IMG/VR virus record: IMGVR_UViG_3300030331_005246
Location: 1-62,224 of that record
Length of the DNA: 62,224 nucleotides
Source of the DNA: a virus
Taxonomy: Duplodnaviria; Caudoviricetes
Reading direction: 5' to 3' (one strand)
Part shown: piece by piece, positions 1 to 62,224 of the stretch
Position numbering within the stretch: position 1 is the first letter of the stretch
Layout: the number at the start of each line of letters is the position of its first letter
Translations under genes and position numbers: made by a program
The notes under the pieces: generated by a model
The model's input: only the letters and a program-made list of their open reading frames with translations
Told to the model about the DNA's origin: nothing
Databases searched by the model: none

Positions 1-510
1 GTCAGCCAACGGATTAAAGTTGGCACTTGGTGCATAGCTATCTGGAGTGTATGTAAAGCTACCAGCAGGATCTGCAGGAGCGACCTGAGAATTATTAGTA
101 TTGTTTTTGCTAGCTAAAGCACTAACCATATTGTCATAATAAATATCCTCATTCGGTGTACCGCCATTCAAAATATTTGAAAATTCAGCTTTGGCGTTCG
201 CATCCTTTAAATTCTGGTTGTCTTTCCTGATCAATAACGATTGAGTGTTAGTCGTTGCTGCACCACCCTCATCTGCTCCAGCTGCCATCCCTAAAGCAGC
301 TGCATAACCTGCTTCCCTATTGTCTCTGGCAAGAGTGGAACCAGTCATAATATCGTTCCCACGGTTATATTTAATGCTTTCAATCTCTGCATCAGCTGGG
401 TTCTCCGTATAGACATCGTTTCTAAGATCAAAAGTATTTAACCTGTCTTTGTAATCTGGAATACCCAGCATACGGCGAATGTCTTGTCCTGCATTTTTGC
501 CCGTAGCCAT
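1..510 (-). CDS. hypothetical protein, 3'-truncated by the window edge (MATGKNAGQDIRRMLGIPDYK...)
   Basis: ATG at 510 with an open frame running off the left edge; TAGAAT box at 534-539; not in the supplied ORF track. Confidence 0.7.
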   Translation of the reverse strand, partial: MATGKNAGQDIRRMLGIPDYKDRLNTFDLRNDVYTENPADAEIESIKYNRGNDIMTGSTLARDNREAGYAAALGMAAGADEGGAATTNTQSLLIRKDNQNLKDANAKAEFSNILNGGTPNEDIYYDNMVSALASKNNTNNSQVAPADPAGSFTYTPDSYAPSANFNPLAD

Positions 511-611
511 TAGTTTTTAGCCTATTATCTATCATTCTAAGAGTAGAAATACTAAAACTTTTTTGGGATATAGCACCTCTAAGATAAAGAAATCAAAAAA
601 CGAGAAGCCCC

Positions 612-785
612 ATGGAGATCAGGATCCCAACGGGGCATTGGATCGCCGCGCTTTGTCAGACAATTGTGTCTGCACAGGATGGCGATACCTTTGTTCTGCC
701 TTCAATTGCTCACGTTCATGCGTTTGAAATAGCACAGAAAGACACAGAAACCTGGAAACACTTTAAAGTGAGGGTTCAACCGTGA
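612..785 (+). CDS. small hypothetical protein (57 aa, MEIRIPTGHWIAALCQ...)
   Basis: Read manually; its TGA overlaps the GTG start of the primase (GTGA coupling). Confidence 0.6.
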   Translation: MEIRIPTGHWIAALCQTIVSAQDGDTFVLPSIAHVHAFEIAQKDTETWKHFKVRVQP

Positions 786-3409
786 ATCAAATGACAAAAA
801 GGATTAAACCGGGAGAAGTTAATTTAGATCTCATCCCTTTCGATTGGCCCTTGACACCAGTTGGGATGAATAAAAACCCTTACATTGGTGGATGGCAAGC
901 CAAACCTTTCACTATTGACCAGGTAAAAAAAGAACTCGATTCAGGTAAAGCTGGTGGTGTAGGTTTAATCTCTGGTCCTGTCTATAACAAGCCTTACGGT
1001 TTAGTTTGGGTCGATATTGATGGCCCTACCGTCTATGAAGTCATTCGTCAAGAATCGGGACTGACGGTTGATCAAGCTCTCCCCAGGACCTTGACGATCT
1101 GCAGCGGACGTGAAGGTCGTGAACGCAAACTTTATCTGGTCCCTCAAAAATCCTGGCCCCAGTTCGCCCGTAATAAATACAATTGGCACGGCGAAGGCGA
1201 TGGCGAAAAACTTGAAGTACTTTGGAAGCGGCACCAAGGTGTCCTCATGGGGTTCCATCCAGATACGGATGGTTACTACACTAAGGATGGTGAGGACTAT
1301 TCATTTGTCCACAACTTACCGGTTATTCCTGACTGGATATTAAATGCCATCGCAAAGAAAAATAAAGCACAAGGCAAGATAGCTTTAAGTAACTCACGTA
1401 TCTTTGGTGAGACCTTTGCGATCAATACGCAAATTGGTCACGACAGACAAATCAAAGAAGCAATCAGAGCACTCTGGACTTTAAAACCAGAAGACGCAGA
1501 AGACTACGAAAAATGGTTAACGGCTGGCCAAGCACTGCACTCGATCGACGATTCGCTCCTCGAAGAATGGGATAAGTGGTCACAAATAGGCAGTAATTAC
1601 AGGCCTGGTGAATGCCAACGCAAATGGAGATCGTTCACCAAAGGGGCAGGAATTACTGCTGGCACTCTCTTTGCCAGAGCACAAGAAAATGGTTTTAAGT
1701 TCTCTCAAGAACACACAACCATGGCTGCACCCCATGATGTAATCGACAATGTTCAACGTTTAATTGACGAACTTTATCAAGCTAACGAAATGGAATCAGA
1801 ATCAGAAGAACTAAAGACATTGCCAGATGCAGTCAAAACAGAATTCAAAAGGCCATCCGATAAAAGATCAGGAAAGAAACTCAAGACTGTTAATAAAAAC
1901 GCGCCGCAAAATGAAATAAGAGACAGACTCATTGTCCTCTTTCATAAAGACTTTGTCTTTGATGAAAGCGACAATAAGTTCTACAAGTACGAACACAACC
2001 AACCAGGTATGTGGGCTCCGTTGCGTGAAAACGAAATGAAGCATTACATCTCAGCTGAGCTGGATCAGATGACGAATGAATCATTGCTGCCTCAAGGTTA
2101 TGCATTGGATCTGATCGATACGATGTATAAGACTCTGAAATCCAAACTCGTTTTTACAGAAGAGTGGAACCAAGATAAAAACCTATTGCTGTTTGAAAAT
2201 GGTGTCTACGATCTCGACACCACTGAACTCGGTGGCTTTAAACGCGGCTATTACATCAACCGCACACTGCCTTATTCCTTTGATCCATCAGCTGATGGTA
2301 CGCCCATCATCGAGTGGTTACACTACATCCAAAGTAATGACCACCACAGGGTTCAACTGCTTAGAGCCTGGATGCGAGCTGTCCTGGTTGGTAACACCGG
2401 CATCCAAAAATTCCTAGAGATCATTGGCCCTGGTGGTTCAGGTAAAACATCATTCACCTCTCTCTGTCATGCACTGGTTGGCTGGGATGGTGCTGCTGTC
2501 TCAAGCCTTGAACGCATCGAAAAGAATCGCTTTGAGATGGCCAAGTTGTTCAACAAACGGCTCTGTCTCTTCAATGATGTCAGTCGCTACGGCAGCACTG
2601 TTGATTCGCTCAAGCAACTGACTGGTGCAGACATCGTCAACAACGAGCACAAGTACAAGCAAGAAGAAACCAACTTCCGTTTCACTGGCCTGGTCATGGT
2701 CACCGCCAATGAACAGGTGCAGATGCAGGATCCCACCTCTGGTCTGGCCAGGCGCAGAATCACAATCCCATTCGATGTCGTCTTCAATGGACCTGTCGAT
2801 CAGATGTGCACACTCATTCAGTGTTCACCAGGGCGCATCGAGGGTAAGTTCGCTCCTGACTTGCCGGGTCTGGTCAACTGGTTACTCAAGATGCCAGAGC
2901 AGGAAATGCGTGAGTACCTGCTGGCAACCAATAAGAAGGTTGAGTACATGCGGACGTTCAACATCAAGCAGATGAAGTGCGCCAATCCAATCGCTGCCTG
3001 GATGGATGATTGCGTCATCTTTGATCCTGGCGTCAAAACCTACGTCGGTTCAGGTAAACCAGCACCTAAAGATGCTGATCGTAAATATGCCTCAGCACAC
3101 CACAGGCTCTATGCCAGCTACCTGGAATTCTGTAATGACAACAACTACGGTCAATTCAGACGTGACCGCTTTGTTGATGCTGTCAATGACATCTTCAAGA
3201 ACCAGCTCAAGCTTAATGTCACCATGTCACCAACACGCATTACTTATTTCAATAACATCACCTTGAGAGACAGGCCGGATAGCAATGGCATCGTCGATGA
3301 ATCCAAGCAACATCACTATCCTTCTGTCCTAGAACTCGCTGCTGATCCTGATAAATACCGTGAGTTTTATTCCTCGTTTCCTATAACTAGACAACAAGAT
3401 TACTCTTAA
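782..3409 (+). CDS. bifunctional primase-polymerase / PriCT-2 / D5-like SF3 helicase (P4/D5-type primase-helicase)
   Basis: N-terminal Prim-Pol motifs (WPLTPV..KNPY, VWVDIDG); PriCT-2-like DYEKWLTAGQALH...WDKWS; D5_N-like LLLFENGVYDL; Walker A GPGGSGKT; SF3 motifs LFNDV, MVTANE and RRRITIPF. Confidence 0.9.
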   Translation: MNQMTKRIKPGEVNLDLIPFDWPLTPVGMNKNPYIGGWQAKPFTIDQVKKELDSGKAGGVGLISGPVYNKPYGLVWVDIDGPTVYEVIRQESGLTVDQALPRTLTICSGREGRERKLYLVPQKSWPQFARNKYNWHGEGDGEKLEVLWKRHQGVLMGFHPDTDGYYTKDGEDYSFVHNLPVIPDWILNAIAKKNKAQGKIALSNSRIFGETFAINTQIGHDRQIKEAIRALWTLKPEDAEDYEKWLTAGQALHSIDDSLLEEWDKWSQIGSNYRPGECQRKWRSFTKGAGITAGTLFARAQENGFKFSQEHTTMAAPHDVIDNVQRLIDELYQANEMESESEELKTLPDAVKTEFKRPSDKRSGKKLKTVNKNAPQNEIRDRLIVLFHKDFVFDESDNKFYKYEHNQPGMWAPLRENEMKHYISAELDQMTNESLLPQGYALDLIDTMYKTLKSKLVFTEEWNQDKNLLLFENGVYDLDTTELGGFKRGYYINRTLPYSFDPSADGTPIIEWLHYIQSNDHHRVQLLRAWMRAVLVGNTGIQKFLEIIGPGGSGKTSFTSLCHALVGWDGAAVSSLERIEKNRFEMAKLFNKRLCLFNDVSRYGSTVDSLKQLTGADIVNNEHKYKQEETNFRFTGLVMVTANEQVQMQDPTSGLARRRITIPFDVVFNGPVDQMCTLIQCSPGRIEGKFAPDLPGLVNWLLKMPEQEMREYLLATNKKVEYMRTFNIKQMKCANPIAAWMDDCVIFDPGVKTYVGSGKPAPKDADRKYASAHHRLYASYLEFCNDNNYGQFRRDRFVDAVNDIFKNQLKLNVTMSPTRITYFNNITLRDRPDSNGIVDESKQHHYPSVLELAADPDKYREFYSSFPITRQQDYS

Positions 3410-3444
3410 TTGTTGTAGCATTGCGTCAATAATATATTGGCGTA

Positions 3445-4686
3445 ATGTCTAAGCCTAAAATCTTATGGAGTGGTGATGCTGTAGCAACCACTGGATTTGC
3501 TAGGGTTACTGAAAATCTAATTACTAGACTAAAAGATAAGTTTGAAATCGTTGTCCTAGCTAATAACCATTGGGGTGATCCTTGTTGGCTCGATAAAGAT
3601 TTCAAGATCTATCCTTCTTCCAACCGCTTTGCCCAAGAACCTTTTGGTGTCCAACGCATTCGAGAAGTAACAGAAAAAGAGAAGCCTGACATTGTCTTTG
3701 CCGTCAATGACATGTGGATCCTCAACAATCTCTATGCACAGATCAAAGAGCACCATGAACGTGGTGACTTCAAGTTCGTTGCCTACACACCCATGGACAG
3801 CTACGGCTGGACTGGTGCACTTAAAGACTTCTCTGAAAAGTGGGACAACCTGGTCGTATACACGGAGTTTGGGGCTAAAGAATTTTTTTACGCTGGTGTC
3901 AAACGACCTGTCACCGTGATTCCTCACGGCATCACACGGGATCAGTTCTATCCACTCGATAAACAAGAATGCCGCAAAAAACTCGGTATCCCAGAAGATT
4001 CATTCATCATCTTCAATGGCAACCGCAACCAGGCCCGCAAGCGGATTGACATCACCATCGATGCCTTTGCTCAGTTCGCTGTCGATAAGCCGGATGCCAA
4101 GCTCTACCTGCACATGGGCATGAAAGATCAGGGCTGGGATGTCATGTCTTTGTTCGGTCGCGAGATGACCAAGCGGGGCATCGATCCTAACGGACGCATC
4201 ATCATGACAACCAAGAATGCTCAGCCTCCTGCAGTGCCAGTGGAGATGCTCAACACCATCTACAACTGCGCTGACATCTCAGTCAACACCACCAAAGGTG
4301 AGGGCCATGGACTGGTCAACCACGAAAGCGCCGCCTGCCGTGTGGCCCAGGTCGTCCCCAGCCACACTTCCTGTAAAGAAATTTTTGAAGGGGCCGCACC
4401 ACTGATTGACAACTGCTTCTTGGATGTTGATGTCAACTTCAACCGGGACATGCCAGTGCCATCAGCAGAACACCTCGCTGAGATCATGACCGATCTCTAC
4501 AACGACAGAGAGCTGCTCGATCGAGTCGCTGACGATTGCTACAAGCGAGCGATCGATGAGAAGTATCAGTGGGACAACATCGCTGAACAGTTCGCTGGCG
4601 TCTTTGAAGACGTGCTCAAGCCGGTTGAAAAGCCAGTCATCAAACGGTCTAAGCGCCGCAAGAAACAGCCCATTGGTATGAAATAA
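3445..4686 (+). CDS. GT-B fold glycosyltransferase (GT4-like)
   Basis: TGFARV, VIPHGI, NRNQARKRID, and EGHGLVNHESAAC matching the GT4 E-x7-E signature. Confidence 0.88.
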   Translation: MSKPKILWSGDAVATTGFARVTENLITRLKDKFEIVVLANNHWGDPCWLDKDFKIYPSSNRFAQEPFGVQRIREVTEKEKPDIVFAVNDMWILNNLYAQIKEHHERGDFKFVAYTPMDSYGWTGALKDFSEKWDNLVVYTEFGAKEFFYAGVKRPVTVIPHGITRDQFYPLDKQECRKKLGIPEDSFIIFNGNRNQARKRIDITIDAFAQFAVDKPDAKLYLHMGMKDQGWDVMSLFGREMTKRGIDPNGRIIMTTKNAQPPAVPVEMLNTIYNCADISVNTTKGEGHGLVNHESAACRVAQVVPSHTSCKEIFEGAAPLIDNCFLDVDVNFNRDMPVPSAEHLAEIMTDLYNDRELLDRVADDCYKRAIDEKYQWDNIAEQFAGVFEDVLKPVEKPVIKRSKRRKKQPIGMK

Positions 4687-4707
4687 TAGAGAGGACACGG
4701 TTGAGTA

Positions 4708-4742
4708 CGGCCTGGGGTTCACGCCTCAGGTCGTTTTTTTTG
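4708..4742 (+). terminator. rho-independent terminator
   Basis: CGGCCTGGGG-TTCACG-CCTCAGGTCG hairpin followed by a T run, just after the glycosyltransferase stop. Confidence 0.8.
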
Positions 4743-5035
4743 TGCCTCAATTTTCATTACTTAAAAAAAATTAAGTAATGGCGCAAGTAGAAAGTGAGCA
4801 CCAAAGTGAGCGGCCCAAACCCCTTGCAATGACTGGGGTGTTGGAAAGTGGCGCGTTTGAAGTGGCCAAAATTCTTTTTTCCTAGGTGTTTGCGACAGAT
4901 CGTGTAACGACAAAACGTGGAGACGCTTGCGACACACGATTAAGTGAGTGACACTGTGGGATACGGAGGGGGTGCGGGGGAGGGTGAGACGGGTGAGACA
5001 GCACAAGACTGCACGAAATGTCGTAACTGCACAAA

Positions 5036-5857
5036 ATGTCGTTGCATTTTTTGTATCATTCGCATAGAGAAAAGAAAATCTGGCTCAAAATCAGGCCCAC
5101 TTTCACTCCACCCCGCCAAACCCCTTGCTACCACTGGGTTCTCACTTTCAAAAGTAAACGCTTTACTTTCATGTCCACCCACCTCCCAGGCAGACCTGCG
5201 CGTTCAGTGGCTGCCATCGCTGACCTCAACTTCAGACTGTTCAACCCAGAGCAGGGCACAGCAGAAGAGCAGGGTTTCTATCACGGCTTCCCCTGTCATC
5301 TCGGTCACACACTGCGTGATCAGAAGAACCACTGGTGCCATGACTGTGCCAAGCGAATCAAATCCAATGTCAGTGGCCTGGATATCTCATTCATCCACTC
5401 GGACTACCGGAGGCGTCTGGTCTCCATCCTCGATATGGTGCGTCAAACCATTGATGATGACCTCGATCCCACTGCCTGCTGGGATGTCGGTAAGAGTGCG
5501 TCCGCTCGTTACAACTATCCTTCTTACAGATCACAGACAAGTAAACGCAAGAATGATCTGATCATGCTGAAGAAGATTATGTATCAATCATTCTGGGGTG
5601 ATGTAGGCAAGCTGTATGTCACCAGGGATCAGAATGTTTGCCAGAATCCTGGTTGTGTTAATCCATTACATCTATCTTCTACGTTGCACATGACAACGTA
5701 CAGACATAATCATTCTTTCCATTACTTTGATTTGGATTACAACCCACAGAAATTAATGTTGATGGATAAAAGCATGCTCTATGGTTTATCGATTGATGAG
5801 ATTTTAAGTAAAGTTTATAGGTCGACAATTAGAGATCCTAGAATGTTAGAAGAATAG
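5036..5857 (+). CDS. His-Me finger / homing-endonuclease Zn-loop-like protein (true start possibly ATG 5171)
   Basis: CQNPGCVNPLHL motif typical of His-Cys-box/HNH-type Zn-binding loops; additional C-x3-H...C-x2-C cluster. Confidence 0.55.
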   Translation: MSLHFLYHSHREKKIWLKIRPTFTPPRQTPCYHWVLTFKSKRFTFMSTHLPGRPARSVAAIADLNFRLFNPEQGTAEEQGFYHGFPCHLGHTLRDQKNHWCHDCAKRIKSNVSGLDISFIHSDYRRRLVSILDMVRQTIDDDLDPTACWDVGKSASARYNYPSYRSQTSKRKNDLIMLKKIMYQSFWGDVGKLYVTRDQNVCQNPGCVNPLHLSSTLHMTTYRHNHSFHYFDLDYNPQKLMLMDKSMLYGLSIDEILSKVYRSTIRDPRMLEE

Positions 5858-5867
5858 CGCGGGTTGG

Positions 5868-6839
5868 GTGATGCCTCGGGGTCCATTTATCGGCGGTAAT
5901 AATAGTACGTCTCAGCGACAACGCAATCAATTTAATCCTCTCAACTTAGGCACCTTTGATCAGACAAGTCTACGTGTGCTTCAAGGTACGCTTGGCATGC
6001 GTAGTGAAATTATTCAGGGAGGCTATGGACGTGATACCTATAACCACTGGTATTCAATCAAGTTAGCTAAGAAAGGCTATCTTTTATTGTTCAAGGCTGG
6101 AACAAAGTTAGCAACATCAAATTTAGTTGCTGCTGATGTTGGTAATCAGTACGTCAATGATCGTTTCATGGTTGCAGCGTATGACCAGAATAGGAATCCA
6201 TTGTTCCCATTACCTGTTCTGCAGCAGCCAGAGATTTATTTCGGTCAAGTTGCGCCTGTCCAGGGACCAACAATGAATACTGTTGTTCCTTATCGTTTTG
6301 AAGAAGGTAATGAACTTTATTATGAATTGCAGCCAGGGCGTTATTTAATTTGTGTTTCGGCTACGTGTAATGAGTTATCTGACTTTGGTGTTGGCTTAGC
6401 GATTGAATTCCCCACGCCATCAGAGCAATTCATTCTGTTGGAAGATACAGAAATTGCTTATCTCCTGCAGGAGAGTCTTCTCAATACACCCGGTGGTGAA
6501 ACGTTTACTGAAATTCTTTCGCCCCTTCAAGCTAACGTAACGATTGATACGATCAGTGCTCTTACACGTCCGCCAGCAATTATTAACCCAGGGATTTTTT
6601 GTCAGGTAAATAACACAAATTCTAATGGTGTTCCTTTGGCTTGGGTGATTAAAGATTTTGCTGCTGACCCTGATGATGAGGCCAATGACCGTGTGCTTTT
6701 AGATGCTACAGAGAACTGGTATTTGTCTGTTCCACGTACACATTCAAGAACTGAATGGAGAGAAGCATGGAGACGAGATCATAGTCAGGATAATAGATAC
6801 CCTGCGATAGTATTTGATAAATATACCAACACTGAGTGA
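5868..6839 (+). CDS. hypothetical protein, possibly virion-associated
   Basis: 323 aa ORF with TAGAAT at 5839-5844. Confidence 0.65.
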   Translation: MMPRGPFIGGNNSTSQRQRNQFNPLNLGTFDQTSLRVLQGTLGMRSEIIQGGYGRDTYNHWYSIKLAKKGYLLLFKAGTKLATSNLVAADVGNQYVNDRFMVAAYDQNRNPLFPLPVLQQPEIYFGQVAPVQGPTMNTVVPYRFEEGNELYYELQPGRYLICVSATCNELSDFGVGLAIEFPTPSEQFILLEDTEIAYLLQESLLNTPGGETFTEILSPLQANVTIDTISALTRPPAIINPGIFCQVNNTNSNGVPLAWVIKDFAADPDDEANDRVLLDATENWYLSVPRTHSRTEWREAWRRDHSQDNRYPAIVFDKYTNTE

Positions 6840-6952
6840 TGGCTACTAAGGAAAATAAGAAGTCAAAGGTTCAAGAAAAACCTGAGAAAGTTTTCAAAGA
6901 GTACTGCAAATTATATCCTTGGGCTGTAGAGTGTAAGCAATATGAAGTGTAA
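6839..6952 (+). CDS. cp12: CP12-like mini-protein (C-terminal Cys pair only, 37 aa)
   Basis: MATKENKKSKVQEKPEKVFKEYCKLYPWAVECKQYEV matches the CP12 C-terminal pattern YCxxxPxxxECxxY[DE]; coupled to the upstream gene by TGATG. Confidence 0.6.
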   Translation: MATKENKKSKVQEKPEKVFKEYCKLYPWAVECKQYEV

Positions 6953-6955
6953 TGA

Positions 6956-7690
6956 GTGGCTACGTTAATTACTAATGCCCCGCCGCAGAAAGTTTGGATT
7001 AGAAAAGAATATCTCCGTGACCTGCGCGATGGTCATGGTGAATTTGTACTTGGTTATTGGGTCTCTATTAAGTCCTTACCAGGGCGGTGTTTCTATTTCG
7101 AGACGTTCATTCCAGAGTATGGTGCGCTGTTTGACAAGCTCCCCATCTCTGCTTTTGTAGCATGGGATTCGGATAATCCACACAATCCCAAAACACCTGA
7201 CCCTGATCTTCCCTTAGAAGAACTGCAATTCTGGAACTGTTTTAACTATGACATTACCACGTTGGAAAAGAATCTTTTATACACAGCACGATGGGAGGTG
7301 CGTACTAAGACCCATGGCTCTTTACATGGCGACTACTTGTTCACTATTGATAGCTACAACGGCGATAAGAGTGGGACAGACATCAGCTTTGCCGAAGTCC
7401 CCGACGAACACAAATCGTTCAACATCATACAACTGTCAACAGCTCAGTTTGCAGCCTATCCCAACAATCGATGCCGAATTATTGATCCTTCTCTGTCGCC
7501 CGAAACCCTCAAGCAACCCGACTTTCTCGTATCCACAAGGGATTTCAATGTAGAGTATCCCAACGCTAAGTGGGGCAGGCTTGGTGAATCAGAAGAGTAT
7601 TTCTGGGAGACCAAGACAGAGTCAAATTACAGGAAGATAGAACCAACTCCACAAGCTAAGTTTGCTTTGCAAGCAGATTTTGACCGGTAG
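6956..7690 (+). CDS. conserved marine/cyanophage hypothetical protein
   Basis: PPQKVWIRKEYL..., YGALFDKLPISAF, EHKSFN..., FAAYPNNRC recalled as a recurrent marine phage family. Confidence 0.75.
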   Translation: MATLITNAPPQKVWIRKEYLRDLRDGHGEFVLGYWVSIKSLPGRCFYFETFIPEYGALFDKLPISAFVAWDSDNPHNPKTPDPDLPLEELQFWNCFNYDITTLEKNLLYTARWEVRTKTHGSLHGDYLFTIDSYNGDKSGTDISFAEVPDEHKSFNIIQLSTAQFAAYPNNRCRIIDPSLSPETLKQPDFLVSTRDFNVEYPNAKWGRLGESEEYFWETKTESNYRKIEPTPQAKFALQADFDR

Positions 7691-7715
7691 AATAGTTCTA
7701 TCAGTACCGATCGTT

Positions 7716-7856
7716 ATGGAACACAATTTTTTTAGTGACCCTTTTTTTTGGTTGACGTTAGCGTCAGAAATTATTGCTTTGACTCCACTGAAGTCCAATA
7801 GTGTGGTGCAGCTTTTGCTATCTGCAATTAAAAGCATTAAGCCAGCAAAAAAGTAA
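7716..7856 (+). CDS. small membrane protein (holin-like candidate)
   Basis: MEHNFFSDPFFWLTLASEIIALTPLKSNSVVQLLL..., hydrophobic with a basic C-terminus; TAGAAT at 7688-7693. Confidence 0.55.
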   Translation: MEHNFFSDPFFWLTLASEIIALTPLKSNSVVQLLLSAIKSIKPAKK

Positions 7857-7983
7857 AGATTCGGCGGACCATGATGCGTCTCGATCAGGAAATCGAGGCG
7901 TACATGCAAGAGACCGAGCCCCCACCAGACGAGGCGATTACTGAAATCAGTGGCTGGTCAATGCGGAAACGTGCGCCTTGGAC

Positions 7984-8256
7984 TTAATTATCTAGCACTG
8001 TTTTCGTCTGAGTCACAGGAGTCAAAGGTCCATTAGCTTTGTTAGCATTGACCACTTCTTCTTTCCACACCACAGCGGCAATGGCTTGTACTTCCTGTGG
8101 TTCGGCTGATACGTCCGAGCCAGGCATAAAAAGCTGGCGCTCATAGGAACGTGCAATCTCAACATCGTCTTTTAGGACAATGTCGGCTTTGCGGACGCCG
8201 AGAGAATAGTCTTCGTTGACTTCTATTTTGTAGCGAAAAGTTTCAGTTAGAGCCAT
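7984..8256 (-). CDS. tail-fibre-associated small protein (putative assembly chaperone), paralog of 11165..11548
   Basis: Directly downstream of a fibre gene; VRKADIVLKDDVEIARSYER...PGSDVSAEPQEVQAIAAVVW. Confidence 0.7.
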   Translation of the reverse strand: MALTETFRYKIEVNEDYSLGVRKADIVLKDDVEIARSYERQLFMPGSDVSAEPQEVQAIAAVVWKEEVVNANKANGPLTPVTQTKTVLDN

Positions 8257-8327
8257 TTTAGGAACCGCCGACTGACGGGAACAGATTTAATGATTGCCGT
8301 AGTTTATTGACAGTTGCGGTCTAATAT

Positions 8328-9449
8328 TTACGTAAGGGTTTGTATTATAAAATTACCTTTAAATGCTGTGGTAGGACCTGTATTTGGTGTTTTAACATCT
8401 GCCCATGTTATTTTTGCGCCGGTTTCTAGATTAAACAATCTAATCTCACCATCATAGAATACTCCTCGATAACCCGTAGTGTTATCTCCATAAGCACTAA
8501 AATTATTGTTTACATTGTTTCGGTTGTCTACTAAAAAAGGAACCTCTTGGATTGCACCATTAGTATTAAAAGGGAACCCAGTGATTCTTACAAGTTGAGT
8601 ACCATCAGCAATGTTTGAGTTACCTTCGTATCTAACCGTAAAAGCTCCAAATGCTAAATCTCCACACCTAACGTATCGACCAGTAGTAGTTCCGCTAAAA
8701 GTATTTCCGCCTTGTTCTTCAAGTGCAGGCGTCCAAGTCCCTTCTTCATATTCATCAATCGTGTTAGCAGCAGTAGTGCCGCCGATTGATACTGTGCCAG
8801 CAAACACAGCCGATCCAGAAGAATCGATTGACGAAGTAATAGGACTACTACCTGCTGTACGTCCCTGCCAAATTGGCTCGCCACTATTTCTAGCAGCAGC
8901 AATAGTGCCTTGATTCATAAGTTTGACACCTGCTGAAATTCCGCCTGCGGTGGGATCACCTCCAGAAATAATGTTATTAATCGTAGAAATTTTGCCGTTA
9001 CTACCGAGCAGAAGATTGGGCGATCCAGAAGTATTGCCAAGTTTTATATCACCTTTTGAAAAAACAGCACCGCCAGCAAATATATCCATTCTTTTTTGAT
9101 CGCCACGATAAATTTCAATTGGAGGACTGGTTGCACCGCTTGAACGTTGAATTATAATTTTTCCTGCTGGTTTAAAAGTAATGCCGTTTGTATTGGTTAG
9201 ACTAAGGTCTGGGTTTCCAATTGTAATGTCACCATCGACATTCATATTGCCGTCATTTTTTAGTTCAATGTTGGGCGATGTTTCTGTGCCGCCGACTGAT
9301 ACGCTATCGAGCACACCATCAATAATGCCGGACACGATTCCAGAGACTTGTAGAGGTGTGACGCCACCGCCCCCTCCGCCACCTGATGCCATGTTGACGA
9401 CATAAACTGCCTTAACGAGTTCGCCGTTAACGTATCTACCTTGTGACAT
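8328..9449 (-). CDS. tail fibre / receptor-binding protein
   Basis: Gly/Ser/Thr-rich; C-terminal IDEYEEGTWTP...GRYVRCGD domain typical of marine phage fibres. Confidence 0.75.
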   Translation of the reverse strand: MSQGRYVNGELVKAVYVVNMASGGGGGGGVTPLQVSGIVSGIIDGVLDSVSVGGTETSPNIELKNDGNMNVDGDITIGNPDLSLTNTNGITFKPAGKIIIQRSSGATSPPIEIYRGDQKRMDIFAGGAVFSKGDIKLGNTSGSPNLLLGSNGKISTINNIISGGDPTAGGISAGVKLMNQGTIAAARNSGEPIWQGRTAGSSPITSSIDSSGSAVFAGTVSIGGTTAANTIDEYEEGTWTPALEEQGGNTFSGTTTGRYVRCGDLAFGAFTVRYEGNSNIADGTQLVRITGFPFNTNGAIQEVPFLVDNRNNVNNNFSAYGDNTTGYRGVFYDGEIRLFNLETGAKITWADVKTPNTGPTTAFKGNFIIQTLT

Positions 9450-9477
9450 CTTAAATTAAAGTATTTCTATTTATATT

Positions 9478-9627
9478 TTAACCGGAAGCATTCACAATAA
9501 ATACAGTGTCAAATTTGTATCCATCTTGCCAAGGGCTGAGGCTTTCGCCACTGGTGATTGGAATGCCGCTGTTGACAACAACTACAGCTTGGACCAATTC
9601 ACCGTTGTACCAAACTTTCCCGCCCAT
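9478..9627 (-). CDS. small protein (49 aa) sharing the N-terminal motif of the adjacent fibre
   Basis: MGGKVWYNGELVQAVVVVN versus the fibre N-terminus MSQGRYVNGELVKAVYVVN. Confidence 0.6.
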   Translation of the reverse strand: MGGKVWYNGELVQAVVVVNSGIPITSGESLSPWQDGYKFDTVFIVNASG

Positions 9628-9656
9628 GATGTTATTGTTTTTTCCTATTCTATTCC

Positions 9657-9839
9657 TTACTCATCTAGTGCTTGAAACCAGTAGGTGAAGCCATTGTTCT
9701 CATCAAGCCAAGCTTTGAGAGCATAAGCTTCATTTCTGGTCATGGTTTTACATTCTCTATGGTCGCCAATTTCCCAGCAGACGTTGACACGGTGCTCACG
9801 TAATTCTTTTTTATCCATGATATTAAAGGTTGTGAGCAT
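9657..9839 (-). CDS. small hypothetical protein
   Basis: ORF track; co-directional with the cluster. Confidence 0.55.
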   Translation of the reverse strand: MLTTFNIMDKKELREHRVNVCWEIGDHRECKTMTRNEAYALKAWLDENNGFTYWFQALDE

Positions 9840-10294
9840 TCGTAGTCTTTGGCAATTGCTCTTTGTGATTCTCCTTTTTTCAATCGCTCCATGATGATGG
9901 GATAATCCTCTGGCATTACCTTTGACGGTTTATAACAAGTTGATTGACTTGCTGATCCGATGCGAAGCTGATGCCTGGTGGTATCTGCCTGGCTTTTCCA
10001 CTCTAGGTTATCTGCATGGTTGTTTAATTTGTTTCCATCCTTGTGGTTAACCGTCAAAGAGTGATCGCCTTCTACCCAGGCCAAGGCGACTAGCCTATGG
10101 ATAGAAATTTTCTCGCGCTTTTTTTTATTCCAGAGAGATGTAACTAGATATCCAGTGTTGTCGCGTGTAAGTTTTCTCTCTTTTTCACAGGGATTACCTG
10201 CATAAGTTTTGATGCGCCGTACTTTGCCGCACCGAGACACTTCATAGACGCCCTCGTAACCGACGACAGCTTTCCATTCACACTCTGAAGACAC
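9740..10294 (-). CDS. NUMOD4-HNH homing endonuclease with C-terminal HTH
   Basis: WKAVVGYEGVYEVSRCGKVR (NUMOD4); IHRLVA...VNHKDGNKLNNHADNLEW (HNH_3); SQRAIAKDYECSQPLIS (HTH). Confidence 0.9.
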   Translation of the reverse strand: MSSECEWKAVVGYEGVYEVSRCGKVRRIKTYAGNPCEKERKLTRDNTGYLVTSLWNKKKREKISIHRLVALAWVEGDHSLTVNHKDGNKLNNHADNLEWKSQADTTRHQLRIGSASQSTCYKPSKVMPEDYPIIMERLKKGESQRAIAKDYECSQPLISWIKKNYVSTVSTSAGKLATIENVKP

Positions 10295-10961
10295 GTTTGG
10301 CGATCTCGTATTTGGCTACTCTATCGTCATAGCCCCGATAACCACCATTAATACGATAACAGCAGGCATCAAATCCTACTTCAAGACAGATATTAAGGAG
10401 GTTATTGTCTTCTATCCAGCAAAGAGCAGAGCGGAAAGGGTAATGATCAGCGGTGTAATTACAACCCCTTTCTAAAATCAAAGGATCGCTCAGACGCTCT
10501 GCGGCACGGGAGTAGTTGTACTTTCCAGTCAGCATCAGGACACCAGCACCTTTGTACTTAGGCCCATCACCAGGGGAGTCATTGCCAAGATCATCGCGCC
10601 ACTCATAGGCGCTGCCGTCTGCGATCTCTTTCATCCAACGAAAATCGCCAGTCTCATGCATTAAGTTTGCAACTAACATGGCAATGGCTTCATAGTGATT
10701 GTCAAAGCCAGTGGCCATCAAGAGCTTGTTGAAGTCACCGCAAAAAGTTGCATCGAACTTGTCAGCTGCGTAGCCGGTCAGCTGCTCCATGATTTCTGGA
10801 GTGATGATCTCATCCTTGGGGTTGGCAGGACCACCCCGGTAGATGCTGGCGAACTCATCGAGAACGCCATCGGATGTTTGTTTTTCTAGGAAATTCCAGG
10901 CTGCGATTTGATGTGGCTGCTCTCGGTAATACTTAGCAGCATTATTCAGGTTGATTGTCAC
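10278..10961 (-). CDS. GH19 chitinase-like endolysin
   Basis: HETGDFRWMKEI, GDGPKYKGAGVLMLTGKYNY and RINGGYRGYDDR GH19 motifs. Confidence 0.88.
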   Translation of the reverse strand: MTINLNNAAKYYREQPHQIAAWNFLEKQTSDGVLDEFASIYRGGPANPKDEIITPEIMEQLTGYAADKFDATFCGDFNKLLMATGFDNHYEAIAMLVANLMHETGDFRWMKEIADGSAYEWRDDLGNDSPGDGPKYKGAGVLMLTGKYNYSRAAERLSDPLILERGCNYTADHYPFRSALCWIEDNNLLNICLEVGFDACCYRINGGYRGYDDRVAKYEIAKRVFRV

Positions 10962-11175
10962 CTTCTGACTCCGTAGTTTCTGCTTTAAATTCTAATGTTT
11001 CAATCAAATTGCCGACTAATTGTCCAGCAAATTGAATAAGTGTTTGATCATTAGTGGCTTTTGCATTAGCAAAGGAATTGATAGCAGACACCAGCTCAGA
11101 TTTAGTGCAAGCGTTTTCGTTGCAGCTCATATGTTGCGTGTAATTCTTGTTAACTATAACAAGATTATTCTTCAA
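10942..11175 (-). CDS. hypothetical protein (probable start ATG 11130)
   Basis: ORF track; CTKSELVSAINSFANAKAT... Confidence 0.6.
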   Translation of the reverse strand: MKNNLVIVNKNYTQHMSCNENACTKSELVSAINSFANAKATNDQTLIQFAGQLVGNLIETLEFKAETTESEGDNQPE

Positions 11176-11548
11176 TGTCTGCGGTAGAAACCGAATCTTC
11201 CTCAGCGTCTGCGGTAGAAACTGAATCTTCCTCAGCGTCTGCGGTAGAAACTGAATCTTCCTCAGCGTCTGCGGTAGAAACTGAATCTTTCTCTTCTACT
11301 TGTTGATTTGCTTTGTAGGCTTCAATAATTTCTGGTGTCCAGAGTGCATTAGCAACCGTCTGTACTTCAGCAGGTTCTTTGCTGATGTCATCACCAGGGG
11401 ATACAACATGGCGGTGGTAACTACGTGCAATTTCTTTTTCGCCACGCATGACGACATCAGCGCGACGTACTTGGATGACGTAGGTGATTGGTAGGATTTC
11501 AAGTTGGTACTCGAAATGTTCGCTGAGTGTGTTATCGAGTAATGGCAT
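11165..11548 (-). CDS. tail-fibre-associated small protein with acidic tandem repeats
   Basis: Paralog of 7984..8256 (IQVRRADVVMRGEKEIARSYHRHVVSPGDD); C-terminal (DSVSTADAEE)x4. Confidence 0.75.
   Translation of the reverse strand: MPLLDNTLSEHFEYQLEILPITYVIQVRRADVVMRGEKEIARSYHRHVVSPGDDISKEPAEVQTVANALWTPEIIEAYKANQQVEEKDSVSTADAEEDSVSTADAEEDSVSTADAEEDSVSTADIEE
11177..11289. repeat. 30-bp in-frame tandem repeat, about 4 copies
   Basis: Unit GTCTGCGGTAGAAACTGAATCTTCCTCAGC. Confidence 0.95.
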
Positions 11549-11561
11549 TTTAGGGACTCCT

Positions 11562-14399
11562 TTAATTAGAACGATAGCTGAAAGTGGTGATGATATTTCC
11601 TTCAGCTGCCCAGGCTATTGTACTTCCTGCAGGTGATGTTGTGCTTGAATTGAATTGTCTACATTGTATAGTATTAACATTAGCACCCAGGAAAAGACAA
11701 GGGGTTGTATCTGAACTGATAGTAGAAACTTCTGTCATTATGGGAATCCAGCCAATGCCAAATGTGGCTTGATTAAAGTTGTTATAGGGTAAGCCTGTAA
11801 TTCTTAATCCTCCAGCTCCGCCGACTCCTGAATTCCACTGAACACGCATGTTGATAGTTACAACATTACCTATTTTTGTGTAAAATCCAAATCGCATACC
11901 GTAAGTAACTGAACCTGCTGTGGTATTTCCTATAACTGTCGGAGTAAAAGTTCCTTCTTCGTAGTCTTCAAGTGTTTTGCTGGTGACAGGGGCAACAGCA
12001 TTACCAAAGACAAGCCCATCGTTTATATTAACTGGACCAGCAAAAGCATGTCTGTCAGCTGTATAACTCACAGAACCTTCTACTGCACCACTATTTATAA
12101 GTGATCTACAAGTAATATCTGCAATTGCTTGATAACTGCCATCAAAATAAGCTCGCCACTCAATTTTTCCAGTACGGTCATTATTCTGGACAGGTGCTAT
12201 AGTCCCAGATCCGCCTCTAGACTTTTCAAAAAGGAGTTTAGGTTCATTCCCATTATTTACATTTGTTTGGACTGTAATTGCGTTAGAAGAAGTTGTAGAG
12301 CTAAGGGCAATATTACCACTAGAAACATTTAATGCAGTTGTGCGAATGTCTCCATTAACATCTAACGTTGCATTGGGAGTTAATTTGTTAATAGCGACTT
12401 TCTGATCAGCTGTAAAAGTTGCAACGCACTGGTTAAGACCAGTTTGAGAGCCTGTAGCTATCTGCATGAAAGCGTCGGTTTCGTCGCCGCCTGCAGGCCT
12501 TTGTCCTATAATTCTGCAGCCGATTTGGTTTTCAAACGTCCAAGTAATTGCTCTACTGCGGCTAGAGGTGTTATCTGAAGAATTTTCTAATATCCGGCTA
12601 CCCGCTCTAATAGTTCCATTAACATCTAACTTTTCCTGCGGATCAGTATTATTGATACCGACACGTCCGCCATCTCTGATGTTCACATATTGATTGGTTC
12701 CTTTGCCGAAAGAAAGCATTGGATTGGAGGGCGTATCAGAACCGCCAATCCCCCCAAAGGCCATGTAGCCCATCAAAGTCCCGTCAACTTTACGTTGAAT
12801 CTTGTGAAATACAGTGGGCCACGTATTGCCGTTAGTTTCTCTTTCTGAAATAAAGTTTATTGCGTCTAGGTTAGTTGTTCTTACATTTACACTCAGTGTT
12901 GTTATTGAATCGCCAGCTGTTTCTCCTAGAGTGCCACCACCAACATCTAGCTTTGTCAGTGGATTATTTACGCCAATACCGACCCTGCCGGTCCTGGTGA
13001 TCCGCATTACATGATCGGCTGGGGCTACAGTAGTCGCGGTGTTGTCATTGTTTAGCAGAAAAGCCAGGTCACATCTTCCGTTACTGCCTGTGTTGATAAC
13101 CTGAAGGGCAGCTTTGGGATTGGCAGACTTGCCAAAATAAATCTGTCGGGTTGTTCCGCTTCCATCATTTGATGGAGTTCTTACCATAAGGTCTCCAACT
13201 ACGTCCAGCCTGTGTAGTGGCGAGCTTGTATTGATGCCGACATTGCCGTCGCCAGTAACTCTGAATTTTTCATTTACAGATCCAGTAGCTAGCTTGTTTC
13301 TGACGACAAACGCATTAACACCGGCTATTCCGATATAAAGGTTATTTCCTTCGCTAGACCCAAAACGCAGAAGAGACTGATCCGTTGTCGAGGTAAGTCT
13401 GGCTACGGTTCCACTGTTGGACTCTACCTCTAGCTTCTGGGTTGGAGCATCCGTGCCAATACCCACATTACCGAATGCGTCTATACGCATCTTTTCGCTG
13501 TCGGCGTTAAAAGTGCCTCTACTATGAAAAACTATAGGGGAGCCGAGGGATCCGTTTGAAGAGATAATATTGAAAGCAGAGTCGCCAGATACAGCCCCTG
13601 ATGCAGGCCCAACTTCTTTTACAAATGTCGCTTCAGATTGACCCGGTGCGGTAGATTGAACAGCTGACAGGGTTATTGATGCATCGGCTCCGTTTTCTGA
13701 TACATGTAATTTCACCTGTGGATCGTTCGTGCCAATGCCGACGTCGCCTCCAGGCAGGATAGTTATTTGATCTGTTTCAGAACCATTATTACCAGAAAGG
13801 AATTGAAATTTGCCGCTGCTTCGATTAAATTGAAGTATTCTATTGCCAAGCGTTTGACCCGTCCTGTTGTTGCCAAACTGTATATTTGACGTTGCAGATT
13901 TGCCTTCAATTAAAACACTGTCAGAGGTTCTACCAAAATAAGCAGAAACTTGAGTTGAATTAAAGACGTCAAGCTCTCCCTGTGGATCATCCGTGCCAAT
14001 GCCGACGTTGCCGTCAATACTTAGTCCACCACCGCCGGTAATATCTTGCTGCGTTCCACCATCATTGAGTTTCACGTAGCCAACCAGACCAGTGGCAATT
14101 AGTTCACCGTTTACTGTTAAATCGCCACTGACTGTCGCATCGTTTTGAACAATAAGTCCACTGGTGATGGTAATTCCCGAAACAGTGTTATCACTTTCAA
14201 TAACACTGTTTCCAGAGACGAGCAGATCTCCTGAAATTGAAGCGTTGCCTTCTATTTCTGCGTTACCTTGGACAACGACATCACCACTGAATGTAGGGCT
14301 GTTGACTAAGCTAGAGACAGTAATAGTTGCGTTAGCTTCAGGACTAACACCTGTTGTATACGTAATAAAGTCGACACGTACTTCACCGTATTGGGCCAT
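11562..14399 (-). CDS. long tail fibre protein
   Basis: Repeated GNVGIGTxxPxxKLxV motifs; C-terminal LEDYEEGTFTP...GFYTKIGNVV domain. Confidence 0.88.
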   Translation of the reverse strand: MAQYGEVRVDFITYTTGVSPEANATITVSSLVNSPTFSGDVVVQGNAEIEGNASISGDLLVSGNSVIESDNTVSGITITSGLIVQNDATVSGDLTVNGELIATGLVGYVKLNDGGTQQDITGGGGLSIDGNVGIGTDDPQGELDVFNSTQVSAYFGRTSDSVLIEGKSATSNIQFGNNRTGQTLGNRILQFNRSSGKFQFLSGNNGSETDQITILPGGDVGIGTNDPQVKLHVSENGADASITLSAVQSTAPGQSEATFVKEVGPASGAVSGDSAFNIISSNGSLGSPIVFHSRGTFNADSEKMRIDAFGNVGIGTDAPTQKLEVESNSGTVARLTSTTDQSLLRFGSSEGNNLYIGIAGVNAFVVRNKLATGSVNEKFRVTGDGNVGINTSSPLHRLDVVGDLMVRTPSNDGSGTTRQIYFGKSANPKAALQVINTGSNGRCDLAFLLNNDNTATTVAPADHVMRITRTGRVGIGVNNPLTKLDVGGGTLGETAGDSITTLSVNVRTTNLDAINFISERETNGNTWPTVFHKIQRKVDGTLMGYMAFGGIGGSDTPSNPMLSFGKGTNQYVNIRDGGRVGINNTDPQEKLDVNGTIRAGSRILENSSDNTSSRSRAITWTFENQIGCRIIGQRPAGGDETDAFMQIATGSQTGLNQCVATFTADQKVAINKLTPNATLDVNGDIRTTALNVSSGNIALSSTTSSNAITVQTNVNNGNEPKLLFEKSRGGSGTIAPVQNNDRTGKIEWRAYFDGSYQAIADITCRSLINSGAVEGSVSYTADRHAFAGPVNINDGLVFGNAVAPVTSKTLEDYEEGTFTPTVIGNTTAGSVTYGMRFGFYTKIGNVVTINMRVQWNSGVGGAGGLRITGLPYNNFNQATFGIGWIPIMTEVSTISSDTTPCLFLGANVNTIQCRQFNSSTTSPAGSTIAWAAEGNIITTFSYRSN

Positions 14400-14432
14400 G
14401 ATTATCTAGCTCTTAACATAGATAAATTCATT

Positions 14433-16457
14433 CTACTGGTAGTTGCCCCATATAGTTAATACCATGCGTCCTGCACTTGTTCCGGTGCCTGATTCCAATG
14501 TCATACCAGGTGATCCATTAACTGAATGGGTCATGGCATTACCTGCTTGATTCAGGATGCCCATGGATGGATCAGCTGTAAATGCAAAGCCAGGTGCACC
14601 CACGGTTCCAAAAGGCGCAAGGATTTGTCCATCATTAACTGAAAGACCGTCTTGAATAACTCCGCTGCCACTGACGAATGTGTTGCCACTGACAGTAAGG
14701 TCATTTGAAACTATTAATCCGTTGTTGAGTATAGCTGAATTGTTGATAATTAAGCTATCAAAATTAGCATTAGTGCCGTTGACTTGAATAGCATTAAATG
14801 TAGATCCAGTTAAGGTCGTTATTGTTCCATTGGCTGCATTTAAGTTTGTGAATTGTCCAGCGGTGCCTGTAATCGTTATACCACTAATCAGTGTGCCTCT
14901 GATTTGTCCACCGGTAATATCGTTGCAATTAATAGCACCTGCAACGTCAAGTGTCCCACCTAGATTTGTGGATCCTGAAACACCTAAGTTACCGCTGACT
15001 GTAAGGTTATCTGTTGTTAAATCATCGAAGACGATATCACCACTGACATCAAGGTTGCCGCTGATGACTAAATCATTTTCGATATAGCCACTACTAATAA
15101 CTAAGCTATCAATTCCACTTATTGAAGTATTGCCATCACCGGTAATGTTGCCGCTGGTAATACTAAGGTTGCCACTGATTGATGTGTCGCCTCCAATATC
15201 AACTGCTCCATCAATTTCAGCGGTTCCGCTAACAGCAAGGTTACCGCTAACAGTTGTATTACCAGTAAGAATAGTGATGCCATCAACAACAAGATCGTTG
15301 CCGACTTGTAGATCATTACCGACATTTGTATTACCTGTAATTGTTGCGTTGCCATTAACAAGTAGACCTGTAAATGTTGCTGATCCACCGGAGAATGTAG
15401 GTGCTGTGACGATCGTGTCGAACGTTCCACTTTGACCTGTGAAGGTGGTTCCTGAAGTTAAGCCTGAAACGTATAAATCAAATCCGATAAAACCAGATCC
15501 GCTTGGTAGTAAAAAATTTTCAAGAACTTCTAAGTTACCACTGATCTGTTGGTCACCAGAGAATGCAAGTTCTGTTGCATTAAGTGTGGTGACATTAATT
15601 AGACTAAAGTTTCCTGTATCTCCTGTAATTGTTTGACCAGAAAATTGAATAAACTCACCTGAGTTAGCTGTGATGTGATCAGCAGTAATATCATCAACAA
15701 CGAGGTCGCCTGAAATATTGATGTCTTGAGTGACAGTTAAGCTTTCAAAAATACCAGTGGTTGCTAATACTTCAGTACCAGTAATCGTTGTGCCTGAAAT
15801 TATACCTGTAGCATTAATATCATTTGCATTAATAGTGCCACTTGCATTGAAATCACCTGTAATTGTGATGCCACTTACAGTAATGTTTTGAATATCAAGT
15901 TCAGTTATGTTTGCAACATCTGCTTGCAGGTTATCAAACGTGCCAGTGACAAAACTAATAGTAGTGCCTGTGGCAAATTGTGTGAATGTCCTTTCAAAGT
16001 TTCCGCTGACGAAGTTAGCAGTAGTGCCTGAAAGTGTTGATTGGACAAAAGCATTGCCTTGAACTTCTAAACCATCAGTGGTAACAAACACACAATCAAT
16101 AAATTGTGCGTCAATGTTTCCACCGATGTTGGCATCACCGGATGTAGAGATATTTCCACTGACATCTAGGCTCTGCCCAATATTTACATTACCGCTGAAG
16201 TTGACAGGTCCAGTAAAAAAGGAGCTGCCACTTACAAGTAGGTTCCCAGATACAATTGCATTGGGTACAATGATCGGGTCGATTTCATTGGTGTTGACGT
16301 AATATGTATCTAGATATTGTCTGAATTCTGTAAAGGTAATTTTTTTATTTCTAAGAGCAGGGTCAATTTCAAAGACACTGACGGTTGTCAATAGATCCTG
16401 ATCTACAATCTGTCCCGCCGTAACGGGAGGAAATTGTGTAATTCTTCTATTAGGCAC
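14433..16457 (-). CDS. tail/fibre structural protein with SG-rich beta-helix-like repeats
   Basis: N-terminal RRITQFP..., NKKITF; many VSGNL/ISG repeats; adjacent to the fibre gene. Confidence 0.75.
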   Translation of the reverse strand: MPNRRITQFPPVTAGQIVDQDLLTTVSVFEIDPALRNKKITFTEFRQYLDTYYVNTNEIDPIIVPNAIVSGNLLVSGSSFFTGPVNFSGNVNIGQSLDVSGNISTSGDANIGGNIDAQFIDCVFVTTDGLEVQGNAFVQSTLSGTTANFVSGNFERTFTQFATGTTISFVTGTFDNLQADVANITELDIQNITVSGITITGDFNASGTINANDINATGIISGTTITGTEVLATTGIFESLTVTQDINISGDLVVDDITADHITANSGEFIQFSGQTITGDTGNFSLINVTTLNATELAFSGDQQISGNLEVLENFLLPSGSGFIGFDLYVSGLTSGTTFTGQSGTFDTIVTAPTFSGGSATFTGLLVNGNATITGNTNVGNDLQVGNDLVVDGITILTGNTTVSGNLAVSGTAEIDGAVDIGGDTSISGNLSITSGNITGDGNTSISGIDSLVISSGYIENDLVISGNLDVSGDIVFDDLTTDNLTVSGNLGVSGSTNLGGTLDVAGAINCNDITGGQIRGTLISGITITGTAGQFTNLNAANGTITTLTGSTFNAIQVNGTNANFDSLIINNSAILNNGLIVSNDLTVSGNTFVSGSGVIQDGLSVNDGQILAPFGTVGAPGFAFTADPSMGILNQAGNAMTHSVNGSPGMTLESGTGTSAGRMVLTIWGNYQ

Positions 16458-16496
16458 CCTGCTCTACCCTAGACCATAACCCAATTATAGGCCTGG

Positions 16497-16940
16497 TTAC
16501 TTCTCTCTAATTTCTAGTCGTGGTAAAACATCTGTTGCCAAAGTCCAGATGGCTTGGACACCAAGTATGCCACCGATTGATAAGGCAAAGACCAGGATGA
16601 TTTCTGCGACTGTTAGATTACGTCGTACATAAACCACTTTGGGTTGTGGTTGCAGTTCTTGTGGGTCCTCTGCTACTACCTCTCTTGCATCACCGACACC
16701 TAAACGTGCTGCTTGTGCTGCTGTTACCTGGGCAACTGCTTGCTTGTATGCGAGATCTCTCATGGCCCGAAAATCAGGCATTGGTGCCTGCGTAGGGGAA
16801 GCAGCCGGTTGTTGTAATCGTTGGTCAAATTCTGCGGGGTTGTTGTATCTTGGCCCCTGCGGATTCTGATAATAGTTCCCATCTGTTGGCAAACTACCAG
16901 GCGTTACATATTCCTGACTAGATGGGACTTGATCTTCCAT
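16497..16940 (-). CDS. hypothetical membrane protein
   Basis: C-terminal hydrophobic helix IILVFALSIGGILGVQAIW. Confidence 0.65.
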   Translation of the reverse strand: MEDQVPSSQEYVTPGSLPTDGNYYQNPQGPRYNNPAEFDQRLQQPAASPTQAPMPDFRAMRDLAYKQAVAQVTAAQAARLGVGDAREVVAEDPQELQPQPKVVYVRRNLTVAEIILVFALSIGGILGVQAIWTLATDVLPRLEIREK

Positions 16941-16986
16941 TATTAAAGCTGTATGTTTATTGAAACTGTAGCATTATTTTTAGACT

Positions 16987-17409
16987 ATGGCGGAAGATAA
17001 GGTCTTGGAGGTTATTGCTCTGGAGCTTAAGGGTATCAAACATATCCTTGCCTCTATTTGGCATTCAAAATATAGTAATGATGAGACAAACCAGGTAAGT
17101 CCAGAGATCTATGCGGATGAGTACATCTCGACTGCAGAGTGTGCCAAACGGTTAGGTGTCACAGATCAGACAATCCGTAACTGGATTCTTCAAGGGAAAA
17201 AGAAAGGGGATAAGTTTTCACCTGGTTGCTGGATACAAGGGGTTCATTACATCACATTCCCAATGGGTAATAAGAAACAGATTGTTCGTATTCCTTGGAA
17301 CAACTTAATTACAACCTTTCACAAAGGTCCTGAGGCTTCCTTACGTACATTCGACAAAAAGGGTAAGCATCTTTATGAAGAAGACCTGACGATTCAGCAG
17401 GGAACTTGA
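16987..17409 (+). CDS. helix-turn-helix DNA-binding protein (excisionase/MerR-like)
   Basis: YISTAECAKRLGVTDQTIRNWI. Confidence 0.8.
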   Translation: MAEDKVLEVIALELKGIKHILASIWHSKYSNDETNQVSPEIYADEYISTAECAKRLGVTDQTIRNWILQGKKKGDKFSPGCWIQGVHYITFPMGNKKQIVRIPWNNLITTFHKGPEASLRTFDKKGKHLYEEDLTIQQGT

Positions 17410-17410
17410 T

Positions 17411-17872
17411 ATGCCGCATCGTTTTGATAATATAGATATCGCAAAAATCACTGTAGAAAATTACGCAGATCACTTACCAGGATCTCTAAAGCTCCAGGTG
17501 GATTCTTTCATTCCACCTTTAGGTTCGTTTGACACGCCTACCTTACAGCGATACATCAAGATGATCCGTGAGTTTGAGGTTGAGGATCCCAATAGCAATA
17601 TGACACTGGCTAATCGTTTGCGTCTTGCCTTTGTCAATATGGTGCCAGATACGATTTGTAGTCGATTTCCTAATGCAGATCTACCTTTAAAACGAAGGCT
17701 ACGTTGTGTCGCTGAATACCTGATTCGCTCTGGTGAGTTTCAAAAGATGCGAGATGAGGATGGCAAGTTAATTAAAAGACGAGGTGCACTTGGCAAGATG
17801 GTTGTTATCTATGAGCCACTTCCTAAAATGCTGGTAACATTACAAAAGCAAAAGTTACTGTCCAATGAATGA
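17411..17872 (+). CDS. hypothetical protein
   Basis: ORF in a tightly coupled operon. Confidence 0.7.
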   Translation: MPHRFDNIDIAKITVENYADHLPGSLKLQVDSFIPPLGSFDTPTLQRYIKMIREFEVEDPNSNMTLANRLRLAFVNMVPDTICSRFPNADLPLKRRLRCVAEYLIRSGEFQKMRDEDGKLIKRRGALGKMVVIYEPLPKMLVTLQKQKLLSNE

Positions 17873-18236
17873 TCGTAGAGAGAAGTTATTAGAAGCTGTA
17901 TGTGGTAAGAACTTAGACGAGAATAGTGCTCGTTATGCTGAAGCAGTTACCAAGATTATCTTGGGTGATATGAAAGGGTTCTACCAAAAGCTTTGGCAGG
18001 CTAAAGGTCCAGGAGTGATGGTGTTGTGTCCGAATAGTGAAAAGTCGATGTTCTGGCTGACTTTCGAGGAGCTGAATGTGATTAGTGAAAAAGAGGAGGG
18101 TGAAGTTGCCGAGACCTTTAAGACAATTTTAGAATCGGCACAGAAGATTGATCCTGAATCTGCCGCTGGTTACCTCATCCAGGACCACCAGGGCATGCGT
18201 TATTTCCAGCCGGATTACAACCGCATCACAGAATAA
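17865..18236 (+). CDS. hypothetical protein
   Basis: Overlaps both neighbours. Confidence 0.7.
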   Translation: MNDRREKLLEAVCGKNLDENSARYAEAVTKIILGDMKGFYQKLWQAKGPGVMVLCPNSEKSMFWLTFEELNVISEKEEGEVAETFKTILESAQKIDPESAAGYLIQDHQGMRYFQPDYNRITE

Positions 18237-18829
18237 TGCCTGTACCGATTGGTAATTCTCAACGAGAAGATTATGAGTGGATCACAAACCGAGACTTAAT
18301 AGACTCAGCACATTTACTCATGGGTCGCATTGATCTTGATCCAGCGAGCAGCAAGAAGGCTAATGAGTATGTTGGTGCAAGAGATTTTTTTGCTCCACAG
18401 GATGATGGGTTAAATGATCAACAGTGGTACGGGAGAGTGTATGTGTTTCCTCCACGTAATACATACTTTTGGGATCGGAAGAATGATTGCTGGACTCCTA
18501 CCCGTGGCATGTCGCCTAGCTTGACTTCAGGTCATGCTGCCTGGTGGCGCACTTTAAAAAAGAAATGGTTAGCCCGTGAGATCAAGGAGGCTGTCTTCTT
18601 TACCAATTTTGCAGACACGATTATGTACAACCAGGATATGTTTGATTTTCCTGTCTGCATAATGAAGAGCCGACCCACACTTCTGCGTCATTATTTTAAT
18701 GAAGGCAAAGTAGAACGTAAGCGCACAGGAACTTCTTTAATTGTCTACTTACAATCGATGGACAATATAGAAGAAGGCACACAGAATTTCATTGATATCT
18801 ACTCTGAAAAGGGCAGAATCCTGGTGTAG
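18236..18829 (+). CDS. phage Dam-like N6-adenine DNA methyltransferase homolog with an atypical catalytic motif
   Basis: EWIT, IDLDPASS..AN, DDGL..QW.GRVY; FPPR where NPPY is expected. Confidence 0.65.
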   Translation: MPVPIGNSQREDYEWITNRDLIDSAHLLMGRIDLDPASSKKANEYVGARDFFAPQDDGLNDQQWYGRVYVFPPRNTYFWDRKNDCWTPTRGMSPSLTSGHAAWWRTLKKKWLAREIKEAVFFTNFADTIMYNQDMFDFPVCIMKSRPTLLRHYFNEGKVERKRTGTSLIVYLQSMDNIEEGTQNFIDIYSEKGRILV

Positions 18830-18852
18830 ATTATTAAAACTGAAGAAGAATT

Positions 18853-19440
18853 ATGTCTTTACTAAGTGATACGCAGATCATGGAACGCGCACTTAAGGGA
18901 ATGATTGACCCTTTTGTTCATAGACTAGTGAGGAAAGATGATCACGGTTCAGTTCTTAGCTATGGATTATCGTCTTATGGATACGATATTCGTCTGTCTC
19001 CAAATCAGTGTCTGCTTTTTGGTGGGGTACAGCACGGCGTCTGTGATCCTAAAGACTTTGATCCCGACATCCTGAAGGAGACCGAGTTACATGAAGATGA
19101 GCGAGGCAAGTATTTTATTCTCCCTCCTTATGGTTACTGTCTTGGCGTTGCTGTTGAACGACTCGATCTACCACGTGACATCACTGTTGTCGCTGTAGGT
19201 AAAAGTACGTATGCCAGGGCTGGAATTTTGGTCAACATCACCCCAGCTGAAGCAGGCTGGGAAGGGCATCTGACATTAGAGATCAGTAATTGCACCCCAT
19301 TGTTTAATCGAATTTATGCCAATGAAGGCATTTGTCAGCTGTTGTTTTACCAGGGGGATGATCCGTGTACTCTTACCTACAAGGATCGTAAGGGAAAATA
19401 TCAGAATCAATCTGCTGAAGTAACATTAGCTAAAGCTTAG
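18853..19440 (+). CDS. dcd: dCTP deaminase
   Basis: LSYGLSSYGYDIRL, GKSTYARAGILVNITPAEAGWEGHLTLEISN, YANEGICQLLF, YKDRKGKYQNQ. Confidence 0.95.
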   Translation: MSLLSDTQIMERALKGMIDPFVHRLVRKDDHGSVLSYGLSSYGYDIRLSPNQCLLFGGVQHGVCDPKDFDPDILKETELHEDERGKYFILPPYGYCLGVAVERLDLPRDITVVAVGKSTYARAGILVNITPAEAGWEGHLTLEISNCTPLFNRIYANEGICQLLFYQGDDPCTLTYKDRKGKYQNQSAEVTLAKA

Positions 19441-19782
19441 TTACAGCATCCGACTATCAGCTTGAGGTTTATCTGCGTAATTAGTGCTACCTCTTCTGCC
19501 AAATCGATCACCCTCGATAATGGCTGGAGTTTGTCCTTGTAAATCTGTAAATGGTTCATCGTATTGCCTCTTCGTCCTGTACTTCCCAGCGGCTTTTGCT
19601 GCTTTCAATGACCTTGCAACACGACGCTGCTTGCCTTCGTTGCGAGTGCCCGCAACACGGGCGGTGCGCTGTGAGTCCTCATCGAAGCGACGAATATCTA
19701 CATCATATAAACGTTCAGGATTAAGGTCGTCTATACCACCAGCTGACGAGCCTCTCCGTTCGTCGGGGTCAGGAAGAACCAT
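19441..19782 (-). CDS. hypothetical protein
   Basis: ORF track; convergent with dcd. Confidence 0.6.
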   Translation of the reverse strand: MVLPDPDERRGSSAGGIDDLNPERLYDVDIRRFDEDSQRTARVAGTRNEGKQRRVARSLKAAKAAGKYRTKRQYDEPFTDLQGQTPAIIEGDRFGRRGSTNYADKPQADSRML

Positions 19783-19826
19783 CGTGTTGCATCACTTATA
19801 ATGTAGTTTAAATCAGGACAATATTC

Positions 19827-20186
19827 ATGGACTTTCTTAGTGACTTCATCGAAACTAATGATGAGTTAAGAGAACGTTTGGTGACATTAGATACGTTTGG
19901 GCAACCTCTAGATAATGTGGCTAATGATGTTCCGGTCTACGATCAGTACAATCGTGGATTAGCAGTTACCCAAAATGACATGCCACGTGATAACTTAAGT
20001 ATAGATCCTAGGGCACAACCAAGATGCGGAGTAACGGGCATGATTCCAAGCGCAGAGGAGGGAATACTGCAGGGGGCAGAACCTCAACCAAGGCAGCTAA
20101 TCGTGGACATGGGGCAGATGGCTCCAGAAGAATTGGAGATGGCAAAGTTCAACCAACGAGTGTTGAGAACGGGAGTGAACCGTTAA
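19827..20186 (+). CDS. hypothetical protein
   Basis: TATAAT at 19797-19802 upstream. Confidence 0.65.
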   Translation: MDFLSDFIETNDELRERLVTLDTFGQPLDNVANDVPVYDQYNRGLAVTQNDMPRDNLSIDPRAQPRCGVTGMIPSAEEGILQGAEPQPRQLIVDMGQMAPEELEMAKFNQRVLRTGVNR

Positions 20187-20557
20187 AGATTTTGTTCGAG
20201 CCTATTGATGATGAATGCCCAGGAGGTGTGTGCCCAGTCCCCTGGGCAACAGACACCAGTGGTGACAATGTTGATAACACTGTCAAAGACCTTAGATTCG
20301 GACAAAAACTCATTGCAGGTCCTTACATCGAAAAACACCGCGAAGTAGTTACTGATATTGTTAATCATCCTCCTCATTACACCAAAGGTGAGATCGAATG
20401 CATTGAAGCGATTGAAGCGCAGCTGACGCGAGAAGAATTTAGAGGTTATCTAAAAGGTAACATCGCCAAATATAATTGGAGAGAAGGGGATAAAGCGGGT
20501 ATTGTGGATCTTAAAAAAGCCCAGTGGTATTTAAATCGATTGGTCGATTTACAATGA
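20024..20557 (+). CDS. DUF3310 (T7 gp1.7-like) domain protein; true start probably near 20190
   Basis: VNHPPHYTKGEIECIEAIE...FRGYLKGNIAKYNWR...DLKKAQWYLNRL. Confidence 0.8.
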   Translation: MRSNGHDSKRRGGNTAGGRTSTKAANRGHGADGSRRIGDGKVQPTSVENGSEPLKILFEPIDDECPGGVCPVPWATDTSGDNVDNTVKDLRFGQKLIAGPYIEKHREVVTDIVNHPPHYTKGEIECIEAIEAQLTREEFRGYLKGNIAKYNWREGDKAGIVDLKKAQWYLNRLVDLQ

Positions 20558-20576
20558 ATTTAGTTTCATAAAATCT

Positions 20577-20984
20577 ATGGCTGCCAAAAAGAAAATGCCT
20601 CCTGAACTTCTAGAAAAGTTCAAGGCAAAAAATGCAAAGAAACAGGGTAAAAACGATCGTGATGACGAGAGTATTGGCGCTCGTCGTGGCAAGAAATCAC
20701 AGAGCTTGAAAGATCGTCGCGACGAATCCAAGGCAGCTGAAAAGAAAGCAGGCAAGCGTCCTTATTCCAAGGTTGATCAATCAAAACCAGGGACTAAAGG
20801 TAGGAAAACAGCTAGCCAAAAGGATGCTGAGATTAAAAAGAAACAAGGTACTGTTAAAAAGTTAGCAGCTCTTAAAAAGAAACAAGGTGGAAAACTTACT
20901 GCAGCTCAGCAAAAGAAATATGGTAAACAGTTTTCAAAGACAAAAGCAGCTCAAGCCAGGAGACGTACTGCTAGGAGAAAGTAA
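20577..20984 (+). CDS. highly basic Lys/Arg-rich protein
   Basis: MAAKKKMPPELLEKFKAK...; composition. Confidence 0.7.
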   Translation: MAAKKKMPPELLEKFKAKNAKKQGKNDRDDESIGARRGKKSQSLKDRRDESKAAEKKAGKRPYSKVDQSKPGTKGRKTASQKDAEIKKKQGTVKKLAALKKKQGGKLTAAQQKKYGKQFSKTKAAQARRRTARRK

Positions 20985-21124
20985 TGGCTAACCCGGATTA
21001 TTACGATCTACGTAAACTTCGCTCGTTAGTGGAGAAGCCCAAGGGTAAACCAAAAGCTAATCCGAATACCACTGTGTTCAATAAAAAGGCAACGGCTAAG
21101 AAGCAAAAAAAATCTTAGCCGTGC

Positions 21125-21418
21125 TCAACCAAACATAGGCTGTTCTTCATCGTCATCAGGTTCTTCCTGGCCCATCATGCTCAATGCCAGTTGTGCCAGT
21201 TCTAAGTCTGTTGGGATATCAAACTCCATGTCAATGGCTTCTTCCTGCATCAGATCTTTGATGGCTTGTAGCTCCAATAGACGTTGGTGATAAAGATTCA
21301 ACAGCGCAGCTTGCAGTTGATCGCATGTCATATCTTTAGCTGCTAATTCAGCTTTCCGCATGGAGAGCTGCAAATGTAGCGGCATTTCGTATTCTTGAGT
21401 AGCCCCGAATCCTTCCAT
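21125..21418 (-). CDS. hypothetical protein
   Basis: TAGAAT box at 21441-21446. Confidence 0.65.
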   Translation of the reverse strand: MEGFGATQEYEMPLHLQLSMRKAELAAKDMTCDQLQAALLNLYHQRLLELQAIKDLMQEEAIDMEFDIPTDLELAQLALSMMGQEEPDDDEEQPMFG

Positions 21419-21450
21419 GCATTTAACTTGATCTTCCGTAATTCTACTCC

Positions 21451-22143
21451 CTATCCTTTATAAAGTTGCTCCAAAAATTCGGTGTCATTGTAATCCGGGT
21501 ATGGATCTTTAGTCACTTCAAAGTTATTGGCGAATTCGGATAATGTATAGGGATCCACACATTCTTGCAGACGCCTGATTGCTCTGACCTGGTAATCGGC
21601 TGCAGTGTAATTACGAAACGCCTTTAACAAAATGTCTTCTGATGTCCAGGCATTACCGTTGTATTGCTCCAAGAACAGTCTCATTTCCTTGCGGCGTCTA
21701 TCGATCAGGCCGCCGATAGCCTGATGGTTATTGTCAAAGATCCATTTGGTAATCTCTTTGCTGGCTTGGGCGTAATCTTCGTGTTCACAGCAGTCAACGA
21801 TATTGCTGTAGAGGAAAGGATCCCAGCCTACAGAATGGACAAATGAGATCAGGGCATTGAGCATGCAAATGTCGAGGCCCAGGTTCAGCTTGATCAGCTC
21901 GTCTGCAATCAAATTGATTTCATGCAGTAAGTATTCAATAGCTTTTGCTTCTGTGCAGCGATGGCCTCTCTGTACGGGACTTCCATCTGGGTAATAGGTA
22001 GTCCCATAACCGATGCAATATGCATTTTCTGCACCACCAGGAACCTGAAAAGCCTTTTCATTAAAGCCTTCAAAGGTTTTTATGAGGTGCAGGGCTTCTC
22101 TATAGCTATACATATCGAACAGTCTTAGGACGAATGCGACCAT
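21451..22143 (-). CDS. GH24 phage lysozyme
   Basis: LIKTFEGF, YCIGYGTT, ALISFVHSVG, GLIDRRRKE. Confidence 0.85.
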   Translation of the reverse strand: MVAFVLRLFDMYSYREALHLIKTFEGFNEKAFQVPGGAENAYCIGYGTTYYPDGSPVQRGHRCTEAKAIEYLLHEINLIADELIKLNLGLDICMLNALISFVHSVGWDPFLYSNIVDCCEHEDYAQASKEITKWIFDNNHQAIGGLIDRRRKEMRLFLEQYNGNAWTSEDILLKAFRNYTAADYQVRAIRRLQECVDPYTLSEFANNFEVTKDPYPDYNDTEFLEQLYKG

Positions 22144-22162
22144 AAATTAAGAATATCTTACC

Positions 22163-22288
22163 TTATTTGCCCTGACCTCGAGTTTTTTTACGTCTGTGAT
22201 TTGGTCTCGAATGTTTACCTTGTCCTTGCGTTGTTTTCTTAGGGGGTGCCTGCACATATCCTCCACCTTTAATCATGTTGCCTTTCAT
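22163..22288 (-). CDS. small basic protein (41 aa, ...PPKKTTQGQGKHSRPNHRRKKTRGQGK)
   Basis: Read manually; ATGA-coupled to the upstream ORF. Confidence 0.55.
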   Translation of the reverse strand: MKGNMIKGGGYVQAPPKKTTQGQGKHSRPNHRRKKTRGQGK

Positions 22289-22464
22289 AAATCTAATGCT
22301 GCTTCACACAATATACTAAACAAAAAATATTTTAGAGAGCGGAATTTTTCTTGTTCGGTAGGACACCTTGCTGGAGATCCAGGCCAAGCTTTGATTGCAT
22401 CGTCAATAGCTTGATGCAAGGCATGGACATCTTCCATGGAAAGTTCGACGGTGACGGTTACCAT
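22285..22464 (-). CDS. small hypothetical protein (59 aa, MVTVTVELSMEDVHALHQAI...WPGSPARCPTEQE)
   Basis: Read manually; overlaps both neighbours. Confidence 0.55.
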   Translation of the reverse strand: MVTVTVELSMEDVHALHQAIDDAIKAWPGSPARCPTEQEKFRSLKYFLFSILCEAALDL

Positions 22465-22727
22465 GCTTTACAGGACCAGTAGCCAGCGGTGAGTTTGCTC
22501 TTCTTCTCATCACAATTATGTCTGGCTCTGAAACTTTTACGTCTTGCTGGATCATTCTTTTTGATGGTCATGTTGGCATCACCAAAACGAATGATTTTCT
22601 CTTTGCCTCCCTCGCAAGCTTTGACTACGGACTTTTTACCACCTCGAACATCCCTGCGAGGCTTGTTGCATTTCAGTGAATCCTTAGCAATTTTTGAGGC
22701 TTTCGCCGCTTTTTTACGTTTAGACAT
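22458..22727 (-). CDS. basic Cys-containing phage protein (DUF6321-like)
   Basis: IIRFGDANM...PARRKSFRARHNC...LTAGYWSCKAW. Confidence 0.7.
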   Translation of the reverse strand: MSKRKKAAKASKIAKDSLKCNKPRRDVRGGKKSVVKACEGGKEKIIRFGDANMTIKKNDPARRKSFRARHNCDEKKSKLTAGYWSCKAW

Positions 22728-25726
22728 TATCCAAAGAATGTTGCAAAGTCCATTCCGATTCCTTTCTCGATCTCCTTATCATAATCTGAGTCAACTTCTG
22801 GAAATAGATCAAAATAATTTCCTCGTTCTTTAGCTTTGTCTCTATCTCTTTTTTCTTTTTCTTGGATGCCTAATTCAGAACCTGAACCAAATAATTGATC
22901 TAGTCCTGCTAAAGCTTCAAATGGATCGCTCAAATTTACACTTGAAAAACTTAGGTTTGTTTTGCCAGTCATAAAGTCAGTCAAGAATTTTTGTTCTTCT
23001 CGACTGACATCACTCATAAACTCTTCATAGAATTGATCTTCTGTACCACCGTAACCTGCATCTTTAAAAGTTTGGTAGAGAGCAGTGGCATCTGGATCGT
23101 CCTCTTCTGCGAAGTCTTCATCTCTTTCGATATATGTAATACCGAGTCTTTCTTGTGTTGGTTTTAATTTTTTTTGATTTAGATACTTAATACCTTCTCG
23201 TATGTCTTTTGCTGCACCAGTTCTTAATGTCTCTTCAATATACTCTCTAAGTTCATTGACGTTTACTTCATCACCCAGGCCATATGCTTCTAAGATCTTT
23301 TCCCACTCTTCTCGATTTTCTAATGGATCAACTCCTTCAAGTACTGCATCAGCAAATTGTTCTGGCGTTATAAAGTCAAGAAAAGGTGCTTGACCTTCGT
23401 CGTCATAGTCTTCAGTAGCTTGTGTAACAAATTTAGTTATTTGTTCTTCTACATCTTGTTCGGTTACGACATCTTCTGCAGCATCAAATTTAAACTGGCT
23501 TCCAACTGCTTGGTAATGCAGTGCTGCAAAATTTGCGTCAGGTGTATCTCCTTTACCAATTGGTATTCCATACATGTAAGCCAATTGATTCCATGTGTAT
23601 TGAGGTTCAAAAGAAAATGTTTGGCCATCAAAAGTAAAGCTACCGTTTGGTTTTGAATCTGGATTTTGTTGTGCTTGTTCCCAGTCTTCCTTCACTCTGG
23701 CTGCTTGTGCAATATAAAAATCTTCTTTGATTGGATTGACTGTTTTGTATTGATTATTTGTTGGATCTATATAAAATGTACTATTGAATTTGACTCCTCC
23801 TAATTCAGCTAAACCGCTATAAAATTCTTCAGCATTAGTAATAACTGTTTGCGTTAATGCATTCAATGTTGTTTGTGTTTGCAGTACGTTTTCTTCTTCT
23901 TGTTTAACATCTAGATAACTTGCAAATTCTTCCATTGACCTCGAAGTATTAAATCGAGGTGTAATGTAATCATCAATAAATTTGTTTATAAACTCTTGAT
24001 CAATTTCATCTCTATACTCATCTGTATCTTTTACTTGTTCCCATTCTTCATCGCTCATGTCCTCCGGTTTATCTGCATAGACATATTTCGTGCCTTTTAA
24101 ATCAGTAACGAATTCTTCTTCAAACCAGTTCTGCCAATTAACGTTTTGATCTTCTGTTTTAATACCTGTTGCATCTCCTAATTGCTTTTCAAAATTATCA
24201 ATTAATTGACTACTATTTATTCCCATTATTCCTAGATAACCACCTATTCCACTGTCTCCCAGCAAGGAATTTGCTATCGATGAGTTGACACCGAATACTT
24301 CAGAAAACCCTGGTAAACCTCTGTATAAATCAAGTTCATATTCAATTGCTTTAGCCTCCTTCATTTTTGCTGTTGTTTTCTTCAAAGAGGCTTGAACTGT
24401 CTTATAAAACTTCTGTTGATCTTCCTGGGCTTTTTCTCCTGGCCCTTCTGTTAGAAATGATGCAAGTAGTTCACTATCTTGTAAAAGTTCTAGATTAGGT
24501 TGTGACTCATAGTCTTCCCCAATGCCAAGCATTGTATCTCTGATTCTTGATTTTTCTGTATCTGTTAAATCATCAAATGTTTCGTTATATTCATCAACAG
24601 CTTTTGTGTCTTTTGCAGCATTTCCTCGAACACTCTTATCTTGTTTAACTATTTGTCCATATCTATAATTAGCCCAGTTATCTAAATATGCATAACTATT
24701 ACGTGGATTAATTCTTGAATCTGTATTGAGATCTAAGCCACCATAGTAAAAAGCAATATCTAAGTCTGGTACTTTATAACCTCCAATTCTATTAGCTATG
24801 GCATTATCCATAGCTGTTTTAATTCCATATTGACTGCCGTAGTTATCTACAAAATATTTTGTAGAAAAAGCTCCAGTGGGTGGTTGTACATTATTATCTG
24901 CAAAACTCCATTGTCCTATTTTATTTGCATAATAAGCTTGGGTAATAGCATAAGAACCTCCTTTTCCATTAGTTGAATTAAATCGAAAAAACTGTTCTCT
25001 TACAACCGGATTAAAAGCACCGACTGTTTGATTCATTATGTTTTTGTAATCTCCTCCCTTGCTCCTTTTGATCCTGGTAACAAAGGTATTTATCTTTGAT
25101 TGTGCAGCACTGCCTAAAAATTTTTTGGCAGCACCGTTTATAAATATATTGTTTTGATTGCCACCGATAATTTGTTGGGCATTAGGAATTATTCTGTCTT
25201 CTTTTTTTCCACCTGTATTCCAATGTTCTAAACCTCTGAAAATATTACTTTGAGACGGGATTGTACTTGTGACTTGCGAACTCCATAATCCATTTGTTTG
25301 GTATTCAAAATCCAAATATCTACCATATCCCCGAACGTCAGAGTATGCGTTGGTGTAGGCAGCAAAATTTCTTGTAAACGCCTTAGCCTCAGCACTTCCT
25401 GCAATGCTTTGAACAATTTTATCTGTTGCAGTCCCTCTCGAATTTTGTTGACTTAATTCTGCTTGACTTGGTTCTCGTCCTAGAAAAGTTCTATAGGCAT
25501 TTTTAATTATCTGTGGTCTATTTGCATACTCAGCACTATTTCTGTAATCAGATAGAAAGATATCTCTGGTTTTTTTTTGGGCTTGCTCTTGGCTGTTCCC
25601 TTCGTTTACAAACTTCTTTATTCGGTTTCTCCATACGTTAGCTTGATTGGCAATAACGCTATTGTTCCCTGGCACACGTCCAAAGGTCTGTAAATACAAC
25701 ATTCTAATATTGCCTTCTGCTGACAT
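22727..25726 (-). CDS. large hypothetical protein, probably virion/internal
   Basis: 999 aa; N-terminal LYLQTFGRVP and YRTFLGREP repeats (DUF4214-like); acidic C-terminal half. Confidence 0.7.
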   Translation of the reverse strand: MSAEGNIRMLYLQTFGRVPGNNSVIANQANVWRNRIKKFVNEGNSQEQAQKKTRDIFLSDYRNSAEYANRPQIIKNAYRTFLGREPSQAELSQQNSRGTATDKIVQSIAGSAEAKAFTRNFAAYTNAYSDVRGYGRYLDFEYQTNGLWSSQVTSTIPSQSNIFRGLEHWNTGGKKEDRIIPNAQQIIGGNQNNIFINGAAKKFLGSAAQSKINTFVTRIKRSKGGDYKNIMNQTVGAFNPVVREQFFRFNSTNGKGGSYAITQAYYANKIGQWSFADNNVQPPTGAFSTKYFVDNYGSQYGIKTAMDNAIANRIGGYKVPDLDIAFYYGGLDLNTDSRINPRNSYAYLDNWANYRYGQIVKQDKSVRGNAAKDTKAVDEYNETFDDLTDTEKSRIRDTMLGIGEDYESQPNLELLQDSELLASFLTEGPGEKAQEDQQKFYKTVQASLKKTTAKMKEAKAIEYELDLYRGLPGFSEVFGVNSSIANSLLGDSGIGGYLGIMGINSSQLIDNFEKQLGDATGIKTEDQNVNWQNWFEEEFVTDLKGTKYVYADKPEDMSDEEWEQVKDTDEYRDEIDQEFINKFIDDYITPRFNTSRSMEEFASYLDVKQEEENVLQTQTTLNALTQTVITNAEEFYSGLAELGGVKFNSTFYIDPTNNQYKTVNPIKEDFYIAQAARVKEDWEQAQQNPDSKPNGSFTFDGQTFSFEPQYTWNQLAYMYGIPIGKGDTPDANFAALHYQAVGSQFKFDAAEDVVTEQDVEEQITKFVTQATEDYDDEGQAPFLDFITPEQFADAVLEGVDPLENREEWEKILEAYGLGDEVNVNELREYIEETLRTGAAKDIREGIKYLNQKKLKPTQERLGITYIERDEDFAEEDDPDATALYQTFKDAGYGGTEDQFYEEFMSDVSREEQKFLTDFMTGKTNLSFSSVNLSDPFEALAGLDQLFGSGSELGIQEKEKRDRDKAKERGNYFDLFPEVDSDYDKEIEKGIGMDFATFFG

Positions 25727-26100
25727 TAAGCTGACCTTCTACACATGATGTCTAATGATTCTAAATCATCTTTGATGTAAATAATCTCTCTATTCTCTGC
25801 CCATTGTTGAATAGCATCTAACCGAGCTTGTTCAAAGAACTCTTGTGATCGATACCACTCTTCCATTGGTGAACTGGCTTTGTTACAGTTGCATCTTCTG
25901 CAGGCAGGGACCAGGTTGTACCAGTTGCTGGATCCTGATTTGAATTTGGGAATGATGTGATCAAGACTTGTTGCGACTGCTCCACAATATCCACAACAGT
26001 GATTCCAGGCTTTGTATATTTCTTCTCGAAAGCGTTTCTTGGCAAGTTTTGGAGTGAGTTCAACGAGGAGGGCGAGTGGTTCGTTCTCCGTCTTGAACAT
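25726..26100 (-). CDS. HNH endonuclease
   Basis: CGYCG...SLDHIIPKFKSG....NLVPACRRCNCNK. Confidence 0.9.
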   Translation of the reverse strand: MFKTENEPLALLVELTPKLAKKRFREEIYKAWNHCCGYCGAVATSLDHIIPKFKSGSSNWYNLVPACRRCNCNKASSPMEEWYRSQEFFEQARLDAIQQWAENREIIYIKDDLESLDIMCRRSA

Positions 26101-26230
26101 AATATACTTGCTACTCTGTCAATTTTAGGCTCGATAAATATACAAAACTAAACACATATTTTTTTAAAGTTTTATTGTTGACATTACTCTATGGAAGTCT
26201 AATTTAAATCAGTAGCTAGTTTCACTAACC

Positions 26231-26455
26231 ATGCAGTTTCACTACTGGGTTCCTGTTTCAAAAGCGGAAAAGATCCTAGAGATTGACCGCAAAGACCTGC
26301 ACCGCATGCGGAAAAAAGGTATTTTCAAACTCGGTACGCACTTTGGAGCTGGTCCTAGAACACGCTCACAGGACACCTTCTATTGGCACATTCCGAGTGT
26401 CAGGGAGATCCTTAAGCAGCAACGAGGCACTCAGTCTTCTGTGCATGCCGCTTAG
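26231..26455 (+). CDS. small excisionase-like DNA-binding protein
   Basis: WVPVSKAEKILEIDRKDLHRMR..GIFKLGTHF. Confidence 0.55.
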   Translation: MQFHYWVPVSKAEKILEIDRKDLHRMRKKGIFKLGTHFGAGPRTRSQDTFYWHIPSVREILKQQRGTQSSVHAA

Positions 26456-26831
26456 ACCATTTATCTGCAATCTTGCGGTGTTCATGCGCCGCAAGAAAAT
26501 GGTTTATGGAAAGCTGGATGTGACTTGACTTTAAAGTCATTTCTAGCTTACGGGTGAGGGGATACCAGCGGCCTTTCAGTTTGGAAGGCTGCCTTTTTTT
26601 GATTTGTAGAATCACCGCCCATTGAGGGTGGTGTGGTTTGATTGGTTTTTTCTTAGATCGGATATTAATGCTGTCGTCATCGTTCCAGGTAAACCCTTCT
26701 AGCTCTTCTGGGGGCTTTCCATAAGTAGCAATCAAGCTCAGTAGCCAACCAACATCTGCAAAATCAGGCATTGAGGTTAGTTGAAAAACCTGATCAAGAA
26801 CCTCCTGATCACTCGGAGTCCGGGTAAACAT
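26412..26831 (-). CDS. degenerate tyrosine-recombinase-like fragment
   Basis: WLLSLIATYGKPPEEL resembles box I (W..GMLATYGLRPHE) but lacks the catalytic Arg; only 139 aa. Confidence 0.4.
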   Translation of the reverse strand: MFTRTPSDQEVLDQVFQLTSMPDFADVGWLLSLIATYGKPPEELEGFTWNDDDSINIRSKKKPIKPHHPQWAVILQIKKRQPSKLKGRWYPLTRKLEMTLKSSHIQLSINHFLAAHEHRKIADKWSKRHAQKTECLVAA

Positions 26832-26963
26832 GATTAATGAGGAGCTGTAAGAGAACTATAGGCATAGTGGTATACCACTAACGTTCTTCAGATTGTTTTT
26901 ATTAAAAAGACTTATGTCTTCTTAATGAATTCATTATAAAGGTTAACTCTTGTCAAGTCAAAT

Positions 26964-28709
26964 CTAGTAGTTACTATCTTTGAAATCCCAATTACTAATC
27001 GTGAATCCAGATGGTTGTGGGGTCACTGCTGGTGTTCCACCAGACGCAACGTTATAAACATTTCCCTGCTGATCAATCATTCCAAAATTCTGCATCAAGA
27101 TAAACTCTTGAGGAACATTGATCAACTTAGTTATCATTGGTCCCATCATTGGTGATTGAAGATTAAATGGTGGCGTATCCATGTAACCCAAGCCGTAATA
27201 GCAAAGTCTTTCAAAGGCTTTCTCTTGACTTTTTGCAGTGTCAGTAACTAGTTTTTGTTCCCATGCAGCCATCGATCCGGCGTTGACAGGGAAGTCTGAT
27301 GGTTCATTAGGGAACTGGCCATCGGCATAACGCATGGCATAGATATGCTTGCAGTATCTATATTCATCTAAAGTGTAAGTCCAGAAATCACTGATCTCTC
27401 TGACTCGATCAGTTCCTAATTTTTTATAGTCGCCATACTTTGGCATGCCTTCTGCAACACCACTGGGTTCTATTCGATCACCAAATCCTCTGCGATACTG
27501 CATTCCAAAATCAGCAAAGATTCCCGGTAGATCACGGTACAATTTTTTAGGGTCATTAATATCTTTACCTACTAAGTCAGGTGGTAAGACCGCTCCTAAT
27601 GGTGCAAAGCGTGTTGCTCCTATAAATCCTTCACCACTGGGATAGACAATCAGCATTTGTTTATTGTCTGCTACATCATTAAATATTTTTTGTTGTGCTG
27701 CTACTAATATTTTTCCTCTTTCATTGGCGCGTACCATTTCTTCGTAACGACCTGGTTTAACTGTGGCACATTTGCTTTTGGCAAATTTTTGTCCTTTACG
27801 TAAACCTAAACTTGAAAGATAAGCATAATTACGACGACTGAAATCTTGACAACTACAAGAATACCGGGCACCTGTTTGAAAGAATCTTCCTGCATGGGGT
27901 GGAATTTTTGATGGCGTCTCTAGCACTCCATCTTCTGTTGACTGTACTGAACCTCGTTTGGCTAACTTTAAAACTCCTTGGTTCTGATCTACATCGATTA
28001 ATGTGGCTTGAACAAACCCGAAACGTTTTCCTGTTAAAGGATCACGTGTATCTGAATCAATAGCTTGGCCAGAAAAAGTAACAATTGTATCTTCTAAGAT
28101 GTCTCCATTAATCGGTTTGATTCCCACTGGTCCGCCGATCGATACAAATAAAGGAGGAGGCACTGGGCCTGATACTCCTGAAATTGTTATTGGTCCAAAG
28201 ACACCACTTAGTTGTATGTACCAAAAATCTAAATTATCTTGTGGTCGTCCTAAGAATAATTTATCTGCTGGAACCTCACCTGAAATAGCCAGAGGTGTTC
28301 CGTTTTGAGCCGTTAATCCATCAAAGCGTAAGTTACCTGCTTCAATTTTACCGGCCCAATGCATGCCATATTCTTTATTTTCAGTTATAAATCCTTGTAG
28401 TGATCCGCTAATAAATGGTGGTCTGTTACCAACAACAGGTTGGCTTCCTAATGGAACTTCATAAATGAATCTGTAAAAGAAAGGACGTTCAACACCATTC
28501 GATGTTGCTAATTCCCAGCCGCGTCTCCACCTGGACCAGGCAGCTTCTCGATCACTGGTATAAATAGCATCTGGAATACTTCCACCGAAGTCACCCTGGA
28601 TCGGTGCAATGGTATATTTTTTTGTTCCGATATCAGGCTTTTCTATTTTAGAAAAAGAATTCGCACCGAAGTTTCCAAAGTTACCTCCTGGCCGTCTTCT
28701 TTTTCCCAT
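26964..28709 (-). CDS. hypothetical protein with split SWIM-type Zn finger
   Basis: YSCSCQDF ... YCKHIYA. Confidence 0.65.
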   Translation of the reverse strand: MGKRRRPGGNFGNFGANSFSKIEKPDIGTKKYTIAPIQGDFGGSIPDAIYTSDREAAWSRWRRGWELATSNGVERPFFYRFIYEVPLGSQPVVGNRPPFISGSLQGFITENKEYGMHWAGKIEAGNLRFDGLTAQNGTPLAISGEVPADKLFLGRPQDNLDFWYIQLSGVFGPITISGVSGPVPPPLFVSIGGPVGIKPINGDILEDTIVTFSGQAIDSDTRDPLTGKRFGFVQATLIDVDQNQGVLKLAKRGSVQSTEDGVLETPSKIPPHAGRFFQTGARYSCSCQDFSRRNYAYLSSLGLRKGQKFAKSKCATVKPGRYEEMVRANERGKILVAAQQKIFNDVADNKQMLIVYPSGEGFIGATRFAPLGAVLPPDLVGKDINDPKKLYRDLPGIFADFGMQYRRGFGDRIEPSGVAEGMPKYGDYKKLGTDRVREISDFWTYTLDEYRYCKHIYAMRYADGQFPNEPSDFPVNAGSMAAWEQKLVTDTAKSQEKAFERLCYYGLGYMDTPPFNLQSPMMGPMITKLINVPQEFILMQNFGMIDQQGNVYNVASGGTPAVTPQPSGFTISNWDFKDSNY

Positions 28710-28710
28710 A

Positions 28711-29490
28711 TCAATAGAAACCGCCTTGGCAAGTTACATGGGCACCTGGGATGTAACCAGAGATTGAACTAAAGGCTCCACGTTGCTGAACACCGATGTA
28801 AAGTCGTTGTCCTCTTTGTAAAACAATTGCACGATTTTTTAATGGTGTAGCTGGTCCCAAACCTGCTGTACTTCCAGTTTCAGGCACAGGGGCCATGAGT
28901 TCTGGCATCACATCACTACAATCGACGGCTTGGACACCCTCTGGAATTGTTTTGGAAAACAACACTCGGTAGTCACCATCACCAGGGATAGGAACTGTGG
29001 TGCCATTAACTAAATAAGCTACGAAAGTGACACTGGGTTGAGTCGTATCGTTTGGTGAAGTATATGAAAAACCCCCTGCAATGTTGTATGAGATTGCAGT
29101 GTTTACACCACCAGATGTAACTAATCCTGTATAAGTATAAAAACCTACGCCATTGCCAGGTGGAGTTGAAAGAACTCCTGTTTCTTGTACGTGAACGGCT
29201 TGACCACTGACTAAACCAATATACTCACCTGATGTTGCTGTATTAACAACGTAATCAGGATTAGTGCCAATAGTAGTGTCATCCCGTTGGATACGAATAC
29301 CATCAATGATGCCACCGCTATTGTTGTCAGTGCTGAGCGTTGCATCCATATCAACGACTAGTACTGGTGCTTGTCCACCAAGTACGTTTAAGTTTGTTGC
29401 ATCACCAACAACCTGATTCGTAATTCGCGACGTTGTAATTAGCGGACGATCTACAAAAACTGGTTGCTTATTGGTATTAGTAGAAGTCAT
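28711..29490 (-). CDS. putative virion structural protein
   Basis: Located in the structural operon; beta-rich composition. Confidence 0.6.
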   Translation of the reverse strand: MTSTNTNKQPVFVDRPLITTSRITNQVVGDATNLNVLGGQAPVLVVDMDATLSTDNNSGGIIDGIRIQRDDTTIGTNPDYVVNTATSGEYIGLVSGQAVHVQETGVLSTPPGNGVGFYTYTGLVTSGGVNTAISYNIAGGFSYTSPNDTTQPSVTFVAYLVNGTTVPIPGDGDYRVLFSKTIPEGVQAVDCSDVMPELMAPVPETGSTAGLGPATPLKNRAIVLQRGQRLYIGVQQRGAFSSISGYIPGAHVTCQGGFY

Positions 29491-29515
29491 TGGCTCAGTA
29501 TTCTATTGTCCTATT

Positions 29516-30241
29516 TTAGAACAACAACTCTAAGGGGTTTGCGTAGCCAGATCCAACTCCACCTGCACCCATCTTTATATTTTTAATGAAACTTTCTATT
29601 GGGCTTTTGTAGGTGCTTTTTGTTAAGCTTTGATCTTCTAACCGTTTTTGTATAGCTTGATTGAGAAGTGAATTAACAAATCCTTCAGCTATTTCTTCTT
29701 CTGGATTTTGTTTTACACCTTCAGTAAATGAGAAAAGATTGATCGTATTTCCCCCTCCACCAGAGAGTTGATTCATTTGCCGATTCAGAAAACCACTTGG
29801 GCTTACTGCATCTGAATCTGAGTAGTCACCTAAATATTCTTGTCCTATTTTGTAGAGGCTACCGCCCGGTGCCATTTGTGCACCTGTGATATCACTGTCT
29901 GTGTTATTTGAATCTTTATCTCTTTGATAGGGATTACCAACTAAAACAGTTCGGTACAGTTGTACTGCATCCATCCCTGGTTTAAATCCTCGCTGGTCAA
30001 AATACTTTTTGACATAAGGCATTTGCTCAGCAATGCTCATGTCACGTACTGGCAAGTTCACCTCATTTCTTGCCCCAGGTCCAAATTGAATTAGCCCTCG
30101 ATAGTTGCCGCCATCACCACCCCAGACATTTGGTCTGAAGCCTGATTCCATGTGGATCAGTCCTGCTAATGTCGGGGCAGGAACTCCTAGTTGTTTAGCT
30201 GTTCTGATAACTGCAGCTTTATCGTATGGAGCTAATTCCAT
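29516..30241 (-). CDS. lytic transglycosylase (SLT/GH23-like) domain protein
   Basis: AKQLGV...LIHMESGFRPN...YRGLIQF. Confidence 0.75.
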   Translation of the reverse strand: MELAPYDKAAVIRTAKQLGVPAPTLAGLIHMESGFRPNVWGGDGGNYRGLIQFGPGARNEVNLPVRDMSIAEQMPYVKKYFDQRGFKPGMDAVQLYRTVLVGNPYQRDKDSNNTDSDITGAQMAPGGSLYKIGQEYLGDYSDSDAVSPSGFLNRQMNQLSGGGGNTINLFSFTEGVKQNPEEEIAEGFVNSLLNQAIQKRLEDQSLTKSTYKSPIESFIKNIKMGAGGVGSGYANPLELLF

Positions 30242-30243
30242 GA

Positions 30244-31104
30244 TTATTTAGCTTTTGCTTTAATGTCTGCCAGCATTTTTTCGACTTCTGCAATTCTTGA
30301 TGCCACGTCATCAATTGCAATTTGTTCTTGAACCTTAGTGTTCAGATCATCTGCAAAAGCCATTTCCACTTTTTCTTGTGGACTCATATTTGCGTATGCA
30401 AAGTTATCGCTATATGCAGTCGTGTCGTTACTTATCAGTGCTGATGTTGCTTCATTATCAATCATCGTATAAGGAGCAGTTACATATCCTTCTTTAGTGA
30501 AGTTTTCCAGAGACATTGTTTGTCCGTCTGGGAATGTTGCTCTGGTTTTAGGATCGACTGACATAACACCCCGTGGTTCATACATTTCAGGATATTTTTG
30601 TCTGTGAATTGCAAGTCCTAAGTTACGTACTGCATCCATGGACTGCTTACCCTTCATGGCCTGTTGGCCTTGTCCATAAACCTGTAAGGCAAAAGCTGTC
30701 GGATCGATCATGGTCTGCTCTGCACTTGCAGGCAGTTGAGTTGCTGGATCAACAGCAGCAGGACGCACCTGGGTGTTTGTAGTCAGCGCACCATTTTCTG
30801 TTGAAACAGGACGAGGCGGCACGTAGCCAGTGCGCTCATCACGATCTAGTTGATCTTTCAGTCGTGGATTAAAAGCATTCGGATCCCCATAAACTCGACC
30901 AGGTTGATACATGGTCTCAAAAACAGTTTTGGGCTTAGTTCCATATTTTTGGACCCCATAAGGTGCAGAACTATTTTGGATATATCTCAATTCATTACCA
31001 AGATCAAATTCTTTGCCTTTGAAGTTGGTATAAGGAATCCTGCCTTGGCCCAACATATTAGCCATATATTGGAGATTATTGAAAGGCGAATACTTTCCAG
31101 ACAT
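30244..31104 (-). CDS. hypothetical protein
   Basis: ORF track; structural operon. Confidence 0.65.
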   Translation of the reverse strand: MSGKYSPFNNLQYMANMLGQGRIPYTNFKGKEFDLGNELRYIQNSSAPYGVQKYGTKPKTVFETMYQPGRVYGDPNAFNPRLKDQLDRDERTGYVPPRPVSTENGALTTNTQVRPAAVDPATQLPASAEQTMIDPTAFALQVYGQGQQAMKGKQSMDAVRNLGLAIHRQKYPEMYEPRGVMSVDPKTRATFPDGQTMSLENFTKEGYVTAPYTMIDNEATSALISNDTTAYSDNFAYANMSPQEKVEMAFADDLNTKVQEQIAIDDVASRIAEVEKMLADIKAKAK

Positions 31105-31111
31105 AATACTT

Positions 31112-31594
31112 TTAGCGATACGTACGGTGTAGATAGATGTTTGCTCCTACTGCAGTATCAGCAGGGCCAGGTAGAGCCATAATGAACTCTGCACCAGAAC
31201 GTTCATATCGGTAACGTGCCTGGAATTCGTCTTTGTAGTTAGGAACGTATAGTATTTGTGCAAGACGATTTGTCTCATACAGGTATACTTCGTCCCAAAC
31301 TTTTAAGGCTTCCTTTACTGTACTTGACCTAATCGTTCGATCAACGTCACCAATGATGCCTTCAATACGTGTGCTTGGCGGCGTAAATCCTGGCTCAAAA
31401 GAAGCTAATTGTGTTTTACGTTCAGCTGCATCGCAGCGATTAATCTGATAAATAATCTTATCAGCGAAGACTGAATCCGGTACGGAATTCATTGCTTCTT
31501 CCAGACGGGCGTAATCACCTGCTGGAACACTCACAATGTAGTAGCCCAGGTGATAACGAATACGGCTTTTATTAAACTGTGAAAGCTGCGACAC
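31112..31594 (-). CDS. putative head-tail adaptor / head completion protein
   Basis: KSRIRYHLGY N-terminus; position downstream of the capsid genes. Confidence 0.5.
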   Translation of the reverse strand: MSQLSQFNKSRIRYHLGYYIVSVPAGDYARLEEAMNSVPDSVFADKIIYQINRCDAAERKTQLASFEPGFTPPSTRIEGIIGDVDRTIRSSTVKEALKVWDEVYLYETNRLAQILYVPNYKDEFQARYRYERSGAEFIMALPGPADTAVGANIYLHRTYR

Positions 31595-31632
31595 GCTACC
31601 CCGTCATATCTGTTTATTATAGATCTACTCAA

Positions 31633-31655
31633 TAAAAAAAGCCCCGTAGGGCTTA
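31633..31655 (-). terminator. rho-independent terminator after the capsid operon
   Basis: Minus-strand AAGCCC-TACG-GGGCTT hairpin followed by a T run. Confidence 0.7.
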
Positions 31656-31658
31656 GTT

Positions 31659-32093
31659 TCAGACGCGAACTAGATCAGCTGCAAATACTGAATCCCAATC
31701 AACTCGCGGAATTTGTCTTAGTTGTTCGAGGCTATTAAATCTTTCGCCCGACAATGACAGCTGCAATTCTTTAATATCCTTGGCGGTTTTAAGACCAACT
31801 CCCTTAATGTGATCAGCAATCATTTGAGCAGTAGCGCCGTTAATGTTTAACCGTTGATCAGTAGGGAACTTGCGTGGTTCATCTCCTTTAGCTGCATCTT
31901 TTACTTGTAATGATTTTACTTTCTTAGTTGCATTTGGATCTTGTTCAATTTCCGTATGGTAGACCGTAAAGATTTTTCCGTCTTGATCTTCTACCATATA
32001 CCAATCGCCATCTTCCCACTCAGTTACAACTTTAACGCGGGCTCCAGTTCGCTTATGTTGATAAAGCATTGATGTGTCAGGCATTAGGACCAA
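31659..32093 (-). CDS. helix-hairpin-helix DNA-binding protein (ComEA-like HhH)
   Basis: RLNINGATAQMIADHIKGVGLKTAKDI...RFNSLEQLRQIPRV. Confidence 0.75.
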   Translation of the reverse strand: MVLMPDTSMLYQHKRTGARVKVVTEWEDGDWYMVEDQDGKIFTVYHTEIEQDPNATKKVKSLQVKDAAKGDEPRKFPTDQRLNINGATAQMIADHIKGVGLKTAKDIKELQLSLSGERFNSLEQLRQIPRVDWDSVFAADLVRV

Positions 32094-32171
32094 TATTTAT
32101 TACTGGTCCTATGTTAACCTAATTAGCCACTATTTTTCTGAATTGAGTAGATAAAATAGCGGCTAATACGC

Positions 32172-32972
32172 TCAGTTGTACTGTTGGCCTGGAAGCAGAC
32201 TTTCAGTCTTGTATGGCAGATACTGTTCAATGTCGTTGTAGTTGACAGGAACGTCAGGCTGGATAAAGCAAACTTCAACAATGATGTATCCGACATTACC
32301 GGCGACGAAGTCTGCATCGGTAATTGCCCAACCACCAGCGACAGATGTGCTGTTCGTTGCTGCCTTGGAATAGACAAAGAACTCTTGTCCTGAGGTGTAC
32401 TCCTTGTAGAGCATTGGCGTGGTCAGAGTGGTAGCAGTCTGGAAAGGATTGGTTCCCAGAGCACCACTACCTGCAGGGATGTTGTTAGAAACTGCAGTCA
32501 GGTTGGCTGCTTGAACAACACCGGAGAAGCTCTCGGGAGCTGTAGCAGTACCAGGGCCGAAGCCAATGACTTGAGTTGCGTTCTCAGTAATGATGCCGTC
32601 CTCAGCAACGCGACCGTCGCCCCAGCCAGAAGCAACTGAAATAGAAGCACGGTAGACATAAGCAGGACGCTCTGTACTACCACTAACAACCATGCCAGTG
32701 ATGTTTTGGCGAGTGGCGTCATTCTTGTAAGGAGAAGGAATGACCACCTGCGATACGTCAACGAAATCTGCACCAGCGTTACCACTGGTGTTCGTGACGG
32801 CTACATAGCCACGGAGCTGGAAGAAACGCCAGCCAGGGTTAGCTAAGACAGAAGTCGGGCCACCATATGAACCCACTGCAGTACCACCTGCAATAGGAAT
32901 GTTTTGATACCAGCCGTTGAGCGGCTCAGCCATATCGGCTGGGTAAATAACTTTTGCTGTTCTGTATGTCAT
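32172..32972 (-). CDS. putative capsid decoration / minor structural protein
   Basis: Immediately downstream of the major capsid gene; highly expressed-like codon usage. Confidence 0.55.
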   Translation of the reverse strand: MTYRTAKVIYPADMAEPLNGWYQNIPIAGGTAVGSYGGPTSVLANPGWRFFQLRGYVAVTNTSGNAGADFVDVSQVVIPSPYKNDATRQNITGMVVSGSTERPAYVYRASISVASGWGDGRVAEDGIITENATQVIGFGPGTATAPESFSGVVQAANLTAVSNNIPAGSGALGTNPFQTATTLTTPMLYKEYTSGQEFFVYSKAATNSTSVAGGWAITDADFVAGNVGYIIVEVCFIQPDVPVNYNDIEQYLPYKTESLLPGQQYN

Positions 32973-33008
32973 CGATTGTATCCTTTTATTTGTGTATTAG
33001 TTTGTACG

Positions 33009-34172
33009 TCAAACGTTACCATCATCAGCAACAAAGCTGAATGCGGTGGTGATGAAATCGGTGTTTAACACTTCAAAACCGGCGTACAATTGCCAGATCA
33101 AAATGATAAAGCGACTGAAGTCATCGTTGTTGTTAATTAACACTTGGGCATTGGGTCCACCAATACCTACGCCGATGGATTGAGGGCCGAAGAAGAAACC
33201 TTGAGCCACTTCTTCTGCTGCATAAGGAGCAGCGCCAGTGAAGGAAGCTTGTACAGCTTTGGTGGGGAAGTTGGTTGACTCGAAGAACTTAACGCCTTCA
33301 AACTGGACACCAGTAGGCATCACAGGTTCACCGGCCAGGAAATACCCTTGTCCAGCCTGGGGACCCATGTAGAAGCTGGTGTTGTTAGGCATCATGGGGT
33401 TAGCCATGTACATGCCTTGTCCAGGATTGCCGCTGTAGCGGGCGATCTCACGGAAGTCTTCGTCCCTCCGCAGATGCATCATGAATGTGGGATCACAAAT
33501 ACAGCGGTACATTCCGTCTGCAAATGTGGGCACATTGCGCTTTCTCAGATCTTTGACGACCTCAAGAAGGTCAGTACGAACCGAGAACTGCTGGACCTGT
33601 GCAGTGAATTCTGCAGCAGTGTAGGTGATTTGATTTTGGGCGTTCTTTGCTTTGTCGCCAGCAAAATAGTAACCACCTTGCTTGGAGTTGGCTTGGCCTT
33701 GTGCTTCTGCTTTTGCAAGCTCATCAATGAAGACGCGGTCACGCCAACGGCGATAGTCATCCAGCAGCGTCAAGCTACCGATGGACTGGTGGAACATGTT
33801 GAGGTTGCCGGTGTCTAACAGCAGACGCTGTGCAGTCACCAAGGTTTCCCGTGCAATCTTGAACGTAGAAGGCTGGGTAGGATCGCCTGGATCTGCAGGG
33901 CCGGTGTATTCCTTAAGCACCACCAGAACTTTCTCTTTAGTGATGTTACGGCTATTTGCAGTACCAATCGTCTGGTCGGAGATACGCTCGCGGCTATCCT
34001 TAGTACCAGGTTGTCCCCAAAACTTGTAACGATCGAGTTGCACAGTCTGGCCGGGTTGTGATGTGAAATCATGCACAACTACAGGCTCTGTTGCCATCTC
34101 ACAGATGTAAGCTGGGTGGGGCCGATATAATTCAGCACCTAAGATTTTTGGAAAATCGTTGTCTAAGAACAC
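33009..34172 (-). CDS. major capsid protein
   Basis: 387 aa; PGQTVQLDRY E-loop-like motif, GVQFEGVKFFEST, DDFSRFIILIWQLYAGF; portal-scaffold-MCP gene order. Confidence 0.8.
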   Translation of the reverse strand: MFLDNDFPKILGAELYRPHPAYICEMATEPVVVHDFTSQPGQTVQLDRYKFWGQPGTKDSRERISDQTIGTANSRNITKEKVLVVLKEYTGPADPGDPTQPSTFKIARETLVTAQRLLLDTGNLNMFHQSIGSLTLLDDYRRWRDRVFIDELAKAEAQGQANSKQGGYYFAGDKAKNAQNQITYTAAEFTAQVQQFSVRTDLLEVVKDLRKRNVPTFADGMYRCICDPTFMMHLRRDEDFREIARYSGNPGQGMYMANPMMPNNTSFYMGPQAGQGYFLAGEPVMPTGVQFEGVKFFESTNFPTKAVQASFTGAAPYAAEEVAQGFFFGPQSIGVGIGGPNAQVLINNNDDFSRFIILIWQLYAGFEVLNTDFITTAFSFVADDGNV

Positions 34173-34279
34173 TTTCTTTTATCCTCCAGTGTCGCAGGAA
34201 TAATGTTTTTGTCGGTCGAAAGATTCGGACAAAAAGTCCTATCTAAATTTAAGTTTAACAGTCTTTAATGTTTGTAGTA

Positions 34280-34846
34280 TCAAGTACCTACACCCATTGC
34301 GCCAGGAACCATTAATGCGCCCATACCTAACATGTTTCTTCGTGAATTAGCGGTATTACTTGAACCAGGTGCTTCTGGATCGATGCCTAACATTTCACCA
34401 ACTGCGCCGATGGCACGGCCAGCAGCCATACCACCGAGAGCAGCAGCGCCTGCACTAACAGGAACTAAGACTCCCATAGCGCCACGGCGAATATTTTGTT
34501 CGGTGTAAATGTTATCAGTTACATTCTGAGAATTTCGCATGTTGTCATCAACCCGTTTTTCGGCAGCTGAGTAAGCACGTGTTTCGCCATCTGCACCAGA
34601 TCTCATGCCTCGCGTGCGTTTATAAAGCTCGCCTTGGTCTTGAACTTGCTGATTTAAATCGACAACTCTTTGCCTGGCACCTGGAGCAAATTTGCCAGCA
34701 AGGCGCATGCCGCCGAGGCCACCAGCAAAACCGCCGACCCCAGCACCTACAACTGAAAGAGGATCATTGCCTTGAGCGGCAGCAAGTGCGGCTGTGCCTA
34801 CACCTACTGCTGCTGGGATTCCATATTCAATCCGTCGACGGGTCAT
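34280..34846 (-). CDS. Gly/Ala-rich hypothetical membrane or virion protein
   Basis: Glycine-zipper-like hydrophobic segments. Confidence 0.6.
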   Translation of the reverse strand: MTRRRIEYGIPAAVGVGTAALAAAQGNDPLSVVGAGVGGFAGGLGGMRLAGKFAPGARQRVVDLNQQVQDQGELYKRTRGMRSGADGETRAYSAAEKRVDDNMRNSQNVTDNIYTEQNIRRGAMGVLVPVSAGAAALGGMAAGRAIGAVGEMLGIDPEAPGSSNTANSRRNMLGMGALMVPGAMGVGT

Positions 34847-34850
34847 CGGA

Positions 34851-35846
34851 TCACTCCATCACGAAGAGTTTTTGAGACATGGATTGAGGAGAAGCCTGAT
34901 TAATCAGACGCCATGCCTGGCTGGGATCCACTTCCATTTGCTGTTTGAAGGTGCCCCAGAAATCTTGAGGAGCCTGGGCTGCTGCAGCCTGAGGAGGTGC
35001 GGGCATTCCAACGCCTTGATTAACAGCGGGGCCAGTGGGATAACCGGGTGTTTCTAAATCACGCTCAGATTCATACACAGGGTATGGACCTTCAGGACCA
35101 AAGAAGTTCAGCGTGTAATCGCTGAGGACATCAGGGTTGGTCAGGATTTCGTTATAAGCCAGGTTCTCACGGTGCTCGTTAACCATGAAGTTGGCTGATT
35201 GATAGAACAGTCGTTGAGCTTCGTTGCCCCAGTCGACTGCACTATCGAGCATTCCTTCGAGGTTTAGAGCGTACTGATTTAGAATCGCTGGAGCCTCGGT
35301 TCCGTAGTTTGCCACTACCATCCGACTCTCCGGACTCCAATCCAGCAGATTCGCTACGTCCTCTAATGAGTTGATTGAGGAAGTTGGGGAAGAGTTGCTG
35401 TATGAGGTCTGGTTTGTTGTATAGGTCGGCTGAGCCGATTGCTGCTGCTCCCAAGTTGGAGCCTGGCTGGGATTGGCCTGAGTACCCCAGTTGGCCTGGG
35501 TATATTGATTCGCTGCCGGAACCGGGGCCTGTGACGGTTGACCCTGGAACGGGGATGGCACCGGGCTCCCCAGTAGATTCACCACCTTGTTGAACGCCGA
35601 TTCCCATGGGTTCCCCTGAGAGTCCTGGGATTGGGGGGCGTATTGTGACGGGTTTGATGGGTAATTGGTACTCGGCACCGATGGGGCCTGGGGCACCGCC
35701 TGGGGGTAATAGGTTCCCACTTGCTGAGTCGGAGCCGCCGCTGGAGCTGCCGGGGCCGGAGCTGCCGGTGCTGCCGCCACGTAGCTGCTCGGGGCCACGG
35801 ACTGGGGGCTCGTCTGTGGGATCGATTGGACGGAAGCGTCCTGCAT
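34851..35846 (-). CDS. putative capsid scaffolding protein
   Basis: Pro/Gln/Ala-rich N-terminus; lies between portal and major capsid. Confidence 0.55.
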   Translation of the reverse strand: MQDASVQSIPQTSPQSVAPSSYVAAAPAAPAPAAPAAAPTQQVGTYYPQAVPQAPSVPSTNYPSNPSQYAPQSQDSQGNPWESAFNKVVNLLGSPVPSPFQGQPSQAPVPAANQYTQANWGTQANPSQAPTWEQQQSAQPTYTTNQTSYSNSSPTSSINSLEDVANLLDWSPESRMVVANYGTEAPAILNQYALNLEGMLDSAVDWGNEAQRLFYQSANFMVNEHRENLAYNEILTNPDVLSDYTLNFFGPEGPYPVYESERDLETPGYPTGPAVNQGVGMPAPPQAAAAQAPQDFWGTFKQQMEVDPSQAWRLINQASPQSMSQKLFVME

Positions 35847-37623
35847 AACTCATCTCCTTTTGCATACATTCAAGAGTTCGATACAGATATGGAGTTAGAT
35901 CCAATCTTGGGTCCGCTGCCATCGGTAAATCCGGTGATTGCGGATGCGGGGTCTGCATCATCCCCGCAATCAACTTTGCAAATTGGTTGTAAGCACCTTG
36001 CAATTCGTTGACCATTCTGAACGGAAAACCCGAAAGCATTTCCGCTCTTTCTTCATCAGTTTTGGATGGAAAAAGATACTTCAGTGCTTCTATGCTATCA
36101 ACACCCAACTCTTGTAAGTTCCTTACAACAATTGAATTGTTCAGAATATCTTGTGTGGATTCCTCGTATACAGGGCCTAACCAACGCCAAAGCATTGTGA
36201 TATCCCCATCAGGAATTAATCCCCTGACACCAGGAGGAATCATCTGAGCACGAACACAAGCAGCGATTAATCCTTTAATACGCTCTTCGTATTCCATTAT
36301 GGCTTGTTTATACATCTCCTCTTCTTCTGGAGGTGCGCCTGGTGCAGGAGGAATTGGCTTTTCAAACTTTGCTGCAGCGGCCAACGTGTCTTTAAACAGC
36401 TGTTCCTCTTGATAGATAATCAGCTCCATGCAGCGGCAGATGCCGTGCTCATAAATGGAGTTTGCCTTTTTCTTACTGGTTGCCGCAACACGGCCATATA
36501 GTGATTTATACTCAGTTGCCGTCACACCAGCTGAGATTGAAAGTTCGTCTACACCTCCTAGTGCTGTTCGGATCTCTTCTCGGAATTGCCGTACAAATGC
36601 ATTCTGATCTCCAGAGATCGCATCGGGAACAATATAACCAACGCGATCATTGGGTTCTAGGTTGGCAATCACCCTAGGAACACGCATCTGACCATCAACA
36701 CCACGGGTGATTGGGTCTTGTTTAAACGTGGACCTGGACAGTGGTGACATGCTTTGGAAACCAGAGTTTGCTGCAATCGATGGTCGTTGTGGTACACCAT
36801 CATTACCTGGTTCCATCAAGTCAGTTTTGGGTCTGGAAGATAGCAGTGTGGGGTTACCAAAGAACTGCAGGTTCTTCTTCATGTTCCGCACAAGGTCATC
36901 ATGCGTAACGATGTGATTAGCCAGTTGATCAAATTCACCACTGCCATCCATGGTGAATCCTTTGGGGTTATTGAAGATCTCTACACAAGGGATATACCGC
37001 AATGTATTAGGGAACGTTTTTGTCTTACCAGGCATTGTTGCGCTGATATTGTCAAAGGTCATCTCGCCTTCTGAATGCGTTTCTTCAATGACATCTGGTT
37101 TGATTGATAGTCTGATGTATCGTTTCTGTCCTTGAGAATCTTGTTTGTAACCACCACTGACTTGAGCTAATGCTGACGGTGTATCAATACCACCAAGACC
37201 AATGTCCTGGTACATACTGTTTTTACCCTGTTTAACCTTATAGCTATAGATAATGACGACTTCTTCTAGTTCACCATCAACGTTGTAATAGCTTCTGTAT
37301 TCGTGAGATCTGAAATAATAGAGACGATAATTGTTTTCAGTTGGTCTGATATAAAACAATCCAGTGCCATCACATAAGAAGTAGTCCCAGATTGAATCCA
37401 GCCTGGTATCTAGCTTGTTGTATTTAGCGACCTTATCGATAAAGTCTTTACGTTGTGCACCGAAGTTATCTTGTGACGGAAAGAACTCAACTCCTTGGCG
37501 AATGCCAAAGAGTTTCATCTGAGCAATGTGTGCTGCAACAATACCAGTATCAACGTATTGACTGCCATCACGTTCGATATAGGAATTAATAATTTCCTGC
37601 AGTCGTGCACGGGTTTCCGACAT
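35242..37623 (-). CDS. portal protein
   Basis: Position between terminase and MCP; YIPCVEIFNNPKG..GSGEFDQL portal-like motif; long disordered C-terminal tail. Confidence 0.75.
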   Translation of the reverse strand: MSETRARLQEIINSYIERDGSQYVDTGIVAAHIAQMKLFGIRQGVEFFPSQDNFGAQRKDFIDKVAKYNKLDTRLDSIWDYFLCDGTGLFYIRPTENNYRLYYFRSHEYRSYYNVDGELEEVVIIYSYKVKQGKNSMYQDIGLGGIDTPSALAQVSGGYKQDSQGQKRYIRLSIKPDVIEETHSEGEMTFDNISATMPGKTKTFPNTLRYIPCVEIFNNPKGFTMDGSGEFDQLANHIVTHDDLVRNMKKNLQFFGNPTLLSSRPKTDLMEPGNDGVPQRPSIAANSGFQSMSPLSRSTFKQDPITRGVDGQMRVPRVIANLEPNDRVGYIVPDAISGDQNAFVRQFREEIRTALGGVDELSISAGVTATEYKSLYGRVAATSKKKANSIYEHGICRCMELIIYQEEQLFKDTLAAAAKFEKPIPPAPGAPPEEEEMYKQAIMEYEERIKGLIAACVRAQMIPPGVRGLIPDGDITMLWRWLGPVYEESTQDILNNSIVVRNLQELGVDSIEALKYLFPSKTDEERAEMLSGFPFRMVNELQGAYNQFAKLIAGMMQTPHPQSPDLPMAADPRLDLTPYLYRTLECMQKEMSYAGRFRPIDPTDEPPVRGPEQLRGGSTGSSGPGSSSGGSDSASGNLLPPGGAPGPIGAEYQLPIKPVTIRPPIPGLSGEPMGIGVQQGGESTGEPGAIPVPGSTVTGPGSGSESIYPGQLGYSGQSQPGSNLGAAAIGSADLYNKPDLIQQLFPNFLNQLIRGRSESAGLESGESDGSGKLRNRGSSDSKSVRSKPRRNAR

Positions 37624-37832
37624 TATTTAGCAGACTTATTTTTATACATCCTAGCAGCTTTACCGGCCTTTTTAGCTTTCTCAGTATTAGGAACAAACTG
37701 CTTTCCTTTCTTAGAAGCAGCTTGTTTTTTAGCATCAGTCTTGTCACGTTCTTCTGGTGACAATTTTGCCCAGGCTTTTTTCGGCAAATAACGTTTGGTT
37801 GTGCCGTCTTTTTGAATTGCTTTATCTGCCAT
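37623..37832 (-). CDS. basic protein (C-terminal half of a DUF5872-like family)
   Basis: RYLPKKAWAKLSPEER..TDAKK..ASKKGKQFVPNT. Confidence 0.7.
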   Translation of the reverse strand: MADKAIQKDGTTKRYLPKKAWAKLSPEERDKTDAKKQAASKKGKQFVPNTEKAKKAGKAARMYKNKSAK

Positions 37833-37834
37833 GG

Positions 37835-37957
37835 TTATGCATTCATATATTTACCAGCAATCTTGCCAAGCTTTTTAGCCTGTTCGCCATGCATCTTGAC
37901 CGCTGCCTGTAGCTGTTTCTGAATGGTCTTAATGGTCTTTACGTCAGCTTTGCTCAT
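37835..37957 (-). CDS. small hypothetical protein (40 aa)
   Basis: MSKADVKTIKTIQKQLQAAVKMHGEQAKKL..., read manually; ATGA overlap. Confidence 0.55.
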   Translation of the reverse strand: MSKADVKTIKTIQKQLQAAVKMHGEQAKKLGKIAGKYMNA

Positions 37958-38244
37958 GATTTGTCCTTGGCTTTTTTTGCAGCCTTTGCGGCTTTTTTGG
38001 CTTTACCCTTTTCGTATTCGTCTTTAGTCTGCCAATCTTCTTTACCCCATTTGCTTAATGATTTTTGTTTAGCACCTTTACCACCTTTGTACCCGCCACC
38101 AGCTTTCTTATACTCGGAAGCTACGAGCTGCGCTTTACGTGCAGACCACTGACCAGCTTTACCACCTTTGGTTCCTTTCATGACACGGTTTTTAATCCGT
38201 TCACGCAGTTCTGGTTTCGTGTATTTGCTGTCGTCTTGAGCCAT
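37954..38244 (-). CDS. basic protein (DUF5872-like N-terminal half)
   Basis: YTKPELRERIK...GGKAGQWSARKAQL...YKKAGGGYKG. Confidence 0.75.
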   Translation of the reverse strand: MAQDDSKYTKPELRERIKNRVMKGTKGGKAGQWSARKAQLVASEYKKAGGGYKGGKGAKQKSLSKWGKEDWQTKDEYEKGKAKKAAKAAKKAKDKS

Positions 38245-38501
38245 TATGCTTGAGGAAATGTAATCGGAGGTAAGCCAAGTACTCTTTCTATTTCTCTTCT
38301 AACTTTTCTTGCACCTGGTAGTTTGGGATCGTTGTAGATACTGTAGCCAGGAGTGCCTGGTCCTGATTTAGGCTTGATATCAAAACTAGGATTACCAGCC
38401 ATCATCATTCCTGGAACACCCATGCTCATGTGTAGATAATTACCTTGTGGTTGCATGACACCCAACATGGCACCAAAATTACCGCCAAATCTCGGGTCCA
38501 T
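38244..38501 (-). CDS. hypothetical protein
   Basis: Coupled ORF. Confidence 0.6.
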   Translation of the reverse strand: MDPRFGGNFGAMLGVMQPQGNYLHMSMGVPGMMMAGNPSFDIKPKSGPGTPGYSIYNDPKLPGARKVRREIERVLGLPPITFPQA

Positions 38502-38851
38502 TACGATACCCTCTTATTTAAGAATCCAGAATTCTTAGCAGGGTATTGATCTTGATTTAAACCACCAACGTTGCCACCGGCTGTGCCCTGGAAACCACCG
38601 ACAACCTGGCCTACCAAGCCTAAGTTCTGATAAGGGTTTTGTGCAATTTGTCCTGCCATACCAAACATGTTCATCCCAGGCACCGCTTGTCCCATTTGAG
38701 GTCCACCGAACATGCTGTTTTGTGGAGTGGCTTCTTCTTGATTTGGAGAAATACCCTGCATCATGCTATTGATTCCCCCAATCAGTCCGCCATAGGCTCC
38801 AATGTTTCCCATGCCTCCACCAACGGTGTAACCCTGGCTGTAGTTATACAT
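38501..38851 (-). CDS. Gly/Met-rich hypothetical protein
   Basis: TAGAAT at 38872-38877. Confidence 0.6.
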   Translation of the reverse strand: MYNYSQGYTVGGGMGNIGAYGGLIGGINSMMQGISPNQEEATPQNSMFGGPQMGQAVPGMNMFGMAGQIAQNPYQNLGLVGQVVGGFQGTAGGNVGGLNQDQYPAKNSGFLNKRVS

Positions 38852-38874
38852 TCTGAATATTCATTTCTTTCATT

Positions 38875-39426
38875 CTACACTTTGAGATCTTTTGTCCAAT
38901 AAGGTGGACCTTCTTTATCTGTAAGATTCCACTGTTTAACAAAGAAGTCTTTACGGTTTTCCTTCTTAATGAATAAGGGATGATCTTGTAAATTCTCATA
39001 TTCAATTTCTCTCCAGTCACCTGTTGGCATCGTTTGTTTTAAATTTTGCCATAGATTATTCATAAACTTGACTTGCTCTTGTAAAAACTCTTCCCAATTG
39101 TCTTTGTGGTCCTCCTGCAACCATTTAATCCTTTTCATGCTTTCCAAAATATCCGTAGGGTTGCGCTTGACTCCAATAAATCGAATATTTGGAATCTTGT
39201 CATAGATTGGTCTCCAGGCTGTCAGTGCTGCTGGACAATGAATTACGAGGTTCGTTCTGCCAACATCAAGCAGTTTATTAATTAAATTGATTCCTCGTCC
39301 TACTGGTAAAAATTCAAATTCATCAATATGATCTGCATCTAAATAATCAGCAAGTATTTTAGAGGTGATTAAGGTTCCACTACGCTGACAACCTACTACT
39401 AAAGTCGGTCTAATCGATTGGCTCAT
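38875..39426 (-). CDS. sulfotransferase-family protein
   Basis: LVVGCQRSGT (5'-PSB loop), VKRNPTDILESM (3'-PB), IEYENL; start placed at MSQSIRP. Confidence 0.7.
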   Translation of the reverse strand: MSQSIRPTLVVGCQRSGTLITSKILADYLDADHIDEFEFLPVGRGINLINKLLDVGRTNLVIHCPAALTAWRPIYDKIPNIRFIGVKRNPTDILESMKRIKWLQEDHKDNWEEFLQEQVKFMNNLWQNLKQTMPTGDWREIEYENLQDHPLFIKKENRKDFFVKQWNLTDKEGPPYWTKDLKV

Positions 39427-39589
39427 ACCCTCCTTCACCATTGAGACGCTGAAGAATAATACCATCACCTTTAATGTCCCAGGTTAAAAGTGTGTTCTCT
39501 TCCCAACCAAGTGTTTCTATAATCTCTTCTGGAATTTGAATAATGAGTTCTCCATCTTGATCTTCTTCAACTTCTACGTAATAACTCAT
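39410..39589 (-). CDS. AbrB/MazE-like small DNA-binding protein (59 aa)
   Basis: Read manually: VEEDQDGELIIQIPEEIIETLGWEENTLLTW. Confidence 0.65.
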   Translation of the reverse strand: MSYYVEVEEDQDGELIIQIPEEIIETLGWEENTLLTWDIKGDGIILQRLNGEGGYEPID

Positions 39590-39810
39590 TTTGTTAAAAG
39601 CTTTTCGACAAGTTTATCAAGCTTAGTGTTTATTTCGCTGAATTCATTGTTCATTCGCTCCATTTCTCGTATATAATCCTGCTTCAAAACGTATTCAAGT
39701 GGCAATCGATCGATGCGATCCTCGAGTGTTCGCATCCTTCCAAAAACTTTCCCACAGAACCATCCTCCTCCTGAAACGACTGCTATAGCTACAGCAATGA
39801 CTTGTTCCAT
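39586..39810 (-). CDS. small membrane protein with coiled coil
   Basis: N-terminal TM helix followed by LPLEYVLKQDY. Confidence 0.65.
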   Translation of the reverse strand: MEQVIAVAIAVVSGGGWFCGKVFGRMRTLEDRIDRLPLEYVLKQDYIREMERMNNEFSEINTKLDKLVEKLLTK

Positions 39811-41346
39811 TTAATAATCCAATTGAAGTTGTCCACGTTTCATCAGTCCAGTAACCAGCCAAACAAGTGCATCCACACAGTCATCATGGGAGCTAACACC
39901 AAAGTTGGTTAGCTCTTCAAACATATTTGTGAAGTTCCTGTACCTGTTAAATATTATTTTACGATCCTCAAACATTCCCATAATTCCACGGAAACGTGCC
40001 AGTTTGTCTGAACGGAATCCTTTGACTGGATGCCAAATTAAATTATAAAGGTTCTCATTCTGCAGGCAGATTCGTTTGAAGTCTGCTTCTAAGGAAGCCT
40101 GGTATTGCACAGCTTCTGACCAGATGTCACAGGTTGAATAGGTTGGGAACCACAGGCCATCAGCTTGTTGGCCAATAATTGACCAGTCATGCAATAGCTC
40201 TTTCATGGCATCGAGCTTTTCGAGGTTGCCCATGACACGCAACCGCCTGTAGTCAATGATGTGGATTTTGTCTCCGATACGACCACCCAGTACCATGACT
40301 GTGTAGTCGTTCTTTTCCTTCACTCCTGCCGATAGATCCACACCAATACCGAGACAATCAAATTCTGTTGAGATCTCAGCTTTGACTAGTAATTCTGGTG
40401 CCAGTGACAGTTCATTCTGCCTGACAATTGTATTCATGTACTGAAACGAAAAAGCAATAGGAGCTTGGCGTTTCTTTTCTTTGAGGTACTCTAAGGACCA
40501 CATCTCAGGCCAATATGACTCTTCATCGCCTGTCTCCGGGTTATTTAAGATCGCTGATAGGACGATTTGAGTCCAATTATTTTGTGGGCAAAACGTTGTG
40601 GCATGGATATCGTCATGACGGAATCGTGTACCCAGGCAGATCGCCCGCCCTCCCTCAAACATTGTGGGAGCAATCACAGCATTCCAATTGTCCATCATCA
40701 TCTTGCGAATGTCTGGGTTGCCAATATCGGCGGCAGATTTCACAGGGTCATCAATGATGACCAGATGAGAACGTTTGGAAGTCACTGAACCTTTTAATCC
40801 AGCGGCGCATAGAGTGAATTGTTCTTCACCAGTTGTATCAATGCCAGCAAACTTATGGTCGATTGACCAGTATTCATTGCTCGTAACGTTCTTGAGCAGC
40901 TTAACTTTGGGAAAAACTCTTTGATATTTCCTTGATGCGATGATTCGTTTGATAGTGGCTGACTTGGATCTGGCGATATCAACGGTATAACTGAGATAAA
41001 GAATTTGTAGTGGCTTCTTTGCCATGGTATGAATACCAATGGCCCATGCTGTATATAAACCCAGCACAGTCGATTTGGCTGAACCACGGGGGCCGAGTAA
41101 ATCAATATTGGGACCGGCAATTTTAGTTAAACAGTTGGTGTCTTCGTTGGTAACTAATTGCCTATGCCAATCAAGATGATGTGGTGCTGGTGGTTTATCT
41201 GCTACGTATGCACAAAAGAAACCAAAGTCTTCTCTGGCTCTCTGAAAGATTTCTTCCTGGTCACTTTTACGAAAGCGATGTTTAGCTGCAGAAGCTTTAG
41301 CGTTACGTCTGTAAGCTAAATGTAAATGAGAAGGAGGTGCTGGCAC
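39811..41346 (-). CDS. terL: terminase large subunit
   Basis: Walker A-like PRGSAKST, Walker B VIIDDP, GTRFRHDD coupling motif, RNase H nuclease GVDLS...HDDCVDA. Confidence 0.93.
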   Translation of the reverse strand: MPAPPSHLHLAYRRNAKASAAKHRFRKSDQEEIFQRAREDFGFFCAYVADKPPAPHHLDWHRQLVTNEDTNCLTKIAGPNIDLLGPRGSAKSTVLGLYTAWAIGIHTMAKKPLQILYLSYTVDIARSKSATIKRIIASRKYQRVFPKVKLLKNVTSNEYWSIDHKFAGIDTTGEEQFTLCAAGLKGSVTSKRSHLVIIDDPVKSAADIGNPDIRKMMMDNWNAVIAPTMFEGGRAICLGTRFRHDDIHATTFCPQNNWTQIVLSAILNNPETGDEESYWPEMWSLEYLKEKKRQAPIAFSFQYMNTIVRQNELSLAPELLVKAEISTEFDCLGIGVDLSAGVKEKNDYTVMVLGGRIGDKIHIIDYRRLRVMGNLEKLDAMKELLHDWSIIGQQADGLWFPTYSTCDIWSEAVQYQASLEADFKRICLQNENLYNLIWHPVKGFRSDKLARFRGIMGMFEDRKIIFNRYRNFTNMFEELTNFGVSSHDDCVDALVWLVTGLMKRGQLQLDY

Positions 41347-41364
41347 TATCTAGCCTTTTACTAT

Positions 41365-41592
41365 TTACATAGTATCAGTTTTTTCATCCATATATTTACC
41401 AGCTAAAGGTTGTTTTGGATATGGATTACCTTGCGTAGGTATTTCAGTAACCGGTCTGAAGTTATTAAATCCAGTGGCAAGCTTACGGTTCTTATCAATT
41501 GCACTCAAGATATTAGGGATAGAATTCTGATCGAATGTACGACCCATGAATTCTCTTTCGTCTGCTTGTACGTTTGATTTCATGACTAGCAA
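41365..41592 (-). CDS. hypothetical protein
   Basis: ORF track. Confidence 0.55.
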   Translation of the reverse strand: MLVMKSNVQADEREFMGRTFDQNSIPNILSAIDKNRKLATGFNNFRPVTEIPTQGNPYPKQPLAGKYMDEKTDTM

Positions 41593-42185
41593 TCTTCAAA
41601 TTGAATTTTAGCCCATACAGCCATTCCTGCGTCTTGAAGTGCTCCTTCATTAGGTTCATCTTTAAAGATAGTGGCTAGCTCACGCAAAGCTCGATCCGCA
41701 CCAGCTAAGAGTAAACCTCTTCTATCCTTGGAGGATACAAACTCATCAACTTGTGCAATCGTGCCACGGAGTTCTTTCTGCATAGAAGCAATCCGTGCTA
41801 CGCCTGCATCACGCTTGACTAATCCTTTTTCTACATCAACACGTAATTTACGTACATCTTCTTGCATCTGTTCGATTTCATAAATCAAAACTTTATGATG
41901 ATCTGGCTTAGGGTAATTAACCTTTAACCAGTCATCGACACAGATGATACTGCTGTCATAACCAAGAAAACGTGCGTACAGATAGACCTGGATGGAAGAG
42001 AACGTATCTTCTGCAAACGCATGAAAAGATTCTCTGGATGAACTGTCCAGGTTATCAATCCAATGATCAAAGACTTTGACGTTGATATCAGAATCGATAC
42101 GCTGCGTCGGCTTGCCTACGGTCTCTGGCTTCGTCTTTTTCACTGAACTGCTGTGCTTGGGCATTAGTGGTACGTTGTTGATCAC
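41586..42185 (-). CDS. hypothetical helical protein (terminase small subunit candidate by position)
   Basis: Coiled-coil protein just upstream of terL; start uncertain. Confidence 0.5.
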   Translation of the reverse strand: MINNVPLMPKHSSSVKKTKPETVGKPTQRIDSDINVKVFDHWIDNLDSSSRESFHAFAEDTFSSIQVYLYARFLGYDSSIICVDDWLKVNYPKPDHHKVLIYEIEQMQEDVRKLRVDVEKGLVKRDAGVARIASMQKELRGTIAQVDEFVSSKDRRGLLLAGADRALRELATIFKDEPNEGALQDAGMAVWAKIQFEDC

Positions 42186-42315
42186 CAGCTTCCCTCATCT
42201 TGCCGATGGAGAAGTCGTAAGCTACCTGAGCAGCCTTTTTATACTTATCTAGATCAAAGTAATCGTCATTTTCATAAGTACTATCAACATCTTCTTTTTC
42301 TTTGAATTCATCCAT
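42088..42315 (-). CDS. hypothetical protein
   Basis: ORF track. Confidence 0.6.
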   Translation of the reverse strand: MDEFKEKEDVDSTYENDDYFDLDKYKKAAQVAYDFSIGKMREAGDQQRTTNAQAQQFSEKDEARDRRQADAAYRF

Positions 42316-42409
42316 AATGCTTATGCTTGCAGACTAAGTATTAAAAGGTTAGCCCTTGCTAGCTGCAAAGGCCTGTTTCGCAGACCATGGTTGAGAAAAC
42401 TTCCGTGTC

Positions 42410-42595
42410 TTAGAAGTTGCTCATCATGGAAGCAAGACCCTGAGCGTAGATGTCGCGGCGTCCTTCAACAGACTTCTGACGTTGCTGACGCTTTTTAGAT
42501 CCTTCCAACCGCGCAAGTAAATCAGCAAAGGTAGTAATATTTACCTGAGCGTCATTCCTGTTAGAAGTGCTATCTCCAGCAGTTTGATTGGCCAT
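42410..42595 (-). CDS. hypothetical protein
   Basis: TATAAT at 42622-42627. Confidence 0.6.
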   Translation of the reverse strand: MANQTAGDSTSNRNDAQVNITTFADLLARLEGSKKRQQRQKSVEGRRDIYAQGLASMMSNF

Positions 42596-42648
42596 TTATA
42601 GGTTAAAGAATAACTACGTTAATTATACTACTTAGAAAACATCTAGAT

Positions 42649-43320
42649 TTACCAGAAACCAGAGAAGAGACTTCCAAATAGACTAGCGTTCTGATTCATT
42701 TTCGCGACATCTTTCTGATATTGACCGGCGATTCTGGTGTTTTCATTTTGGTAAGCACCTTGTACAGCACTGTTTTGTGTATTCCAAGAGCCCATAATTT
42801 GTGCAACAGCTGCTTTGCCTTCGTTATCCAGTGATTGTAATGCCGCCTGACTAGCTGCATTAATTTCAGCAACGTTTGTTTGTGCAGTACTCGACATGTA
42901 CGAGGCGTAATTACTAGCTCGTTCTGCAGCCTCTGAGGCAATCTTTTGTTGTAATGTATCTTGGCTCGATCCAAACATAGAAGCAGCACCTGCAACCTGG
43001 CCTAATGCCAATGCACCTTCCTGTCTGAGTTTTTCTACAGCAAGACTCTGTTGGCCAACTAAGGACTGTAGTTGTAATGCTGTATCTCTATCAAACGACG
43101 CAGGGGTTTGTCCAATGAAGCCGCCTCCTGAGCTGCCACCGCTTCCATAGGACGCACCAACTCCGCCACTATCGATTAAAGATATGTTTTTCTGTTCAAT
43201 TTCATCTTGGGATAACCCAGAAATGTCGTCATAATATTTTTGAATTGCTTCTTCGGACGCTCCGCCAAATAGTGGATCATCACTATCTTTATAAAAGTCG
43301 TAAGTACTTGATGCTGACAT
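42649..43320 (-). CDS. putative internal virion (ejection/pilot-like) protein
   Basis: Ala/Gln/Ser-rich helical composition. Confidence 0.55.
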   Translation of the reverse strand: MSASSTYDFYKDSDDPLFGGASEEAIQKYYDDISGLSQDEIEQKNISLIDSGGVGASYGSGGSSGGGFIGQTPASFDRDTALQLQSLVGQQSLAVEKLRQEGALALGQVAGAASMFGSSQDTLQQKIASEAAERASNYASYMSSTAQTNVAEINAASQAALQSLDNEGKAAVAQIMGSWNTQNSAVQGAYQNENTRIAGQYQKDVAKMNQNASLFGSLFSGFW

Positions 43321-43323
43321 TGT

Positions 43324-43989
43324 TTAACCTAAACTCCCATAAGCGCCCATCTTACTAGTATAATTCCTCAAACCTTGTTGAATGCTGGCCATCAACGCAT
43401 CATTCTGTGCATACTTTTCTTCATTGTCACCAAAGACCATATAACCACCTGTTCTTTTACCTTGTGCATCACGCGCAAGCGGTCCATATTTAGCAGCATA
43501 CTCTTGCTCGATAGCACTCATTCCAGGCGTATACAGGTCTGCTCCGGGTTGTTTTAATGCTTCAGAAGTAAGATATTCATTGAGTTGTCTCCTTGAACCA
43601 GTAGCACCCATTGCCCGTGCTTGTTCAAACAAGCGATTACGCAATTCTTCTGTTGCTAAGCCATCACTACCACCTAGATAGGTATTAGCGACACTATCAA
43701 AGATAGCATTTTGAGCGTCATCCGGTACTTGGTAATTAGCTAACCTTTTATATTTGCCCTTATTAACAAAATCACTGCCAGGTTCAATTCTGGAATCTAA
43801 TAATTCGCGAGCATAAAAGGGATCTAAAGTCCCTGCATTGACTTGATCTAATAAATCGACAGAGTAATCTCTTAGCTCTTGTCCTTGAAAATAATTATTG
43901 CCACCACCAACACCAATGTCTAGGAGGTCATCAAATGCATCTGTTGTTTGATACTGTGGTGTTTTGCTACCAAAAAGACCGAAAATCAT
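43324..43989 (-). CDS. hypothetical protein, putative internal virion
   Basis: Operon context. Confidence 0.6.
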   Translation of the reverse strand: MIFGLFGSKTPQYQTTDAFDDLLDIGVGGGNNYFQGQELRDYSVDLLDQVNAGTLDPFYARELLDSRIEPGSDFVNKGKYKRLANYQVPDDAQNAIFDSVANTYLGGSDGLATEELRNRLFEQARAMGATGSRRQLNEYLTSEALKQPGADLYTPGMSAIEQEYAAKYGPLARDAQGKRTGGYMVFGDNEEKYAQNDALMASIQQGLRNYTSKMGAYGSLG

Positions 43990-44474
43990 TAGAACCCTCC
44001 GTAAAGACCAGCAAGAACAGCAGAACGAGCCGGATCCATCCCTTGGAGTGCAGCTGTTCGTCCAAACTGTCGCCTAGCTGAGTCTTCATAAAGCCCACTA
44101 CGCTGGAGATTAAGACGGGCCATCTCTGCTTTTTTATTTAATTCAAATAAGTTTTGGTTTCTTAAGAAATCAGCTCCGACTCCTGCTACTAAGTTATCTT
44201 GTTGAGCACGTTGTTGAATCCCAAATGCATCTTGAATACCACGGCTACGCTGACCCTGTTGGAGGATTCCACCTACTGCATTGATCCCTGCAATAGGTAA
44301 AGCTGCTTTAAATAAACCTGCAGCGCCTGCACCTGCCAATGCTGGAAAAATCATATCAGAACCTGTCCCTGGTATGTTTGCTTGGCTGCCTAGTTGCATT
44401 CCCTGCTCGAAACCTACATTGGGAAATGAAGAGGGTATGTTGAAACTAGTGTTTATGCCGCCAAATGTACTCAT
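43989..44474 (-). CDS. hypothetical protein, putative internal virion
   Basis: Gly/Ala-rich hydrophobic segment. Confidence 0.6.
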   Translation of the reverse strand: MSTFGGINTSFNIPSSFPNVGFEQGMQLGSQANIPGTGSDMIFPALAGAGAAGLFKAALPIAGINAVGGILQQGQRSRGIQDAFGIQQRAQQDNLVAGVGADFLRNQNLFELNKKAEMARLNLQRSGLYEDSARRQFGRTAALQGMDPARSAVLAGLYGGF

Positions 44475-44502
44475 GATAAACCTATTTCTACTTTACATTT
44501 AC

Positions 44503-45096
44503 TTAGCCTGTTCTAAAGCTATTCGAGAAGTTACCTAAAATGTTTCCTCGATTACCGGCATACAACAATGGTTGTGCAGCTTGTTGAGTTAACAAGATAT
44601 TCTGCATGACATCGTTATAGGCTTGAGAAGGACCAGAAAAAGCTTTTGGTACATCTTTAAGGAGAGAAGCAAGAAGCGTAGACTTCGCTCCAAACTTAAA
44701 CATATTCTCCGCTACTTCAAGTTGATAGTCTTTGATTGCACTTAACTCTCTGCCGGTACGATCCTCATCAAGTTTTGATTGTGCTGTGATGACTTTGATT
44801 CGATCATCCGCAGACATCGGCTTTAAAAAGCTGAGCGGATTATTAAAATCGTTAGGATCGTCTCTTGTCTCCTCTGGTAGAGATGGCTCACCATCCTCCG
44901 TAGTTGGTGCGTTCGTCTCAGTTACTGCAGATTCTGCTCCACCAAAGCCATAGCGATTTCCCGCTGGGGGTGTGTAATAACTTTGAGGAATAGCACCTGG
45001 AAAGCCAGTATAAAATGGCAAGTCTGCGTAAGGTGCAAACTCACGCGGGTACATACTTCTAAAAGGAGTAACTTGTAATTTAGTTGCCATGATCAA
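44503..45096 (-). CDS. hypothetical protein
   Basis: Operon context. Confidence 0.6.
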   Translation of the reverse strand: MIMATKLQVTPFRSMYPREFAPYADLPFYTGFPGAIPQSYYTPPAGNRYGFGGAESAVTETNAPTTEDGEPSLPEETRDDPNDFNNPLSFLKPMSADDRIKVITAQSKLDEDRTGRELSAIKDYQLEVAENMFKFGAKSTLLASLLKDVPKAFSGPSQAYNDVMQNILLTQQAAQPLLYAGNRGNILGNFSNSFRTG

Positions 45097-45908
45097 CCAA
45101 AGCTAATTTGCGGAGCTTTAAGAACGCTGTCAGCATATGGATTACTCGTAATTGCAGTTCGTAGAGTTTCACCCATTTGTGCTTGTGCGCCTTCAGCAAG
45201 TCTGCCTGCTGTAGCGACAACGCCCATGTTCATATAGTTCTGTGCATTCGATGCATTCAGTTGCTGCTGACGAACCAGTGCTTGATTCTGTAGTTGATTT
45301 ATAAGAGGAAGCATTCTCTTTGTTTGTAAATACTCTGCATCCTGATAGTTTTTATTCAAGTCAGTCATTGCTGCAACTTGAGTAGCAAGGTTGGCACTAG
45401 CCATGATGCCGTTTGCTTGTGCAGCCGTTTCTGCATCTTGGAGAATGCGCTTGCGTTGTGCTCCACGACTATCGCCACGTCCTGTTACTGCGCCGACTTT
45501 ATCTTCTGCAAAACCACCAACAGCAGCACTGAGGTTGCCTGCAACATTACCACCAAAGATAGAAGCAGCTGTTGTGGCTGCAAGTCCAACAAGGGGATTT
45601 GCGTTCCTCAAAGCTCTGTTGGCAATAGCACCTGCAGCGACAGCTCCTGTGCCACCACCGATAACTTGGCCAAGTCCTTCGCCAACTTCACCTTCCCCCA
45701 TACGCTGAACACCGCCCAGGCCTTGAAGCAACGCACCAGAAAGCATTGCTCCACGGGGAAACAACGCATTATTTCTTACAGCACCTTCAGCAGCTAACCT
45801 TTGTTCCTGTAAAAACTTTGTTGCATTCTTTAAGTCTTGTGAGTAGTCGCGGTTAAGAACGTTTTGGTTTGCTACTGCTTCAGGACTTAGTGGGTTGTAA
45901 TAAACCAT
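45093..45908 (-). CDS. Gly-zipper putative internal virion protein
   Basis: GGGTGAVAAGAIA... followed by a Gln/Ala coiled coil. Confidence 0.6.
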   Translation of the reverse strand: MVYYNPLSPEAVANQNVLNRDYSQDLKNATKFLQEQRLAAEGAVRNNALFPRGAMLSGALLQGLGGVQRMGEGEVGEGLGQVIGGGTGAVAAGAIANRALRNANPLVGLAATTAASIFGGNVAGNLSAAVGGFAEDKVGAVTGRGDSRGAQRKRILQDAETAAQANGIMASANLATQVAAMTDLNKNYQDAEYLQTKRMLPLINQLQNQALVRQQQLNASNAQNYMNMGVVATAGRLAEGAQAQMGETLRTAITSNPYADSVLKAPQISFG

Positions 45909-45948
45909 ATAAGTTCAACCTAATAATAATATCTAAATTCTATCGCAG

Positions 45949-47100
45949 CTAATATCCTGCAGAATAAAGGCCCTTCGGAAACTCCTCATTAGGAGGAACA
46001 ACTTCATCGTATTTTTTACCATCTTCATCGATCAGTGTTTTACCCTCGTTTGCCATTGCAACTGCCTTGTCTGGTAAGTCACTGACATAGATCGGTTGAC
46101 TTGGATTACGTGTGGCAACGTCATATTCATAGGTGCTTGGTAATTCTGGGTTACCGGCAGTTGCAATCGCACGGTTCAATAATTTACCTACAACAGCACC
46201 AGCTAATGCACTACCAGCTCCAATCGCTGCAACCCTGCTGGCAGGAACTCGCTGCCCTGGACGAACCACTTTTGAACCACGCGAAAGCTTTGTTACTTTG
46301 CCCTGTTGCAAATTAGGTTCTGTGGCAAGCCTCACACCTGCCGTACCACCAATAGCTGCGCCTAATGATTGGAGTCCAATGGGAAATCCAGCCAAACGAA
46401 TTTCGGGTTCTCCTTGGAGGTTTTCTGTAGTGCCTTTAATGATACCGAGACCCAAGGGGCCTTTGTCGTTGTAGAGGAAGTTTTGATAATTCGCATAACG
46501 TTGTTTAGTTAAATCAGGAATATCCTGTTTTGCAGTTTCAAATTTAAGCGGTCTACCTTGACGGCCTAAAGCAAATCGATTTGCTAATTCTGGAAGAACT
46601 TGTGTGGTTTGCCTGCGATCATCACTGCCTGGTTCAGCATATTCCTGTGCAAACCCTTTAGGCCTACCTAACTCACCAATATTAGTTAAATCAAATGTAC
46701 CAAGGGTTGCACCAACTGGGAGACCAATTGCTGCCAAATTAATTGCATTCTTACGCACCGGATCATTGTTGTAAGCTTCTAGTCCAGGCGTTATTCCCTC
46801 ATAGGCACGGGTAATAATCTGCATCGGATGGTTGTAACGCCAGTAAACATTACGTGTGCCATCACTACCCACATCAACAAATAGACGTGTGCCCACAGCA
46901 CCGGCTAATTCTCGCGGCGTTTTTAGATTGACTCCTTTTTTATTCAGCTCATCATAAAATTTACGGCTGTTATTACTGACACCAGGGATGACACTTTGCC
47001 CGTAATCACTGAGTTCCCTCATGACATCACGTGCTTTTCTTGCACCCGCAAGTTCAGGAGTTCCTTCTAAGGCTTTTCTTAAAGTCTGATATCCAAGCAT
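45949..47100 (-). CDS. hypothetical protein, putative virion
   Basis: 383 aa with hydrophobic Gly/Ala segments. Confidence 0.65.
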   Translation of the reverse strand: MLGYQTLRKALEGTPELAGARKARDVMRELSDYGQSVIPGVSNNSRKFYDELNKKGVNLKTPRELAGAVGTRLFVDVGSDGTRNVYWRYNHPMQIITRAYEGITPGLEAYNNDPVRKNAINLAAIGLPVGATLGTFDLTNIGELGRPKGFAQEYAEPGSDDRRQTTQVLPELANRFALGRQGRPLKFETAKQDIPDLTKQRYANYQNFLYNDKGPLGLGIIKGTTENLQGEPEIRLAGFPIGLQSLGAAIGGTAGVRLATEPNLQQGKVTKLSRGSKVVRPGQRVPASRVAAIGAGSALAGAVVGKLLNRAIATAGNPELPSTYEYDVATRNPSQPIYVSDLPDKAVAMANEGKTLIDEDGKKYDEVVPPNEEFPKGLYSAGY

Positions 47101-47102
47101 GA

Positions 47103-47753
47103 TTAGAGTCCTAACATTGCAGCAGCATTTTTAGCCATATTCGGATCATTCTGTAATGGCACAGACATGACATCGTTCATCAATTGTTTTGCCTGTGACT
47201 GTCTAGAAGGTAATCCTAAATCTTGGAAATTAGTATAAGGAAGATATGCACCAGCTAATAAATTAGGATCTAAGTTTACCAGTGCACGTTGCACTTGTTG
47301 AGCATCAATTGAAGTCGTTGAATTTGTTGGATTAGGAATCATCCTATCCGTTCCTCCTAAAGCCCTGAACACTGTTGGTGTGACACCAAGAGATGCTGCA
47401 AGGTTGATCGCACCTTCGCCTTTGCGTCTGATGGGATTGCCTTTGTCGTCAAATTTCAACTTGCCTTTGCCCAGGCCCCGGCGTAATCCTTGAGCGCCAC
47501 CAGAAACCACCGCATCAGTAACGGCATAACCTAAGTTCATACCCAGATTATTCAGGCCTTGACCTGAGCCAATGTCCATTGCTGTACCAGCAGCAAAGTT
47601 AATACCACCACTGACAGCAGCTTCTTTAAGTAACTGAGCAAAACCAGCTTTGCCGCCAAACTTTCCTGCTACAGCAGCTGCGCCTTTAGCGCCAAGAATT
47701 TTAGTTCCCAGCTTTCCTAAACCAGCAAGTATTCCTAAAGCAGGGGCAACCAT
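47103..47753 (-). CDS. hypothetical protein, putative virion
   Basis: Amphipathic Gly/Ala/Lys N-terminus. Confidence 0.6.
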   Translation of the reverse strand: MVAPALGILAGLGKLGTKILGAKGAAAVAGKFGGKAGFAQLLKEAAVSGGINFAAGTAMDIGSGQGLNNLGMNLGYAVTDAVVSGGAQGLRRGLGKGKLKFDDKGNPIRRKGEGAINLAASLGVTPTVFRALGGTDRMIPNPTNSTTSIDAQQVQRALVNLDPNLLAGAYLPYTNFQDLGLPSRQSQAKQLMNDVMSVPLQNDPNMAKNAAAMLGL

Positions 47754-47787
47754 ATTATTACACTAATTCACTGTATTTTAAGCGGTC

Positions 47788-48375
47788 TTAACTTCCTCCT
47801 TTTCCTTCTTCCTTTTCCTTCTTGTCTTTCTCTCTTCTTGGATTCATTAACTGAGCCACCGTCTTATTGTCTTCGTATTCGTTCTCAGCTATATTCTCTT
47901 CTCTATTCATAATATGATTCATCGGATCGAGGTTAGTGCTTCTTGGCATTGGATTGCGTATTGCAGTTTCTACGGTTGGACTGTTGAAATACAACTCAGC
48001 CCAGATTTCTTTGTATTCTGGATACATCGTAAATCTTATAGGAGTATTGGGTCTGCCAATCTCAAAGTCATAGAGTTCTTCTCGTTGATTATCAAAACGT
48101 CCTTTACCACCAGTAAAGACTTCATACGATTGTGGATCAGCACCAATAAAGTTCAGCCTTGGATTAAGAGTTTGCTTTCTAGCTAATAAGCGATTGCGAA
48201 TACTACCAGCATCAAAGTGTGCGTTAATTTTAAAAGGCGGATCAACAATCGGTCCAGCAAATGATTCACCAAAATTGCGATTGATTTTATTGGCTGGATT
48301 TGTTGCATAAAAAGCTAGCTGTACCTCATCAACAGCATCAGCTGGGTTAGATAAACGCTTACGGTCTAGAGGCAT
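47788..48375 (-). CDS. hypothetical protein
   Basis: ORF track. Confidence 0.65.
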   Translation of the reverse strand: MPLDRKRLSNPADAVDEVQLAFYATNPANKINRNFGESFAGPIVDPPFKINAHFDAGSIRNRLLARKQTLNPRLNFIGADPQSYEVFTGGKGRFDNQREELYDFEIGRPNTPIRFTMYPEYKEIWAELYFNSPTVETAIRNPMPRSTNLDPMNHIMNREENIAENEYEDNKTVAQLMNPRREKDKKEKEEGKGGS

Positions 48376-48500
48376 TACTTCTTACTCTTCTTTTTAACAG
48401 GAACACAATTAGGAACTTTTTTACCAGTTTTCTTGGAAGTCTTCATACCTTGCTTCTTGTAGCCTTTCCAACAAGGATCACTTTTCTTTTTTGCTGGCAT
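48375..48500 (-). CDS. small basic protein with PCWKGY...VPNCVP motif (41 aa)
   Basis: Read manually: MPAKKKSDPCWKGYKKQGMKTSKKTGKKVPNCVPVKKKSKK. Confidence 0.65.
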   Translation of the reverse strand: MPAKKKSDPCWKGYKKQGMKTSKKTGKKVPNCVPVKKKSKK

Positions 48501-48699
48501 TACTCTTCTTTCGTTTGTTTAATTTTACAAGTGTTTTGCGTAAGTTTGCTTGTTTCTGTGTTTTCTTGTCAAACTTATCGGGATTACGTTCAACGTTCGC
48601 TTGCAATTGTGCAGGTGTAATTCCTTTCTTCTTTGCTTTAGCGGTGAAGGCACCAGGGTTTTTAATTGCCTTCTTGATGAATTTCTTTTTTTCAGTCAT
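48478..48699 (-). CDS. small basic protein
   Basis: FIKKAIKNPGAFTAKAKKKG...QANLRKTL. Confidence 0.7.
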   Translation of the reverse strand: MTEKKKFIKKAIKNPGAFTAKAKKKGITPAQLQANVERNPDKFDKKTQKQANLRKTLVKLNKRKKSNASKKEK

Positions 48700-48701
48700 G
48701 A

Positions 48702-51700
48702 TTAGTTTCTCCGTGAGCCACGACGACGGTCAGCTTGTGCCAGGGATCTGGACATCATTACATTAATATCATTCTCGCCCATTGAGCTGATTGGATCAAC
48801 CGGATCATCGAATTGACCTTGCAAGTAAGAGAGATTGCGCGTGGCTGGTTCGTTGTCTGGAACAGGATCGAAGCGAGCACCATAGGCTGCATTAGCTAGA
48901 TCATTATAAGGTCGCTTGGTATTCGCAATCGCTTGTGCATTAGCAGTCATATTGCCACCAAGATTGCTGAGGTAAGCAACACGCCTTTCGCTGGGAGGAG
49001 TCTCCATGGCTGCTCTGTAATCCACCATCTGAGCACCAGCTGTGCCAACATCTCGCCTGTTAATAGAAGAACCAAAAGATCGAATTTGAGATGGTCTACT
49101 TCTTGTTTGTTCAATGACTCGTTCTGAAATAGGTGAATAGGTGCGTTCGATTGTTTGATCAGGAATTACCGCAAACTTATTTGTCAGCCTTGGTGGCAGT
49201 TGATTTCCTGTATACCTTTCACGTGGTGCTGCACTATCGGATGTACTAAGAACTCGACCATATCTGACATTACGTTCTTTACCTGTGCTTGGATCAACAA
49301 CCTTTTTATCCTGCACCAGCCTGGCATCCAGCACAACCTGTGGTGCTGTGTTAATACGTGGTGTCATGAAGGCGACATTCCGCATATCGTCATAGTCATC
49401 ACCAATCGTCATTGGATCGATACCACCAACACCTCCGGTCTTGACTGCACTGGGAATTTCAAGTGCTTCACCCTGTGTCCTTGGCGTGAGCACCATGTCT
49501 GTTCCTTGTTTTTGATAGTCATAAATAATGTTGCCGTCTGCATCAAGCGCAGCTTTTGCGCCATACTTTCTTGTTTCTTTCGTTGTTCCTAACAAGTCGT
49601 TCAGGAATGTATGTGCAGCTGTGCTGTGATAACTACCAAATTTATTCTTTTGCGTTTCAAGGACAGGAATCTCTACGCCTTGCTGTAGCAGCTCATCGTA
49701 CAGTCTGCCAATGATGAAGTCATTGCGAGTTGCACCACTGCCGATTTCATTCAGTAGTTTGCCGCTAGCTACACCCTCTGCTAATTCACCAGGTCTGAAT
49801 TGTTCCAAGAAGTTTTTCTTCATGGAAGGGTTATTGCTGTAATCGTAGAGAGCATCATCGACAATCTTTTGAACTTTTCTGCGGCTCAATTGGAAATCAA
49901 CAAACGGTCTGTCCTCTAAGAATTGCAAGCTGGTGCTGCCATCAGGATTCTTCATGCGTGTAGCCATGCGTCCTTGCAAAGGCTCTGTGCCTTCAACAAC
50001 ATTTTTGCTGGACATCACATAAGGAACACCATCGATTGTTTCAATGCGTTCATCAACGTCCGCATCGAACCGACGCCTACGTTGAGCTGGTTGTTCTGTA
50101 ATATATTCACTTGCTTCTGGTGCGTCCATTTCAAAACCACCAGTCAGACGTGAGCCTTGAGTATTTAAATCATCAGAATAAAGTTTGCCATACTGCCTGT
50201 AGGCTTGTTGATCAAGTCTGGTTGCACCAGTAACAGGATCGACGTAAATACCACGGGCTGGGTCATAGTCTCCATCGGCCCTACGCACTGGAAGTTGTTG
50301 ATCTTCTGCGCGTTCCATCCGCACATACTGTGTATCAGCAGCTTGTTCAGGAACAGCACGACTCAGACTGACTCTGCCGCCTCTGGAGATCGGCCCACCA
50401 GTGGCTTCCATCACCATGCCTGGCACTTCTGTTGTGCCGGTATTGGTTCGCTCCCTGAATGTTTCGGTATCGACGATGCCGCCCACACCTTCTGCGCTGG
50501 CTAAACCTTCTGCGCCATAGGGATCAAAACTTTGTCCGGCAGCGCGGGCAACAAAAGGATTGCGGTCATCGACGATGTACATGTCATCACCGATTTGAAC
50601 TCTACGTGCCAGCATCTCGGTGTCGTTGTTGGCCAGGTCGCCACGGCCAAAGCTGGCTCTTGCACCTTCAGTGATTTCCTGCTGCATGTTGGTGCCAACA
50701 CGCCCACGGACTTCACGCAATGTCGAGCCCAGTAATGTCTGGACTTTGTCTTTGGGAACAGCTGGATCAAGCAGCTGTTGGCGCAGAACTTCTTCTTGAG
50801 CTGTATCGCCGAGTGATGCTGCTGCATTGATGCGATCAATCGCTTCATTCTTCATCTCAGCAACAAAGCCTGCAGGATCAGGACGCATACCACCAGGTGA
50901 ACGCCTGGCTCGTTCTGCTGTTTCCAGGTTGGTGTCAGTGAACATATTGCGGCGTGGACGCCCGCCGAGTAATGCTTTCTGCTCTGACTTGGAGAGTTCA
51001 CGCACGGTGCGGCCATCAGCTGTGGGCAGATCGCGGACATCACCTGTGAGCATGAAAGCAGAACTTGTGCCAGAGCTGCCTTGTGACAATGAACGTTGCA
51101 ACACCGGATCAGCCAGCTGCCGCTCAGAAAGACCACCGGACATGTCATCAGCCAGAGCGTCTTGCAACGTGGCTTTCTTGGGTCCGACATCACTGCCGGT
51201 GTAAGCAAAGTCCTGCATCATCCGTTGTTGACGCGGAGTCAAACCCCTGGCCATGTCAATGGCTGAATCGCTTTGAATTTCCACAACTGGATCAGACTTC
51301 TTAAGAAGATCGACCAGGGATGACACTGTGTTGTCAGCTAGACGCTGCGCTTTACGCACCGATGCTTGATTACCAACCTGGTTCGCTGGTGTGGAATCAG
51401 TAAAGGCATCAAAATTGAAACCAGACGCTGATTCAGCAACATCAACGGCTGCTTCGCCTAATGCGTAGGTTGGACGTGGATTACTTTGCAGAGAAGCGGC
51501 TTTTGCCTCTGCTCCTTTCTCTGCATTGTTAATAACAAAACTCTGAGAGGTTGGATTGACCGTACTGGGATTATTAACTTGATTCTGAACAATCGAGTCT
51601 GTGAATTCATTACTTGCTGCAGCTTGAGAGCGGTCAACGCGAACAGCATCAATATCAATGACTTGACTACCAGCATTGGCTGCTGCACTGCCAGCATTGG

Positions 51701-52034
51701 GTCCTCGACCTGGTTTTGGTCCTTGAGGCCCTGGTCTTGGACCGCTTGGCCCTTCCGAGGTGGGAGGCGAACCGCTTGCCTGCGGTTTCGTTCGGTTTTT
51801 AAACCCCTGCAGGCCGCGTCGACCCAGAAGAGCCGCACCACTGAGAACACCAAGTCCCAATAAGCCCGTACCAACGGCTTGAACCGGGTCAAAGTCTGAA
51901 TTTTGGTCCGCCTTCAGCTGGTTCTGGCGAAAATTCTGGACCATCGGGAATAATTCAGCCCGTTCTTCCGCTGATTGAGGGTATGGAGTGCCTGTTGCTC
52001 TGCTGTAGGCCGCATAATCTGCTGCAGTTACCAT
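48702..52034 (-). CDS. large hypothetical protein (1110 aa), putative internal virion protein
   Basis: First gene of the minus-strand block; one hydrophobic segment near the N-terminus. Confidence 0.7.
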   Translation of the reverse strand: MVTAADYAAYSRATGTPYPQSAEERAELFPMVQNFRQNQLKADQNSDFDPVQAVGTGLLGLGVLSGAALLGRRGLQGFKNRTKPQASGSPPTSEGPSGPRPGPQGPKPGRGPNAGSAAANAGSQVIDIDAVRVDRSQAAASNEFTDSIVQNQVNNPSTVNPTSQSFVINNAEKGAEAKAASLQSNPRPTYALGEAAVDVAESASGFNFDAFTDSTPANQVGNQASVRKAQRLADNTVSSLVDLLKKSDPVVEIQSDSAIDMARGLTPRQQRMMQDFAYTGSDVGPKKATLQDALADDMSGGLSERQLADPVLQRSLSQGSSGTSSAFMLTGDVRDLPTADGRTVRELSKSEQKALLGGRPRRNMFTDTNLETAERARRSPGGMRPDPAGFVAEMKNEAIDRINAAASLGDTAQEEVLRQQLLDPAVPKDKVQTLLGSTLREVRGRVGTNMQQEITEGARASFGRGDLANNDTEMLARRVQIGDDMYIVDDRNPFVARAAGQSFDPYGAEGLASAEGVGGIVDTETFRERTNTGTTEVPGMVMEATGGPISRGGRVSLSRAVPEQAADTQYVRMERAEDQQLPVRRADGDYDPARGIYVDPVTGATRLDQQAYRQYGKLYSDDLNTQGSRLTGGFEMDAPEASEYITEQPAQRRRRFDADVDERIETIDGVPYVMSSKNVVEGTEPLQGRMATRMKNPDGSTSLQFLEDRPFVDFQLSRRKVQKIVDDALYDYSNNPSMKKNFLEQFRPGELAEGVASGKLLNEIGSGATRNDFIIGRLYDELLQQGVEIPVLETQKNKFGSYHSTAAHTFLNDLLGTTKETRKYGAKAALDADGNIIYDYQKQGTDMVLTPRTQGEALEIPSAVKTGGVGGIDPMTIGDDYDDMRNVAFMTPRINTAPQVVLDARLVQDKKVVDPSTGKERNVRYGRVLSTSDSAAPRERYTGNQLPPRLTNKFAVIPDQTIERTYSPISERVIEQTRSRPSQIRSFGSSINRRDVGTAGAQMVDYRAAMETPPSERRVAYLSNLGGNMTANAQAIANTKRPYNDLANAAYGARFDPVPDNEPATRNLSYLQGQFDDPVDPISSMGENDINVMMSRSLAQADRRRGSRRN

Positions 52035-52131
52035 AATTCCTCTATTTATTGCAGATATTTTTAGATAATCTTATTTTACCGGTTAAAATTTCAAGAAATT
52101 AGACTATTAACCAGCTAGATTTCCAAAATCG

Positions 52132-52428
52132 ATGGCATTTGAAGACGATAAGGACCCAGTTGGTCCACCGATCGCCAATTTCAGTGATCGTGACTTTAAT
52201 AACGCAGAGCGTGGAATTAAATTGTTTGCGATTGCCGATGGTGCAGAGAAATTTGCAGCAGAGGGCCACAGTCCCTTAGAAGTTCAAACCTATATCAACG
52301 CAGCGAAGCGTGAATTAGCTGCACAAAATCCAGATACTGGATCAATGAACAAAGCGTTCCAGGTTGTGAATCGATATAAGGCTATGAAGGAAAAAGCAGG
52401 GCCAGGTGAGCCGATCTTCAATCCGTAA
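52132..52428 (+). CDS. hypothetical protein
   Basis: ORF track; divergent from the structural block. Confidence 0.6.
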   Translation: MAFEDDKDPVGPPIANFSDRDFNNAERGIKLFAIADGAEKFAAEGHSPLEVQTYINAAKRELAAQNPDTGSMNKAFQVVNRYKAMKEKAGPGEPIFNP

Positions 52429-52990
52429 GATGAAGTGAATTTGGGTTAATTGTTTGGGGTAGAAGGGAACTTTTACCTCAATTTGTGCTGAAAATTTTTA
52501 TTTTTATTTATAATTTTATATTTTTTTAATTATTAACTCATATATGTGAAAAAGGCTAAAAATTATCCGAGACATCTCACACACGTCATCCGACTGTGAT
52601 GCCGTATAGAAAAAAAGAAAGGGTGGGATAGGTGTTAATACCTACTGGGCGGGACGGCAGCCAGTCGAGCGATGACTGTGACAATTTGGCCAACTGACAC
52701 ACTAACTGGCACACTAAGTGTCACACTGTGACAGTTGCCGAACTGTCCCCAACACCCCTGCGAAACCCGCAGACAATCCCCTAACCGGCCACCAGCGCCC
52801 GTTAAACCCCTGCGAAACCCAGCCGAAATCCCTTCCGGCGCAATGGATCTCAGACTTTTTGCGCCCATTTGGGAAAGATTTCCGCGCTAATAATCGCCGC
52901 GTAAGACTGTTATCTACACGATCTAAATGATAATTAAGCGAGAAAGTTGATACGAATTCGTATTACTTTCCGCCGTTAATCATAGATCTA
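52429..52990. promoter_or_regulatory. non-coding control region (AT-rich tract, short repeats, long palindrome); candidate origin, genome end or early promoter
   Basis: AT-rich 52490-52560; AACTG(A/G)CACACT x2; ACCCCTGCGAAACCC x2; GAAAGT-TG-ATACGAATTCGTAT-T-ACTTTC at 52942-52970. Confidence 0.55.
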
Positions 52991-52992
52991 AT

Positions 52993-53037
52993 CGTCAAGC
53001 TGGACGTTAAACGTAGCGCCAAACTCTACTCAACTCA
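52993..53037 (+). ncRNA. degenerate family-B pseudoknot element (copy B0)
   Basis: CGTC-AAGCTG-GACG-TTAAAC-GTAGC followed by CTACTCAACTC, just before ATG 53040. Confidence 0.5.
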
Positions 53038-53039
53038 TC

Positions 53040-53264
53040 ATGGCTTACACCATCAGCACCAAGCAAGCTGTTTACGAATTCAACGTCGCTTTCATCGAAG
53101 ACAAAGTCTTTACGAAAGAGGACACTGCACCATATGCAGGTGTTGTTTACGTCACCAAGTGGATTCTTAAAGGCTCAGGTTGCAAAGACGCTCATGTCTC
53201 CACCAGCACTGACCTGACTTCCGCTTGTAAGTGGATCAAACAGCTCAAAGCTTCCAACAAGTAA
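53040..53264 (+). CDS. early hypothetical protein
   Basis: First gene of the cassette array. Confidence 0.7.
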   Translation: MAYTISTKQAVYEFNVAFIEDKVFTKEDTAPYAGVVYVTKWILKGSGCKDAHVSTSTDLTSACKWIKQLKASNK

Positions 53265-53335
53265 CCACAGGCGTGACGCTGGAGCCTCGAAGGCTCCGGT
53301 TACTTATTGCCTCCAGCAGAGATAGGCACTGCACA
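53259..53335 (+). ncRNA. family-A structured element, copy 1 (three-way junction plus pseudoknot)
   Basis: AAGTAA/TTACTT closing stem, CAC-AGGC-GTG, GCTGGAGCC-TCGAA-GGCTCCGGT; then TGCCT-CCA-GCAG-AGAT-AGGCA-CTGC. Confidence 0.75.
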
Positions 53336-53348
53336 ACAGGAGATTCCT

Positions 53349-53600
53349 GTGACATACGTCGAACGCTTATCCGATGATGAGCTATGGACCGCTGCACTCA
53401 CTCTCGATAGTGAAGGCAACTACGTGTTCGGAGCCGCAGGCAAATTTGTTCTATTGGATCTTGATAGTCATGTGATGTCTTATTACATCAACACTGAAGA
53501 TCCTCTGCCTGAAGACTTCTATCACCACCCCAGCGATGCTGACTACGAAAACAGCATCTACGACGCTCAACTCGCTTATGAAGTGAGTACATCCAGCTGA
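53349..53600 (+). CDS. early hypothetical protein
   Basis: GTG start after AGGAG; in frame with track ORF 53307. Confidence 0.65.
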   Translation: MTYVERLSDDELWTAALTLDSEGNYVFGAAGKFVLLDLDSHVMSYYINTEDPLPEDFYHHPSDADYENSIYDAQLAYEVSTSS

Positions 53601-53670
53601 CCACCAGCGTGATGCCGGGGCCTCGAAGGCCCTGGTCAGCTCTTGCCTCCTGTGGAGATAGGCACCACAT
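53596..53670 (+). ncRNA. family-A structured element, copy 2
   Basis: GCTGA/TCAGC, CAC-CAGC-GTG, GCCGGGGCC-TCGAA-GGCCCTGGT; pseudoknot stem 2 changed to GTGG/CCAC. Confidence 0.75.
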
Positions 53671-53687
53671 CAAACCAGAAACCAACC

Positions 53688-53876
53688 GTGATCAACCAAC
53701 GCACGTATTTCGGCTTCGTTGCTACATGCATCGCACTCGTCGGAATAGGCGGTTATGGCTCCGTCCAACTCCTCGACAAAGCCACCGCACACCAGTGCAG
53801 CACCCATGACTGGCCTGCTGAGAAGCATGCAATCCATGTCGAGTGGTGCGAGCACAACAACTACCCAACCAACTGA
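53688..53876 (+). CDS. early small membrane protein
   Basis: GTG start; TM segment YFGFVATCIALVGIGGY. Confidence 0.6.
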   Translation: MINQRTYFGFVATCIALVGIGGYGSVQLLDKATAHQCSTHDWPAEKHAIHVEWCEHNNYPTN

Positions 53877-53947
53877 TTCGTTCAAGCGAGTGACCAGGTG
53901 CAAACCCTGGTCCAGTTATTGCCTCCAGCAGAGATCGGCACTGCACA
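53871..53947 (+). ncRNA. family-A structured element, copy 3
   Basis: AACTG/CAGTT, TTCG-TTCAAG-CGAG, ACCAGG-TGCAAAC-CCTGGT; TGCC..GCAG..GGCA-CTGC. Confidence 0.75.
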
Positions 53948-53961
53948 ATTTGATTTACTTC

Positions 53962-54120
53962 ATGAAAGTCCTTTATGAAGCAGTAGCAATCACCTCGGAC
54001 TATCAAATGATCCGATTTGGACCTCCATTCAAGACAGAGGAAGACGTGTGGTACTGGCTGCACTTTGAATGTGATTGCTGCCCCGAACATCGTTCAATCG
54101 AAGTTCTTCCAGTCGTCTGA
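53962..54120 (+). CDS. early hypothetical protein (52 aa, MKVLYEAVAITSD...)
   Basis: ATG 15 nt after the element. Confidence 0.6.
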   Translation: MKVLYEAVAITSDYQMIRFGPPFKTEEDVWYWLHFECDCCPEHRSIEVLPVV

Positions 54121-54195
54121 CTGATTCGTACAAGCGAGTGACCAGGTGCAAACCCTGGTCCAGTCCTTGCCCACAGCGGAGATGGGCACCGCACA
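54119..54195 (+). ncRNA. family-A structured element, copy 4
   Basis: GACTG/CAGTC closing stem; pseudoknot TGCCCA/TGGGCA with GCGG/CCGC (double covariation). Confidence 0.75.
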
Positions 54196-54210
54196 CAACA
54201 GGAGAATCCT

Positions 54211-54393
54211 GTGACCACTACCACTCGCCCCGCACGTTCTGACTGGGACGCCATCCACGTTCCTACTCGTGAAGAGTGCGGCGAGATCGTCTTCTGTCAG
54301 ATCAAGAATCTGATGGAGGACGGTTACTCCCAAACTCTCACCCGAGAGCACGCAGCAGAGATTGCAAAGTATGCAATCAGGCTGCTCAGCTGA
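54211..54393 (+). CDS. early hypothetical protein
   Basis: GTG start after AGGAG. Confidence 0.65.
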   Translation: MTTTTRPARSDWDAIHVPTREECGEIVFCQIKNLMEDGYSQTLTREHAAEIAKYAIRLLS

Positions 54394-54465
54394 TCCGTCA
54401 ACGCGGTCATCCCCGGTGCAATGCCGGGGTCAGCTTTTGCCTCCAGCAGAGATAGGCACTGCACA
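54388..54465 (+). ncRNA. family-A structured element, copy 5
   Basis: AGCTGA/TCAGCT, CCG-TCAACG-CGG, CCCCGG-TGCAATG-CCGGGG; pseudoknot identical to copy 1. Confidence 0.75.
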
Positions 54466-54479
54466 TTGTATTGCACACT

Positions 54480-54683
54480 ATGAAATGTTTTTCACTTCCA
54501 GTTGTTATTCCAACAGCTGTATTTGTTGCAGCAACTGCTATAGCTGCAGCTATTCCTCAACCTGCATGTGCACAACAAGCACAATGCTGGAACGAAATGC
54601 ATTACTACCAGAAGACGTGGGGTGGCTGCATACCAGTCCAACGCTTTCCAAACGGAAAGACCTTGCATGTCTGTTGCCGCTGA
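54480..54683 (+). CDS. early small secreted or membrane Cys-rich protein
   Basis: Signal-like hydrophobic N-terminus; multiple Cys. Confidence 0.6.
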   Translation: MKCFSLPVVIPTAVFVAATAIAAAIPQPACAQQAQCWNEMHYYQKTWGGCIPVQRFPNGKTLHVCCR

Positions 54684-54707
54684 CCCACAATTCCATAGTT
54701 AACACAT

Positions 54708-54749
54708 AGTCCTGAGCATGACTCTAAACTGCTCACGACTCAACTCAAC
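54708..54749 (+). ncRNA. family-B pseudoknot element, copy B1
   Basis: AGTC-CTGAGCAT-GACT-CTAAAC-TGCTCA-CGACTCAACTCAAC. Confidence 0.8.
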
Positions 54750-54763
54750 CGTTAATCATTCCA

Positions 54764-54982
54764 ATGACTCAATCCCCAGCGAGTTACATCAGCGCCATTG
54801 CATTCGGTATTGCCATTGGCCTCATCGGTTGTGTAAGCGGTCAACGCTTACTCAACAACCACAACACTGTGCAATGCGCTAACAAGAATGCAACGCACAA
54901 GCTTGTTACTTACAGCTCATACCTTGGCGATGCCAAATATTGTATGAACAAGCGTGCTTTTCATTACGGTCCTGCTCACTAA
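54764..54982 (+). CDS. early small membrane protein
   Basis: TM segment ISAIAFGIAIGLIGC. Confidence 0.65.
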   Translation: MTQSPASYISAIAFGIAIGLIGCVSGQRLLNNHNTVQCANKNATHKLVTYSSYLGDAKYCMNKRAFHYGPAH

Positions 54983-54991
54983 TTCCTCACC

Positions 54992-55168
54992 ATGACACCA
55001 CTCAACCTTCGCAACAAGTTCAGAACAGCAACACATCTGACAGCATCCGGCTTGATGAAAGCCGGTGATGCCGTTGCTGACATGCAGATGCCAGATACAG
55101 AATCTTTTGTACTTGGCATCAAGAAAATCCGCCGTAACATAGCTCAGACCATTCAACCCAACGATTGA
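54992..55168 (+). CDS. early hypothetical protein (58 aa)
   Basis: Read manually: MTPLNLRNKFRTATHL... Confidence 0.55.
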   Translation: MTPLNLRNKFRTATHLTASGLMKAGDAVADMQMPDTESFVLGIKKIRRNIAQTIQPND

Positions 55169-55175
55169 ATCCTTT

Positions 55176-55406
55176 ATGCAAGAAAGTTACACTGAGCGTC
55201 ACCCAGACAACAACATCAGCATCGAACTACCGATGCATGAAACCATCACGACATACCTACCGAACGGTTATCGGTTTGTCGTGGAAAACACAGGTGATCA
55301 AATCATCACTCGTTATTACAATCCCAATGACGAGTGTACCCGTGAAATCACCTGTGACTATAGCGGCGAGGTCCGTTACATCAACTTTCCAACCAAATCA
55401 GTTTAA
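55176..55406 (+). CDS. early hypothetical protein
   Basis: ORF track. Confidence 0.6.
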   Translation: MQESYTERHPDNNISIELPMHETITTYLPNGYRFVVENTGDQIITRYYNPNDECTREITCDYSGEVRYINFPTKSV

Positions 55407-55432
55407 TTATTCCTTAATCTTTCCTATTTGTT

Positions 55433-55606
55433 ATGTCCCCGCTCAACGAAACCCAAAAGACCACTTTGCCACTTATCGCACTGTGTGCCGTCGCAACACC
55501 GTTCGTCGGCCCAGTAGCACTCCTTGGTGGTCTTGGCATGACTGCATACTACTGCGCCAAATCCAACAAGAACCAATCCGATGACTCAACACACCCTAAG
55601 AACTGA
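55433..55606 (+). CDS. early small membrane protein (57 aa)
   Basis: Read manually: MSPLNETQKTTLPLIALCAVATPFVGPVALLGGLGM... Confidence 0.5.
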   Translation: MSPLNETQKTTLPLIALCAVATPFVGPVALLGGLGMTAYYCAKSNKNQSDDSTHPKN

Positions 55607-55733
55607 GGCCACACATCAATGGGGCAACACTACATTTCGTGTTGGCAATCGTTTTTACAACGTTGACTCGCACAAATCACCAGGCCTACGTAACAAATTA
55701 GGCCGCGCACTCATGAAGTTACTACACCTTTAA
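55581..55733 (+). CDS. early hypothetical protein (50 aa)
   Basis: Read manually: MTQHTLRTEATHQWGNTTFRVG...; stop immediately precedes element B2. Confidence 0.5.
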   Translation: MTQHTLRTEATHQWGNTTFRVGNRFYNVDSHKSPGLRNKLGRALMKLLHL

Positions 55734-55738
55734 TTCAT

Positions 55739-55766
55739 AGTCCTGAGTATGACTTTAAACTGCTCA
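55739..55766 (+). ncRNA. family-B pseudoknot element, copy B2
   Basis: AGTC-CTGAGTAT-GACT-TTAAAC-TGCTCA (U-G wobble in stem 2), followed by an extra hairpin. Confidence 0.8.
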
Positions 55767-55834
55767 TGTCAACAGAACGGCATTTACTTAACGTATCCGT
55801 TCTGACTTGTTAACTCAACTTAACTCTACTTGTT

Positions 55835-56122
55835 ATGTCCGACCATGCACACCGCATCATGATGCGTCAGCTCAATGCTGACGACAACATGATACACGCA
55901 GACGAGCAGTATGTCCACCAGCAGATCCTTGCTGAGCATGCATACCATCAAGAACAGGCTATGCGAGAAGGCATGCCTGAACCTAGTGAGACTCAACGTT
56001 CAGTGAGTGATCGATGCTTTAGCAACTGGATTTCATTGCTAAGTAACACAGGATCACATCGATCTCGCTGGTCAGAAGACGATGGTGACCTGCTCGACTA
56101 TCGTTCGGAGGATGTGATATGA
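55835..56122 (+). CDS. early hypothetical protein
   Basis: ORF track. Confidence 0.65.
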   Translation: MSDHAHRIMMRQLNADDNMIHADEQYVHQQILAEHAYHQEQAMREGMPEPSETQRSVSDRCFSNWISLLSNTGSHRSRWSEDDGDLLDYRSEDVI

Positions 56123-56243
56123 GTGACATGAAACTCCGACTTCTCGATCACACCAGATACAACGTTGAATATGTGGAGGAAGACACCCTCACCATTGTCG
56201 TTGCCCTGGTCTCCTGCTTCATCACTATTCTTCTTGACTTGTT

Positions 56244-56708
56244 ATGGCCACCATCACAGAAACAATCTTCGAGTTCAGAGTCCCCAGTGAATACGAAGTT
56301 TACAACAAGGGACTCTTTAATTTCATCGAACGTTATCCCAGAACAGGCGCAGCTCGTTACTGGCTCGAACAATACAACTATCTCACAGAGTTCAACGGCA
56401 AAGAACCAACAGCAATTCACATCCACCTTGTCTGGCAAGTCTACGTCTCACCTGCAGAAGGTGGCTGTTGGGACGAACGGCGTGAGCCCATCTACAACCA
56501 CCACGACCACAAAGACGACCAGATCAAAGAGGTCTCAACCATCTGTGTCTACAACAAGAAACAATGCATCAGAGAATGCCTTGCCCTCACCCAACACCAT
56601 GACCTTGCTTATCAACCAAGAATCGACACCACAGCAGACAACGTCGCCGTCGACGTAACGCTTGACCATGGCTACTGTCAAGCCAAGTACCCTTCTCCTT
56701 ATTGTTAA
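56244..56708 (+). CDS. early hypothetical protein
   Basis: ORF track; SPAEGGCW motif. Confidence 0.65.
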   Translation: MATITETIFEFRVPSEYEVYNKGLFNFIERYPRTGAARYWLEQYNYLTEFNGKEPTAIHIHLVWQVYVSPAEGGCWDERREPIYNHHDHKDDQIKEVSTICVYNKKQCIRECLALTQHHDLAYQPRIDTTADNVAVDVTLDHGYCQAKYPSPYC

Positions 56709-56714
56709 TTCACC

Positions 56715-56948
56715 ATGAACATTACTGTCCAAACAACAGGTCTTAAACCTGATTCAATGATTTACGATCTCAGACTTGATCGTGATGAATTCAAAGCTTT
56801 GTACTTTACTCTTGTAAGGTATCTTGAATCCCAGGATCCTAATGATGAGATTGACTTCCATAATGGCTACAAAATGTTTAAAGATATACACACTAGAAAG
56901 ACGGCGTATATATTAAGACACCTTGAATTAATAGGTGCCAAAGAATAG
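56715..56948 (+). CDS. early hypothetical protein
   Basis: ORF track. Confidence 0.6.
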   Translation: MNITVQTTGLKPDSMIYDLRLDRDEFKALYFTLVRYLESQDPNDEIDFHNGYKMFKDIHTRKTAYILRHLELIGAKE

Positions 56949-57053
56949 ATTAACTAACACAGCTATGCCTGGGCAGCACATCGTGCGTAAGTCCCAGGCT
57001 TTGTTGTAGTTATTTATATAAGTATTTCTTATGTCCCGCTACTTGTTTTAGCT

Positions 57054-57419
57054 ATGTCAATTCAGTTTCCATTGTATCGACTTCTCTATACCGAGAAGCT
57101 TGATCCTCCACATGACCATGTCACCAGATATCACACAATCGAGTGGTATCAAACCGACAAAGAAGCTCAATCAGCTGCCAAACGTTGGAACAAGAACCAC
57201 AGATACCACACCTCTGGGGTTCAGGCATGGCATGAAGCTGACTTCAAAGCTGAGTACAAACAATTCCAGGACGACTTCGATCCCTCACCCCAGGTCTACG
57301 ACGACTGGGCATCATGCCCTGACTACGACTCCTGGTTATACGACTGGATCGATGAGCGTAAGTATTACCACTTTGAACCTGCAGCACCACAATCACAACA
57401 ACTCACCAAACAATCATGA
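57054..57419 (+). CDS. early hypothetical protein
   Basis: ORF track. Confidence 0.6.
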   Translation: MSIQFPLYRLLYTEKLDPPHDHVTRYHTIEWYQTDKEAQSAAKRWNKNHRYHTSGVQAWHEADFKAEYKQFQDDFDPSPQVYDDWASCPDYDSWLYDWIDERKYYHFEPAAPQSQQLTKQS

Positions 57420-57588
57420 AAGTCTTCATTAATTTCTCCACAGATAACGCTGCGTTCGATCGACCAGATGATTACGCAGAGTTTGAACGCATCATGGAAG
57501 AACTCAAGACCACAATTAGCCATAACAACAGTGGTGTTATCCACGATATCAATGGCAACAAGATTGGACTATGGAGTTGGGTTGACTC

Positions 57589-57810
57589 ATGAAATACAAA
57601 CCCCATTTCGACATGCTTACAGCACGTGAGCAATTAATCGTAGACATGAACTTCATCGTTGAAGACATTACGTATGGCGCACTCAGTCCAAGCGAAATGA
57701 ATACTTTAACTCGCAAACTTTGTGATGCGGTGTACAAACACTTACCTACACCAACAGTGCCATGTGGCACTGAAATAATTTATTGGCGTTTTGTTGACTT
57801 ACCTAATTGA
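57589..57810 (+). CDS. early hypothetical protein, paralog of 57814..58002
   Basis: KPHFD.L.A.EQL...LTRKLCDAVYK..PTPT shared. Confidence 0.7.
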   Translation: MKYKPHFDMLTAREQLIVDMNFIVEDITYGALSPSEMNTLTRKLCDAVYKHLPTPTVPCGTEIIYWRFVDLPN

Positions 57811-57813
57811 CCC

Positions 57814-58002
57814 ATGGAAAACAAACCTCACTTCGACAACCTGAGAGCATGCGAGCAACTAATGGAAGACATTGAATCCATCATTGAAAACTTTTGGTAT
57901 GCGACCTGGCCTGAAGGTCAATTTCTAGAAGATAGAAATGACTTGACCCGCAAGCTTTGCGATGCCGTTTACAAAAACTATCCCACCCCAACACCTGATT
58001 GA
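57814..58002 (+). CDS. early hypothetical protein, paralog of 57589..57810
   Basis: Shared motifs with the upstream gene. Confidence 0.7.
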   Translation: MENKPHFDNLRACEQLMEDIESIIENFWYATWPEGQFLEDRNDLTRKLCDAVYKNYPTPTPD

Positions 58003-58005
58003 CCC

Positions 58006-58233
58006 ATGATTGAACTCAACGGCTTTTGCACTGATGAACCCTTCACATTTGACGAGGGCATGACAGAGGAAGACTTTAGATCTGAGGTCATCAAGTGTCT
58101 CCAAAATCAAAGAGATGATCTTGATACTTTGTTTAATGCATTTGTTCTTATGGCAAATATGGCCGATCTTGACCCCCATGCGCTGTTCCAAGCAGCAAAG
58201 CTCATTCAAAGAGACATCTCCACACCTGATTGA
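58006..58233 (+). CDS. early hypothetical protein
   Basis: Flanked by CACACCTGATTGACC(C/T)ATG junctions. Confidence 0.65.
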   Translation: MIELNGFCTDEPFTFDEGMTEEDFRSEVIKCLQNQRDDLDTLFNAFVLMANMADLDPHALFQAAKLIQRDISTPD

Positions 58234-58236
58234 CCT

Positions 58237-58419
58237 ATGAACCACGAAAACCGTGACACCCTCATCTACAACTACGCAACGCAGGTTGTTGATGACATGG
58301 ACTTCAAAGATCTCTGCGTTTTTGCAGTCGAGACAATTGAGAAAAACATGGAAAGCTACAGCGATGAAGAAGTCATCACTGAAATCAAGGACCACTATCC
58401 ACACTTACTTGAGGATTGA
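58237..58419 (+). CDS. early acidic hypothetical protein
   Basis: YATQVVDDMDFKDL...YSDEEVITEIKDHYPHLLED. Confidence 0.65.
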   Translation: MNHENRDTLIYNYATQVVDDMDFKDLCVFAVETIEKNMESYSDEEVITEIKDHYPHLLED

Positions 58420-58543
58420 CCCATGACCTACCGTAGGTCTTATTAAAGGTTTAGGTGATTCCCTTTAATAAGAAAACTTCTTATTAAAGTTTTGCCCGTT
58501 ACTCCAGTTTAGGAGCAATCGAGCCTCACGATTAATCCAATCA

Positions 58544-58585
58544 AGTCCTGAGCATGACTTTAAACTGCTTACTACTCAACTCAAC
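58544..58585 (+). ncRNA. family-B pseudoknot element, copy B3
   Basis: AGTC-CTGAGCAT-GACT-TTAAAC-TGCTTA-CTACTCAACTCAAC. Confidence 0.8.
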
Positions 58586-58598
58586 TTGTTTCTAACTC

Positions 58599-58772
58599 AT
58601 GAAACATTTCAAAGTCGTTTACGAACAGCACCTATGGGTTGATGGCCATGGCTACTCAACCAGCAGGCGTTTTCAAGACATTTACGCCAAAGACATGGAC
58701 CACGCCCTAGGTAAATGGTCAGTCATGCAGCTTGACAACCAATCACTGATGTTTATCATCGAACAACCCTAA
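58599..58772 (+). CDS. early hypothetical protein (57 aa)
   Basis: Read manually; fills the B3-B4 interval. Confidence 0.6.
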   Translation: MKHFKVVYEQHLWVDGHGYSTSRRFQDIYAKDMDHALGKWSVMQLDNQSLMFIIEQP

Positions 58773-58777
58773 TCAAT

Positions 58778-58819
58778 AGTCCTGAGCATGACTATAAACT
58801 GCTCACTACTCAACTCAAC
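58778..58819 (+). ncRNA. family-B pseudoknot element, copy B4
   Basis: AGTC-CTGAGCAT-GACT-ATAAAC-TGCTCA-CTACTCAACTCAAC. Confidence 0.8.
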
Positions 58820-58839
58820 TTGGTTCTAACTATTGACCC

Positions 58840-59019
58840 ATGACCAAACGACAATTCCCCTTGATGCTCAATGAGGAGCAAGCCGAGTTTGTGCATAACG
58901 CTGTCTGCGGTGTCCCCGACGATCAACGCAAGGACGGCGACGAGGAGGTTCTCGGTTACCTACTCGAAGAACTCGACATAATCCTTTGCCGTGTTCAACT
59001 CTCTGATCCCTTTGATTGA
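58840..59019 (+). CDS. early hypothetical protein (59 aa)
   Basis: Read manually: MTKRQFPLMLNEEQAEFV... Confidence 0.6.
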   Translation: MTKRQFPLMLNEEQAEFVHNAVCGVPDDQRKDGDEEVLGYLLEELDIILCRVQLSDPFD

Positions 59020-59022
59020 CTT

Positions 59023-59214
59023 ATGGACTACACACTCACAGACAAACAACGCATCCTTATCGTCAACGCATTGAAAAAATACCATGCGTGGCTTGGTATA
59101 AGAGCGGAGCAAGCCTTGTACGAGAAAAACCAAGATGAAATCCTTTGGCTCATTGATCTTATTGATCTAAACCAATACATCACGCTATCAGATTCACGAC
59201 CCACACCTGATTGA
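59023..59214 (+). CDS. early hypothetical protein
   Basis: MDYTLTDKQRILIVNAL. Confidence 0.65.
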   Translation: MDYTLTDKQRILIVNALKKYHAWLGIRAEQALYEKNQDEILWLIDLIDLNQYITLSDSRPTPD

Positions 59215-59217
59215 CCT

Positions 59218-59388
59218 ATGGACTACACACTCACAGAAAGACAATGCGGAATGATCATCAACGCATTAAACATTTATGTCGACAACTGTCCACGTTCATA
59301 CATACAAGAAGTCGAAACAATCATTGAGCTTCTTGATGACGAAGTTCATGCTCACTACCACGGCATTAAATTCGCCACACTTAACTAA
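59218..59388 (+). CDS. early hypothetical protein, paralog of 59023..59214
   Basis: MDYTLTERQCGMIINAL, read manually. Confidence 0.6.
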   Translation: MDYTLTERQCGMIINALNIYVDNCPRSYIQEVETIIELLDDEVHAHYHGIKFATLN

Positions 59389-59396
59389 CAACAACC

Positions 59397-59600
59397 ATGC
59401 CAACTACCAGAGTTTACGTTTGCGTCGATGCTGCTCATCAATCAATTGAACTTCAATCAGACAATGGCACCGACGCAATAGAAGATGCAGGCCTAGAAAT
59501 TGTCAGTGACATTACTGATGATTGTGCTGGTGATTTCAGTGACATCCTGACACTGGAACAATTGCTATCTTCTGAATCTAACTTCGTTCCTCACGATTAA
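59397..59600 (+). CDS. early hypothetical protein
   Basis: ORF track. Confidence 0.55.
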   Translation: MPTTRVYVCVDAAHQSIELQSDNGTDAIEDAGLEIVSDITDDCAGDFSDILTLEQLLSSESNFVPHD

Positions 59601-59604
59601 TCTA

Positions 59605-59859
59605 ATGAAATTTTCTGATCTTCACTTCAAACCAATGAAACATACGCGAGCAGGCCAACAAGCCAAGCATAGATTCAGTAATGGTTGGTCGATCTCAATC
59701 ATTACTGGGTGTGGCTGGATGTATACGTCACCTAACAGTCCTTATGAAGTTGCAGTTATTAAACCAACAGGTGAATTCTTAAACGATGATGTTCTTAGTC
59801 ATCAAAGCAAAGAAGACATTGATGCTCTTTTGAAAAAGGTAGGTAATATCCCTACTTAA
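59605..59859 (+). CDS. conserved phage hypothetical protein
   Basis: MKFSDLHF...FSNGWSISII...YEVAVI. Confidence 0.7.
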   Translation: MKFSDLHFKPMKHTRAGQQAKHRFSNGWSISIITGCGWMYTSPNSPYEVAVIKPTGEFLNDDVLSHQSKEDIDALLKKVGNIPT

Positions 59860-59864
59860 TCAAT

Positions 59865-59906
59865 AGTCCTGAGCATGACTTTAAACTGCTCACTACTCAA
59901 CTCAAC
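59865..59906 (+). ncRNA. family-B pseudoknot element, copy B5
   Basis: AGTC-CTGAGCAT-GACT-TTAAAC-TGCTCA-CTACTCAACTCAAC. Confidence 0.8.
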
Positions 59907-59918
59907 TTGTTTCTAGCT

Positions 59919-60395
59919 ATGGGCCTCGACATGTACCTCAAAGGTGTCAAGTACTTTACTACTTGCACCCATGAACACGAAGCTGGTGTTGGCTTCGTCA
60001 GTAAGATCAACCCACTCTACCAGTCAATCGCTGAACATTTTGACATCGAATGCGACGATGAGTTAGGCGTTGGTGAAATCCACATGCCAGTCATGTACTG
60101 GCGCAAGGCCAACCAAATTCACAAATGGTTTGTTGACAACACTCAAGGTGGTGAAGACAAGAATTGTGAGCCAACTCCTGTCAGCAAAGAACAGCTTCAA
60201 CAATTGCTTGATGATGTCACCTTTGTGCTCGAGCACAAAGATCCATCAGTGCTGCCAACCCAATCTGGATTTTTCTTTGGCAGCACTGACATTGATGATT
60301 ACTATTGGGAAGACTTGAACAACACACGTTCAGCTCTAGAAAAACTATTGAAAGCTGATAAGTTTGAAAGCTTCATCTATCAGTCTTCCTGGTAA
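59919..60395 (+). CDS. conserved phage hypothetical protein (MGLDMYL...YWRKANQIHKWF family)
   Basis: MGLDMYL, YWRKANQIHKWF, LPTQSGFFFG, YQSSW. Confidence 0.8.
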   Translation: MGLDMYLKGVKYFTTCTHEHEAGVGFVSKINPLYQSIAEHFDIECDDELGVGEIHMPVMYWRKANQIHKWFVDNTQGGEDKNCEPTPVSKEQLQQLLDDVTFVLEHKDPSVLPTQSGFFFGSTDIDDYYWEDLNNTRSALEKLLKADKFESFIYQSSW

Positions 60396-60404
60396 TACCT
60401 CTCA

Positions 60405-60446
60405 CGTCCTGAGCATGACTTTAAACTGCTCACTACTCAACTCAAC
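60405..60446 (+). ncRNA. family-B pseudoknot element, copy B6
   Basis: (C)GTC-CTGAGCAT-GAC(T)-TTAAAC-TGCTCA-CTACTCAACTCAAC. Confidence 0.8.
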
Positions 60447-60458
60447 TTGTTTCTAACC

Positions 60459-60983
60459 ATGGGTGAATACTGCTACCGACTGGCTGACAGACAGTCAGTC
60501 AAGATGGGTACATGCGCTGACATGTACTACCTCAGATTTGAAGACATGGCTGATGTAGAACCAGAAGAAGGTTCATCGTTTGGCTCACGCTTCCGTCTAC
60601 CTTGGCCTGATGAAGACCAGTACTTGCCTGGTGACTACTGCGATGGACAAGCACAAGGTGGCTACAGAGAATGCGCTCTTGTTGGTGACAGAATTAATGG
60701 CAAACTTCGATTCTTCCAACCAGCACCAGAAGAAATGCGTGAGACAGGTCCTTTCTACAGACTCACTGCTGTTCGCTGGTATGACAATTGTCTTGTCCCT
60801 GTTGTCTCTAGCTACATGAAAGAAGATGATAGTCAATTCAATTACATGCAGAGATGGCGTGACACCTGGCCCAATGTCCTGCCATACATTGGCAGCACTG
60901 GAGTCAAACTAGAACTCAAAGGCAGGCTGTACATGTACAGCATCATTACCAATGTGACTCATGCATTTACTTATGCATCGTAA
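60459..60983 (+). CDS. early hypothetical protein
   Basis: MGEY...VKMGTCADMYYLRFED...RFRLPWPDED. Confidence 0.7.
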   Translation: MGEYCYRLADRQSVKMGTCADMYYLRFEDMADVEPEEGSSFGSRFRLPWPDEDQYLPGDYCDGQAQGGYRECALVGDRINGKLRFFQPAPEEMRETGPFYRLTAVRWYDNCLVPVVSSYMKEDDSQFNYMQRWRDTWPNVLPYIGSTGVKLELKGRLYMYSIITNVTHAFTYAS

Positions 60984-60992
60984 TTAATCTCA

Positions 60993-61032
60993 CGTCCTGA
61001 GCATGACTATAAACTGCTCATGTCAACTCAAC
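60993..61032 (+). ncRNA. family-B pseudoknot element, copy B7
   Basis: (C)GTC-CTGAGCAT-GAC(T)-ATAAAC-TGCTCA-TGTCAACTCAAC. Confidence 0.8.
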
Positions 61033-61042
61033 TCTACTTGTT

Positions 61043-61780
61043 ATGATCAACAACATCGATGCAATCAAATCCAAGATTGCCAAACTGTTGCGTATGCAGA
61101 CCTCAGGTAATGCCAACGAGGCTGCCAATGCTGCTGCCAAGGTGCACCAACTCTGTCAAGAGTATGGCCTCTCACCTGATCACATCGATCCCAACGCAGA
61201 CTCAACAGCACACCAACCCACCCATTGGTTCATGAATTTCATGGGTAAACGTTGCAACGCTGAGCAAACAATGCTGCTAGATGGCATTGTTAAATACTTC
61301 AATGGCAAAATAATTCTCAATGATCATGAGGGTCAAAAATGTTGTGAAGTATTTGCCAGTGAAGGCAGACGCATTGAAATCGAGATTTACTTTGAGTATC
61401 TCATTGAGACCATGACCAAACAGGCTGATGAAACCAGAGAGGAAAGAGATCCCTACCACGAAGACCCTACCTTCAAACGTAACTTCCGCAAAGGCTTTGC
61501 CGAGAAAGTTCAACGCAGGTTAATTGACATGCGTAAAGAAGAACAGATCGAAGCGGAAGACAACAACCACCAGGAAGCACTCGTTGCTCTCAGCCGTGGC
61601 AAGCAAGAGTTTACTCGTAATCTAGACTTGCTCAAACGCACCCATCCCAGACTCAAAAAGAGTAGTGGGTGGACTAATTCCCATGGCAATGGTGGCAGCA
61701 GCGGCAGAGCTGCTGGCTCACGTGTTGGACTCAACCGCCAAATGGCCAAAGGCAGCTCACGTCAGCTGAAAGGTTACTGA
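61043..61780 (+). CDS. DUF2786-domain protein
   Basis: IKSKIAKLLRM..SGNANEAANAAAKVHQLCQEYGL N-terminal domain; FRKGFAEKVQRRL; GRAAGSRVGLNRQM C-terminus. Confidence 0.8.
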   Translation: MINNIDAIKSKIAKLLRMQTSGNANEAANAAAKVHQLCQEYGLSPDHIDPNADSTAHQPTHWFMNFMGKRCNAEQTMLLDGIVKYFNGKIILNDHEGQKCCEVFASEGRRIEIEIYFEYLIETMTKQADETREERDPYHEDPTFKRNFRKGFAEKVQRRLIDMRKEEQIEAEDNNHQEALVALSRGKQEFTRNLDLLKRTHPRLKKSSGWTNSHGNGGSSGRAAGSRVGLNRQMAKGSSRQLKGY

Positions 61781-61786
61781 TGACAT

Positions 61787-61829
61787 CGTCCTGGACATGA
61801 CGTTAAACTGTCTACATACTCAACTCAAC
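61787..61829 (+). ncRNA. family-B pseudoknot element, copy B8 (covariant)
   Basis: CGTC-CTGGACAT-GACG-TTAAAC-TGTCTA-CATACTCAACTCAAC. Confidence 0.8.
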
Positions 61830-61834
61830 TTGTT

Positions 61835-62155
61835 ATGACTTCATCAATTGACATGACTTCATCAATTACGACCTATGACATGCTGCTTCTTCTTATTGAA
61901 CAAGAGAAAGAAGCATACCGAAAACTACTTGGCAATGTTGGATATCCTTTACATGCTGATGACAAGACTCTGTTGTTTGAATTGTTTCTCGATGACAAGT
62001 ATACAAAGTTTGTCATGAGACTCAGCTATACACCAATGGATGGTGAGTCTGGTAGGCCATATCACAGACTCAAATGCACCATGACACTTAATGGCAAGCC
62101 TATCAGTTTAACTGCTCTCAAACTTATCGCTTGCACGGAGAAACTCAATGGCTAA
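61835..62155 (+). CDS. early hypothetical protein
   Basis: ORF track; follows element B8. Confidence 0.6.
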   Translation: MTSSIDMTSSITTYDMLLLLIEQEKEAYRKLLGNVGYPLHADDKTLLFELFLDDKYTKFVMRLSYTPMDGESGRPYHRLKCTMTLNGKPISLTALKLIACTEKLNG

Positions 62156-62224
62156 AGATCCTAATGACTTCAACTTCCGCAAAGAAGTTGCTGGCTTCAA
62201 TATCACTGGTGAGTTCCCTTATGT

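What the first reader, a model, noticed from the sequence alone, without database searches (positions are those of the whole stretch)
52993..62155. RNA-structure-punctuated gene-cassette array in the early region (candidate undescribed system)
Seen: about 30 small, co-oriented, mostly unknown ORFs are separated by 14 copies of two structured element families (A x5, B x9) plus a short stop-start junction repeat. Most elements begin at or within a few nt of an upstream stop codon and end about 15-35 nt before the next start, giving [element][gene(s)] units. Both families keep their base pairing through compensatory changes, which argues for RNA-level function rather than a plain DNA repeat. Known analogy: PeSL repeats of T4-type phages promote shuffling of early genes, but those are promoter stem-loops, not pseudoknots. 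Inference: the elements process, stabilise or activate translation of individual cistrons from one early transcript, and may also act as recombination joints for exchanging host-takeover or anti-defence genes.
Basis: partly seen in the sequence, partly recalled or inferred. Interest (0 to 1): 0.9.

Follow-up and report, generated by a model that had tools for sequence, protein, structure and literature searches.

The report
Structured RNA punctuation between phage genes
A cyanophage-like virus separates about thirty small genes with two kinds of tightly folded RNA elements, a tiny pseudoknot that also occurs in many other phages and bacteria and a tRNA look-alike, and neither is in the RNA family catalogue, so they may show how such viruses cut up or stabilise their messages.

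Summary
Window 52993-62155 is a co-directional array of about 31 small ORFs in a relative of Synechococcus phage S-EIVl. It holds 5 copies of element A (74-75 nt) and 8 full copies plus 1 degenerate copy of element B (28 nt).

B is an H-type pseudoknot, (N)GUC-C-UGRRYA-U-GAC(N)-NUAAAC-UGYYYA. Both stems covary in 139 homologues. The motif occurs in more than 117 IMG/VR stretches, in cultured phages of cyanobacteria, Actinobacteria and Firmicutes, and in 70 stretches of prokaryote genomes.

A is a tRNA-like junction followed by a second covarying pseudoknot. Its outer stem plus 7-nt-loop hairpin sum to 12 bp in 62 of 119 parsed copies.

Rfam 15 matches neither element, even with lax thresholds.

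In sister phages a real tRNA-Leu sits the same distance (18-29 nt) upstream of the next start codon. B can abut the 5' end of a tRNA. B shares a locus with pistol ribozymes.

My best reading (0.4) is RNA-level punctuation: signals for tRNA-processing enzymes plus pseudoknot end-caps or insulators that set each cistron's processing and stability. No RNA data could be obtained, so function is inferred. Cassette exchange at the elements is not shown; a crude control found no excess of shuffling there.

The parts
52993..62155 (+). Co-directional array of about 31 small ORFs (50-245 aa), mostly without relatives
   Evidence: ORF lists and gene table. Only 5 of 31 products have a tblastn hit in the 233 fetched viral loci. 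One product has DUF2786/DUF7168; 5 others scanned against Pfam have no family.
52993..53018 (+). B0: degenerate B-like pseudoknot at the head of the array
   Evidence: Read. Only GACGUUAAAC matches model R1 (9.1 bits). The leader CTACTCAACTCA is shared with the other B copies (D5). Next start 21 nt on.
53259..53332 (+). A1: tRNA-like junction plus pseudoknot
   Evidence: The TAA stop of the upstream ORF lies in the outer stem. GTG start 16 nt after the pseudoknot.
53595..53668 (+). A2
   Evidence: The pseudoknot carries the compensated variant CUGUGG/CCAC.
53871..53944 (+). A3
54119..54192 (+). A4
   Evidence: Stem 1 is compensated (UGCCC/GGGCA).
54388..54462 (+). A5
54708..54735 (+). B1 pseudoknot
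   Evidence: (51.2 bits).
55739..55766 (+). B2 pseudoknot. Its leader carries an extra 8-bp hairpin at about 55773-55804.
   Evidence: (52.6 bits).
58544..58571 (+). B3 pseudoknot
   Evidence: (48.2 bits).
58778..58805 (+). B4 pseudoknot
   Evidence: (53.9 bits).
59865..59892 (+). B5 pseudoknot
   Evidence: (56.6 bits).
60405..60432 (+). B6 pseudoknot
   Evidence: (52.8 bits).
60993..61020 (+). B7 pseudoknot
   Evidence: (51.3 bits).
61787..61814 (+). B8 pseudoknot, with compensated changes in both stems
   Evidence: (50.2 bits).
58572..58598 (+). Example of the G-poor leader (CUACUCAACUCAACUUGUU...) between B and the start codon. The same kind follows B0, B1 and B4-B8.
   Evidence: D3, D5 and D10 repeats. 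Leaders after B hold 9% G against 22% overall in 92 unique leaders.
53336..53351 (+). Small hairpin that holds the Shine-Dalgarno sequence and the GTG start after A1. A twin lies after A4 at 54198-54213.
   Evidence: D16 repeat, read. The same motif follows many A copies elsewhere.
57797..58245 (+). Stop-start junction repeats CCTGATTGACCYATG (57797-57822, 57989-58014, 58220-58245; a fourth at 59201-59226) between tandem small genes
   Evidence: D6. Paralogy of the flanking genes.
56967..57006 (+). Terminator-like hairpin followed by a T-run. It splits the array in a gap that has no A or B.
   Evidence: Read. The pattern scan does not list it (the loop is too long).
58439..58472 (+). AT-rich hairpin in the long gap upstream of B3
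   Evidence: Read.

Best explanation
A and B are autonomous folded modules in one long sense-strand transcript, and they delimit its cistrons.

Shown.
- B is a compact H-type pseudoknot: stem 1 of 4 bp, a 1-nt loop (C), stem 2 of 6 bp, a junction U, and an A-rich loop NUAAAC.
- A is a three-way junction. Its outer stem plus its 7-nt-loop hairpin make a 12-bp tRNA-like minihelix. One unpaired base follows, then a second pseudoknot.
- Both sit packed between the footprint of the ribosome terminating on the upstream gene and that of the ribosome initiating on the downstream gene.

Inferred.
- The tRNA-like part is a signal for the host's tRNA-processing enzymes. These would be RNase Z after the unpaired base, and possibly RNase P. 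This is as in mitochondrial tRNA punctuation and plant t-elements.
- The pseudoknots act as end-caps and insulators. They would stop exonucleases and keep the G-poor leader of the next gene unpaired.
- Each small gene would then get its own mRNA end, half-life and translation, independent of its neighbours.
- As a side effect, the repeats offer homology for gain and loss of the genes between them.
For: Structure.
- B stem 2 is paired in 100% of cells. It shows AU80/GC53/GU6 at one pair and GC105/AU24/UA5/CG3/GU2 at the next. The fourth pair of stem 1 shows five pair types. Covariation is 0.326 against 0.179 in shuffles, with 0 of 500 shuffles reaching it.
- In hits not chosen by the B pattern, G-C becomes A-U, U-A becomes C-G, and the middle pair of stem 1 flips U-A to A-U.
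- A pseudoknot pairs: CG100/UA15/AU1, GC98/AU17/GU1 and UA66/CG38/UG10.

tRNA likeness of A.
- 119 of 129 copies parse as an outer stem plus a 7-nt-loop hairpin. The sum is 12 bp in 62 copies and 11-13 bp in 101, although the two stems vary from 3-9 and 4-8 bp.
- One unpaired nt precedes the pseudoknot in 66 of 119.
- The loops are T-loop-like: UGCAAAC 49, AUCGAAU 18, UUCGAUU 7.

Position shared with real tRNAs.
- Upstream of one conserved 120-aa gene, sister contigs carry a tRNA-Leu(UAA) or only a hairpin. More distant homologues of that gene carry A there.
- 24 of 29 loci scanned have the tRNA. CCA is encoded in 23 of 24. The next ORF starts 18-29 nt after CCA in 19 of 24.
- That is the same range as after B, 81 of 141.

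Link of B to processing.
- B ends 1-2 nt before a tRNA in L069 and in Arthrobacter phage Molivia, and 13 nt before one in L089.
- B shares a strand and locus with two pistol ribozymes. One of them starts at a stop codon.

Packing.
- The distance from the stop to B has a sharp floor: 6 nt in 38, 7 nt in 14, and 5-12 nt in 80 of 141.
- The leaders are G-poor, 9% G.
Against: - No RNA ends, cleavage or half-lives were seen. No RNA run holds the sequence.
- In A the upstream stop codon lies in the 5' strand of the outer stem (107 of 119). A cut by RNase P there would leave the upstream message without a stop codon.
- The loop bases are invariant: C, U and UAAAC in B, GAGAU in A. That is more than stability alone requires and points to a specific partner or ligand.
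- In 16 of 17 bacterial loci a tiny leader ORF ends inside B. That looks like translational control rather than end-capping.
- In some Firmicute phages B follows a terminator hairpin directly, where a 3' cap would be redundant.
- Two of the gaps of 54 nt or more in the array lack any element.
Confidence: 0.4

Rival explanations
1. Translation-initiation modules. The pseudoknot sits just 5' of the 30S footprint. It acts as a standby or S1-type landing site, or keeps the leader open, to drive translation of genes that mostly lack Shine-Dalgarno sequences.
For: - The distance to the start codon is tight: 18-29 nt in 81 of 141 B copies and 16-19 nt for all 5 A copies in the window.
- Leaders are G-poor. 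An SD-like motif is present in only 19 of 92 leaders after B.
- The A pseudoknot displays a GGAG-like GAGAU in its loop.
- In bacterial loci B lies 7-28 nt before the regulator's start and overlaps the stop of a leader ORF.
Against: - B also directly precedes tRNA genes.
- In 27 of 141 cases the next ORF starts more than 60 nt away, and in 11 none was found.
- A real tRNA sits the same distance before the next start.
- B is found in hosts with strong SD use as well.
Confidence: 0.2
2. Aptamers for a common ligand or protein (a riboswitch or operator). One signal would then set the expression of many early genes at once.
For: - The loop and junction bases are invariant, while stem bases vary freely.
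- The size and topology are like the smallest pseudoknot riboswitches (recalled).
- The spread across phyla fits a universal ligand.
Against: - No expression platform: B overlaps neither a terminator nor the SD or start in the phage copies.
- The downstream genes are unrelated to each other and include tRNAs.
- No Rfam riboswitch model matches, even at E up to 10 on 81-96-nt stretches.
Confidence: 0.12
3. New small self-cleaving ribozymes that cut the polycistronic RNA without host enzymes.
For: - The position is the same as for pistol ribozymes in L245.
- The hairpin-AUAAAC-pseudoknot layout of B resembles the 5' half of pistol (read).
- The unpaired bases are invariant.
Against: - B is only 27-28 nt and has no conserved partner strand or second helix downstream.
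- The Rfam pistol, hammerhead, twister, hatchet and HDV models do not match.
- No cleavage data exist.
Confidence: 0.1
4. Recoding or pausing signals. A pseudoknot 5-6 nt after the stop codon would stall the terminating ribosome or promote read-through or frameshifting.
For: - The spacing from stop to B peaks at 6 nt (38 of 141), the classical spacer for stimulatory pseudoknots (recalled).
- The B topology is like luteovirus frameshift pseudoknots (recalled).
Against: - No in-frame X XXY YYZ heptamer lies near any of the 13 upstream stops.
- The spacing has a long tail up to 118 nt and shows no frame preference.
- Read-through products would be short and are not conserved (read).
- B also follows terminators and precedes tRNAs.
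Confidence: 0.05
5. DNA-level elements: promoters, PeSL-like promoter/terminator cassettes, or recombination sites of an integron-like cassette system.
For: - They are repeats between small variable genes.
- One metagenomic variant lacks the gene and the A copy between A3 and A4.
- The same flanking gene is joined through A or B to different partners, for example 11 instances with 6 partners.
Against: - Pseudoknot covariation with G-U but no A-C pairs shows a fold of the sense strand.
- Promoter-like sites are not enriched (22 against 17.0 +/- 4.1) and are not centred on the elements.
- No integrase was found among 30 proteins of the window scanned with PHROGs.
- Partner diversity is no higher than at element-free junctions.
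- Two other gene-sized indels are not bounded by elements.
Confidence: 0.05

Closest known systems
tRNA punctuation and plant mitochondrial t-elements (Forner et al. 2007, PMC1920247, abstract read)
   Same: tRNA-like structures between or beside coding regions of polycistronic RNAs are proposed as cis-signals for RNase Z and/or RNase P. Here A has a 12-bp acceptor/T-arm-like minihelix, and real tRNAs sit in the same position before the next start in sister phages.
   Different: This is a phage of bacteria, not an organelle. The tRNA-like part is fused to a conserved pseudoknot. The upstream stop codon lies inside the outer stem. No cleavage has been shown.
RNase III processing sites between T7 early genes (recalled, no paper read)
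   Same: Repeated structured elements between early cistrons of one transcript. They cut it into stable monocistronic mRNAs and leave protective hairpins.
   Different: T7 sites are long irregular hairpins of about 20 bp or more. A and B have stems of 4-8 bp and are pseudoknots. The element sequences and the host range differ.
PeSL elements of T4-type phages (Comeau et al. 2014, PMC4122927, abstract read; Arbiol et al. 2010, listing only)
   Same: Short repeats between variable small early genes in hyperplastic regions, said to mediate modular shuffling.
   Different: PeSLs are composite terminator/promoter DNA motifs. A and B show no promoter consensus and are conserved as RNA folds. Shuffling at A and B is not shown to exceed background.
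Pistol self-cleaving ribozyme (Rfam RF02679)
   Same: It sits between genes in phage-like loci. A P1 hairpin's loop forms a 6-bp pseudoknot after an A-rich linker (UAUAAAC against AUAAAC). It co-occurs with B in L245.
   Different: B lacks the P2/P3 helices and the G-U cleavage site. The pistol model does not match B.
MALAT1/MEN-beta triple helix followed by the tRNA-like mascRNA (recalled)
   Same: A compact A-rich triplex-type structure lies just upstream of a tRNA(-like) unit, so that the RNase P cut leaves a protected 3' end. B-tRNA junctions with 1-2 nt between them have the same layout.
   Different: That is a eukaryotic nuclear lncRNA with a different fold class. In A the order is reversed (tRNA-like part first, then the pseudoknot).
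Compact H-type pseudoknots of luteovirus frameshift sites and exoribonuclease-resistant RNAs (recalled; xrRNA papers seen only as a listing)
   Same: 28-nt class pseudoknots with a one-base loop 1, a junction U and an A-rich loop in the minor groove. They are mechanical blocks to enzymes that move along RNA.
   Different: There is no slippery site. A ring-like xrRNA fold and nuclease resistance are untested.

Membership tests
Any Rfam 15 family (including pistol, preQ1-I/II/III, SAM-II, tRNA, tmRNA, GP20-a/b) | Covariance-model match at the gathering score, or at least a suggestive sub-threshold match | tested here: not met
   0 matches in the whole window at gathering score. At E up to 10, only snoRNA/miRNA chance matches away from the elements. 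None of note on 81-nt and 96-nt stretches around B5 and A1.
tRNA gene | Cloverleaf with an anticodon arm, detected by ARAGORN or the Rfam tRNA model | tested here: not met
   ARAGORN finds 0 genes in the window. No Rfam tRNA hit. A has only 14-17 nt, or a short hairpin, where the D and anticodon arms would be.
tRNA-like processing signal (t-element type) | Acceptor/T-arm-like coaxial minihelix of about 12 bp with a 7-nt T-loop-like loop and an unpaired base 3' of it | tested here: met
   Sum of 12 bp in 62 and 11-13 bp in 101 of 119 parsed copies. 7-nt loop by construction of the parse. 1 unpaired nt in 66 of 119. Three hairpin pairs covary in an independent RNAalifold run on 86 of the 129 copies.
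tRNA-like processing signal (t-element type) | Cleavage by RNase P and/or RNase Z at its borders | not testable with these tools
   No RNA run holds the sequence. Needs enzyme assays or end mapping.
PeSL (T4-type promoter-early stem-loop) | Sigma-70-type early promoter joined to a terminator stem-loop within the repeat | tested here: not met
   Promoter-like sites 22 against 17.0 +/- 4.1 in shuffles. Only weak 9-of-12 matches touch B7 and B8; none touch the other elements. One A hairpin is listed as terminator-like, but without a general T-run.
PeSL (T4-type promoter-early stem-loop) | Indels and gene replacements between related genomes bounded by the repeats | tested here: inconclusive
   One variant is bounded by A3 and A4, and two gene-sized indels are not bounded. 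Partner diversity at element junctions is 0.41 and 0.74, against 0.70 and 0.66 at element-free junctions.
RNase III site (T7 type) | Hairpin of about two helical turns of double-stranded RNA | tested here: not met
   The longest helices are 4-8 bp.
Programmed -1 frameshift or read-through signal | Slippery heptamer or leaky stop 5-9 nt upstream of the pseudoknot, with a conserved extended product | tested here: not met
   The spacer peak of 6 nt is met. No in-frame heptamer lies at any of 13 stops, and the extension frames are not conserved (read).
Riboswitch | Aptamer coupled to an expression platform and to a coherent set of downstream genes | tested here: not met
   B ends 18-29 nt before starts and does not overlap an SD or a terminator. 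Downstream genes are unrelated ORFans and tRNAs.
Integron-type cassette array | Adjacent integrase and attC-type imperfect inverted repeats folded from the bottom strand | tested here: not met
   No integrase among 30 window proteins scanned with PHROGs. The contig is 79% complete, so absence is not proven. The folds are on the sense strand.

The most novel reading that the evidence does not exclude
B is an uncatalogued, ancient and very widespread functional RNA class of phages and bacteria. It would be the smallest natural nuclease-stopping (xrRNA-like) pseudoknot or a minimal ribozyme or aptamer. Together with the tRNA-like A element and real tRNAs, it would form a bacterial-virus counterpart of mitochondrial tRNA punctuation. 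Long early transcripts would be cut by host tRNA-processing enzymes into individually capped, individually stable mini-messages.
Probability: 0.25. Interest if true: 0.9.

Novelty: new variant of a known kind. Interest (0 to 1): 0.78.

Why it matters
- **Two new RNA motif classes.** They have unusually clean covariation: more than 100 sequences each and both stems of two pseudoknots. No function is known and there is no Rfam entry. B reaches from cyanophages to phages of mycobacteria, Arthrobacter, lactobacilli and Geobacillus, and to many uncultured bacterial lineages.
- **If they work as proposed,** they would show that tailed phages use tRNA-style punctuation and pseudoknot caps to set the fate of each small early gene. 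That bears on how host-takeover and anti-defence genes are expressed and exchanged.
- **A possible tool.** It would also give synthetic biology a 28-nt insulator.
- **Directly testable.** The cultured phage S-EIVl carries 7 B copies.
- **A separate lead.** The bacterial leader-ORF-plus-B arrangement upstream of Rrf2-type regulators is worth following on its own.

Tried and rejected
- **Expression data.** The look-up of sequencing runs listed 16 DNA runs and no RNA holder, so transcription and RNA ends could not be examined.
- **Read laying.** It gave low-depth contigs only. Many loose ends at B copies are probably cross-mapping or breaks of unitigs at repeats. I did not use them as evidence, apart from the variant at 53948, which was seen in two runs.
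- **Megablast of the region against phage records.** No match.
- **Regex survey of elements next to homologues of window genes.** Uninformative, because end coordinates were imprecise and the patterns too strict.
- **One fixed structure for the 5' domain of A on a MAFFT alignment.** This failed because the two subtypes are out of register by one column. RNAalifold recovered only 3 hairpin pairs plus pseudoknot stem 1. I used a per-sequence parse instead.
- **A proposed fifth pair of A stem 2 (columns 13-31).** Rejected: 102 of 116 copies are unpaired there.
- **A small ORF starting at the invariant AUG inside B.** Considered and dropped. Its end and frame relative to the main start differ among the window copies (read).
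- **Selenocysteine insertion at the UGA inside B in the bacterial leader ORFs.** Considered and dropped, because too little structure lies 3' of the UGA.
- **UG27-type ncRNA arrays that template cDNA (preprint 10.64898/2026.09.22.753630, passages read).** Rejected. Those units are about 150 nt and go with a reverse transcriptase; none was seen here.
- **Papers not seen.** The S-EIV1 genome paper is not held. The supplements of Fremin et al. 2023 (PMC10690425), which list 10,006 candidate viral RNAs, could not be opened, so A or B may be among those unnamed candidates.

Full report
**What the window is.** The window is a whole IMG/VR record of 62,224 nt, with a CheckV completeness estimate of 79.
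- Its 793-aa structural protein is 64.7% identical, over 99% of its length, to a protein of Synechococcus phage S-EIVl. That phage was the only hit among 50,697 phage records.
- PHROG scans name a primase, terminase, major head protein, tail fibres, endolysins, dCTP deaminase and a ferredoxin-type gene. No integrase or RNA polymerase appeared among the 30 proteins scanned.
- The 16 sequencing runs that hold the region are marine metagenome DNA runs.

**The observation.** From 52993 to 62155 the + strand carries about 31 small ORFs.
- The repeat finder recovers the B family (D1, D2), the A family (D4, D7) and the stop-start junction repeat (D6).
- None is expected by chance: there were 0 matches in 100 shuffles for either core.
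- A has 5 copies of 74-75 nt.
- B has 8 full copies of 28 nt (48-57 bits with my model) and one degenerate copy at 52993-53018 (9.1 bits over 10 nt only).
- 12 of the 14 gaps of 54 nt or more between called genes hold an A or a B. One of the two empty gaps has a terminator-like hairpin, and the other has an uncertain gene call.

*Geometry*.
- Every A starts 2-6 nt inside the upstream ORF and ends 16-19 nt before the next start.
- 6 of 8 full B copies start 5-9 nt after the upstream stop.
- 7 of 8 full B copies end 20-34 nt before the next start.

**Element B.** The core is (N)GUC-C-UGRRYA-U-GAC(N)-NUAAAC-UGYYYA. GUC pairs with GAC (stem 1), and UGRRYA pairs with UGYYYA (stem 2). This is an H-type pseudoknot with a 1-nt first loop, a single junction U and an A-rich third loop.

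*Spread.*
It found 70 stretches among one genome per prokaryote species.
- With 19 fixed bases, a few chance hits are expected in 596 Gb. In fact 70 of 71 genome matches keep all four variable pairs of stem 2; the exception is L294.

*Covariation.*
- On 139 unique viral and window copies, stem 2 is paired in 100% of cells. The pairs are AU80/GC53/GU6 and GC105/AU24/UA5/CG3/GU2.
- The outer pair of stem 1 has CG61/UG19/AU17/UA15/GC4 and 23 unpaired.
- The covariation score is 0.326 against 0.179 in shuffles (0 of 500 reach it). Sliding the partner by one to three columns gives 20-49% pairing.
- The pattern forced many columns. I therefore searched 97 loci that had been picked by the A pattern, plus S-EIVl, with a covariance model. 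The 37 hits show the forced positions changing in a compensated way: G-C to A-U, U-A to C-G, and the middle pair of stem 1 from U-A to A-U.
- There are 77 G-U pairs and no A-C pairs in stem 2. The fold is therefore on the sense strand, which points to RNA.

*Where B occurs.*
- S-EIVl has 7 copies at E of 0.02 or less, one of them directly upstream of its SSB gene.
- In Lactobacillus phage phiEF-1.1 and Geobacillus phage D6E, B lies between the portal or a small ORF and the scaffold gene.
- In Mycobacterium phage Labelle and Arthrobacter phage Molivia, B lies just after a gene and before tRNAs.
- Nostoc, Microcystis, Paracoccus, Moorella, Bacillus and Streptococcus phages also carry it.
- It is absent from 5,426 complete E. 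coli genomes at E up to 10.

**Element A.** *The 3' part* is UUGCCY-NC-NGNNG-AGAU-RGGCA-CNNC.
- Its hairpin stem and a loop-to-tail helix both covary on 116 copies: UA66/CG38/UG10/other 2, CG100/UA15/AU1, and GC98/AU17/GU1. No shuffle of 500 reaches the observed covariation.
- I had dropped 4 of 120 unique pattern hits (L129, L158, L169, L227) that lie in coding-like sequence without the upstream domain.

*The 5' part* is a three-way junction.
- In 119 of 129 unique copies, a hairpin with a 7-nt loop is flanked by an outer stem.
- The two helices vary (3-9 and 4-8 bp), but their sum is 12 bp in 62 copies and 11-13 bp in 101.
- One unpaired base separates the outer stem from the pseudoknot in 66 copies.
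- A stop triplet overlaps the 5' strand of the outer stem in 107.
- The loops are T-loop-like: UGCAAAC 49, AUCGAAU 18, UGCAAUG 8, UUCGAUU 7.
- RNAalifold on 86 of the 129 copies independently finds three hairpin pairs with 33, 42 and 1 doubly changed sequences.
- Twelve base pairs is the length of the acceptor/T-arm stack of tRNA (established knowledge).
- ARAGORN and Rfam do not call these tRNAs. S-EIVl itself has no A by my pattern.

**Not a known family.**
- Rfam 15 gives nothing at gathering score on the window.
- At E up to 10 on the 9.3-kb region it gives only chance snoRNA/miRNA matches away from the elements.
- It gives nothing of note on 81-nt and 96-nt stretches around B5 and A1.
- 18 bacterial loci with B gave 0 hits. 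14 phage array loci gave only 4 tRNAs.
- Literal searches for six 14-nt strings of B found no paper.
- Keyword searches turned up no description of either element.
- Fremin et al. 2023 (PMC10690425, passages read) list 10,006 unnamed candidate viral RNAs. I could not see their supplements, so A or B may be among them.

**Clues to function.**
1. *Packing.* In 141 unique B contexts, the upstream stop ends 6 nt before the G of GUCC in 38, 7 nt before in 14, and 5-12 nt before in 80. Only 10 are closer, and there is a long tail. The next ORF starts 18-29 nt after B in 81. These are about the distances at which a terminating and an initiating ribosome would just clear the fold (inference from known ribosome footprints). 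The element seems meant to stay folded.
2. *Leaders.* The spacer after B holds 9% G, against 22% overall. It has an SD-like motif in 19 of 92 cases. After A the figures are 16% G and 52 of 96.
3. *Real tRNAs in the same position.* Upstream of one conserved 120-aa gene, related contigs carry an 86-nt tRNA-Leu(UAA), a 74-78-nt form, or only a hairpin. More distant homologues of that gene carry A there. ARAGORN finds the tRNA in 24 of 29 loci scanned. CCA is encoded in 23 of 24, and the next ORF starts 18-29 nt after CCA in 19 of 24. A tRNA must be cut out by RNase P and a 3' nuclease to work, so cleavage of the transcript at this position is tolerated in this lineage.
4. *B next to tRNAs.* B ends 1 nt before a tRNA in L069, 1-2 nt before one in phage Molivia, and 13 nt before one in L089. 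B is therefore not only a translation signal. A cut by RNase P would leave it at the very 3' end of the upstream RNA.
5. *Ribozyme neighbours.* A Coxiellaceae MAG contig has two pistol ribozymes (68 and 61 bits) and one B on one strand. The first pistol starts at the stop codon of an ORF.

**Best reading and its weak points.** I read A and B as RNA punctuation.
- A's tRNA-like half would be a signal for tRNA-processing enzymes.
- The pseudoknots would be end-caps and insulators for the resulting or neighbouring cistrons.

What is shown is the folds, their spread, their packing, and the tRNA sitting the same distance before the next start. Cleavage and protection are inferred.

*Evidence against this reading.*
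- The stop codon lies inside A's outer stem, so a 5' cut there would remove it.
- The invariant loop bases suggest a specific partner.
- In 16 of 17 bacterial loci, the UGA stop of a 22-26-codon leader ORF (M..RYMLRPVAHC.EGC...SWA) falls on U-G-A of the pseudoknot. An Rrf2-type regulator often starts 7-28 nt downstream. No Pfam or NCBIfam family fits the peptide. That looks like translational coupling.
- In some Firmicute phages, B follows a terminator hairpin and T-run directly.

I give the punctuation reading 0.4. The rivals are a translation enhancer (0.2), a ligand or protein aptamer (0.12), a ribozyme (0.1), recoding (0.05) and a DNA-level element (0.05).

**Cassette exchange.**
- Only 5 of the 31 products have any tblastn hit in 233 fetched viral loci, while the elements are conserved.
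- Contigs of two runs join the end of A3 to an SD hairpin and a gene like the one after A4. That variant lacks one gene plus one A copy. Two other gene-sized skips (56704-56950 and 59043-59239) are not bounded by A or B.
- Across loci, one upstream gene family (11 instances) is joined through A to 6 different downstream families. One downstream family (16 instances) is joined through B to 12 different upstream families.
- With naive ORF calls, the ratio of distinct partners to instances is 0.41 and 0.74 at element junctions. At element-free junctions it is 0.70 and 0.66. Shuffling is general in these regions and is not shown to be focused on the elements.
- Promoter-like sites are not enriched (22 against 17.0 +/- 4.1) and are not centred on the elements. 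The PeSL model (composite terminator/promoter, PMC4122927, abstract read) therefore does not fit.

**Verdict.** These are two uncatalogued structured RNA classes. One of them is widespread across phages and prokaryote genomes. The mechanism remains inferred, and the decisive experiments are simple because a cultured phage carries B.

Noticed in passing
L243, L244, L247, L249, L250, L272, L273, L276, L280, L284, L288, L291, L295, L299, L304, L306, L310 (bacterial/MAG contigs): A Shine-Dalgarno sequence precedes a 22-26-codon leader ORF (M..R[YF]M[LI]RPVAHC.EGC...SW[AV]). In 16 of 17 loci its UGA stop is the U-G-A inside the B pseudoknot. An Rrf2-type regulator often starts 7-28 nt after B. The peptide has no Pfam or NCBIfam family. 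It looks like an undescribed leader-peptide/pseudoknot control unit.
   Followed up: partly
L245:2821-2883, 3231-3257, 5460-5530: Two Rfam pistol ribozymes and one B element lie on the same strand of a Coxiellaceae MAG contig. The first pistol begins at the stop codon of ORF 2558-2821. Its hairpin-UAUAAAC linker resembles B's hairpin-AUAAAC.
   Followed up: partly
L204, L070, L136, L059, L199, L194, L037, L041, L029, L048 and 14 further loci: S-EIV1-like contigs carry one tRNA-Leu(UAA) between genes. It is either a normal 86-nt form or an odd 74-78-nt form without the long variable arm. A conserved long hairpin (ACUUGG...CCAAGU) precedes it. The window itself has no tRNA.
   Followed up: partly
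window 53336-53351 and 54198-54213; many loci: After A elements, the SD (GGAG) and the start codon often sit in one small hairpin (ACAGGAGAUUCCUGUG, CAUGGAGAUAUCCAUG, CACGGAGAACACCGUG). The stem covaries with the start codon context.
   Followed up: no
window 57589-58419 and 59023-59388: Tandem paralogous small genes (52% identity, and 60% over 20 aa) are joined by CCTGATTGACCYATG stop-start junctions. Contigs of two runs skip 59043-59239, which looks like recombination between the paralogues.
   Followed up: partly
window 56704-56950: Contigs of two metagenome runs skip 245 nt. This removes exactly the 77-aa gene 56715-56948, and no A or B lies at the borders.
   Followed up: no
window 48702-52034 (-): A 1110-aa ORF next to the array, in a stretch of 52% G+C, has no PHROG or Pfam match. 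The 999-aa and 581-aa ORFs also have none.
   Followed up: no
window 52430-52990: A long AT-rich non-coding stretch with direct repeats (CCCCTGCGAAACCC twice) lies between the divergent 1110-aa gene side and the head of the array. It is a likely control region and was not analysed.
   Followed up: no
L242, L248, L283, L301, L311 and viral L057, L091, L104, L118, L123: In Firmicute (pro)phages, B is followed by a second conserved stretch (AAGCGUUUCUGGUU..AUGAGUCAGAAGGGCAAAUUGAAAGG) upstream of a GP20-type scaffold gene. The Rfam GP20 motifs did not match L242.
   Followed up: no

Follow-up and report, generated by a model that had tools for sequence, protein, structure and literature searches.

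A two-part RNA module with a Y-shaped, partly tRNA-like element and a covarying pseudoknot recurs between small early genes of cyanophages

Results and discussion

The window analysed in this study is a stretch of 62,224 nucleotides that constitutes the IMG/VR virus record IMGVR_UViG_3300030331_005246 (Caudoviricetes). Its + strand carries five copies of the motif TTGCCYMCWGYRGAGATVGGCACYRCA, and no matches to this 26-nucleotide pattern were obtained over 100 dinucleotide shuffles. The repeated, covarying pseudoknots formed by these copies are confirmed as real features of the window. Each pseudoknot forms the 3′ portion of a larger module, which opens on its 5′ side with a three-way junction of Y shape that overlaps the stop codon of the upstream ORF. 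In freshwater and marine cyanophages, the module separates small early genes. Our best explanation, to which we assign a probability of roughly 0.4, is that it combines a processing signal for a host nuclease with a 5′-terminal structure that protects the downstream mRNA and positions its ribosome-binding site (RBS).

Five pseudoknots in the window

The positions of the five modules are listed in Table 1. The stems initially reported by a sequence-only reading for copies 1 and 5 (TGCCT/AGGCA and GCAG/CTGC), for stem 2 of copy 2 (GTGG/CCAC) and for both helices of copy 4 (TGCCCA/TGGGCA and GCGG/CCGC) are correct on the letters of the window. Copy 3, which was not described at that stage, carries AGATCGGCA and therefore has a U-C mismatch at one stem-1 pair. 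The start codon had been placed about 14 to 18 nucleotides further on, but the actual gaps from the last base of stem 2 are 16, 19, 17, 18 and 17 nucleotides for copies 1 to 5, respectively. Single-sequence folding energies of the window copies are unremarkable (z of −0.4 to −2.8), and because the thermodynamic significance of any single copy is weak, the case for structure rests on covariation. In addition, hairpins of the kind found at 53337–53351, which enclose the Shine-Dalgarno sequence, recur in related loci and covary with the identity of the start codon.

Table 1. Features of the five modules, with positions given for the whole window
Feature	Position	Strand	Detail
Y element copy 1 (tRNA-like)	53259–53305	+	MFE fold; model R1 match 53255–53336, 43.7 bits
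TAA stop of ORF 53040–53264	53262–53264	+	within stem P1 of Y copy 1
Pseudoknot copy 1	53307–53332	+	stem 1 UGCCU/AGGCA, stem 2 GCAG/CUGC, joiner AGAU
Hairpin CAGGA-gau-UCCUG	53337–53351	+	encloses Shine-Dalgarno GGAG and first base of GUG start
GUG start of ORF 53349–53600	53349	+	first base inside hairpin 53337–53351
Y element copy 2	53597–53639	+	P1 CUGACC/GGUCAG; R1 match 53591–53672, 42.3 bits; Y shape not given by single-sequence MFE
TGA stop of ORF 53349–53600	53598–53600	+	inside P1 of Y copy 2
Pseudoknot copy 2	53643–53668	+	stem 2 GUGG/CCAC; GUG start of next ORF at 53688
Y element copy 3	53871–53917	+	R1 match 93.4 bits; TGA stop 53874–53876; P1 AACUG/CAGUU, P2 AUUCGU/GCGAGU, P3 GACCAGG-UGCAAAC-CCUGGUC
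Pseudoknot copy 3	53919–53944	+	U-C mismatch at loop-side pair of stem 1; ATG start 53962
Y element copy 4	54119–54165	+	R1 match 96.3 bits
TGA stop of ORF 53962–54120		+	overlaps first P1 bases of Y copy 4
Pseudoknot copy 4	54167–54192	+	stem 1 UGCCC(A)/(U)GGGCA, stem 2 GCGG/CCGC
Shine-Dalgarno/start hairpin CAGGA-gaa-UCCUG	54199–54213	+	GUG start 54211 of ORF 54211–54393
Y element copy 5	54388–54435	+	P1 AGCUGA/UCAGCU; R1 match 73 bits
TGA stop	54391–54393	+	inside P1 of Y copy 5
Pseudoknot copy 5	54437–54462	+	sequence identical to copy 1; ATG start 54480

Covariation and geometry of the pseudoknot

In a first comparison of 140 viral copies, 99.8% of cells are paired, compared to 26.9–45.2% when the 3′ partners are slid. 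A set of 140 copies was also collected using only the upstream Y element, AGAT and AC as anchors, which left the stems free to vary. Across this set, 1257 of 1260 cells are paired, and compensatory changes are present at five of the nine base pairs (3-21, 6-18, 10-26, 11-25 and 12-24). Thus, the proposal that both stems covary holds well beyond the window. The AGAU joiner and the dinucleotide A27C28 are each found in 140 of 140 copies. The joiner is therefore invariant, as originally claimed, among copies of standard length, although rarer subtypes carry GAU or CUU at this position, or have a longer loop 1 together with a 5-bp stem 2.

The description of the motif as an H-type pseudoknot is apt in that there are two covarying helices and the loop of the first pairs with downstream nucleotides, but the geometry is not the classical coaxial one. 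Specifically, the 3′ strands of stems 1 and 2 are separated by only 0–1 nucleotides, with the four nucleotides of AGAU at the junction between the 5′ strand of stem 2 and the 3′ strand of stem 1. Coaxial stacking would call for little or no sequence at that junction and at least two nucleotides across the shallow groove of stem 1, and the observed spacing would therefore preclude a classical coaxial H-type fold. The two stems are nevertheless probably present simultaneously. An alternative in which stem 2 pairs instead with the identical GCGG of stem P2 in the Y element was rejected, since covariation is seen in stem 2 and not in P2. Mutual information among 79 ungapped modules, examined for long-range pairing between loops, recovered the predicted pairs and linkage inside P3, and nothing else.

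The possibility that the motif encodes a conserved peptide was also considered. A TTG that starts at base 1 of the motif shares the reading frame of the ORF that follows in copies 1 and 2 and not in copies 3 to 5, and the distance to the start codon among relatives is 16, 17 or 18 nucleotides in similar numbers. Because the frame is not kept, the motif represents no conserved peptide.

A Y-shaped element with tRNA-like features precedes the pseudoknot

The pseudoknot, at first regarded as a separate module, is better read jointly with the Y-shaped, tRNA-like element located directly upstream. In a set of 63 modules, 98.1% of 1701 cells pair, whereas slid controls yield 35–42%, and double changes occur in 17 of the 27 pairs. 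G-U combinations occupy 161 cells and A-C combinations only eight. This bias, along with compensatory changes in five helices, indicates selection on the RNA of the + strand.

The Y shape is folded by 204 of 232 distinct modules. Among these 204, stems P1 and P3 together comprise 12 bp in 106 cases and 11–13 bp in 181, P3 adjoins the 3′ strand of P1 with no intervening nucleotide in 172, and the spacing from P1 to UUGCC is exactly one nucleotide in 137. The end of P3 reads GG-UGCAA-CC, or alternatively GGUUCGAUUCC or GGUUCAAUCCC. Two G-C pairs precede the loop in 62 of the 63 modules, in which loop positions U33, G34, C35 and A37 are invariant. The resulting T-loop-like sequences are UGCAAAC, UUCGAUU or UUCAAUC, each closed by two G-C pairs. 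With its 12-bp stack, GG-UNCRA-CC loop and single 'discriminator' nucleotide, the element resembles the acceptor/T-arm minihelix of tRNAs. ARAGORN reports no tRNA or tmRNA in the window or at the modules of 48 loci, and the Rfam tRNA model has no match within 53200–54520 even at E values up to 10; the tRNA mimicry is therefore partial.

The junction also carries many invariant nucleotides, is abundant in phage contigs and is placed where a cut would make sense, as might be expected if the Y junction, alone or together with the pseudoknot, were a self-cleaving ribozyme of an undescribed class. We consider this highly improbable, since there are no matches to hammerhead, twister, pistol, hatchet or HDV ribozymes in Rfam at E values up to 10, and the two main variants of the Y element have only the T-arm-like part in common, with no shared core beyond it. 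A hammerhead-like core within the junction was rejected because CUGAUCC does not fit and no Rfam match was obtained.

A co-directional ORF is located upstream of 225 of 230 modules, and in 150 of these 225 cases its stop codon lies 44–47 nucleotides before U1, inside P1. This placement raises the possibility that the module controls transcription in cis, with the Y element serving as a ribosome-dependent pause site or terminator at the embedded stop and the pseudoknot acting on RNA polymerase in the manner of the phage HK022 put RNAs. The GC-rich P3 followed by CAGUUAUU and the tandem arrangement along one operon would fit this explanation. We judge it improbable, however, because the U tract is poor, the hairpins that can replace the pseudoknot are very unlike one another, and there is no likeness to known antiterminator RNAs in Rfam.

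The 3′ part is exchangeable and stands at a fixed distance from the start codon

Among 241 distinct modules that share the same Y element, the 3′ part is the pseudoknot in 158 and one particular hairpin type in 37, and another covarying hairpin type was counted by eye in about 30 more. When modules were sampled on the Y element alone, 16 of 51 carried pseudoknots and 31 carried hairpins. These replacement hairpins are plain, covarying structures of 6–7 bp that occupy the same slot. Nearly all 3′ modules begin with UUGCC or UUACC. A few pseudoknots are present without a Y element, for example at locus L027.

The start codon is located 14–18 nucleotides downstream in 108 of 134 modules, typically at about 16–17 nucleotides, which bears out the earlier view that a pseudoknot with conserved unpaired residues precedes start codons at a fixed distance. 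A downstream hairpin sequesters both the Shine-Dalgarno sequence and the start codon in 55 of these 134 modules. The genes that follow belong to 55 unrelated clusters of small-ORF proteins (ORFan families). In the window, the downstream ORFs are diverse ORFans of 52–83 amino acids without a PHROG family, and no informative Pfam or PHROG match was obtained for these or for neighbouring small ORFs.

The loops of the 3′ modules (AGAU, AAUCCC and ACUGA, the latter two recurring in the hairpins) are far more conserved than their own stems. Such conservation is more than a generic protective role would require, and it points to a specific partner. One candidate explanation is that the 3′ modules are operators for trans-acting RNA-binding proteins, of phage or host origin, that switch sets of early genes at the level of translation. 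T4 RegA and gp32 are examples of proteins that act as translational switches by binding RNA. The strict conservation of AGAU and A27C28 amid variable stems, the fixed distance to the start codon, the regulon-like presence of one element before many unrelated genes and the occurrence of pseudoknots that lack a Y element would all be accommodated. Nonetheless, no candidate RNA-binding protein was found among the small ORFs, and the Y element, the invariant UU and the one-nucleotide spacing are left unexplained. We regard operator function as an unlikely but serious alternative, and it is also compatible with the processing model.

Distribution of the motif among viral contigs

More than 170 viral contigs carry the element, as do three isolated Synechococcus phages of two unrelated lineages. 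The Y element is present in the T7-like Synechococcus podoviruses S-SBP1 (three copies) and S-CBP42 (one copy), which ties it to this host. When the same pattern was applied to 596 Gb of prokaryote genomes as a control, all three free pairs were complementary in only one of 29 matches, compared to 151 of 154 viral copies, and this sole genuine match resides with a Y element on a phage-like scaffold. The motif is specific to viral contigs.

This distribution bears on the suggestion that the pseudoknot resembles a small riboswitch aptamer. A compact pseudoknotted fold with invariant unpaired residues beside an RBS, accompanied in many modules by a hairpin that sequesters the Shine-Dalgarno sequence and start codon, is what might be expected of an aptamer that controls translation of the downstream ORF in response to a small ligand. 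The near absence of the motif from prokaryote genomes, the 55 unrelated ORFan families that it precedes in place of one pathway, and the plain hairpins that occupy the same slot all argue against this likeness. The placement expected of a named riboswitch, ahead of related metabolic or transport genes in cellular genomes, is not seen, no Rfam riboswitch class is matched, and no switching helix is apparent because the Shine-Dalgarno hairpin and the pseudoknot do not overlap. Accordingly, we attach very little probability to riboswitch function.

In agreement with the initial failure to match the motif to a named class, Rfam 15 yields no matches at gathering score over the whole window. Within 53200–54520, a search with E values up to 10 returned three matches only (E values of 5.5–8.3), which are far below gathering scores, and none of these belongs to a riboswitch, ribozyme, tRNA or tmRNA family. 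Listings and abstracts of the literature on tRNA-like phage and cyanophage elements and on S-EIV1 contained no description of the element. Approximately 10,000 unnamed structured RNA candidates from IMG/VR have been reported (PMC10690425), and main-text passages of that report do not describe the motif, which may stand under a number in its supplementary tables. We consider the element family a strong candidate for a new Rfam entry. The one weak RNA sequencing run over the window covers only positions 54739–54990, outside the modules.

A putative processing signal followed by a putatively protective 5′ structure

The RNA structures, their strand, the stop and start positions, the modularity and the distribution of the module are established, and from these we infer cleavage, a responsible enzyme and a stabilising effect. 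In the early transcript of an S-EIV1-like cyanophage, read in the + sense, each repeat would form a two-part intercistronic cassette. The first part, which begins at the upstream stop codon, is the Y junction, whose closing stem and long arm would stack over about 12 bp beneath a T-loop-like cap. The second part begins one nucleotide later with the invariant UU and is predicted to form a compact structure on a UGCC/GGCA helix, namely the 26-nucleotide pseudoknot in the window and a plain hairpin elsewhere, that ends 16–17 nucleotides before the next start codon.

A host nuclease that processes tRNA ends might cut directly after the discriminator-like nucleotide. RNase Z would fit best, with RNase P or RNase E as alternatives. 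Most cyanobacterial tRNA genes lack an encoded CCA, and the tRNAs are matured by RNase Z; the B. subtilis enzyme is stimulated by uridines immediately after the discriminator. If RNase P were to cut 5′ of P1, the stop codon of the upstream ORF would be lost, and therefore full excision in the manner of a tRNA looks harmful. After the putative cut, the upstream mRNA would end in a stable tRNA-like fold, and the downstream mRNA would start in the pseudoknot with at most 1–2 unpaired bases. The pseudoknot could thereby shield the 5′-monophosphate end from RNase E or RNase J, and may keep the short leader and RBS clear of upstream sequence.

A broader formulation is that the polycistronic early mRNA of cyanophages is punctuated by tRNA mimics, at which host tRNA-end nucleases generate monocistronic units with 5′ ends capped by a pseudoknot or hairpin. 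The cap, whether a 26-nucleotide non-classical pseudoknot or a hairpin, would resist 5′-end-dependent decay and set the RBS at a fixed distance. We offer this formulation tentatively and regard it as somewhat doubtful. The various caps, which differ in their conserved loops, could mark gene sets that are regulated separately. If true, the arrangement would represent a counterpart, in phages, of the tRNA punctuation of mitochondria, joined to an RNA cap that resists exonucleases.

If the processing and protection model is correct, the module would constitute a compact, portable and widespread gene-expression cassette of about 80 nucleotides, and a natural example of mRNA processing guided by a tRNA mimic in a bacterial virus. 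It would also show how early expression is organised in cyanophages without an RNA polymerase of their own, and the very small non-classical pseudoknot fold, with its exceptionally clean covariation, would suit structural study. Such cassettes could serve as intercistronic insulators in cyanobacterial engineering. Whatever its function, the element family accounts for a large share of the 'intergenic repeats' in its phage group.

Comparison with known RNA and DNA elements

Processing signals that resemble tRNAs are known in mRNAs, including the t-elements of plant mitochondria, mascRNA at the 3′ end of MALAT1 and the tRNA punctuation of animal mitochondria. Like t-elements and mascRNA, the Y element is a mimic of an acceptor stem stacked on a T-arm hairpin over about 12 bp, with a loop that conforms to the T-loop consensus, and it lies between or behind coding regions with one nucleotide before the putative cut. 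The Y element differs in that it is found in double-stranded DNA phages, has one short hairpin in place of the D and anticodon arms, contains a stop codon inside the acceptor-like stem and invariably has another structured module behind it; its cleavage is putative.

The early genes of phage T7 are separated by processing sites for host RNase III. Similarly, the modules described here are repeated intercistronic structures at which a polycistronic early transcript would be cut, so that structured ends remain, and the Y element is also present in T7-like cyanopodoviruses. Unlike RNase III sites, the Y element is a three-way junction of about 47 nucleotides and not a long irregular hairpin, and a different enzyme is expected.

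The downstream mRNA ends invite comparison with 5′-terminal stabilisers such as the leader stem-loop of E. coli ompA and with the exoribonuclease-resistant pseudoknots of flaviviruses and plant viruses. In each case, a compact structure sits, or in the phage module would sit, within 1–2 nucleotides of a processed 5′ end. The phage pseudoknot, whose protective effect is putative, differs from resistant pseudoknots in being only 26 nucleotides long and in having no known ring-like fold.

A resemblance to the T4 gene 32 operator had been suggested. That operator, like the present motif, is a small pseudoknot that precedes a start codon in a phage; it lies ahead of the gene for the single-stranded-DNA-binding protein and is bound by that protein. 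To our knowledge, there is no Rfam model for this operator. The T4 structure is gene-specific and autoregulatory, whereas the motif described here precedes many unrelated ORF families, stands 16–17 nucleotides from the start codon and is tied to a tRNA-like element. Because the genes downstream are diverse small ORFans, the module falls outside the gene 32 operator family. This operator pseudoknot is mentioned in PMC10690425.

Finally, PeSLs have been described as composite terminator/promoter motifs that mediate shuffling (PMC4122927). Both PeSLs of T4-like phages and the present modules are short conserved composite motifs around single small ORFs in plastic early regions and are likely shuffling hot spots. 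Near-identical repeat arrays flank single small ORFans in an early region, the same module is found attached to many different ORFs, and Y variants occur in mixed combinations with 3′ modules, all of which would be expected of a DNA cassette comprising a terminator stem-loop and an early promoter that restarts transcription and shuffles small ORFs, with the RNA folds being incidental. We find this quite improbable because RNA pairing is conserved in five helices with G-U favoured over A-C, as noted above, and scans reveal no sigma-70-like promoter at any of the five modules and list a terminator-like hairpin for copy 1 only. In addition, these phages are not T4-like. A role as a recombination linker may coexist with RNA function.

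The T7-type RNA polymerase family PF00940 occurs in the S-SBP1 control and in neither the window nor the complete S-EIV1 genome, which also counts against the DNA-cassette explanation, and apparent similarity to a T7-type promoter is therefore treated as coincidence. The 3′ half of the pseudoknot has TGGGCACC in common with the Syn5 promoter as quoted in PMC3950665.

Structure and comparative support

The pseudoknot is one half of a larger element, whose other half is a Y-shaped three-way junction (the Y element) located directly 5ˊ of it in all window copies and most relatives. This module is a portable intercistronic RNA cassette in generic use by cyanophages. Five such units stand in tandem in the window, each flanked on both sides by small co-directional ORFs (see table), and the 62,224-base IMG/VR record, estimated to be 79% complete, contains no others. 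No chance matches to the pseudoknot motif arose in 100 shuffles of the window. The sequence-only reading quoted the stem sequences correctly and skipped copy 3, which has a single U-C mismatch within stem 1.

A pattern with 18 bases fixed and three base pairs left free detected at least 154 copies in at least 118 IMG/VR loci, and among the matches listed 151 of 154 copies have complementary bases at each of the three free pairs. In 596 Gb of prokaryote genome contigs the identical pattern has 29 matches, against about 17 expected by chance by our own arithmetic, and these matches serve as a natural null for pairing. All three pairs form in one of them (L153), an 8,955-base scaffold binned with a Crocinitomicaceae MAG that carries a complete Y-plus-pseudoknot module. 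The ORF downstream is of a kind typical of phage contigs, and the scaffold is probably a phage contig misplaced in a bacterial genome bin.

To counter pattern bias, the retrieved loci were searched with a covariance model built on the complete unit, which yielded 280 matches (241 distinct; 108 beyond the original pattern). Among 140 pseudoknots selected without reference to their stems, on the basis of correctly spaced AGAT and AC downstream of the Y element, pairing holds in 1257 of 1260 cells. Compensatory changes are present at pairs 3-21 (G-C to A-U), 6-18 (U-A, C-G, and U-G), 10-26, 11-25, and 12-24, confirming the covariation of both stems noted earlier. Less common subtypes preserve the topology but differ in detail: stem 2 can have 4 bp (CCGG/CCGG; AGGG/CCCU) or 5 bp (GCAGG/CCUGC; GCUGG/CCAGC; GUAGG/CCUAC), loop 1 is 5-6 nt long in some cases, and one rare subtype has GCGC/GCGC without AGAU. 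Helix cells hold 161 G-U versus 8 A-C combinations, and selection therefore acts on the + sense RNA.

The strand order is stem 1 5ˊ, 3 nt, stem 2 5ˊ, AGAU, stem 1 3ˊ, 0-1 nt, and stem 2 3ˊ, whereas a classical coaxial H-type knot has its long connector on the opposite side. By our geometric reasoning, only two arrangements are open to the stems, side-by-side placement or alternate formation, and covariation fits both. Each stem alone contributes only about -4 to -5 kcal/mol.

The Y element is closed by stem P1 and has two hairpins, a short one (P2) and one of 7 bp with a 7-nt loop (P3). In 63 ungapped modules, its three helices and the two of the knot are paired in 98.1% of cells, compared with 84.5% for shuffles and 35-42% for slid partners, and double changes occur in 17 of 27 pairs (P1, 5/5; P3, 6/7). 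The Y is the minimum-free-energy fold of 204 of 232 distinct modules. Within these 204, the combined length of P1 and P3 is 12 bp in 106 and falls within 11-13 bp in 181, P3 abuts the 3ˊ strand of P1 with zero gap in 172, and in 137 a single nucleotide lies between P1 and UUGCC, whose UU is invariant. P3 ends in GG-UGCAAAC-CC or in the variants GGUUCGAUUCC or GGUUCAAUCCC, which match the tRNA T-arm consensus except at position 55. Enzymes acting on tRNA ends recognise a stack of 12 bp, a T-loop, a T-stem joined directly to the acceptor, and a single discriminator. The mimicry is only partial, because the Y element is not identified as a tRNA or tmRNA by ARAGORN or Rfam.

Coordinates of features in the window and in related phages
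Feature	Position	Strand	Remarks
Array of five units	53255-54466	+	
Pseudoknot copy 1	53307	+	sequence match; 16 nt from last stem-2 base to start codon
Pseudoknot copy 2	53643	+	sequence match; 19 nt
Pseudoknot copy 3	53919	+	sequence match; 17 nt
Pseudoknot copy 4	54167	+	sequence match; 18 nt
Pseudoknot copy 5	54437	+	sequence match; 17 nt
Shine-Dalgarno/start hairpins	53337-53351, 54199-54213		
8-mer in copy 4	54183-54190		copy positions 17-24
Second repeat family, 8 copies (54695-61814)	54695, 55726, 58531, 58765, 59852, 60392, 60980, 61774		upstream of further small ORFs
NUMOD4 + HNH_3 ORF	9740-10294	-	replication/structural genome part
Y element, S-SBP1 (L154)	19294-19345		unannotated spacer just upstream of major capsid protein gene
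Y element, S-CBP42 (L155)	~3213-3250		unannotated spacer just upstream of major capsid protein gene
Small ORF, S-SBP1	~19197-19304		unannotated; ends at TGA within P1

Gene context and exchangeable 3ˊ modules

A co-directional ORF lies upstream of 225 of the 230 distinct modules with sufficient upstream sequence. Its stop codon (TGA in 179) falls 44-47 nt before the first U of UUGCC, within the 5ˊ strand of P1, in 150 of the 225. Downstream, an ORF starts within 45 nt in 134 of 151 pseudoknot modules, at 14-18 nt in 108 of these; 17 further starts at 3-5 nt correspond to an upstream in-frame ATG of the Shine-Dalgarno hairpin. In this hairpin, seen in the window and at many related loci, the start codon base-pairs with the triplet that precedes the Shine-Dalgarno sequence, and changes in one are matched by changes in the other (CAC...GUG, CAU...AUG, CAG-GAG...CCUGUG). 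Stable hairpins including the start codon form in 55 of the 134 and would mask the ribosome-binding site.

Behind the Y element, the 3ˊ part is a pseudoknot in 158 of 241 distinct modules and the hairpin UGCCAC-aauccc-GUGGCA in 37. Among 38 others, about 30 by eye are the hairpin GCCACAC-acuga-GUGUGGC, with covariation in its stem (such as GCCACCC/GGGUGGC and GCCUCUC/GGGAGGC), and rarer forms also occur. A sample selected on the Y element alone (55 new loci, 51 distinct modules) contained 16 pseudoknots, 31 hairpins, and 4 with neither. Nearly all 3ˊ modules start with UUGCC or UUACC. A few pseudoknots lack a Y element and are placed 16 nt past a stop codon. In five loci (L009, L012, L029, L058, L074), pseudoknot modules lie 5ˊ in the array and hairpin modules downstream, which hints that module type follows operon position or timing.

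The second repeat family in the window contains a 4-bp hairpin, AGUC-CUGAGCAU-GACU (CGUC/GACG in copy 61774). Because one related locus (L192) has this conserved loop, flanked by UGAC/GUCA, immediately behind a Y element, the family looks like a further 3ˊ module type, used in the window without the Y.

The ORFs behind the pseudoknot form 55 unrelated small-protein clusters without informative families. The sequence-only reading had likened the pseudoknot to small riboswitch aptamers or protein-binding translational operators. Ligand sensing is very improbable, because the distribution is phage-only, the downstream genes are unrelated, and plain hairpins take the pseudoknot's place.

Possible function

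We tentatively favour processing and protection (probability roughly 0.4), in which the Y element acts as a tRNA-minihelix mimic. A host tRNA-end nuclease would cleave just before the UU, leaving a stable tRNA-like 3ˊ end on the upstream mRNA. The pseudoknot or hairpin would then begin the downstream mRNA and shield its monophosphate 5ˊ end, with a 16-17 nt leader left free for the ribosome. Against this model, cleavage by RNase P on the 5ˊ side of P1 would remove the stop codon. Furthermore, conservation in the 3ˊ modules is far stronger in loops than in stems, suggesting specific partners, and for this reason the main rival is a role as protein operators, which we judge rather unlikely and which may coexist with processing.

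PeSLs are promoter/terminator cassettes of T4-like phages (PMC4122927). A purely DNA-level cassette of this kind is not supported: no promoter was found at the modules, RNA pairing is what selection acts on, and a phage polymerase is lacking, since Pfam detected no T7-type RNA polymerase in the window and complete S-EIVl also has none. The repeats may serve as recombination linkers.

The 3ˊ half of the pseudoknot in copy 4 and most relatives contains the 8-mer TGGGCACC, which is also part of the 15-bp Syn5 RNA polymerase promoter (PMC3950665). This sharing is probably coincidence; a Syn5-type promoter was rejected because neither the window nor complete S-EIVl has such a polymerase gene.

Novelty and distribution

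No Rfam 15 family matches the module, in agreement with the earlier failure to assign a named class, and at the abstract level the literature yielded no description of it. It may be among the approximately 10,000 unnamed viral RNA candidates of a 2023 catalogue (PMC10690425). The module is likened to known tRNA-like processing signals and 5ˊ structured leaders, and stands out for its unusually clean comparative support and unusual knot topology.

The Y element is also carried by the marine T7-like Synechococcus podoviruses S-SBP1 and S-CBP42. A copy precedes the major capsid gene in both phages; it is the only one in S-CBP42, and S-SBP1 has two more among its early ORFs, for a total of three.

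By DNA, the window has a single named relative, S-EIVl, a Synechococcus phage from polar freshwater. Pfam domains in the window include a Prim-Pol/D5 primase-helicase, terminase large subunit, lysozyme, dCTP deaminase, and HNH endonuclease. The ORF with NUMOD4 and HNH_3 domains likely encodes a free-standing homing endonuclease.

Follow-up and report, generated by a model that had tools for sequence, protein, structure and literature searches.

A 28-nucleotide H-type pseudoknot repeated before the early genes of a cyanophage and shared with many phages and some bacterial operons

Introduction

The ends of mRNA segments can be set and shielded by structures or bound factors located between cistrons, such as the RNase III sites of phage T7, REP hairpins and chloroplast PPR10-type barriers, and the early mRNAs of T7 are cut into separate cistrons. 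The compact pseudoknotted folds of flaviviruses and plant viruses, designated xrRNAs, stop 5'-3' exonucleases without the help of protein and are also said to block RNase J1. The closest precedent for a barrier of the type considered here is the leader of T4 gene 32, for which passages of the published account describe an RNase E-processed, stable mRNA that starts just upstream of a pseudoknot, with an unstructured leader after it (PMC3014915). Another related system is the standby site of the E. coli tisB mRNA, described in part of one report as a 5' pseudoknot that is needed for standby binding of 30S and S1 (PMC7708055).

Results

Copies of the element in a cyanophage genome

The window (the whole 62,224-nt stretch of viral DNA that was analyzed) contained eight copies of a 28-base RNA knot, with 0 expected by chance, which directly preceded early genes of this cyanophage (Table 1). 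All eight start positions proposed in the sequence-only reading were correct. When the 27-mer of positions 59866-59892 was used as a query, seven copies were found at ≤1 mismatch (0 matches expected, 100 shuffles), and the eighth (61788) was recovered with a degenerate pattern. A covariance model search, which had been suggested in the same reading, recovered all eight copies with scores of 41.7-49.6 bits (E ≤ 3.2e-8). A sequence-independent scan for the stem geometry identified only the eight copies and one additional match at 23933, which is likely a chance occurrence; shuffled sequences gave a mean of 0.84 matches and a maximum of 3. The sequence-only reading gave stem 1 as (A/C)GTC with GAC(T/G), but the outer pair in B6 and B7 was C opposite U, so that stem 1 had 3 bp in these copies. 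One further copy (B0) was degenerate, as had been described; it retained stem 1 and the linker and had lost stem 2. The covariance model matched it only partially (53003-53012, model positions 16-25 only; 10.2 bits, E 3.2).

Table 1. Positions and features of the element copies in the window
Copy	Position	Strand	Score (bits)	Stems and linker	Leader	ATG	Surroundings
B0 (degenerate)	52993..53039	+		Stem 1 CGTC/GACG and TTAAAC linker retained; stem 2 gone	C/A-rich, up to ATG	53040	
B1	54708..54735	+	41.7	Stem 1 AGTC/GACT; stem 2 TGAGCA/TGCTCA; linker CTAAAC	54736-54763	54764	
B2	55739..55766	+	42.0	Stem 2 TGAGTA/TGCTCA, one U-G pair		55835	32-nt hairpin (55773-55804) inserted, separating knot from leader
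B3	58544..58571	+	45.6	Stem 2 TGAGCA/TGCTTA, one G-U pair	58572-58598	58599	124-nt non-coding gap 5' of the core
B4	58778..58805	+	42.9		58806-58839	58840	5 nt between end of upstream stop codon and core
B5	59865..59892	+	47.5		59893-59918	59919	5 nt between end of upstream stop codon and core
B6	60405..60432	+	49.6	Outer stem 1 pair C opposite U	60433-60458	60459	Upstream stop codon ends 9 nt 5' of core
B7	60993..61020	+	42.7	Outer stem 1 pair C opposite U	61021-61042	61043	ATG is the start of a DUF2786 protein
B8	61787..61814	+	46.8	Compensatory variants: stem 1 CGTC/GACG, stem 2 TGGACA/TGTCTA	61815-61834	61835	

Structure and covariation

The knot begins with stem 1 (3-4 bp), followed by a loop of one base (C). 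Stem 2 (5-6 bp) and a single junction base (U) come next, and a six-base A-rich loop (UUAAAC) that crosses stem 1 comes last. Only these 28 nt were conserved; the unpaired loop bases were near-invariant across copies, and the upstream flank had no conservation. Both stems covaried across 115 phage copies, and an independent set of 103 copies from bacterial genomes gave the same result. In the phage set, 94.9% of cells were paired compared to 85.6% in shuffles, none of 500 of which reached the observed value, and slid controls had 17-49% of cells paired. Double changes were present at five pairs, 10-30, 11-29, 12-28 and 13-27 in stem 2 and 4-19 in stem 1, the last of which was CG in 90, AU in 9, UA in 8 and GC in 2 of the phage copies. 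The stem 1 swaps found were GGAC/GTCC, AGAC/GTCT, CGAC/GTCG and TCTC/GAGA. In inner stem 2, G·U greatly outnumbered A·C (59:6 in one set of copies and 58:5 in another; about 10:1 overall), and selection therefore acts on the sense-strand RNA and not on a DNA palindrome or promoter. Judged by these alignments, the two interleaved stems form a genuine H-type RNA pseudoknot, in agreement with the RNA-level fold that had been proposed for the element.

None of the Rfam 15 covariance models, including those for xrRNAs, matched anywhere in the window at the gathering score, and a search at E ≤ 10 over 58500-61900, a region with six copies, gave no match at the elements. In 18 bacterial loci, the Rfam 15 models detected only tmRNA and tRNA.

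The pistol ribozyme was considered as a candidate and rejected: P2, P3 and the GU cleavage junction were absent, and its covariance model had no match over the six copies searched even at E ≤ 10. The resemblance to pistol that was pointed out in the sequence-only reading is limited, as stated there, to P1, the pseudoknot and the A-rich linker.

Leader sequences and gene spacing

The leader word CTCAACTCAAC was matched 11 times at ≤1 mismatch versus 1.29 expected, always on the + strand and at the elements. Among 128 related leaders, the G content was 4.0% (background, 21.6%), an SD-like 4-mer occurred in four, and the commonest 5-mers were those of the CTCAAC word, a ranking that is partly forced by the search pattern. 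No conserved stems were observed in the leader downstream of the knot. These data bear out the earlier description of an unstructured leader that lacks an SD sequence; neighboring genes in the window that do not have the element likewise lack an SD.

The typical layout in S-EIV1-like phages was a knot that began 5 nt behind the stop codon of the upstream gene and ended 19-22 nt ahead of the next ATG. The distance from the end of the stop codon to the knot was exactly 5 nt in 54 of 147 copies (40 of 111 sequence clusters) and almost never shorter. The knot-to-ATG distance was 19-22 nt in 80 of 142 copies and 25-28 nt in another 29, and longer spacers contained inserted hairpins.

Distribution in phages and bacteria

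The phage in the window is related to Synechococcus phage S-EIV1, and its host is therefore a cyanobacterium, as previously presumed; S-EIV1 itself has at least 7 copies of the knot. The knots were restricted to the early/replication gene block, located at 25.9-43.0 kb in S-EIV1 and at 15.4-32.7 kb in the complete record G001. One S-EIV1 element (30484-30517, minus strand) was upstream of the SSB CDS (29657-30466), and SSB, recognized by a match to SSB phrog_44, was downstream of the knot in 13 of 103 cases. The knot was not specific to cyanophages; it was also detected in Staphylococcus and Vibrio phages and, more generally, in many phage groups and bacterial phyla, and this spread speaks against a regulator confined to the phage studied here.

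In Firmicutes prophages, the knot occurred ahead of scaffold genes and 40-75 nt from starts that had their own SD. A prophage scaffold gene was downstream of the knot in 20 of 92 cases. Firmicutes knots were also flanked by T-tracts, and a T-rich upstream flank was present in 17 of 128 copies. The knot also occurred between a small Cys-containing ORF and bacterial Rrf2 and redox genes. In several bacterial loci, the knot was followed by a terminator and not by a gene; in L111, L116, L117 and L194, a small conserved ORF extended into the knot and a terminator occurred within about 20-50 nt. In L023, a tRNA began 2 nt after the knot. Overall, the knot represents a large class, unannotated in Rfam, that is present in many phages and some bacterial operons.

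Promoters near the knot

A TTGACG-18-TATAAT promoter ended 6-7 nt before the knot in L010, L030 and L056, and weaker versions were found in L062 (GATAAT) and L068 (TTGTCG/CATAAT). L083 had a TTGACA/TATCAT promoter about 85 nt upstream of the knot. In one gene family, the canonical promoter is thus predicted to place the knot at the 5' end (+1) of the transcript. Sigma-70-type -35/-10 pairs at a spacing of 16-18 nt were not conserved across copies, nor was any -35 box. No terminator-like site was found 3' of the elements in the window.

Discussion

Our preferred reading, to which we assign a probability of roughly 0.4, is that the knot stays folded constitutively and, as a barrier between cistrons or at the 5' terminus, stabilizes the downstream mRNA segment; the RNA structure, taxonomic spread and gene spacing are observed, whereas this job is inferred. 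Each element is transcribed within the mRNA and folds into a compact H-type pseudoknot, which in this phage occupies the shortest space that permits folding between the ribosome terminating upstream and the ribosome starting downstream. As a mechanically stable barrier, it could mark and protect the 5' end of the downstream segment against 5'-end-dependent decay, whether by scanning RNase E or by the exonuclease RNase J. It might also counter 3' exonucleases acting on the upstream segment, and it would leave the G-poor, SD-less leader open to ribosome entry. The +1 position in a promoter-driven transcript and the 5-nt distance to the stop codon are both in keeping with a barrier at 5' ends or between cistrons. 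It is conceivable, if doubtful, that xrRNAs have in this knot their first prokaryotic counterpart, that is, a 28-nt, protein-free and direction-dependent intercistronic roadblock that fixes mRNA ends and half-lives, or, as a variant, a minimal relative of the pistol core with a catalytic or nuclease-guiding role. If true, it would be a new and very widespread functional RNA class.

Some additional observations count against a barrier. A simple hairpin would suffice as a 5' stabilizer, so the near-invariance of the loop bases points to a dedicated partner or a tertiary fold for which the barrier model has no explanation. Nested-only folding energies of the knot were unremarkable (z-scores of +1.07 to -3.03 in 6 copies). 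Any function that depends on the fold, combined with a compact genome, could also account for the minima of 5 and 19 nt. Of the 128 bacterial copies, 43 were preceded by a small ORF whose end fell within or at the knot, and ribosomes must therefore unfold the knot there. The tRNA in L023 needs no such protection. Vibrio phages possess the knot, and their hosts are not known to have RNase J.

Part of the same evidence would suit a ribosome standby site or translation enhancer, in which the knot docks 30S, perhaps via S1, beside the C/A-rich leader and supports SD-independent initiation at each cistron. The G-poor leaders with few SD-like words and with a CTCAAC preference (partly a product of the search pattern), the tight knot-to-ATG spacing with inserted hairpins that hold the two ends close, and the tisB pseudoknot are consistent with such a role, as are reported ACA/C-A-rich enhancers (PMC3879156). 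However, the SD-containing starts 40-75 nt away and the knot before a tRNA weaken a purely translational role, the L083 knot ends 7 nt before the ATG and would block the ribosome, several bacterial loci have a terminator where a gene would be expected, and window genes without the element also lack an SD, all of which make standby rather unlikely. An operator on which the phage SSB or another regulator nucleates before coating the leader and shutting off an early-gene regulon, much as gp32 acts on its own mRNA in T4, would account for the near-invariant loops and for the knot on SSB genes, and the T4 gene 32 operator has the same architecture, in which an unstructured leader extends from the pseudoknot to the start (PMC3014915). 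It is nevertheless unlikely, as the same loops are conserved across unrelated phyla, both ahead of scaffold genes in prophages and ahead of Rrf2 and redox genes in bacteria, with no evident shared phage protein. A small riboswitch for a host metabolite, in the size class of preQ1-I, would share the H-type topology, including the A-rich third loop, and the high conservation of unpaired bases, but stem 2 needs no ligand to be stable, no metabolic theme unites the downstream genes, up to eight copies occur per genome and no Rfam riboswitch was matched; we consider this very improbable.

The location of the knots at cistron boundaries and the pistol-like layout of P1, pseudoknot and A-rich linker raise the question of RNA processing, with either a host endonuclease site or a self-cleaving knot splitting polycistronic transcripts into cistrons, comparable to the cutting of T7 early mRNAs or to the action of small ribozymes carried by phages. 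The niche is common to small self-cleaving ribozymes, which parts of one report place often near certain phage genes (PMC4604425), and the prophage scaffold genes downstream of the knot match it. Such a signal is distinctly unlikely: the ribozyme features and Rfam matches are missing as described above, no base that might serve as a cleavage site is conserved next to the 28 conserved nt, and a primary transcript that starts with the knot requires no cut. Transcriptional control, in which the nascent knot modifies RNA polymerase or joins leader-peptide attenuation and so governs read-through of a nearby terminator, would explain the small ORFs that run into the knot shortly before a terminator, the T-tracts around Firmicutes knots and the independence from the type of downstream gene, tRNA included; yet with no terminator-like site after the elements in the window and with tight stop and start codon spacing that suggests ribosomes and not polymerase, it appears quite improbable. 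The strand-specific wobble pattern makes a DNA promoter that acts regardless of pairing, which the sequence-only reading had named as grounds for rejecting its own view, unlikely, and we give very little weight to the possibility that TAAACT is a -10 box with transcription starting at the 3' edge of the element. TAAACT does agree with the TAnnnT form, Staphylococcus phage B166 has a program-predicted promoter annotated over the element, and conserved repeats before gene clusters are typical of phage promoters. Against this stand the covarying interleaved stems, the absence of a conserved -35 box, the number of promoter-like sites in the region (22 versus 17.0 +/- 4.1 expected, with B8 the only one of the eight elements to match, at 9/12), the canonical promoters just upstream of some copies and the sharp 5-nt exclusion zone behind the stop codon.

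Comparison with known systems

The gene 32 leader of T-even phages, as depicted in the passages concerned, and the phage knot are both H-type structures with two coaxial stems located 5' of an unstructured leader that reaches a phage start codon. T4 and the S-EIV1-like phages also both have the knot on an SSB gene, S-EIV1 having the complete pseudoknot-leader-SSB layout. The two knots have no demonstrated sequence relationship, and the leader is A+U-rich and about 40 nt long in T4 but C/A-rich and about 20 nt here. Moreover, T4 has only one such knot, which serves autoregulation, whereas the present element has 6-8 or more copies per genome, precedes unrelated genes and also occurs in bacteria. 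The tisB site likewise has a pseudoknot near the mRNA 5' end beside a single-stranded region for 30S and S1 binding (PMC7708055); it works at a distance of about 100 nt from the sequestered ribosome-binding site of a toxin mRNA, and it is neither similar in sequence to the phage knot nor a repeated family. Pistol (RF02679) shares with the knot a short P1 hairpin, a loop that forms a pseudoknot of roughly 6 bp and an A-rich stretch right after P1, as well as an association with phages and Firmicutes, as far as the relevant sections of the source indicate (PMC4604425). It differs in having P2, P3 and the GU junction, whereas in the knot the 3' strand of stem 2 comes directly after the 6-nt linker. 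In eukaryotic RNA viruses, xrRNAs form larger folds with a ring-like shape within 3' UTRs, in contrast to a 28-nt H-type knot with no obvious ring. Finally, T7 RNase III sites, REP elements and PPR10-type barriers are simple hairpins or protein caps, whereas the element described here is a sequence-conserved pseudoknot that is shared across phyla.

Window phage and its repeated leader elements

The window, an IMG/VR record taken entire (62,224 b, linear, estimated completeness 79%), has genes for a primase-polymerase/D5-type primase, a large terminase subunit and tail fibres. Compared with Synechococcus phage S-EIV1, identity is 79.7% for the large terminase and 64.7% for a 793-aa virion protein, and on these protein sequences we assign the phage to the freshwater-type cyanophages of the S-EIV1 lineage. 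No near-identical phage DNA was detected by megablast. The ~2.5-kb S-EIV1 large terminase CDS matched a 511-aa window protein in two pieces, indicating that S-EIV1 carries a ~1 kb insertion that is absent from the window phage; this insertion is perhaps an intein or intron-like element.

The rightmost part of the window consists of tightly packed small genes of unknown function (coordinates are listed in the table). It is separated by a divergent region from a 1110-aa ORF whose N-terminal third is of low complexity. We considered this ORF as a phage RNA polymerase, which would explain the promoters, and rejected it: it matched nothing in Pfam or PHROG, and visual inspection showed no polymerase-like motif. 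The divergent region, with an A+T-rich block and several GTGACA/TGTCAC-type words, may be a regulatory region or origin. Further downstream, successive small genes share the junction CCTGATTGACC(C/T)ATG by eye, with 5–6 nt from stop to next start and no knot between them, which suggests tandem paralogues that would be translationally coupled. Family A, another leader element present in several copies, can likewise be read as a pseudoknot. Judged by eye, its pairing is kept by compensatory variants, TGCCT/AGGCA changing to TGCCC/GGGCA and GCAG/CTGC to GTGG/CCAC or GCGG/CCGC. Every copy has a G+C-rich hairpin on its 5' side and an AGGAG-type SD on its 3' side.

Locations of features in the window and in related records
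Feature	Location	Strand	Remark
Knot copies B1 to B8 (starts)	54708, 55739, 58544, 58778, 59865, 60405, 60993, 61787		
Degenerate knot copy B0 (start)	52993		
Family A, second repeated leader element	53307-53333, 53643-53669, 53919-53945, 54167-54193, 54437-54463	+	five copies; 0 expected
511-aa protein	39811-41346	-	matched by S-EIV1 terminase
S-EIV1 large terminase CDS	KJ410740.1 54080-56620		
1110-aa ORF	48702-52034	-	
Divergent region	52440-52760	+	between 1110-aa ORF and early genes
A+T-rich block	~52480-52545		
GTGACA/TGTCAC-type words	~52670-52735		
Packed small genes	53040 to record end	+	
Candidate tandem paralogues	57790-59225	+	
Knot with tRNA-Arg(TCT)	L023:81-195	-	5.9-kb AT-rich phage contig
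Small Cys-containing ORF	L083:4604-4681	-	bacterial locus
Four knots in 2.2 kb	L130:250-2200	-	Bacilli MAG contig

The sequence-only reading had described eight near-identical copies of the knot, a 28-nt pseudoknot, and one degenerate copy. Seven differ from a 27-mer at no more than one position (0 expected, 100 shuffles); the eighth, B8, is present with different stem sequences, and all eight scored 41.7–49.6 bits with a covariance model. A geometry-only scan found no further copies in the window. Some details needed correction: stem 1 pairs as proposed except for the outer pair in B6 and B7, where C faces U; the degenerate copy has lost stem 2 altogether; and B2 contains the knot with an extra hairpin inserted. 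The leader was rightly said to lack an SD, with 4.0% G and an SD-like word in 4 of 128 leaders of the S-EIV1-like phage set.

Fold and selection at the RNA level

A pattern scan of IMG/VR yielded 71 loci, almost all of them genuine knots 5' of an ATG, and a looser regular expression over these loci gave 111 distinct copies. The phage alignment (A2, 115 rows) comprises these copies minus four loci that are probable chance matches (L008, L022, L054 and L060), plus the eight window copies. Pseudoknot pairing was present in 94.9% of cells compared with 85.6 ± 0.5% in shuffles, none of 500 being as high, although such shuffle controls overstate significance since phage copies within lineages are related. 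Two other controls are free of this weakness. When the partner was shifted by 1–3 columns, pairing dropped to 17–49%, and an independent alignment of 103 copies from bacterial contigs (A3) reproduced the stem-2 covariation, with a G·U to A·C ratio of 58:5. Compensatory double changes occurred in A2 at column pairs 10-30, 11-29, 12-28, 13-27 and 4-19. MFE folds instead show the 5' strand of stem 1 in a nested pairing with the leader; this alternative was rejected, as by eye it is not conserved across loci. The energies of such nested-only folds were unremarkable (z-scores from +1.07 to -3.03 in six copies).

Variable pairs in A2 included 81 G·U/U·G versus 6 A·C/C·A, and the four inner stem-2 pairs 59 G·U versus 6 A·C. 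G·T and A·C would be equivalent in a DNA palindrome or a protein operator, so this asymmetry points to selection on the sense-strand RNA. On the evidence of these alignments, we regard the fold as real and selected at that level. Because the three inner pairs of stem 1 were prescribed by the search patterns, A2 counts are uninformative there; swaps were nevertheless seen in copies recovered by the model or the looser expression (GGAC/GTCC and AGAC/GTCT), in Staphylococcus phage B166 (CGAC/GTCG) and in Vibrio phage D456 (TCTC/GAGA). In A3 each stem often has its outermost pair open, which defines a core of 3–4 bp plus 5–6 bp. The unpaired C8, U15 and UUAAAC loop are near-invariant, an invariance partly imposed by the search patterns, each of which fixed part of the knot, so that conservation is overstated at those positions and divergent members are under-sampled.

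Distribution

Across the 71 IMG/VR loci the covariance model found 145 matches (E ≤ 0.01). S-EIV1 has seven matches at 25.9–43.0 kb, all on the early/replication-gene strand and including sites directly 5' of the SSB gene, gene 32790-33554 and gene 36999-38756; a complete 82.6-kb relative (G001) has six, all on one strand at 15.4–32.7 kb. Scanning prokaryotes with a single genome for each species gave at least 128 matches in at least 120 loci. Among the matches listed, many were from Bacillota, Omnitrophota, Planctomycetes, Patescibacteria, Thermodesulfobacteriota, Anaerolineae and Actinomycetota; the 80 titles listed included a single Halothece and a single Methylococcus record and none from Enterobacterales or Pseudomonadales. 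Clearly phage contigs are among these matches (e.g., L112 and L177). When cultured phages were searched by BLAST with a 32-nt copy, 137 records matched (Staphylococcus 83, Vibrio 27, Synechococcus 3, and further Nostoc, Microcystis, Mycobacterium, Arthrobacter, Paracoccus, Lactobacillus and Bacillus phages), with inspection covering B166 and one Vibrio phage. The Vibrio phage copies weaken the idea that the distribution is limited to RNase J hosts.

Genomic context

ORFs around the knots were called mechanically. In S-EIV1-like phages, 142 of 147 copies had a same-strand ORF with its ATG ≤ 110 nt from the knot. The distance to the ATG was 19–22 nt in 80 copies and 25–28 nt in 29, an inserted hairpin being frequent in longer spacers. 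Upstream, 48 of 135 cases had a same-strand ORF of at least 60 codons that stopped exactly 5 nt short of the knot, and three had one ending closer. With a 40-codon threshold, the 5-nt gap was found in 54 of 147 copies, corresponding to 40 of 111 upstream-sequence clusters, and the spacer sequences differ. The same gap recurs inside an operon of small genes in one contig (L023), where a stop codon, 5 nt, the knot, 2 nt and a tRNA-Arg(TCT) gene follow one another. Proteins encoded downstream in the S-EIV1-like phages included SSB (13/103) and two families of unknown function (15/103 and 13/103). In a gene family of ~255 aa, TTGACG-18-TATAAT or a weaker form ends 6–7 nt 5' of the knot (L010, L030, L056, L062 and L068), and the knot should thus be the first structure of the primary transcript; a related promoter lies 15 nt 5' of the knot in L020. 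The AUG at knot positions 14–16 was considered as the start of a mini-ORF relay, which was rejected: a stop lay near the main ATG in 33/114 cases versus 33/132 in a control frame.

In Bacillota prophages and B166, the knot separates a head-morphogenesis gene from a scaffold gene, often with a T-tract immediately 5', and on its 3' side come 40–75 nt that include an SD; among the matches listed, a T-rich flank was present in 17/128 and the scaffold family followed in 20/92. A different arrangement was seen in Omnitrophota, Planctomycetes, Thermodesulfobacteriota, Chloroflexi and some Clostridia, where a small conserved Cys-containing ORF terminates inside or at the knot (43/128 bacterial copies among the matches listed; L083 and 42 other loci). 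It encodes ~22–30 aa with Cys-x-x-Gly-Cys/His near the end, and its UGA often coincides with knot positions 15–17. No Pfam or NCBIfam match was found for this ORF, and peptide words of a 25-aa member were not found in the literature searched. Downstream of bacterial operon knots are Rrf2 regulators (10/92 among the matches listed), hemerythrin, YHS, desulfoferrodoxin, peroxiredoxin and other redox/metal genes, or a terminator. To judge from this arrangement, small ORF and knot may form a new leader-peptide control system. In the Bacilli MAG contig with four knots, a ~90-nt conserved A+T-rich stretch with TATAAT-like words separates each knot from the next small gene and may contain a promoter.

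Possible function of the knot

A ribosome with a stop codon in the A site encloses mRNA ~11 nt beyond the first P-site base, which is ~5 nt past the stop, and an initiating ribosome covers ~15–20 nt upstream of the start. The hard minima of 5 and ~19 nt would match a knot that stays folded during translation of both neighbour genes, and upstream ORF and knot would then share one transcript; the 5-nt distance could be an in vivo readout of the ribosome leading edge. We tentatively favour, at a probability of about 0.4, a knot that would act as a barrier or stabilizer of mRNA. This role fits a knot at +1 of the primary transcript, its intercistronic placement and confinement to one temporal gene block, and its position before highly expressed scaffold genes; T4 gene 32 provides a direct precedent. 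It leaves unexplained the invariant loop bases and the bacterial copies that overlap an ORF. Should the knot determine where mRNAs end or how stable they are, it would go some way to explain how long polycistronic transcripts of phages yield different expression levels, and it would offer synthetic biology a tiny insulator part.

Other roles are less probable. That the knot serves as a ribosome standby or translation-enhancing element, for which tisB mRNA offers a precedent, seems rather unlikely. An operator for SSB or another protein is improbable, a processing signal or ribozyme slightly more so, and an element acting on transcription less likely still. We give very little credence to a riboswitch and equally little to a DNA promoter, even though TAAACT resembles a -10 box and promoter-prediction annotation exists, since the strand-specific wobble pattern and the promoters found upstream of knots both contradict a promoter role; such a role also needs no shared transcript of upstream ORF and knot, unlike the spacing argument.

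Relation to known RNAs

Rfam 15 gave no match in the window at gathering scores, none on the knots of six window copies at E ≤ 10 and none on the knot in 18 bacterial loci, and no description of the motif was found in the literature searched. A motif with near-invariant loops, textbook covariation and wide taxonomic spread that is nevertheless absent from both suggests an overlooked general gene-expression device. Among 10,006 candidate viral RNAs catalogued in PMC10690425, six lie upstream of GP20 (scaffold) genes and may overlap our motif. The pistol self-cleaving ribozyme (PMC4604425) consists of P1, P2 and P3 with a pseudoknot that joins the P1 loop to the P2-P3 junction, and it cleaves at a GU junction. 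The knot has counterparts for P1 and the pseudoknot alone, P2 and P3 being missing, just as the sequence-only reading had noted. In T4 gene 32 mRNA, PMC3014915 describes an RNase E cut just 5' of the leader pseudoknot that yields a stable species, and an unstructured leader that follows this pseudoknot.
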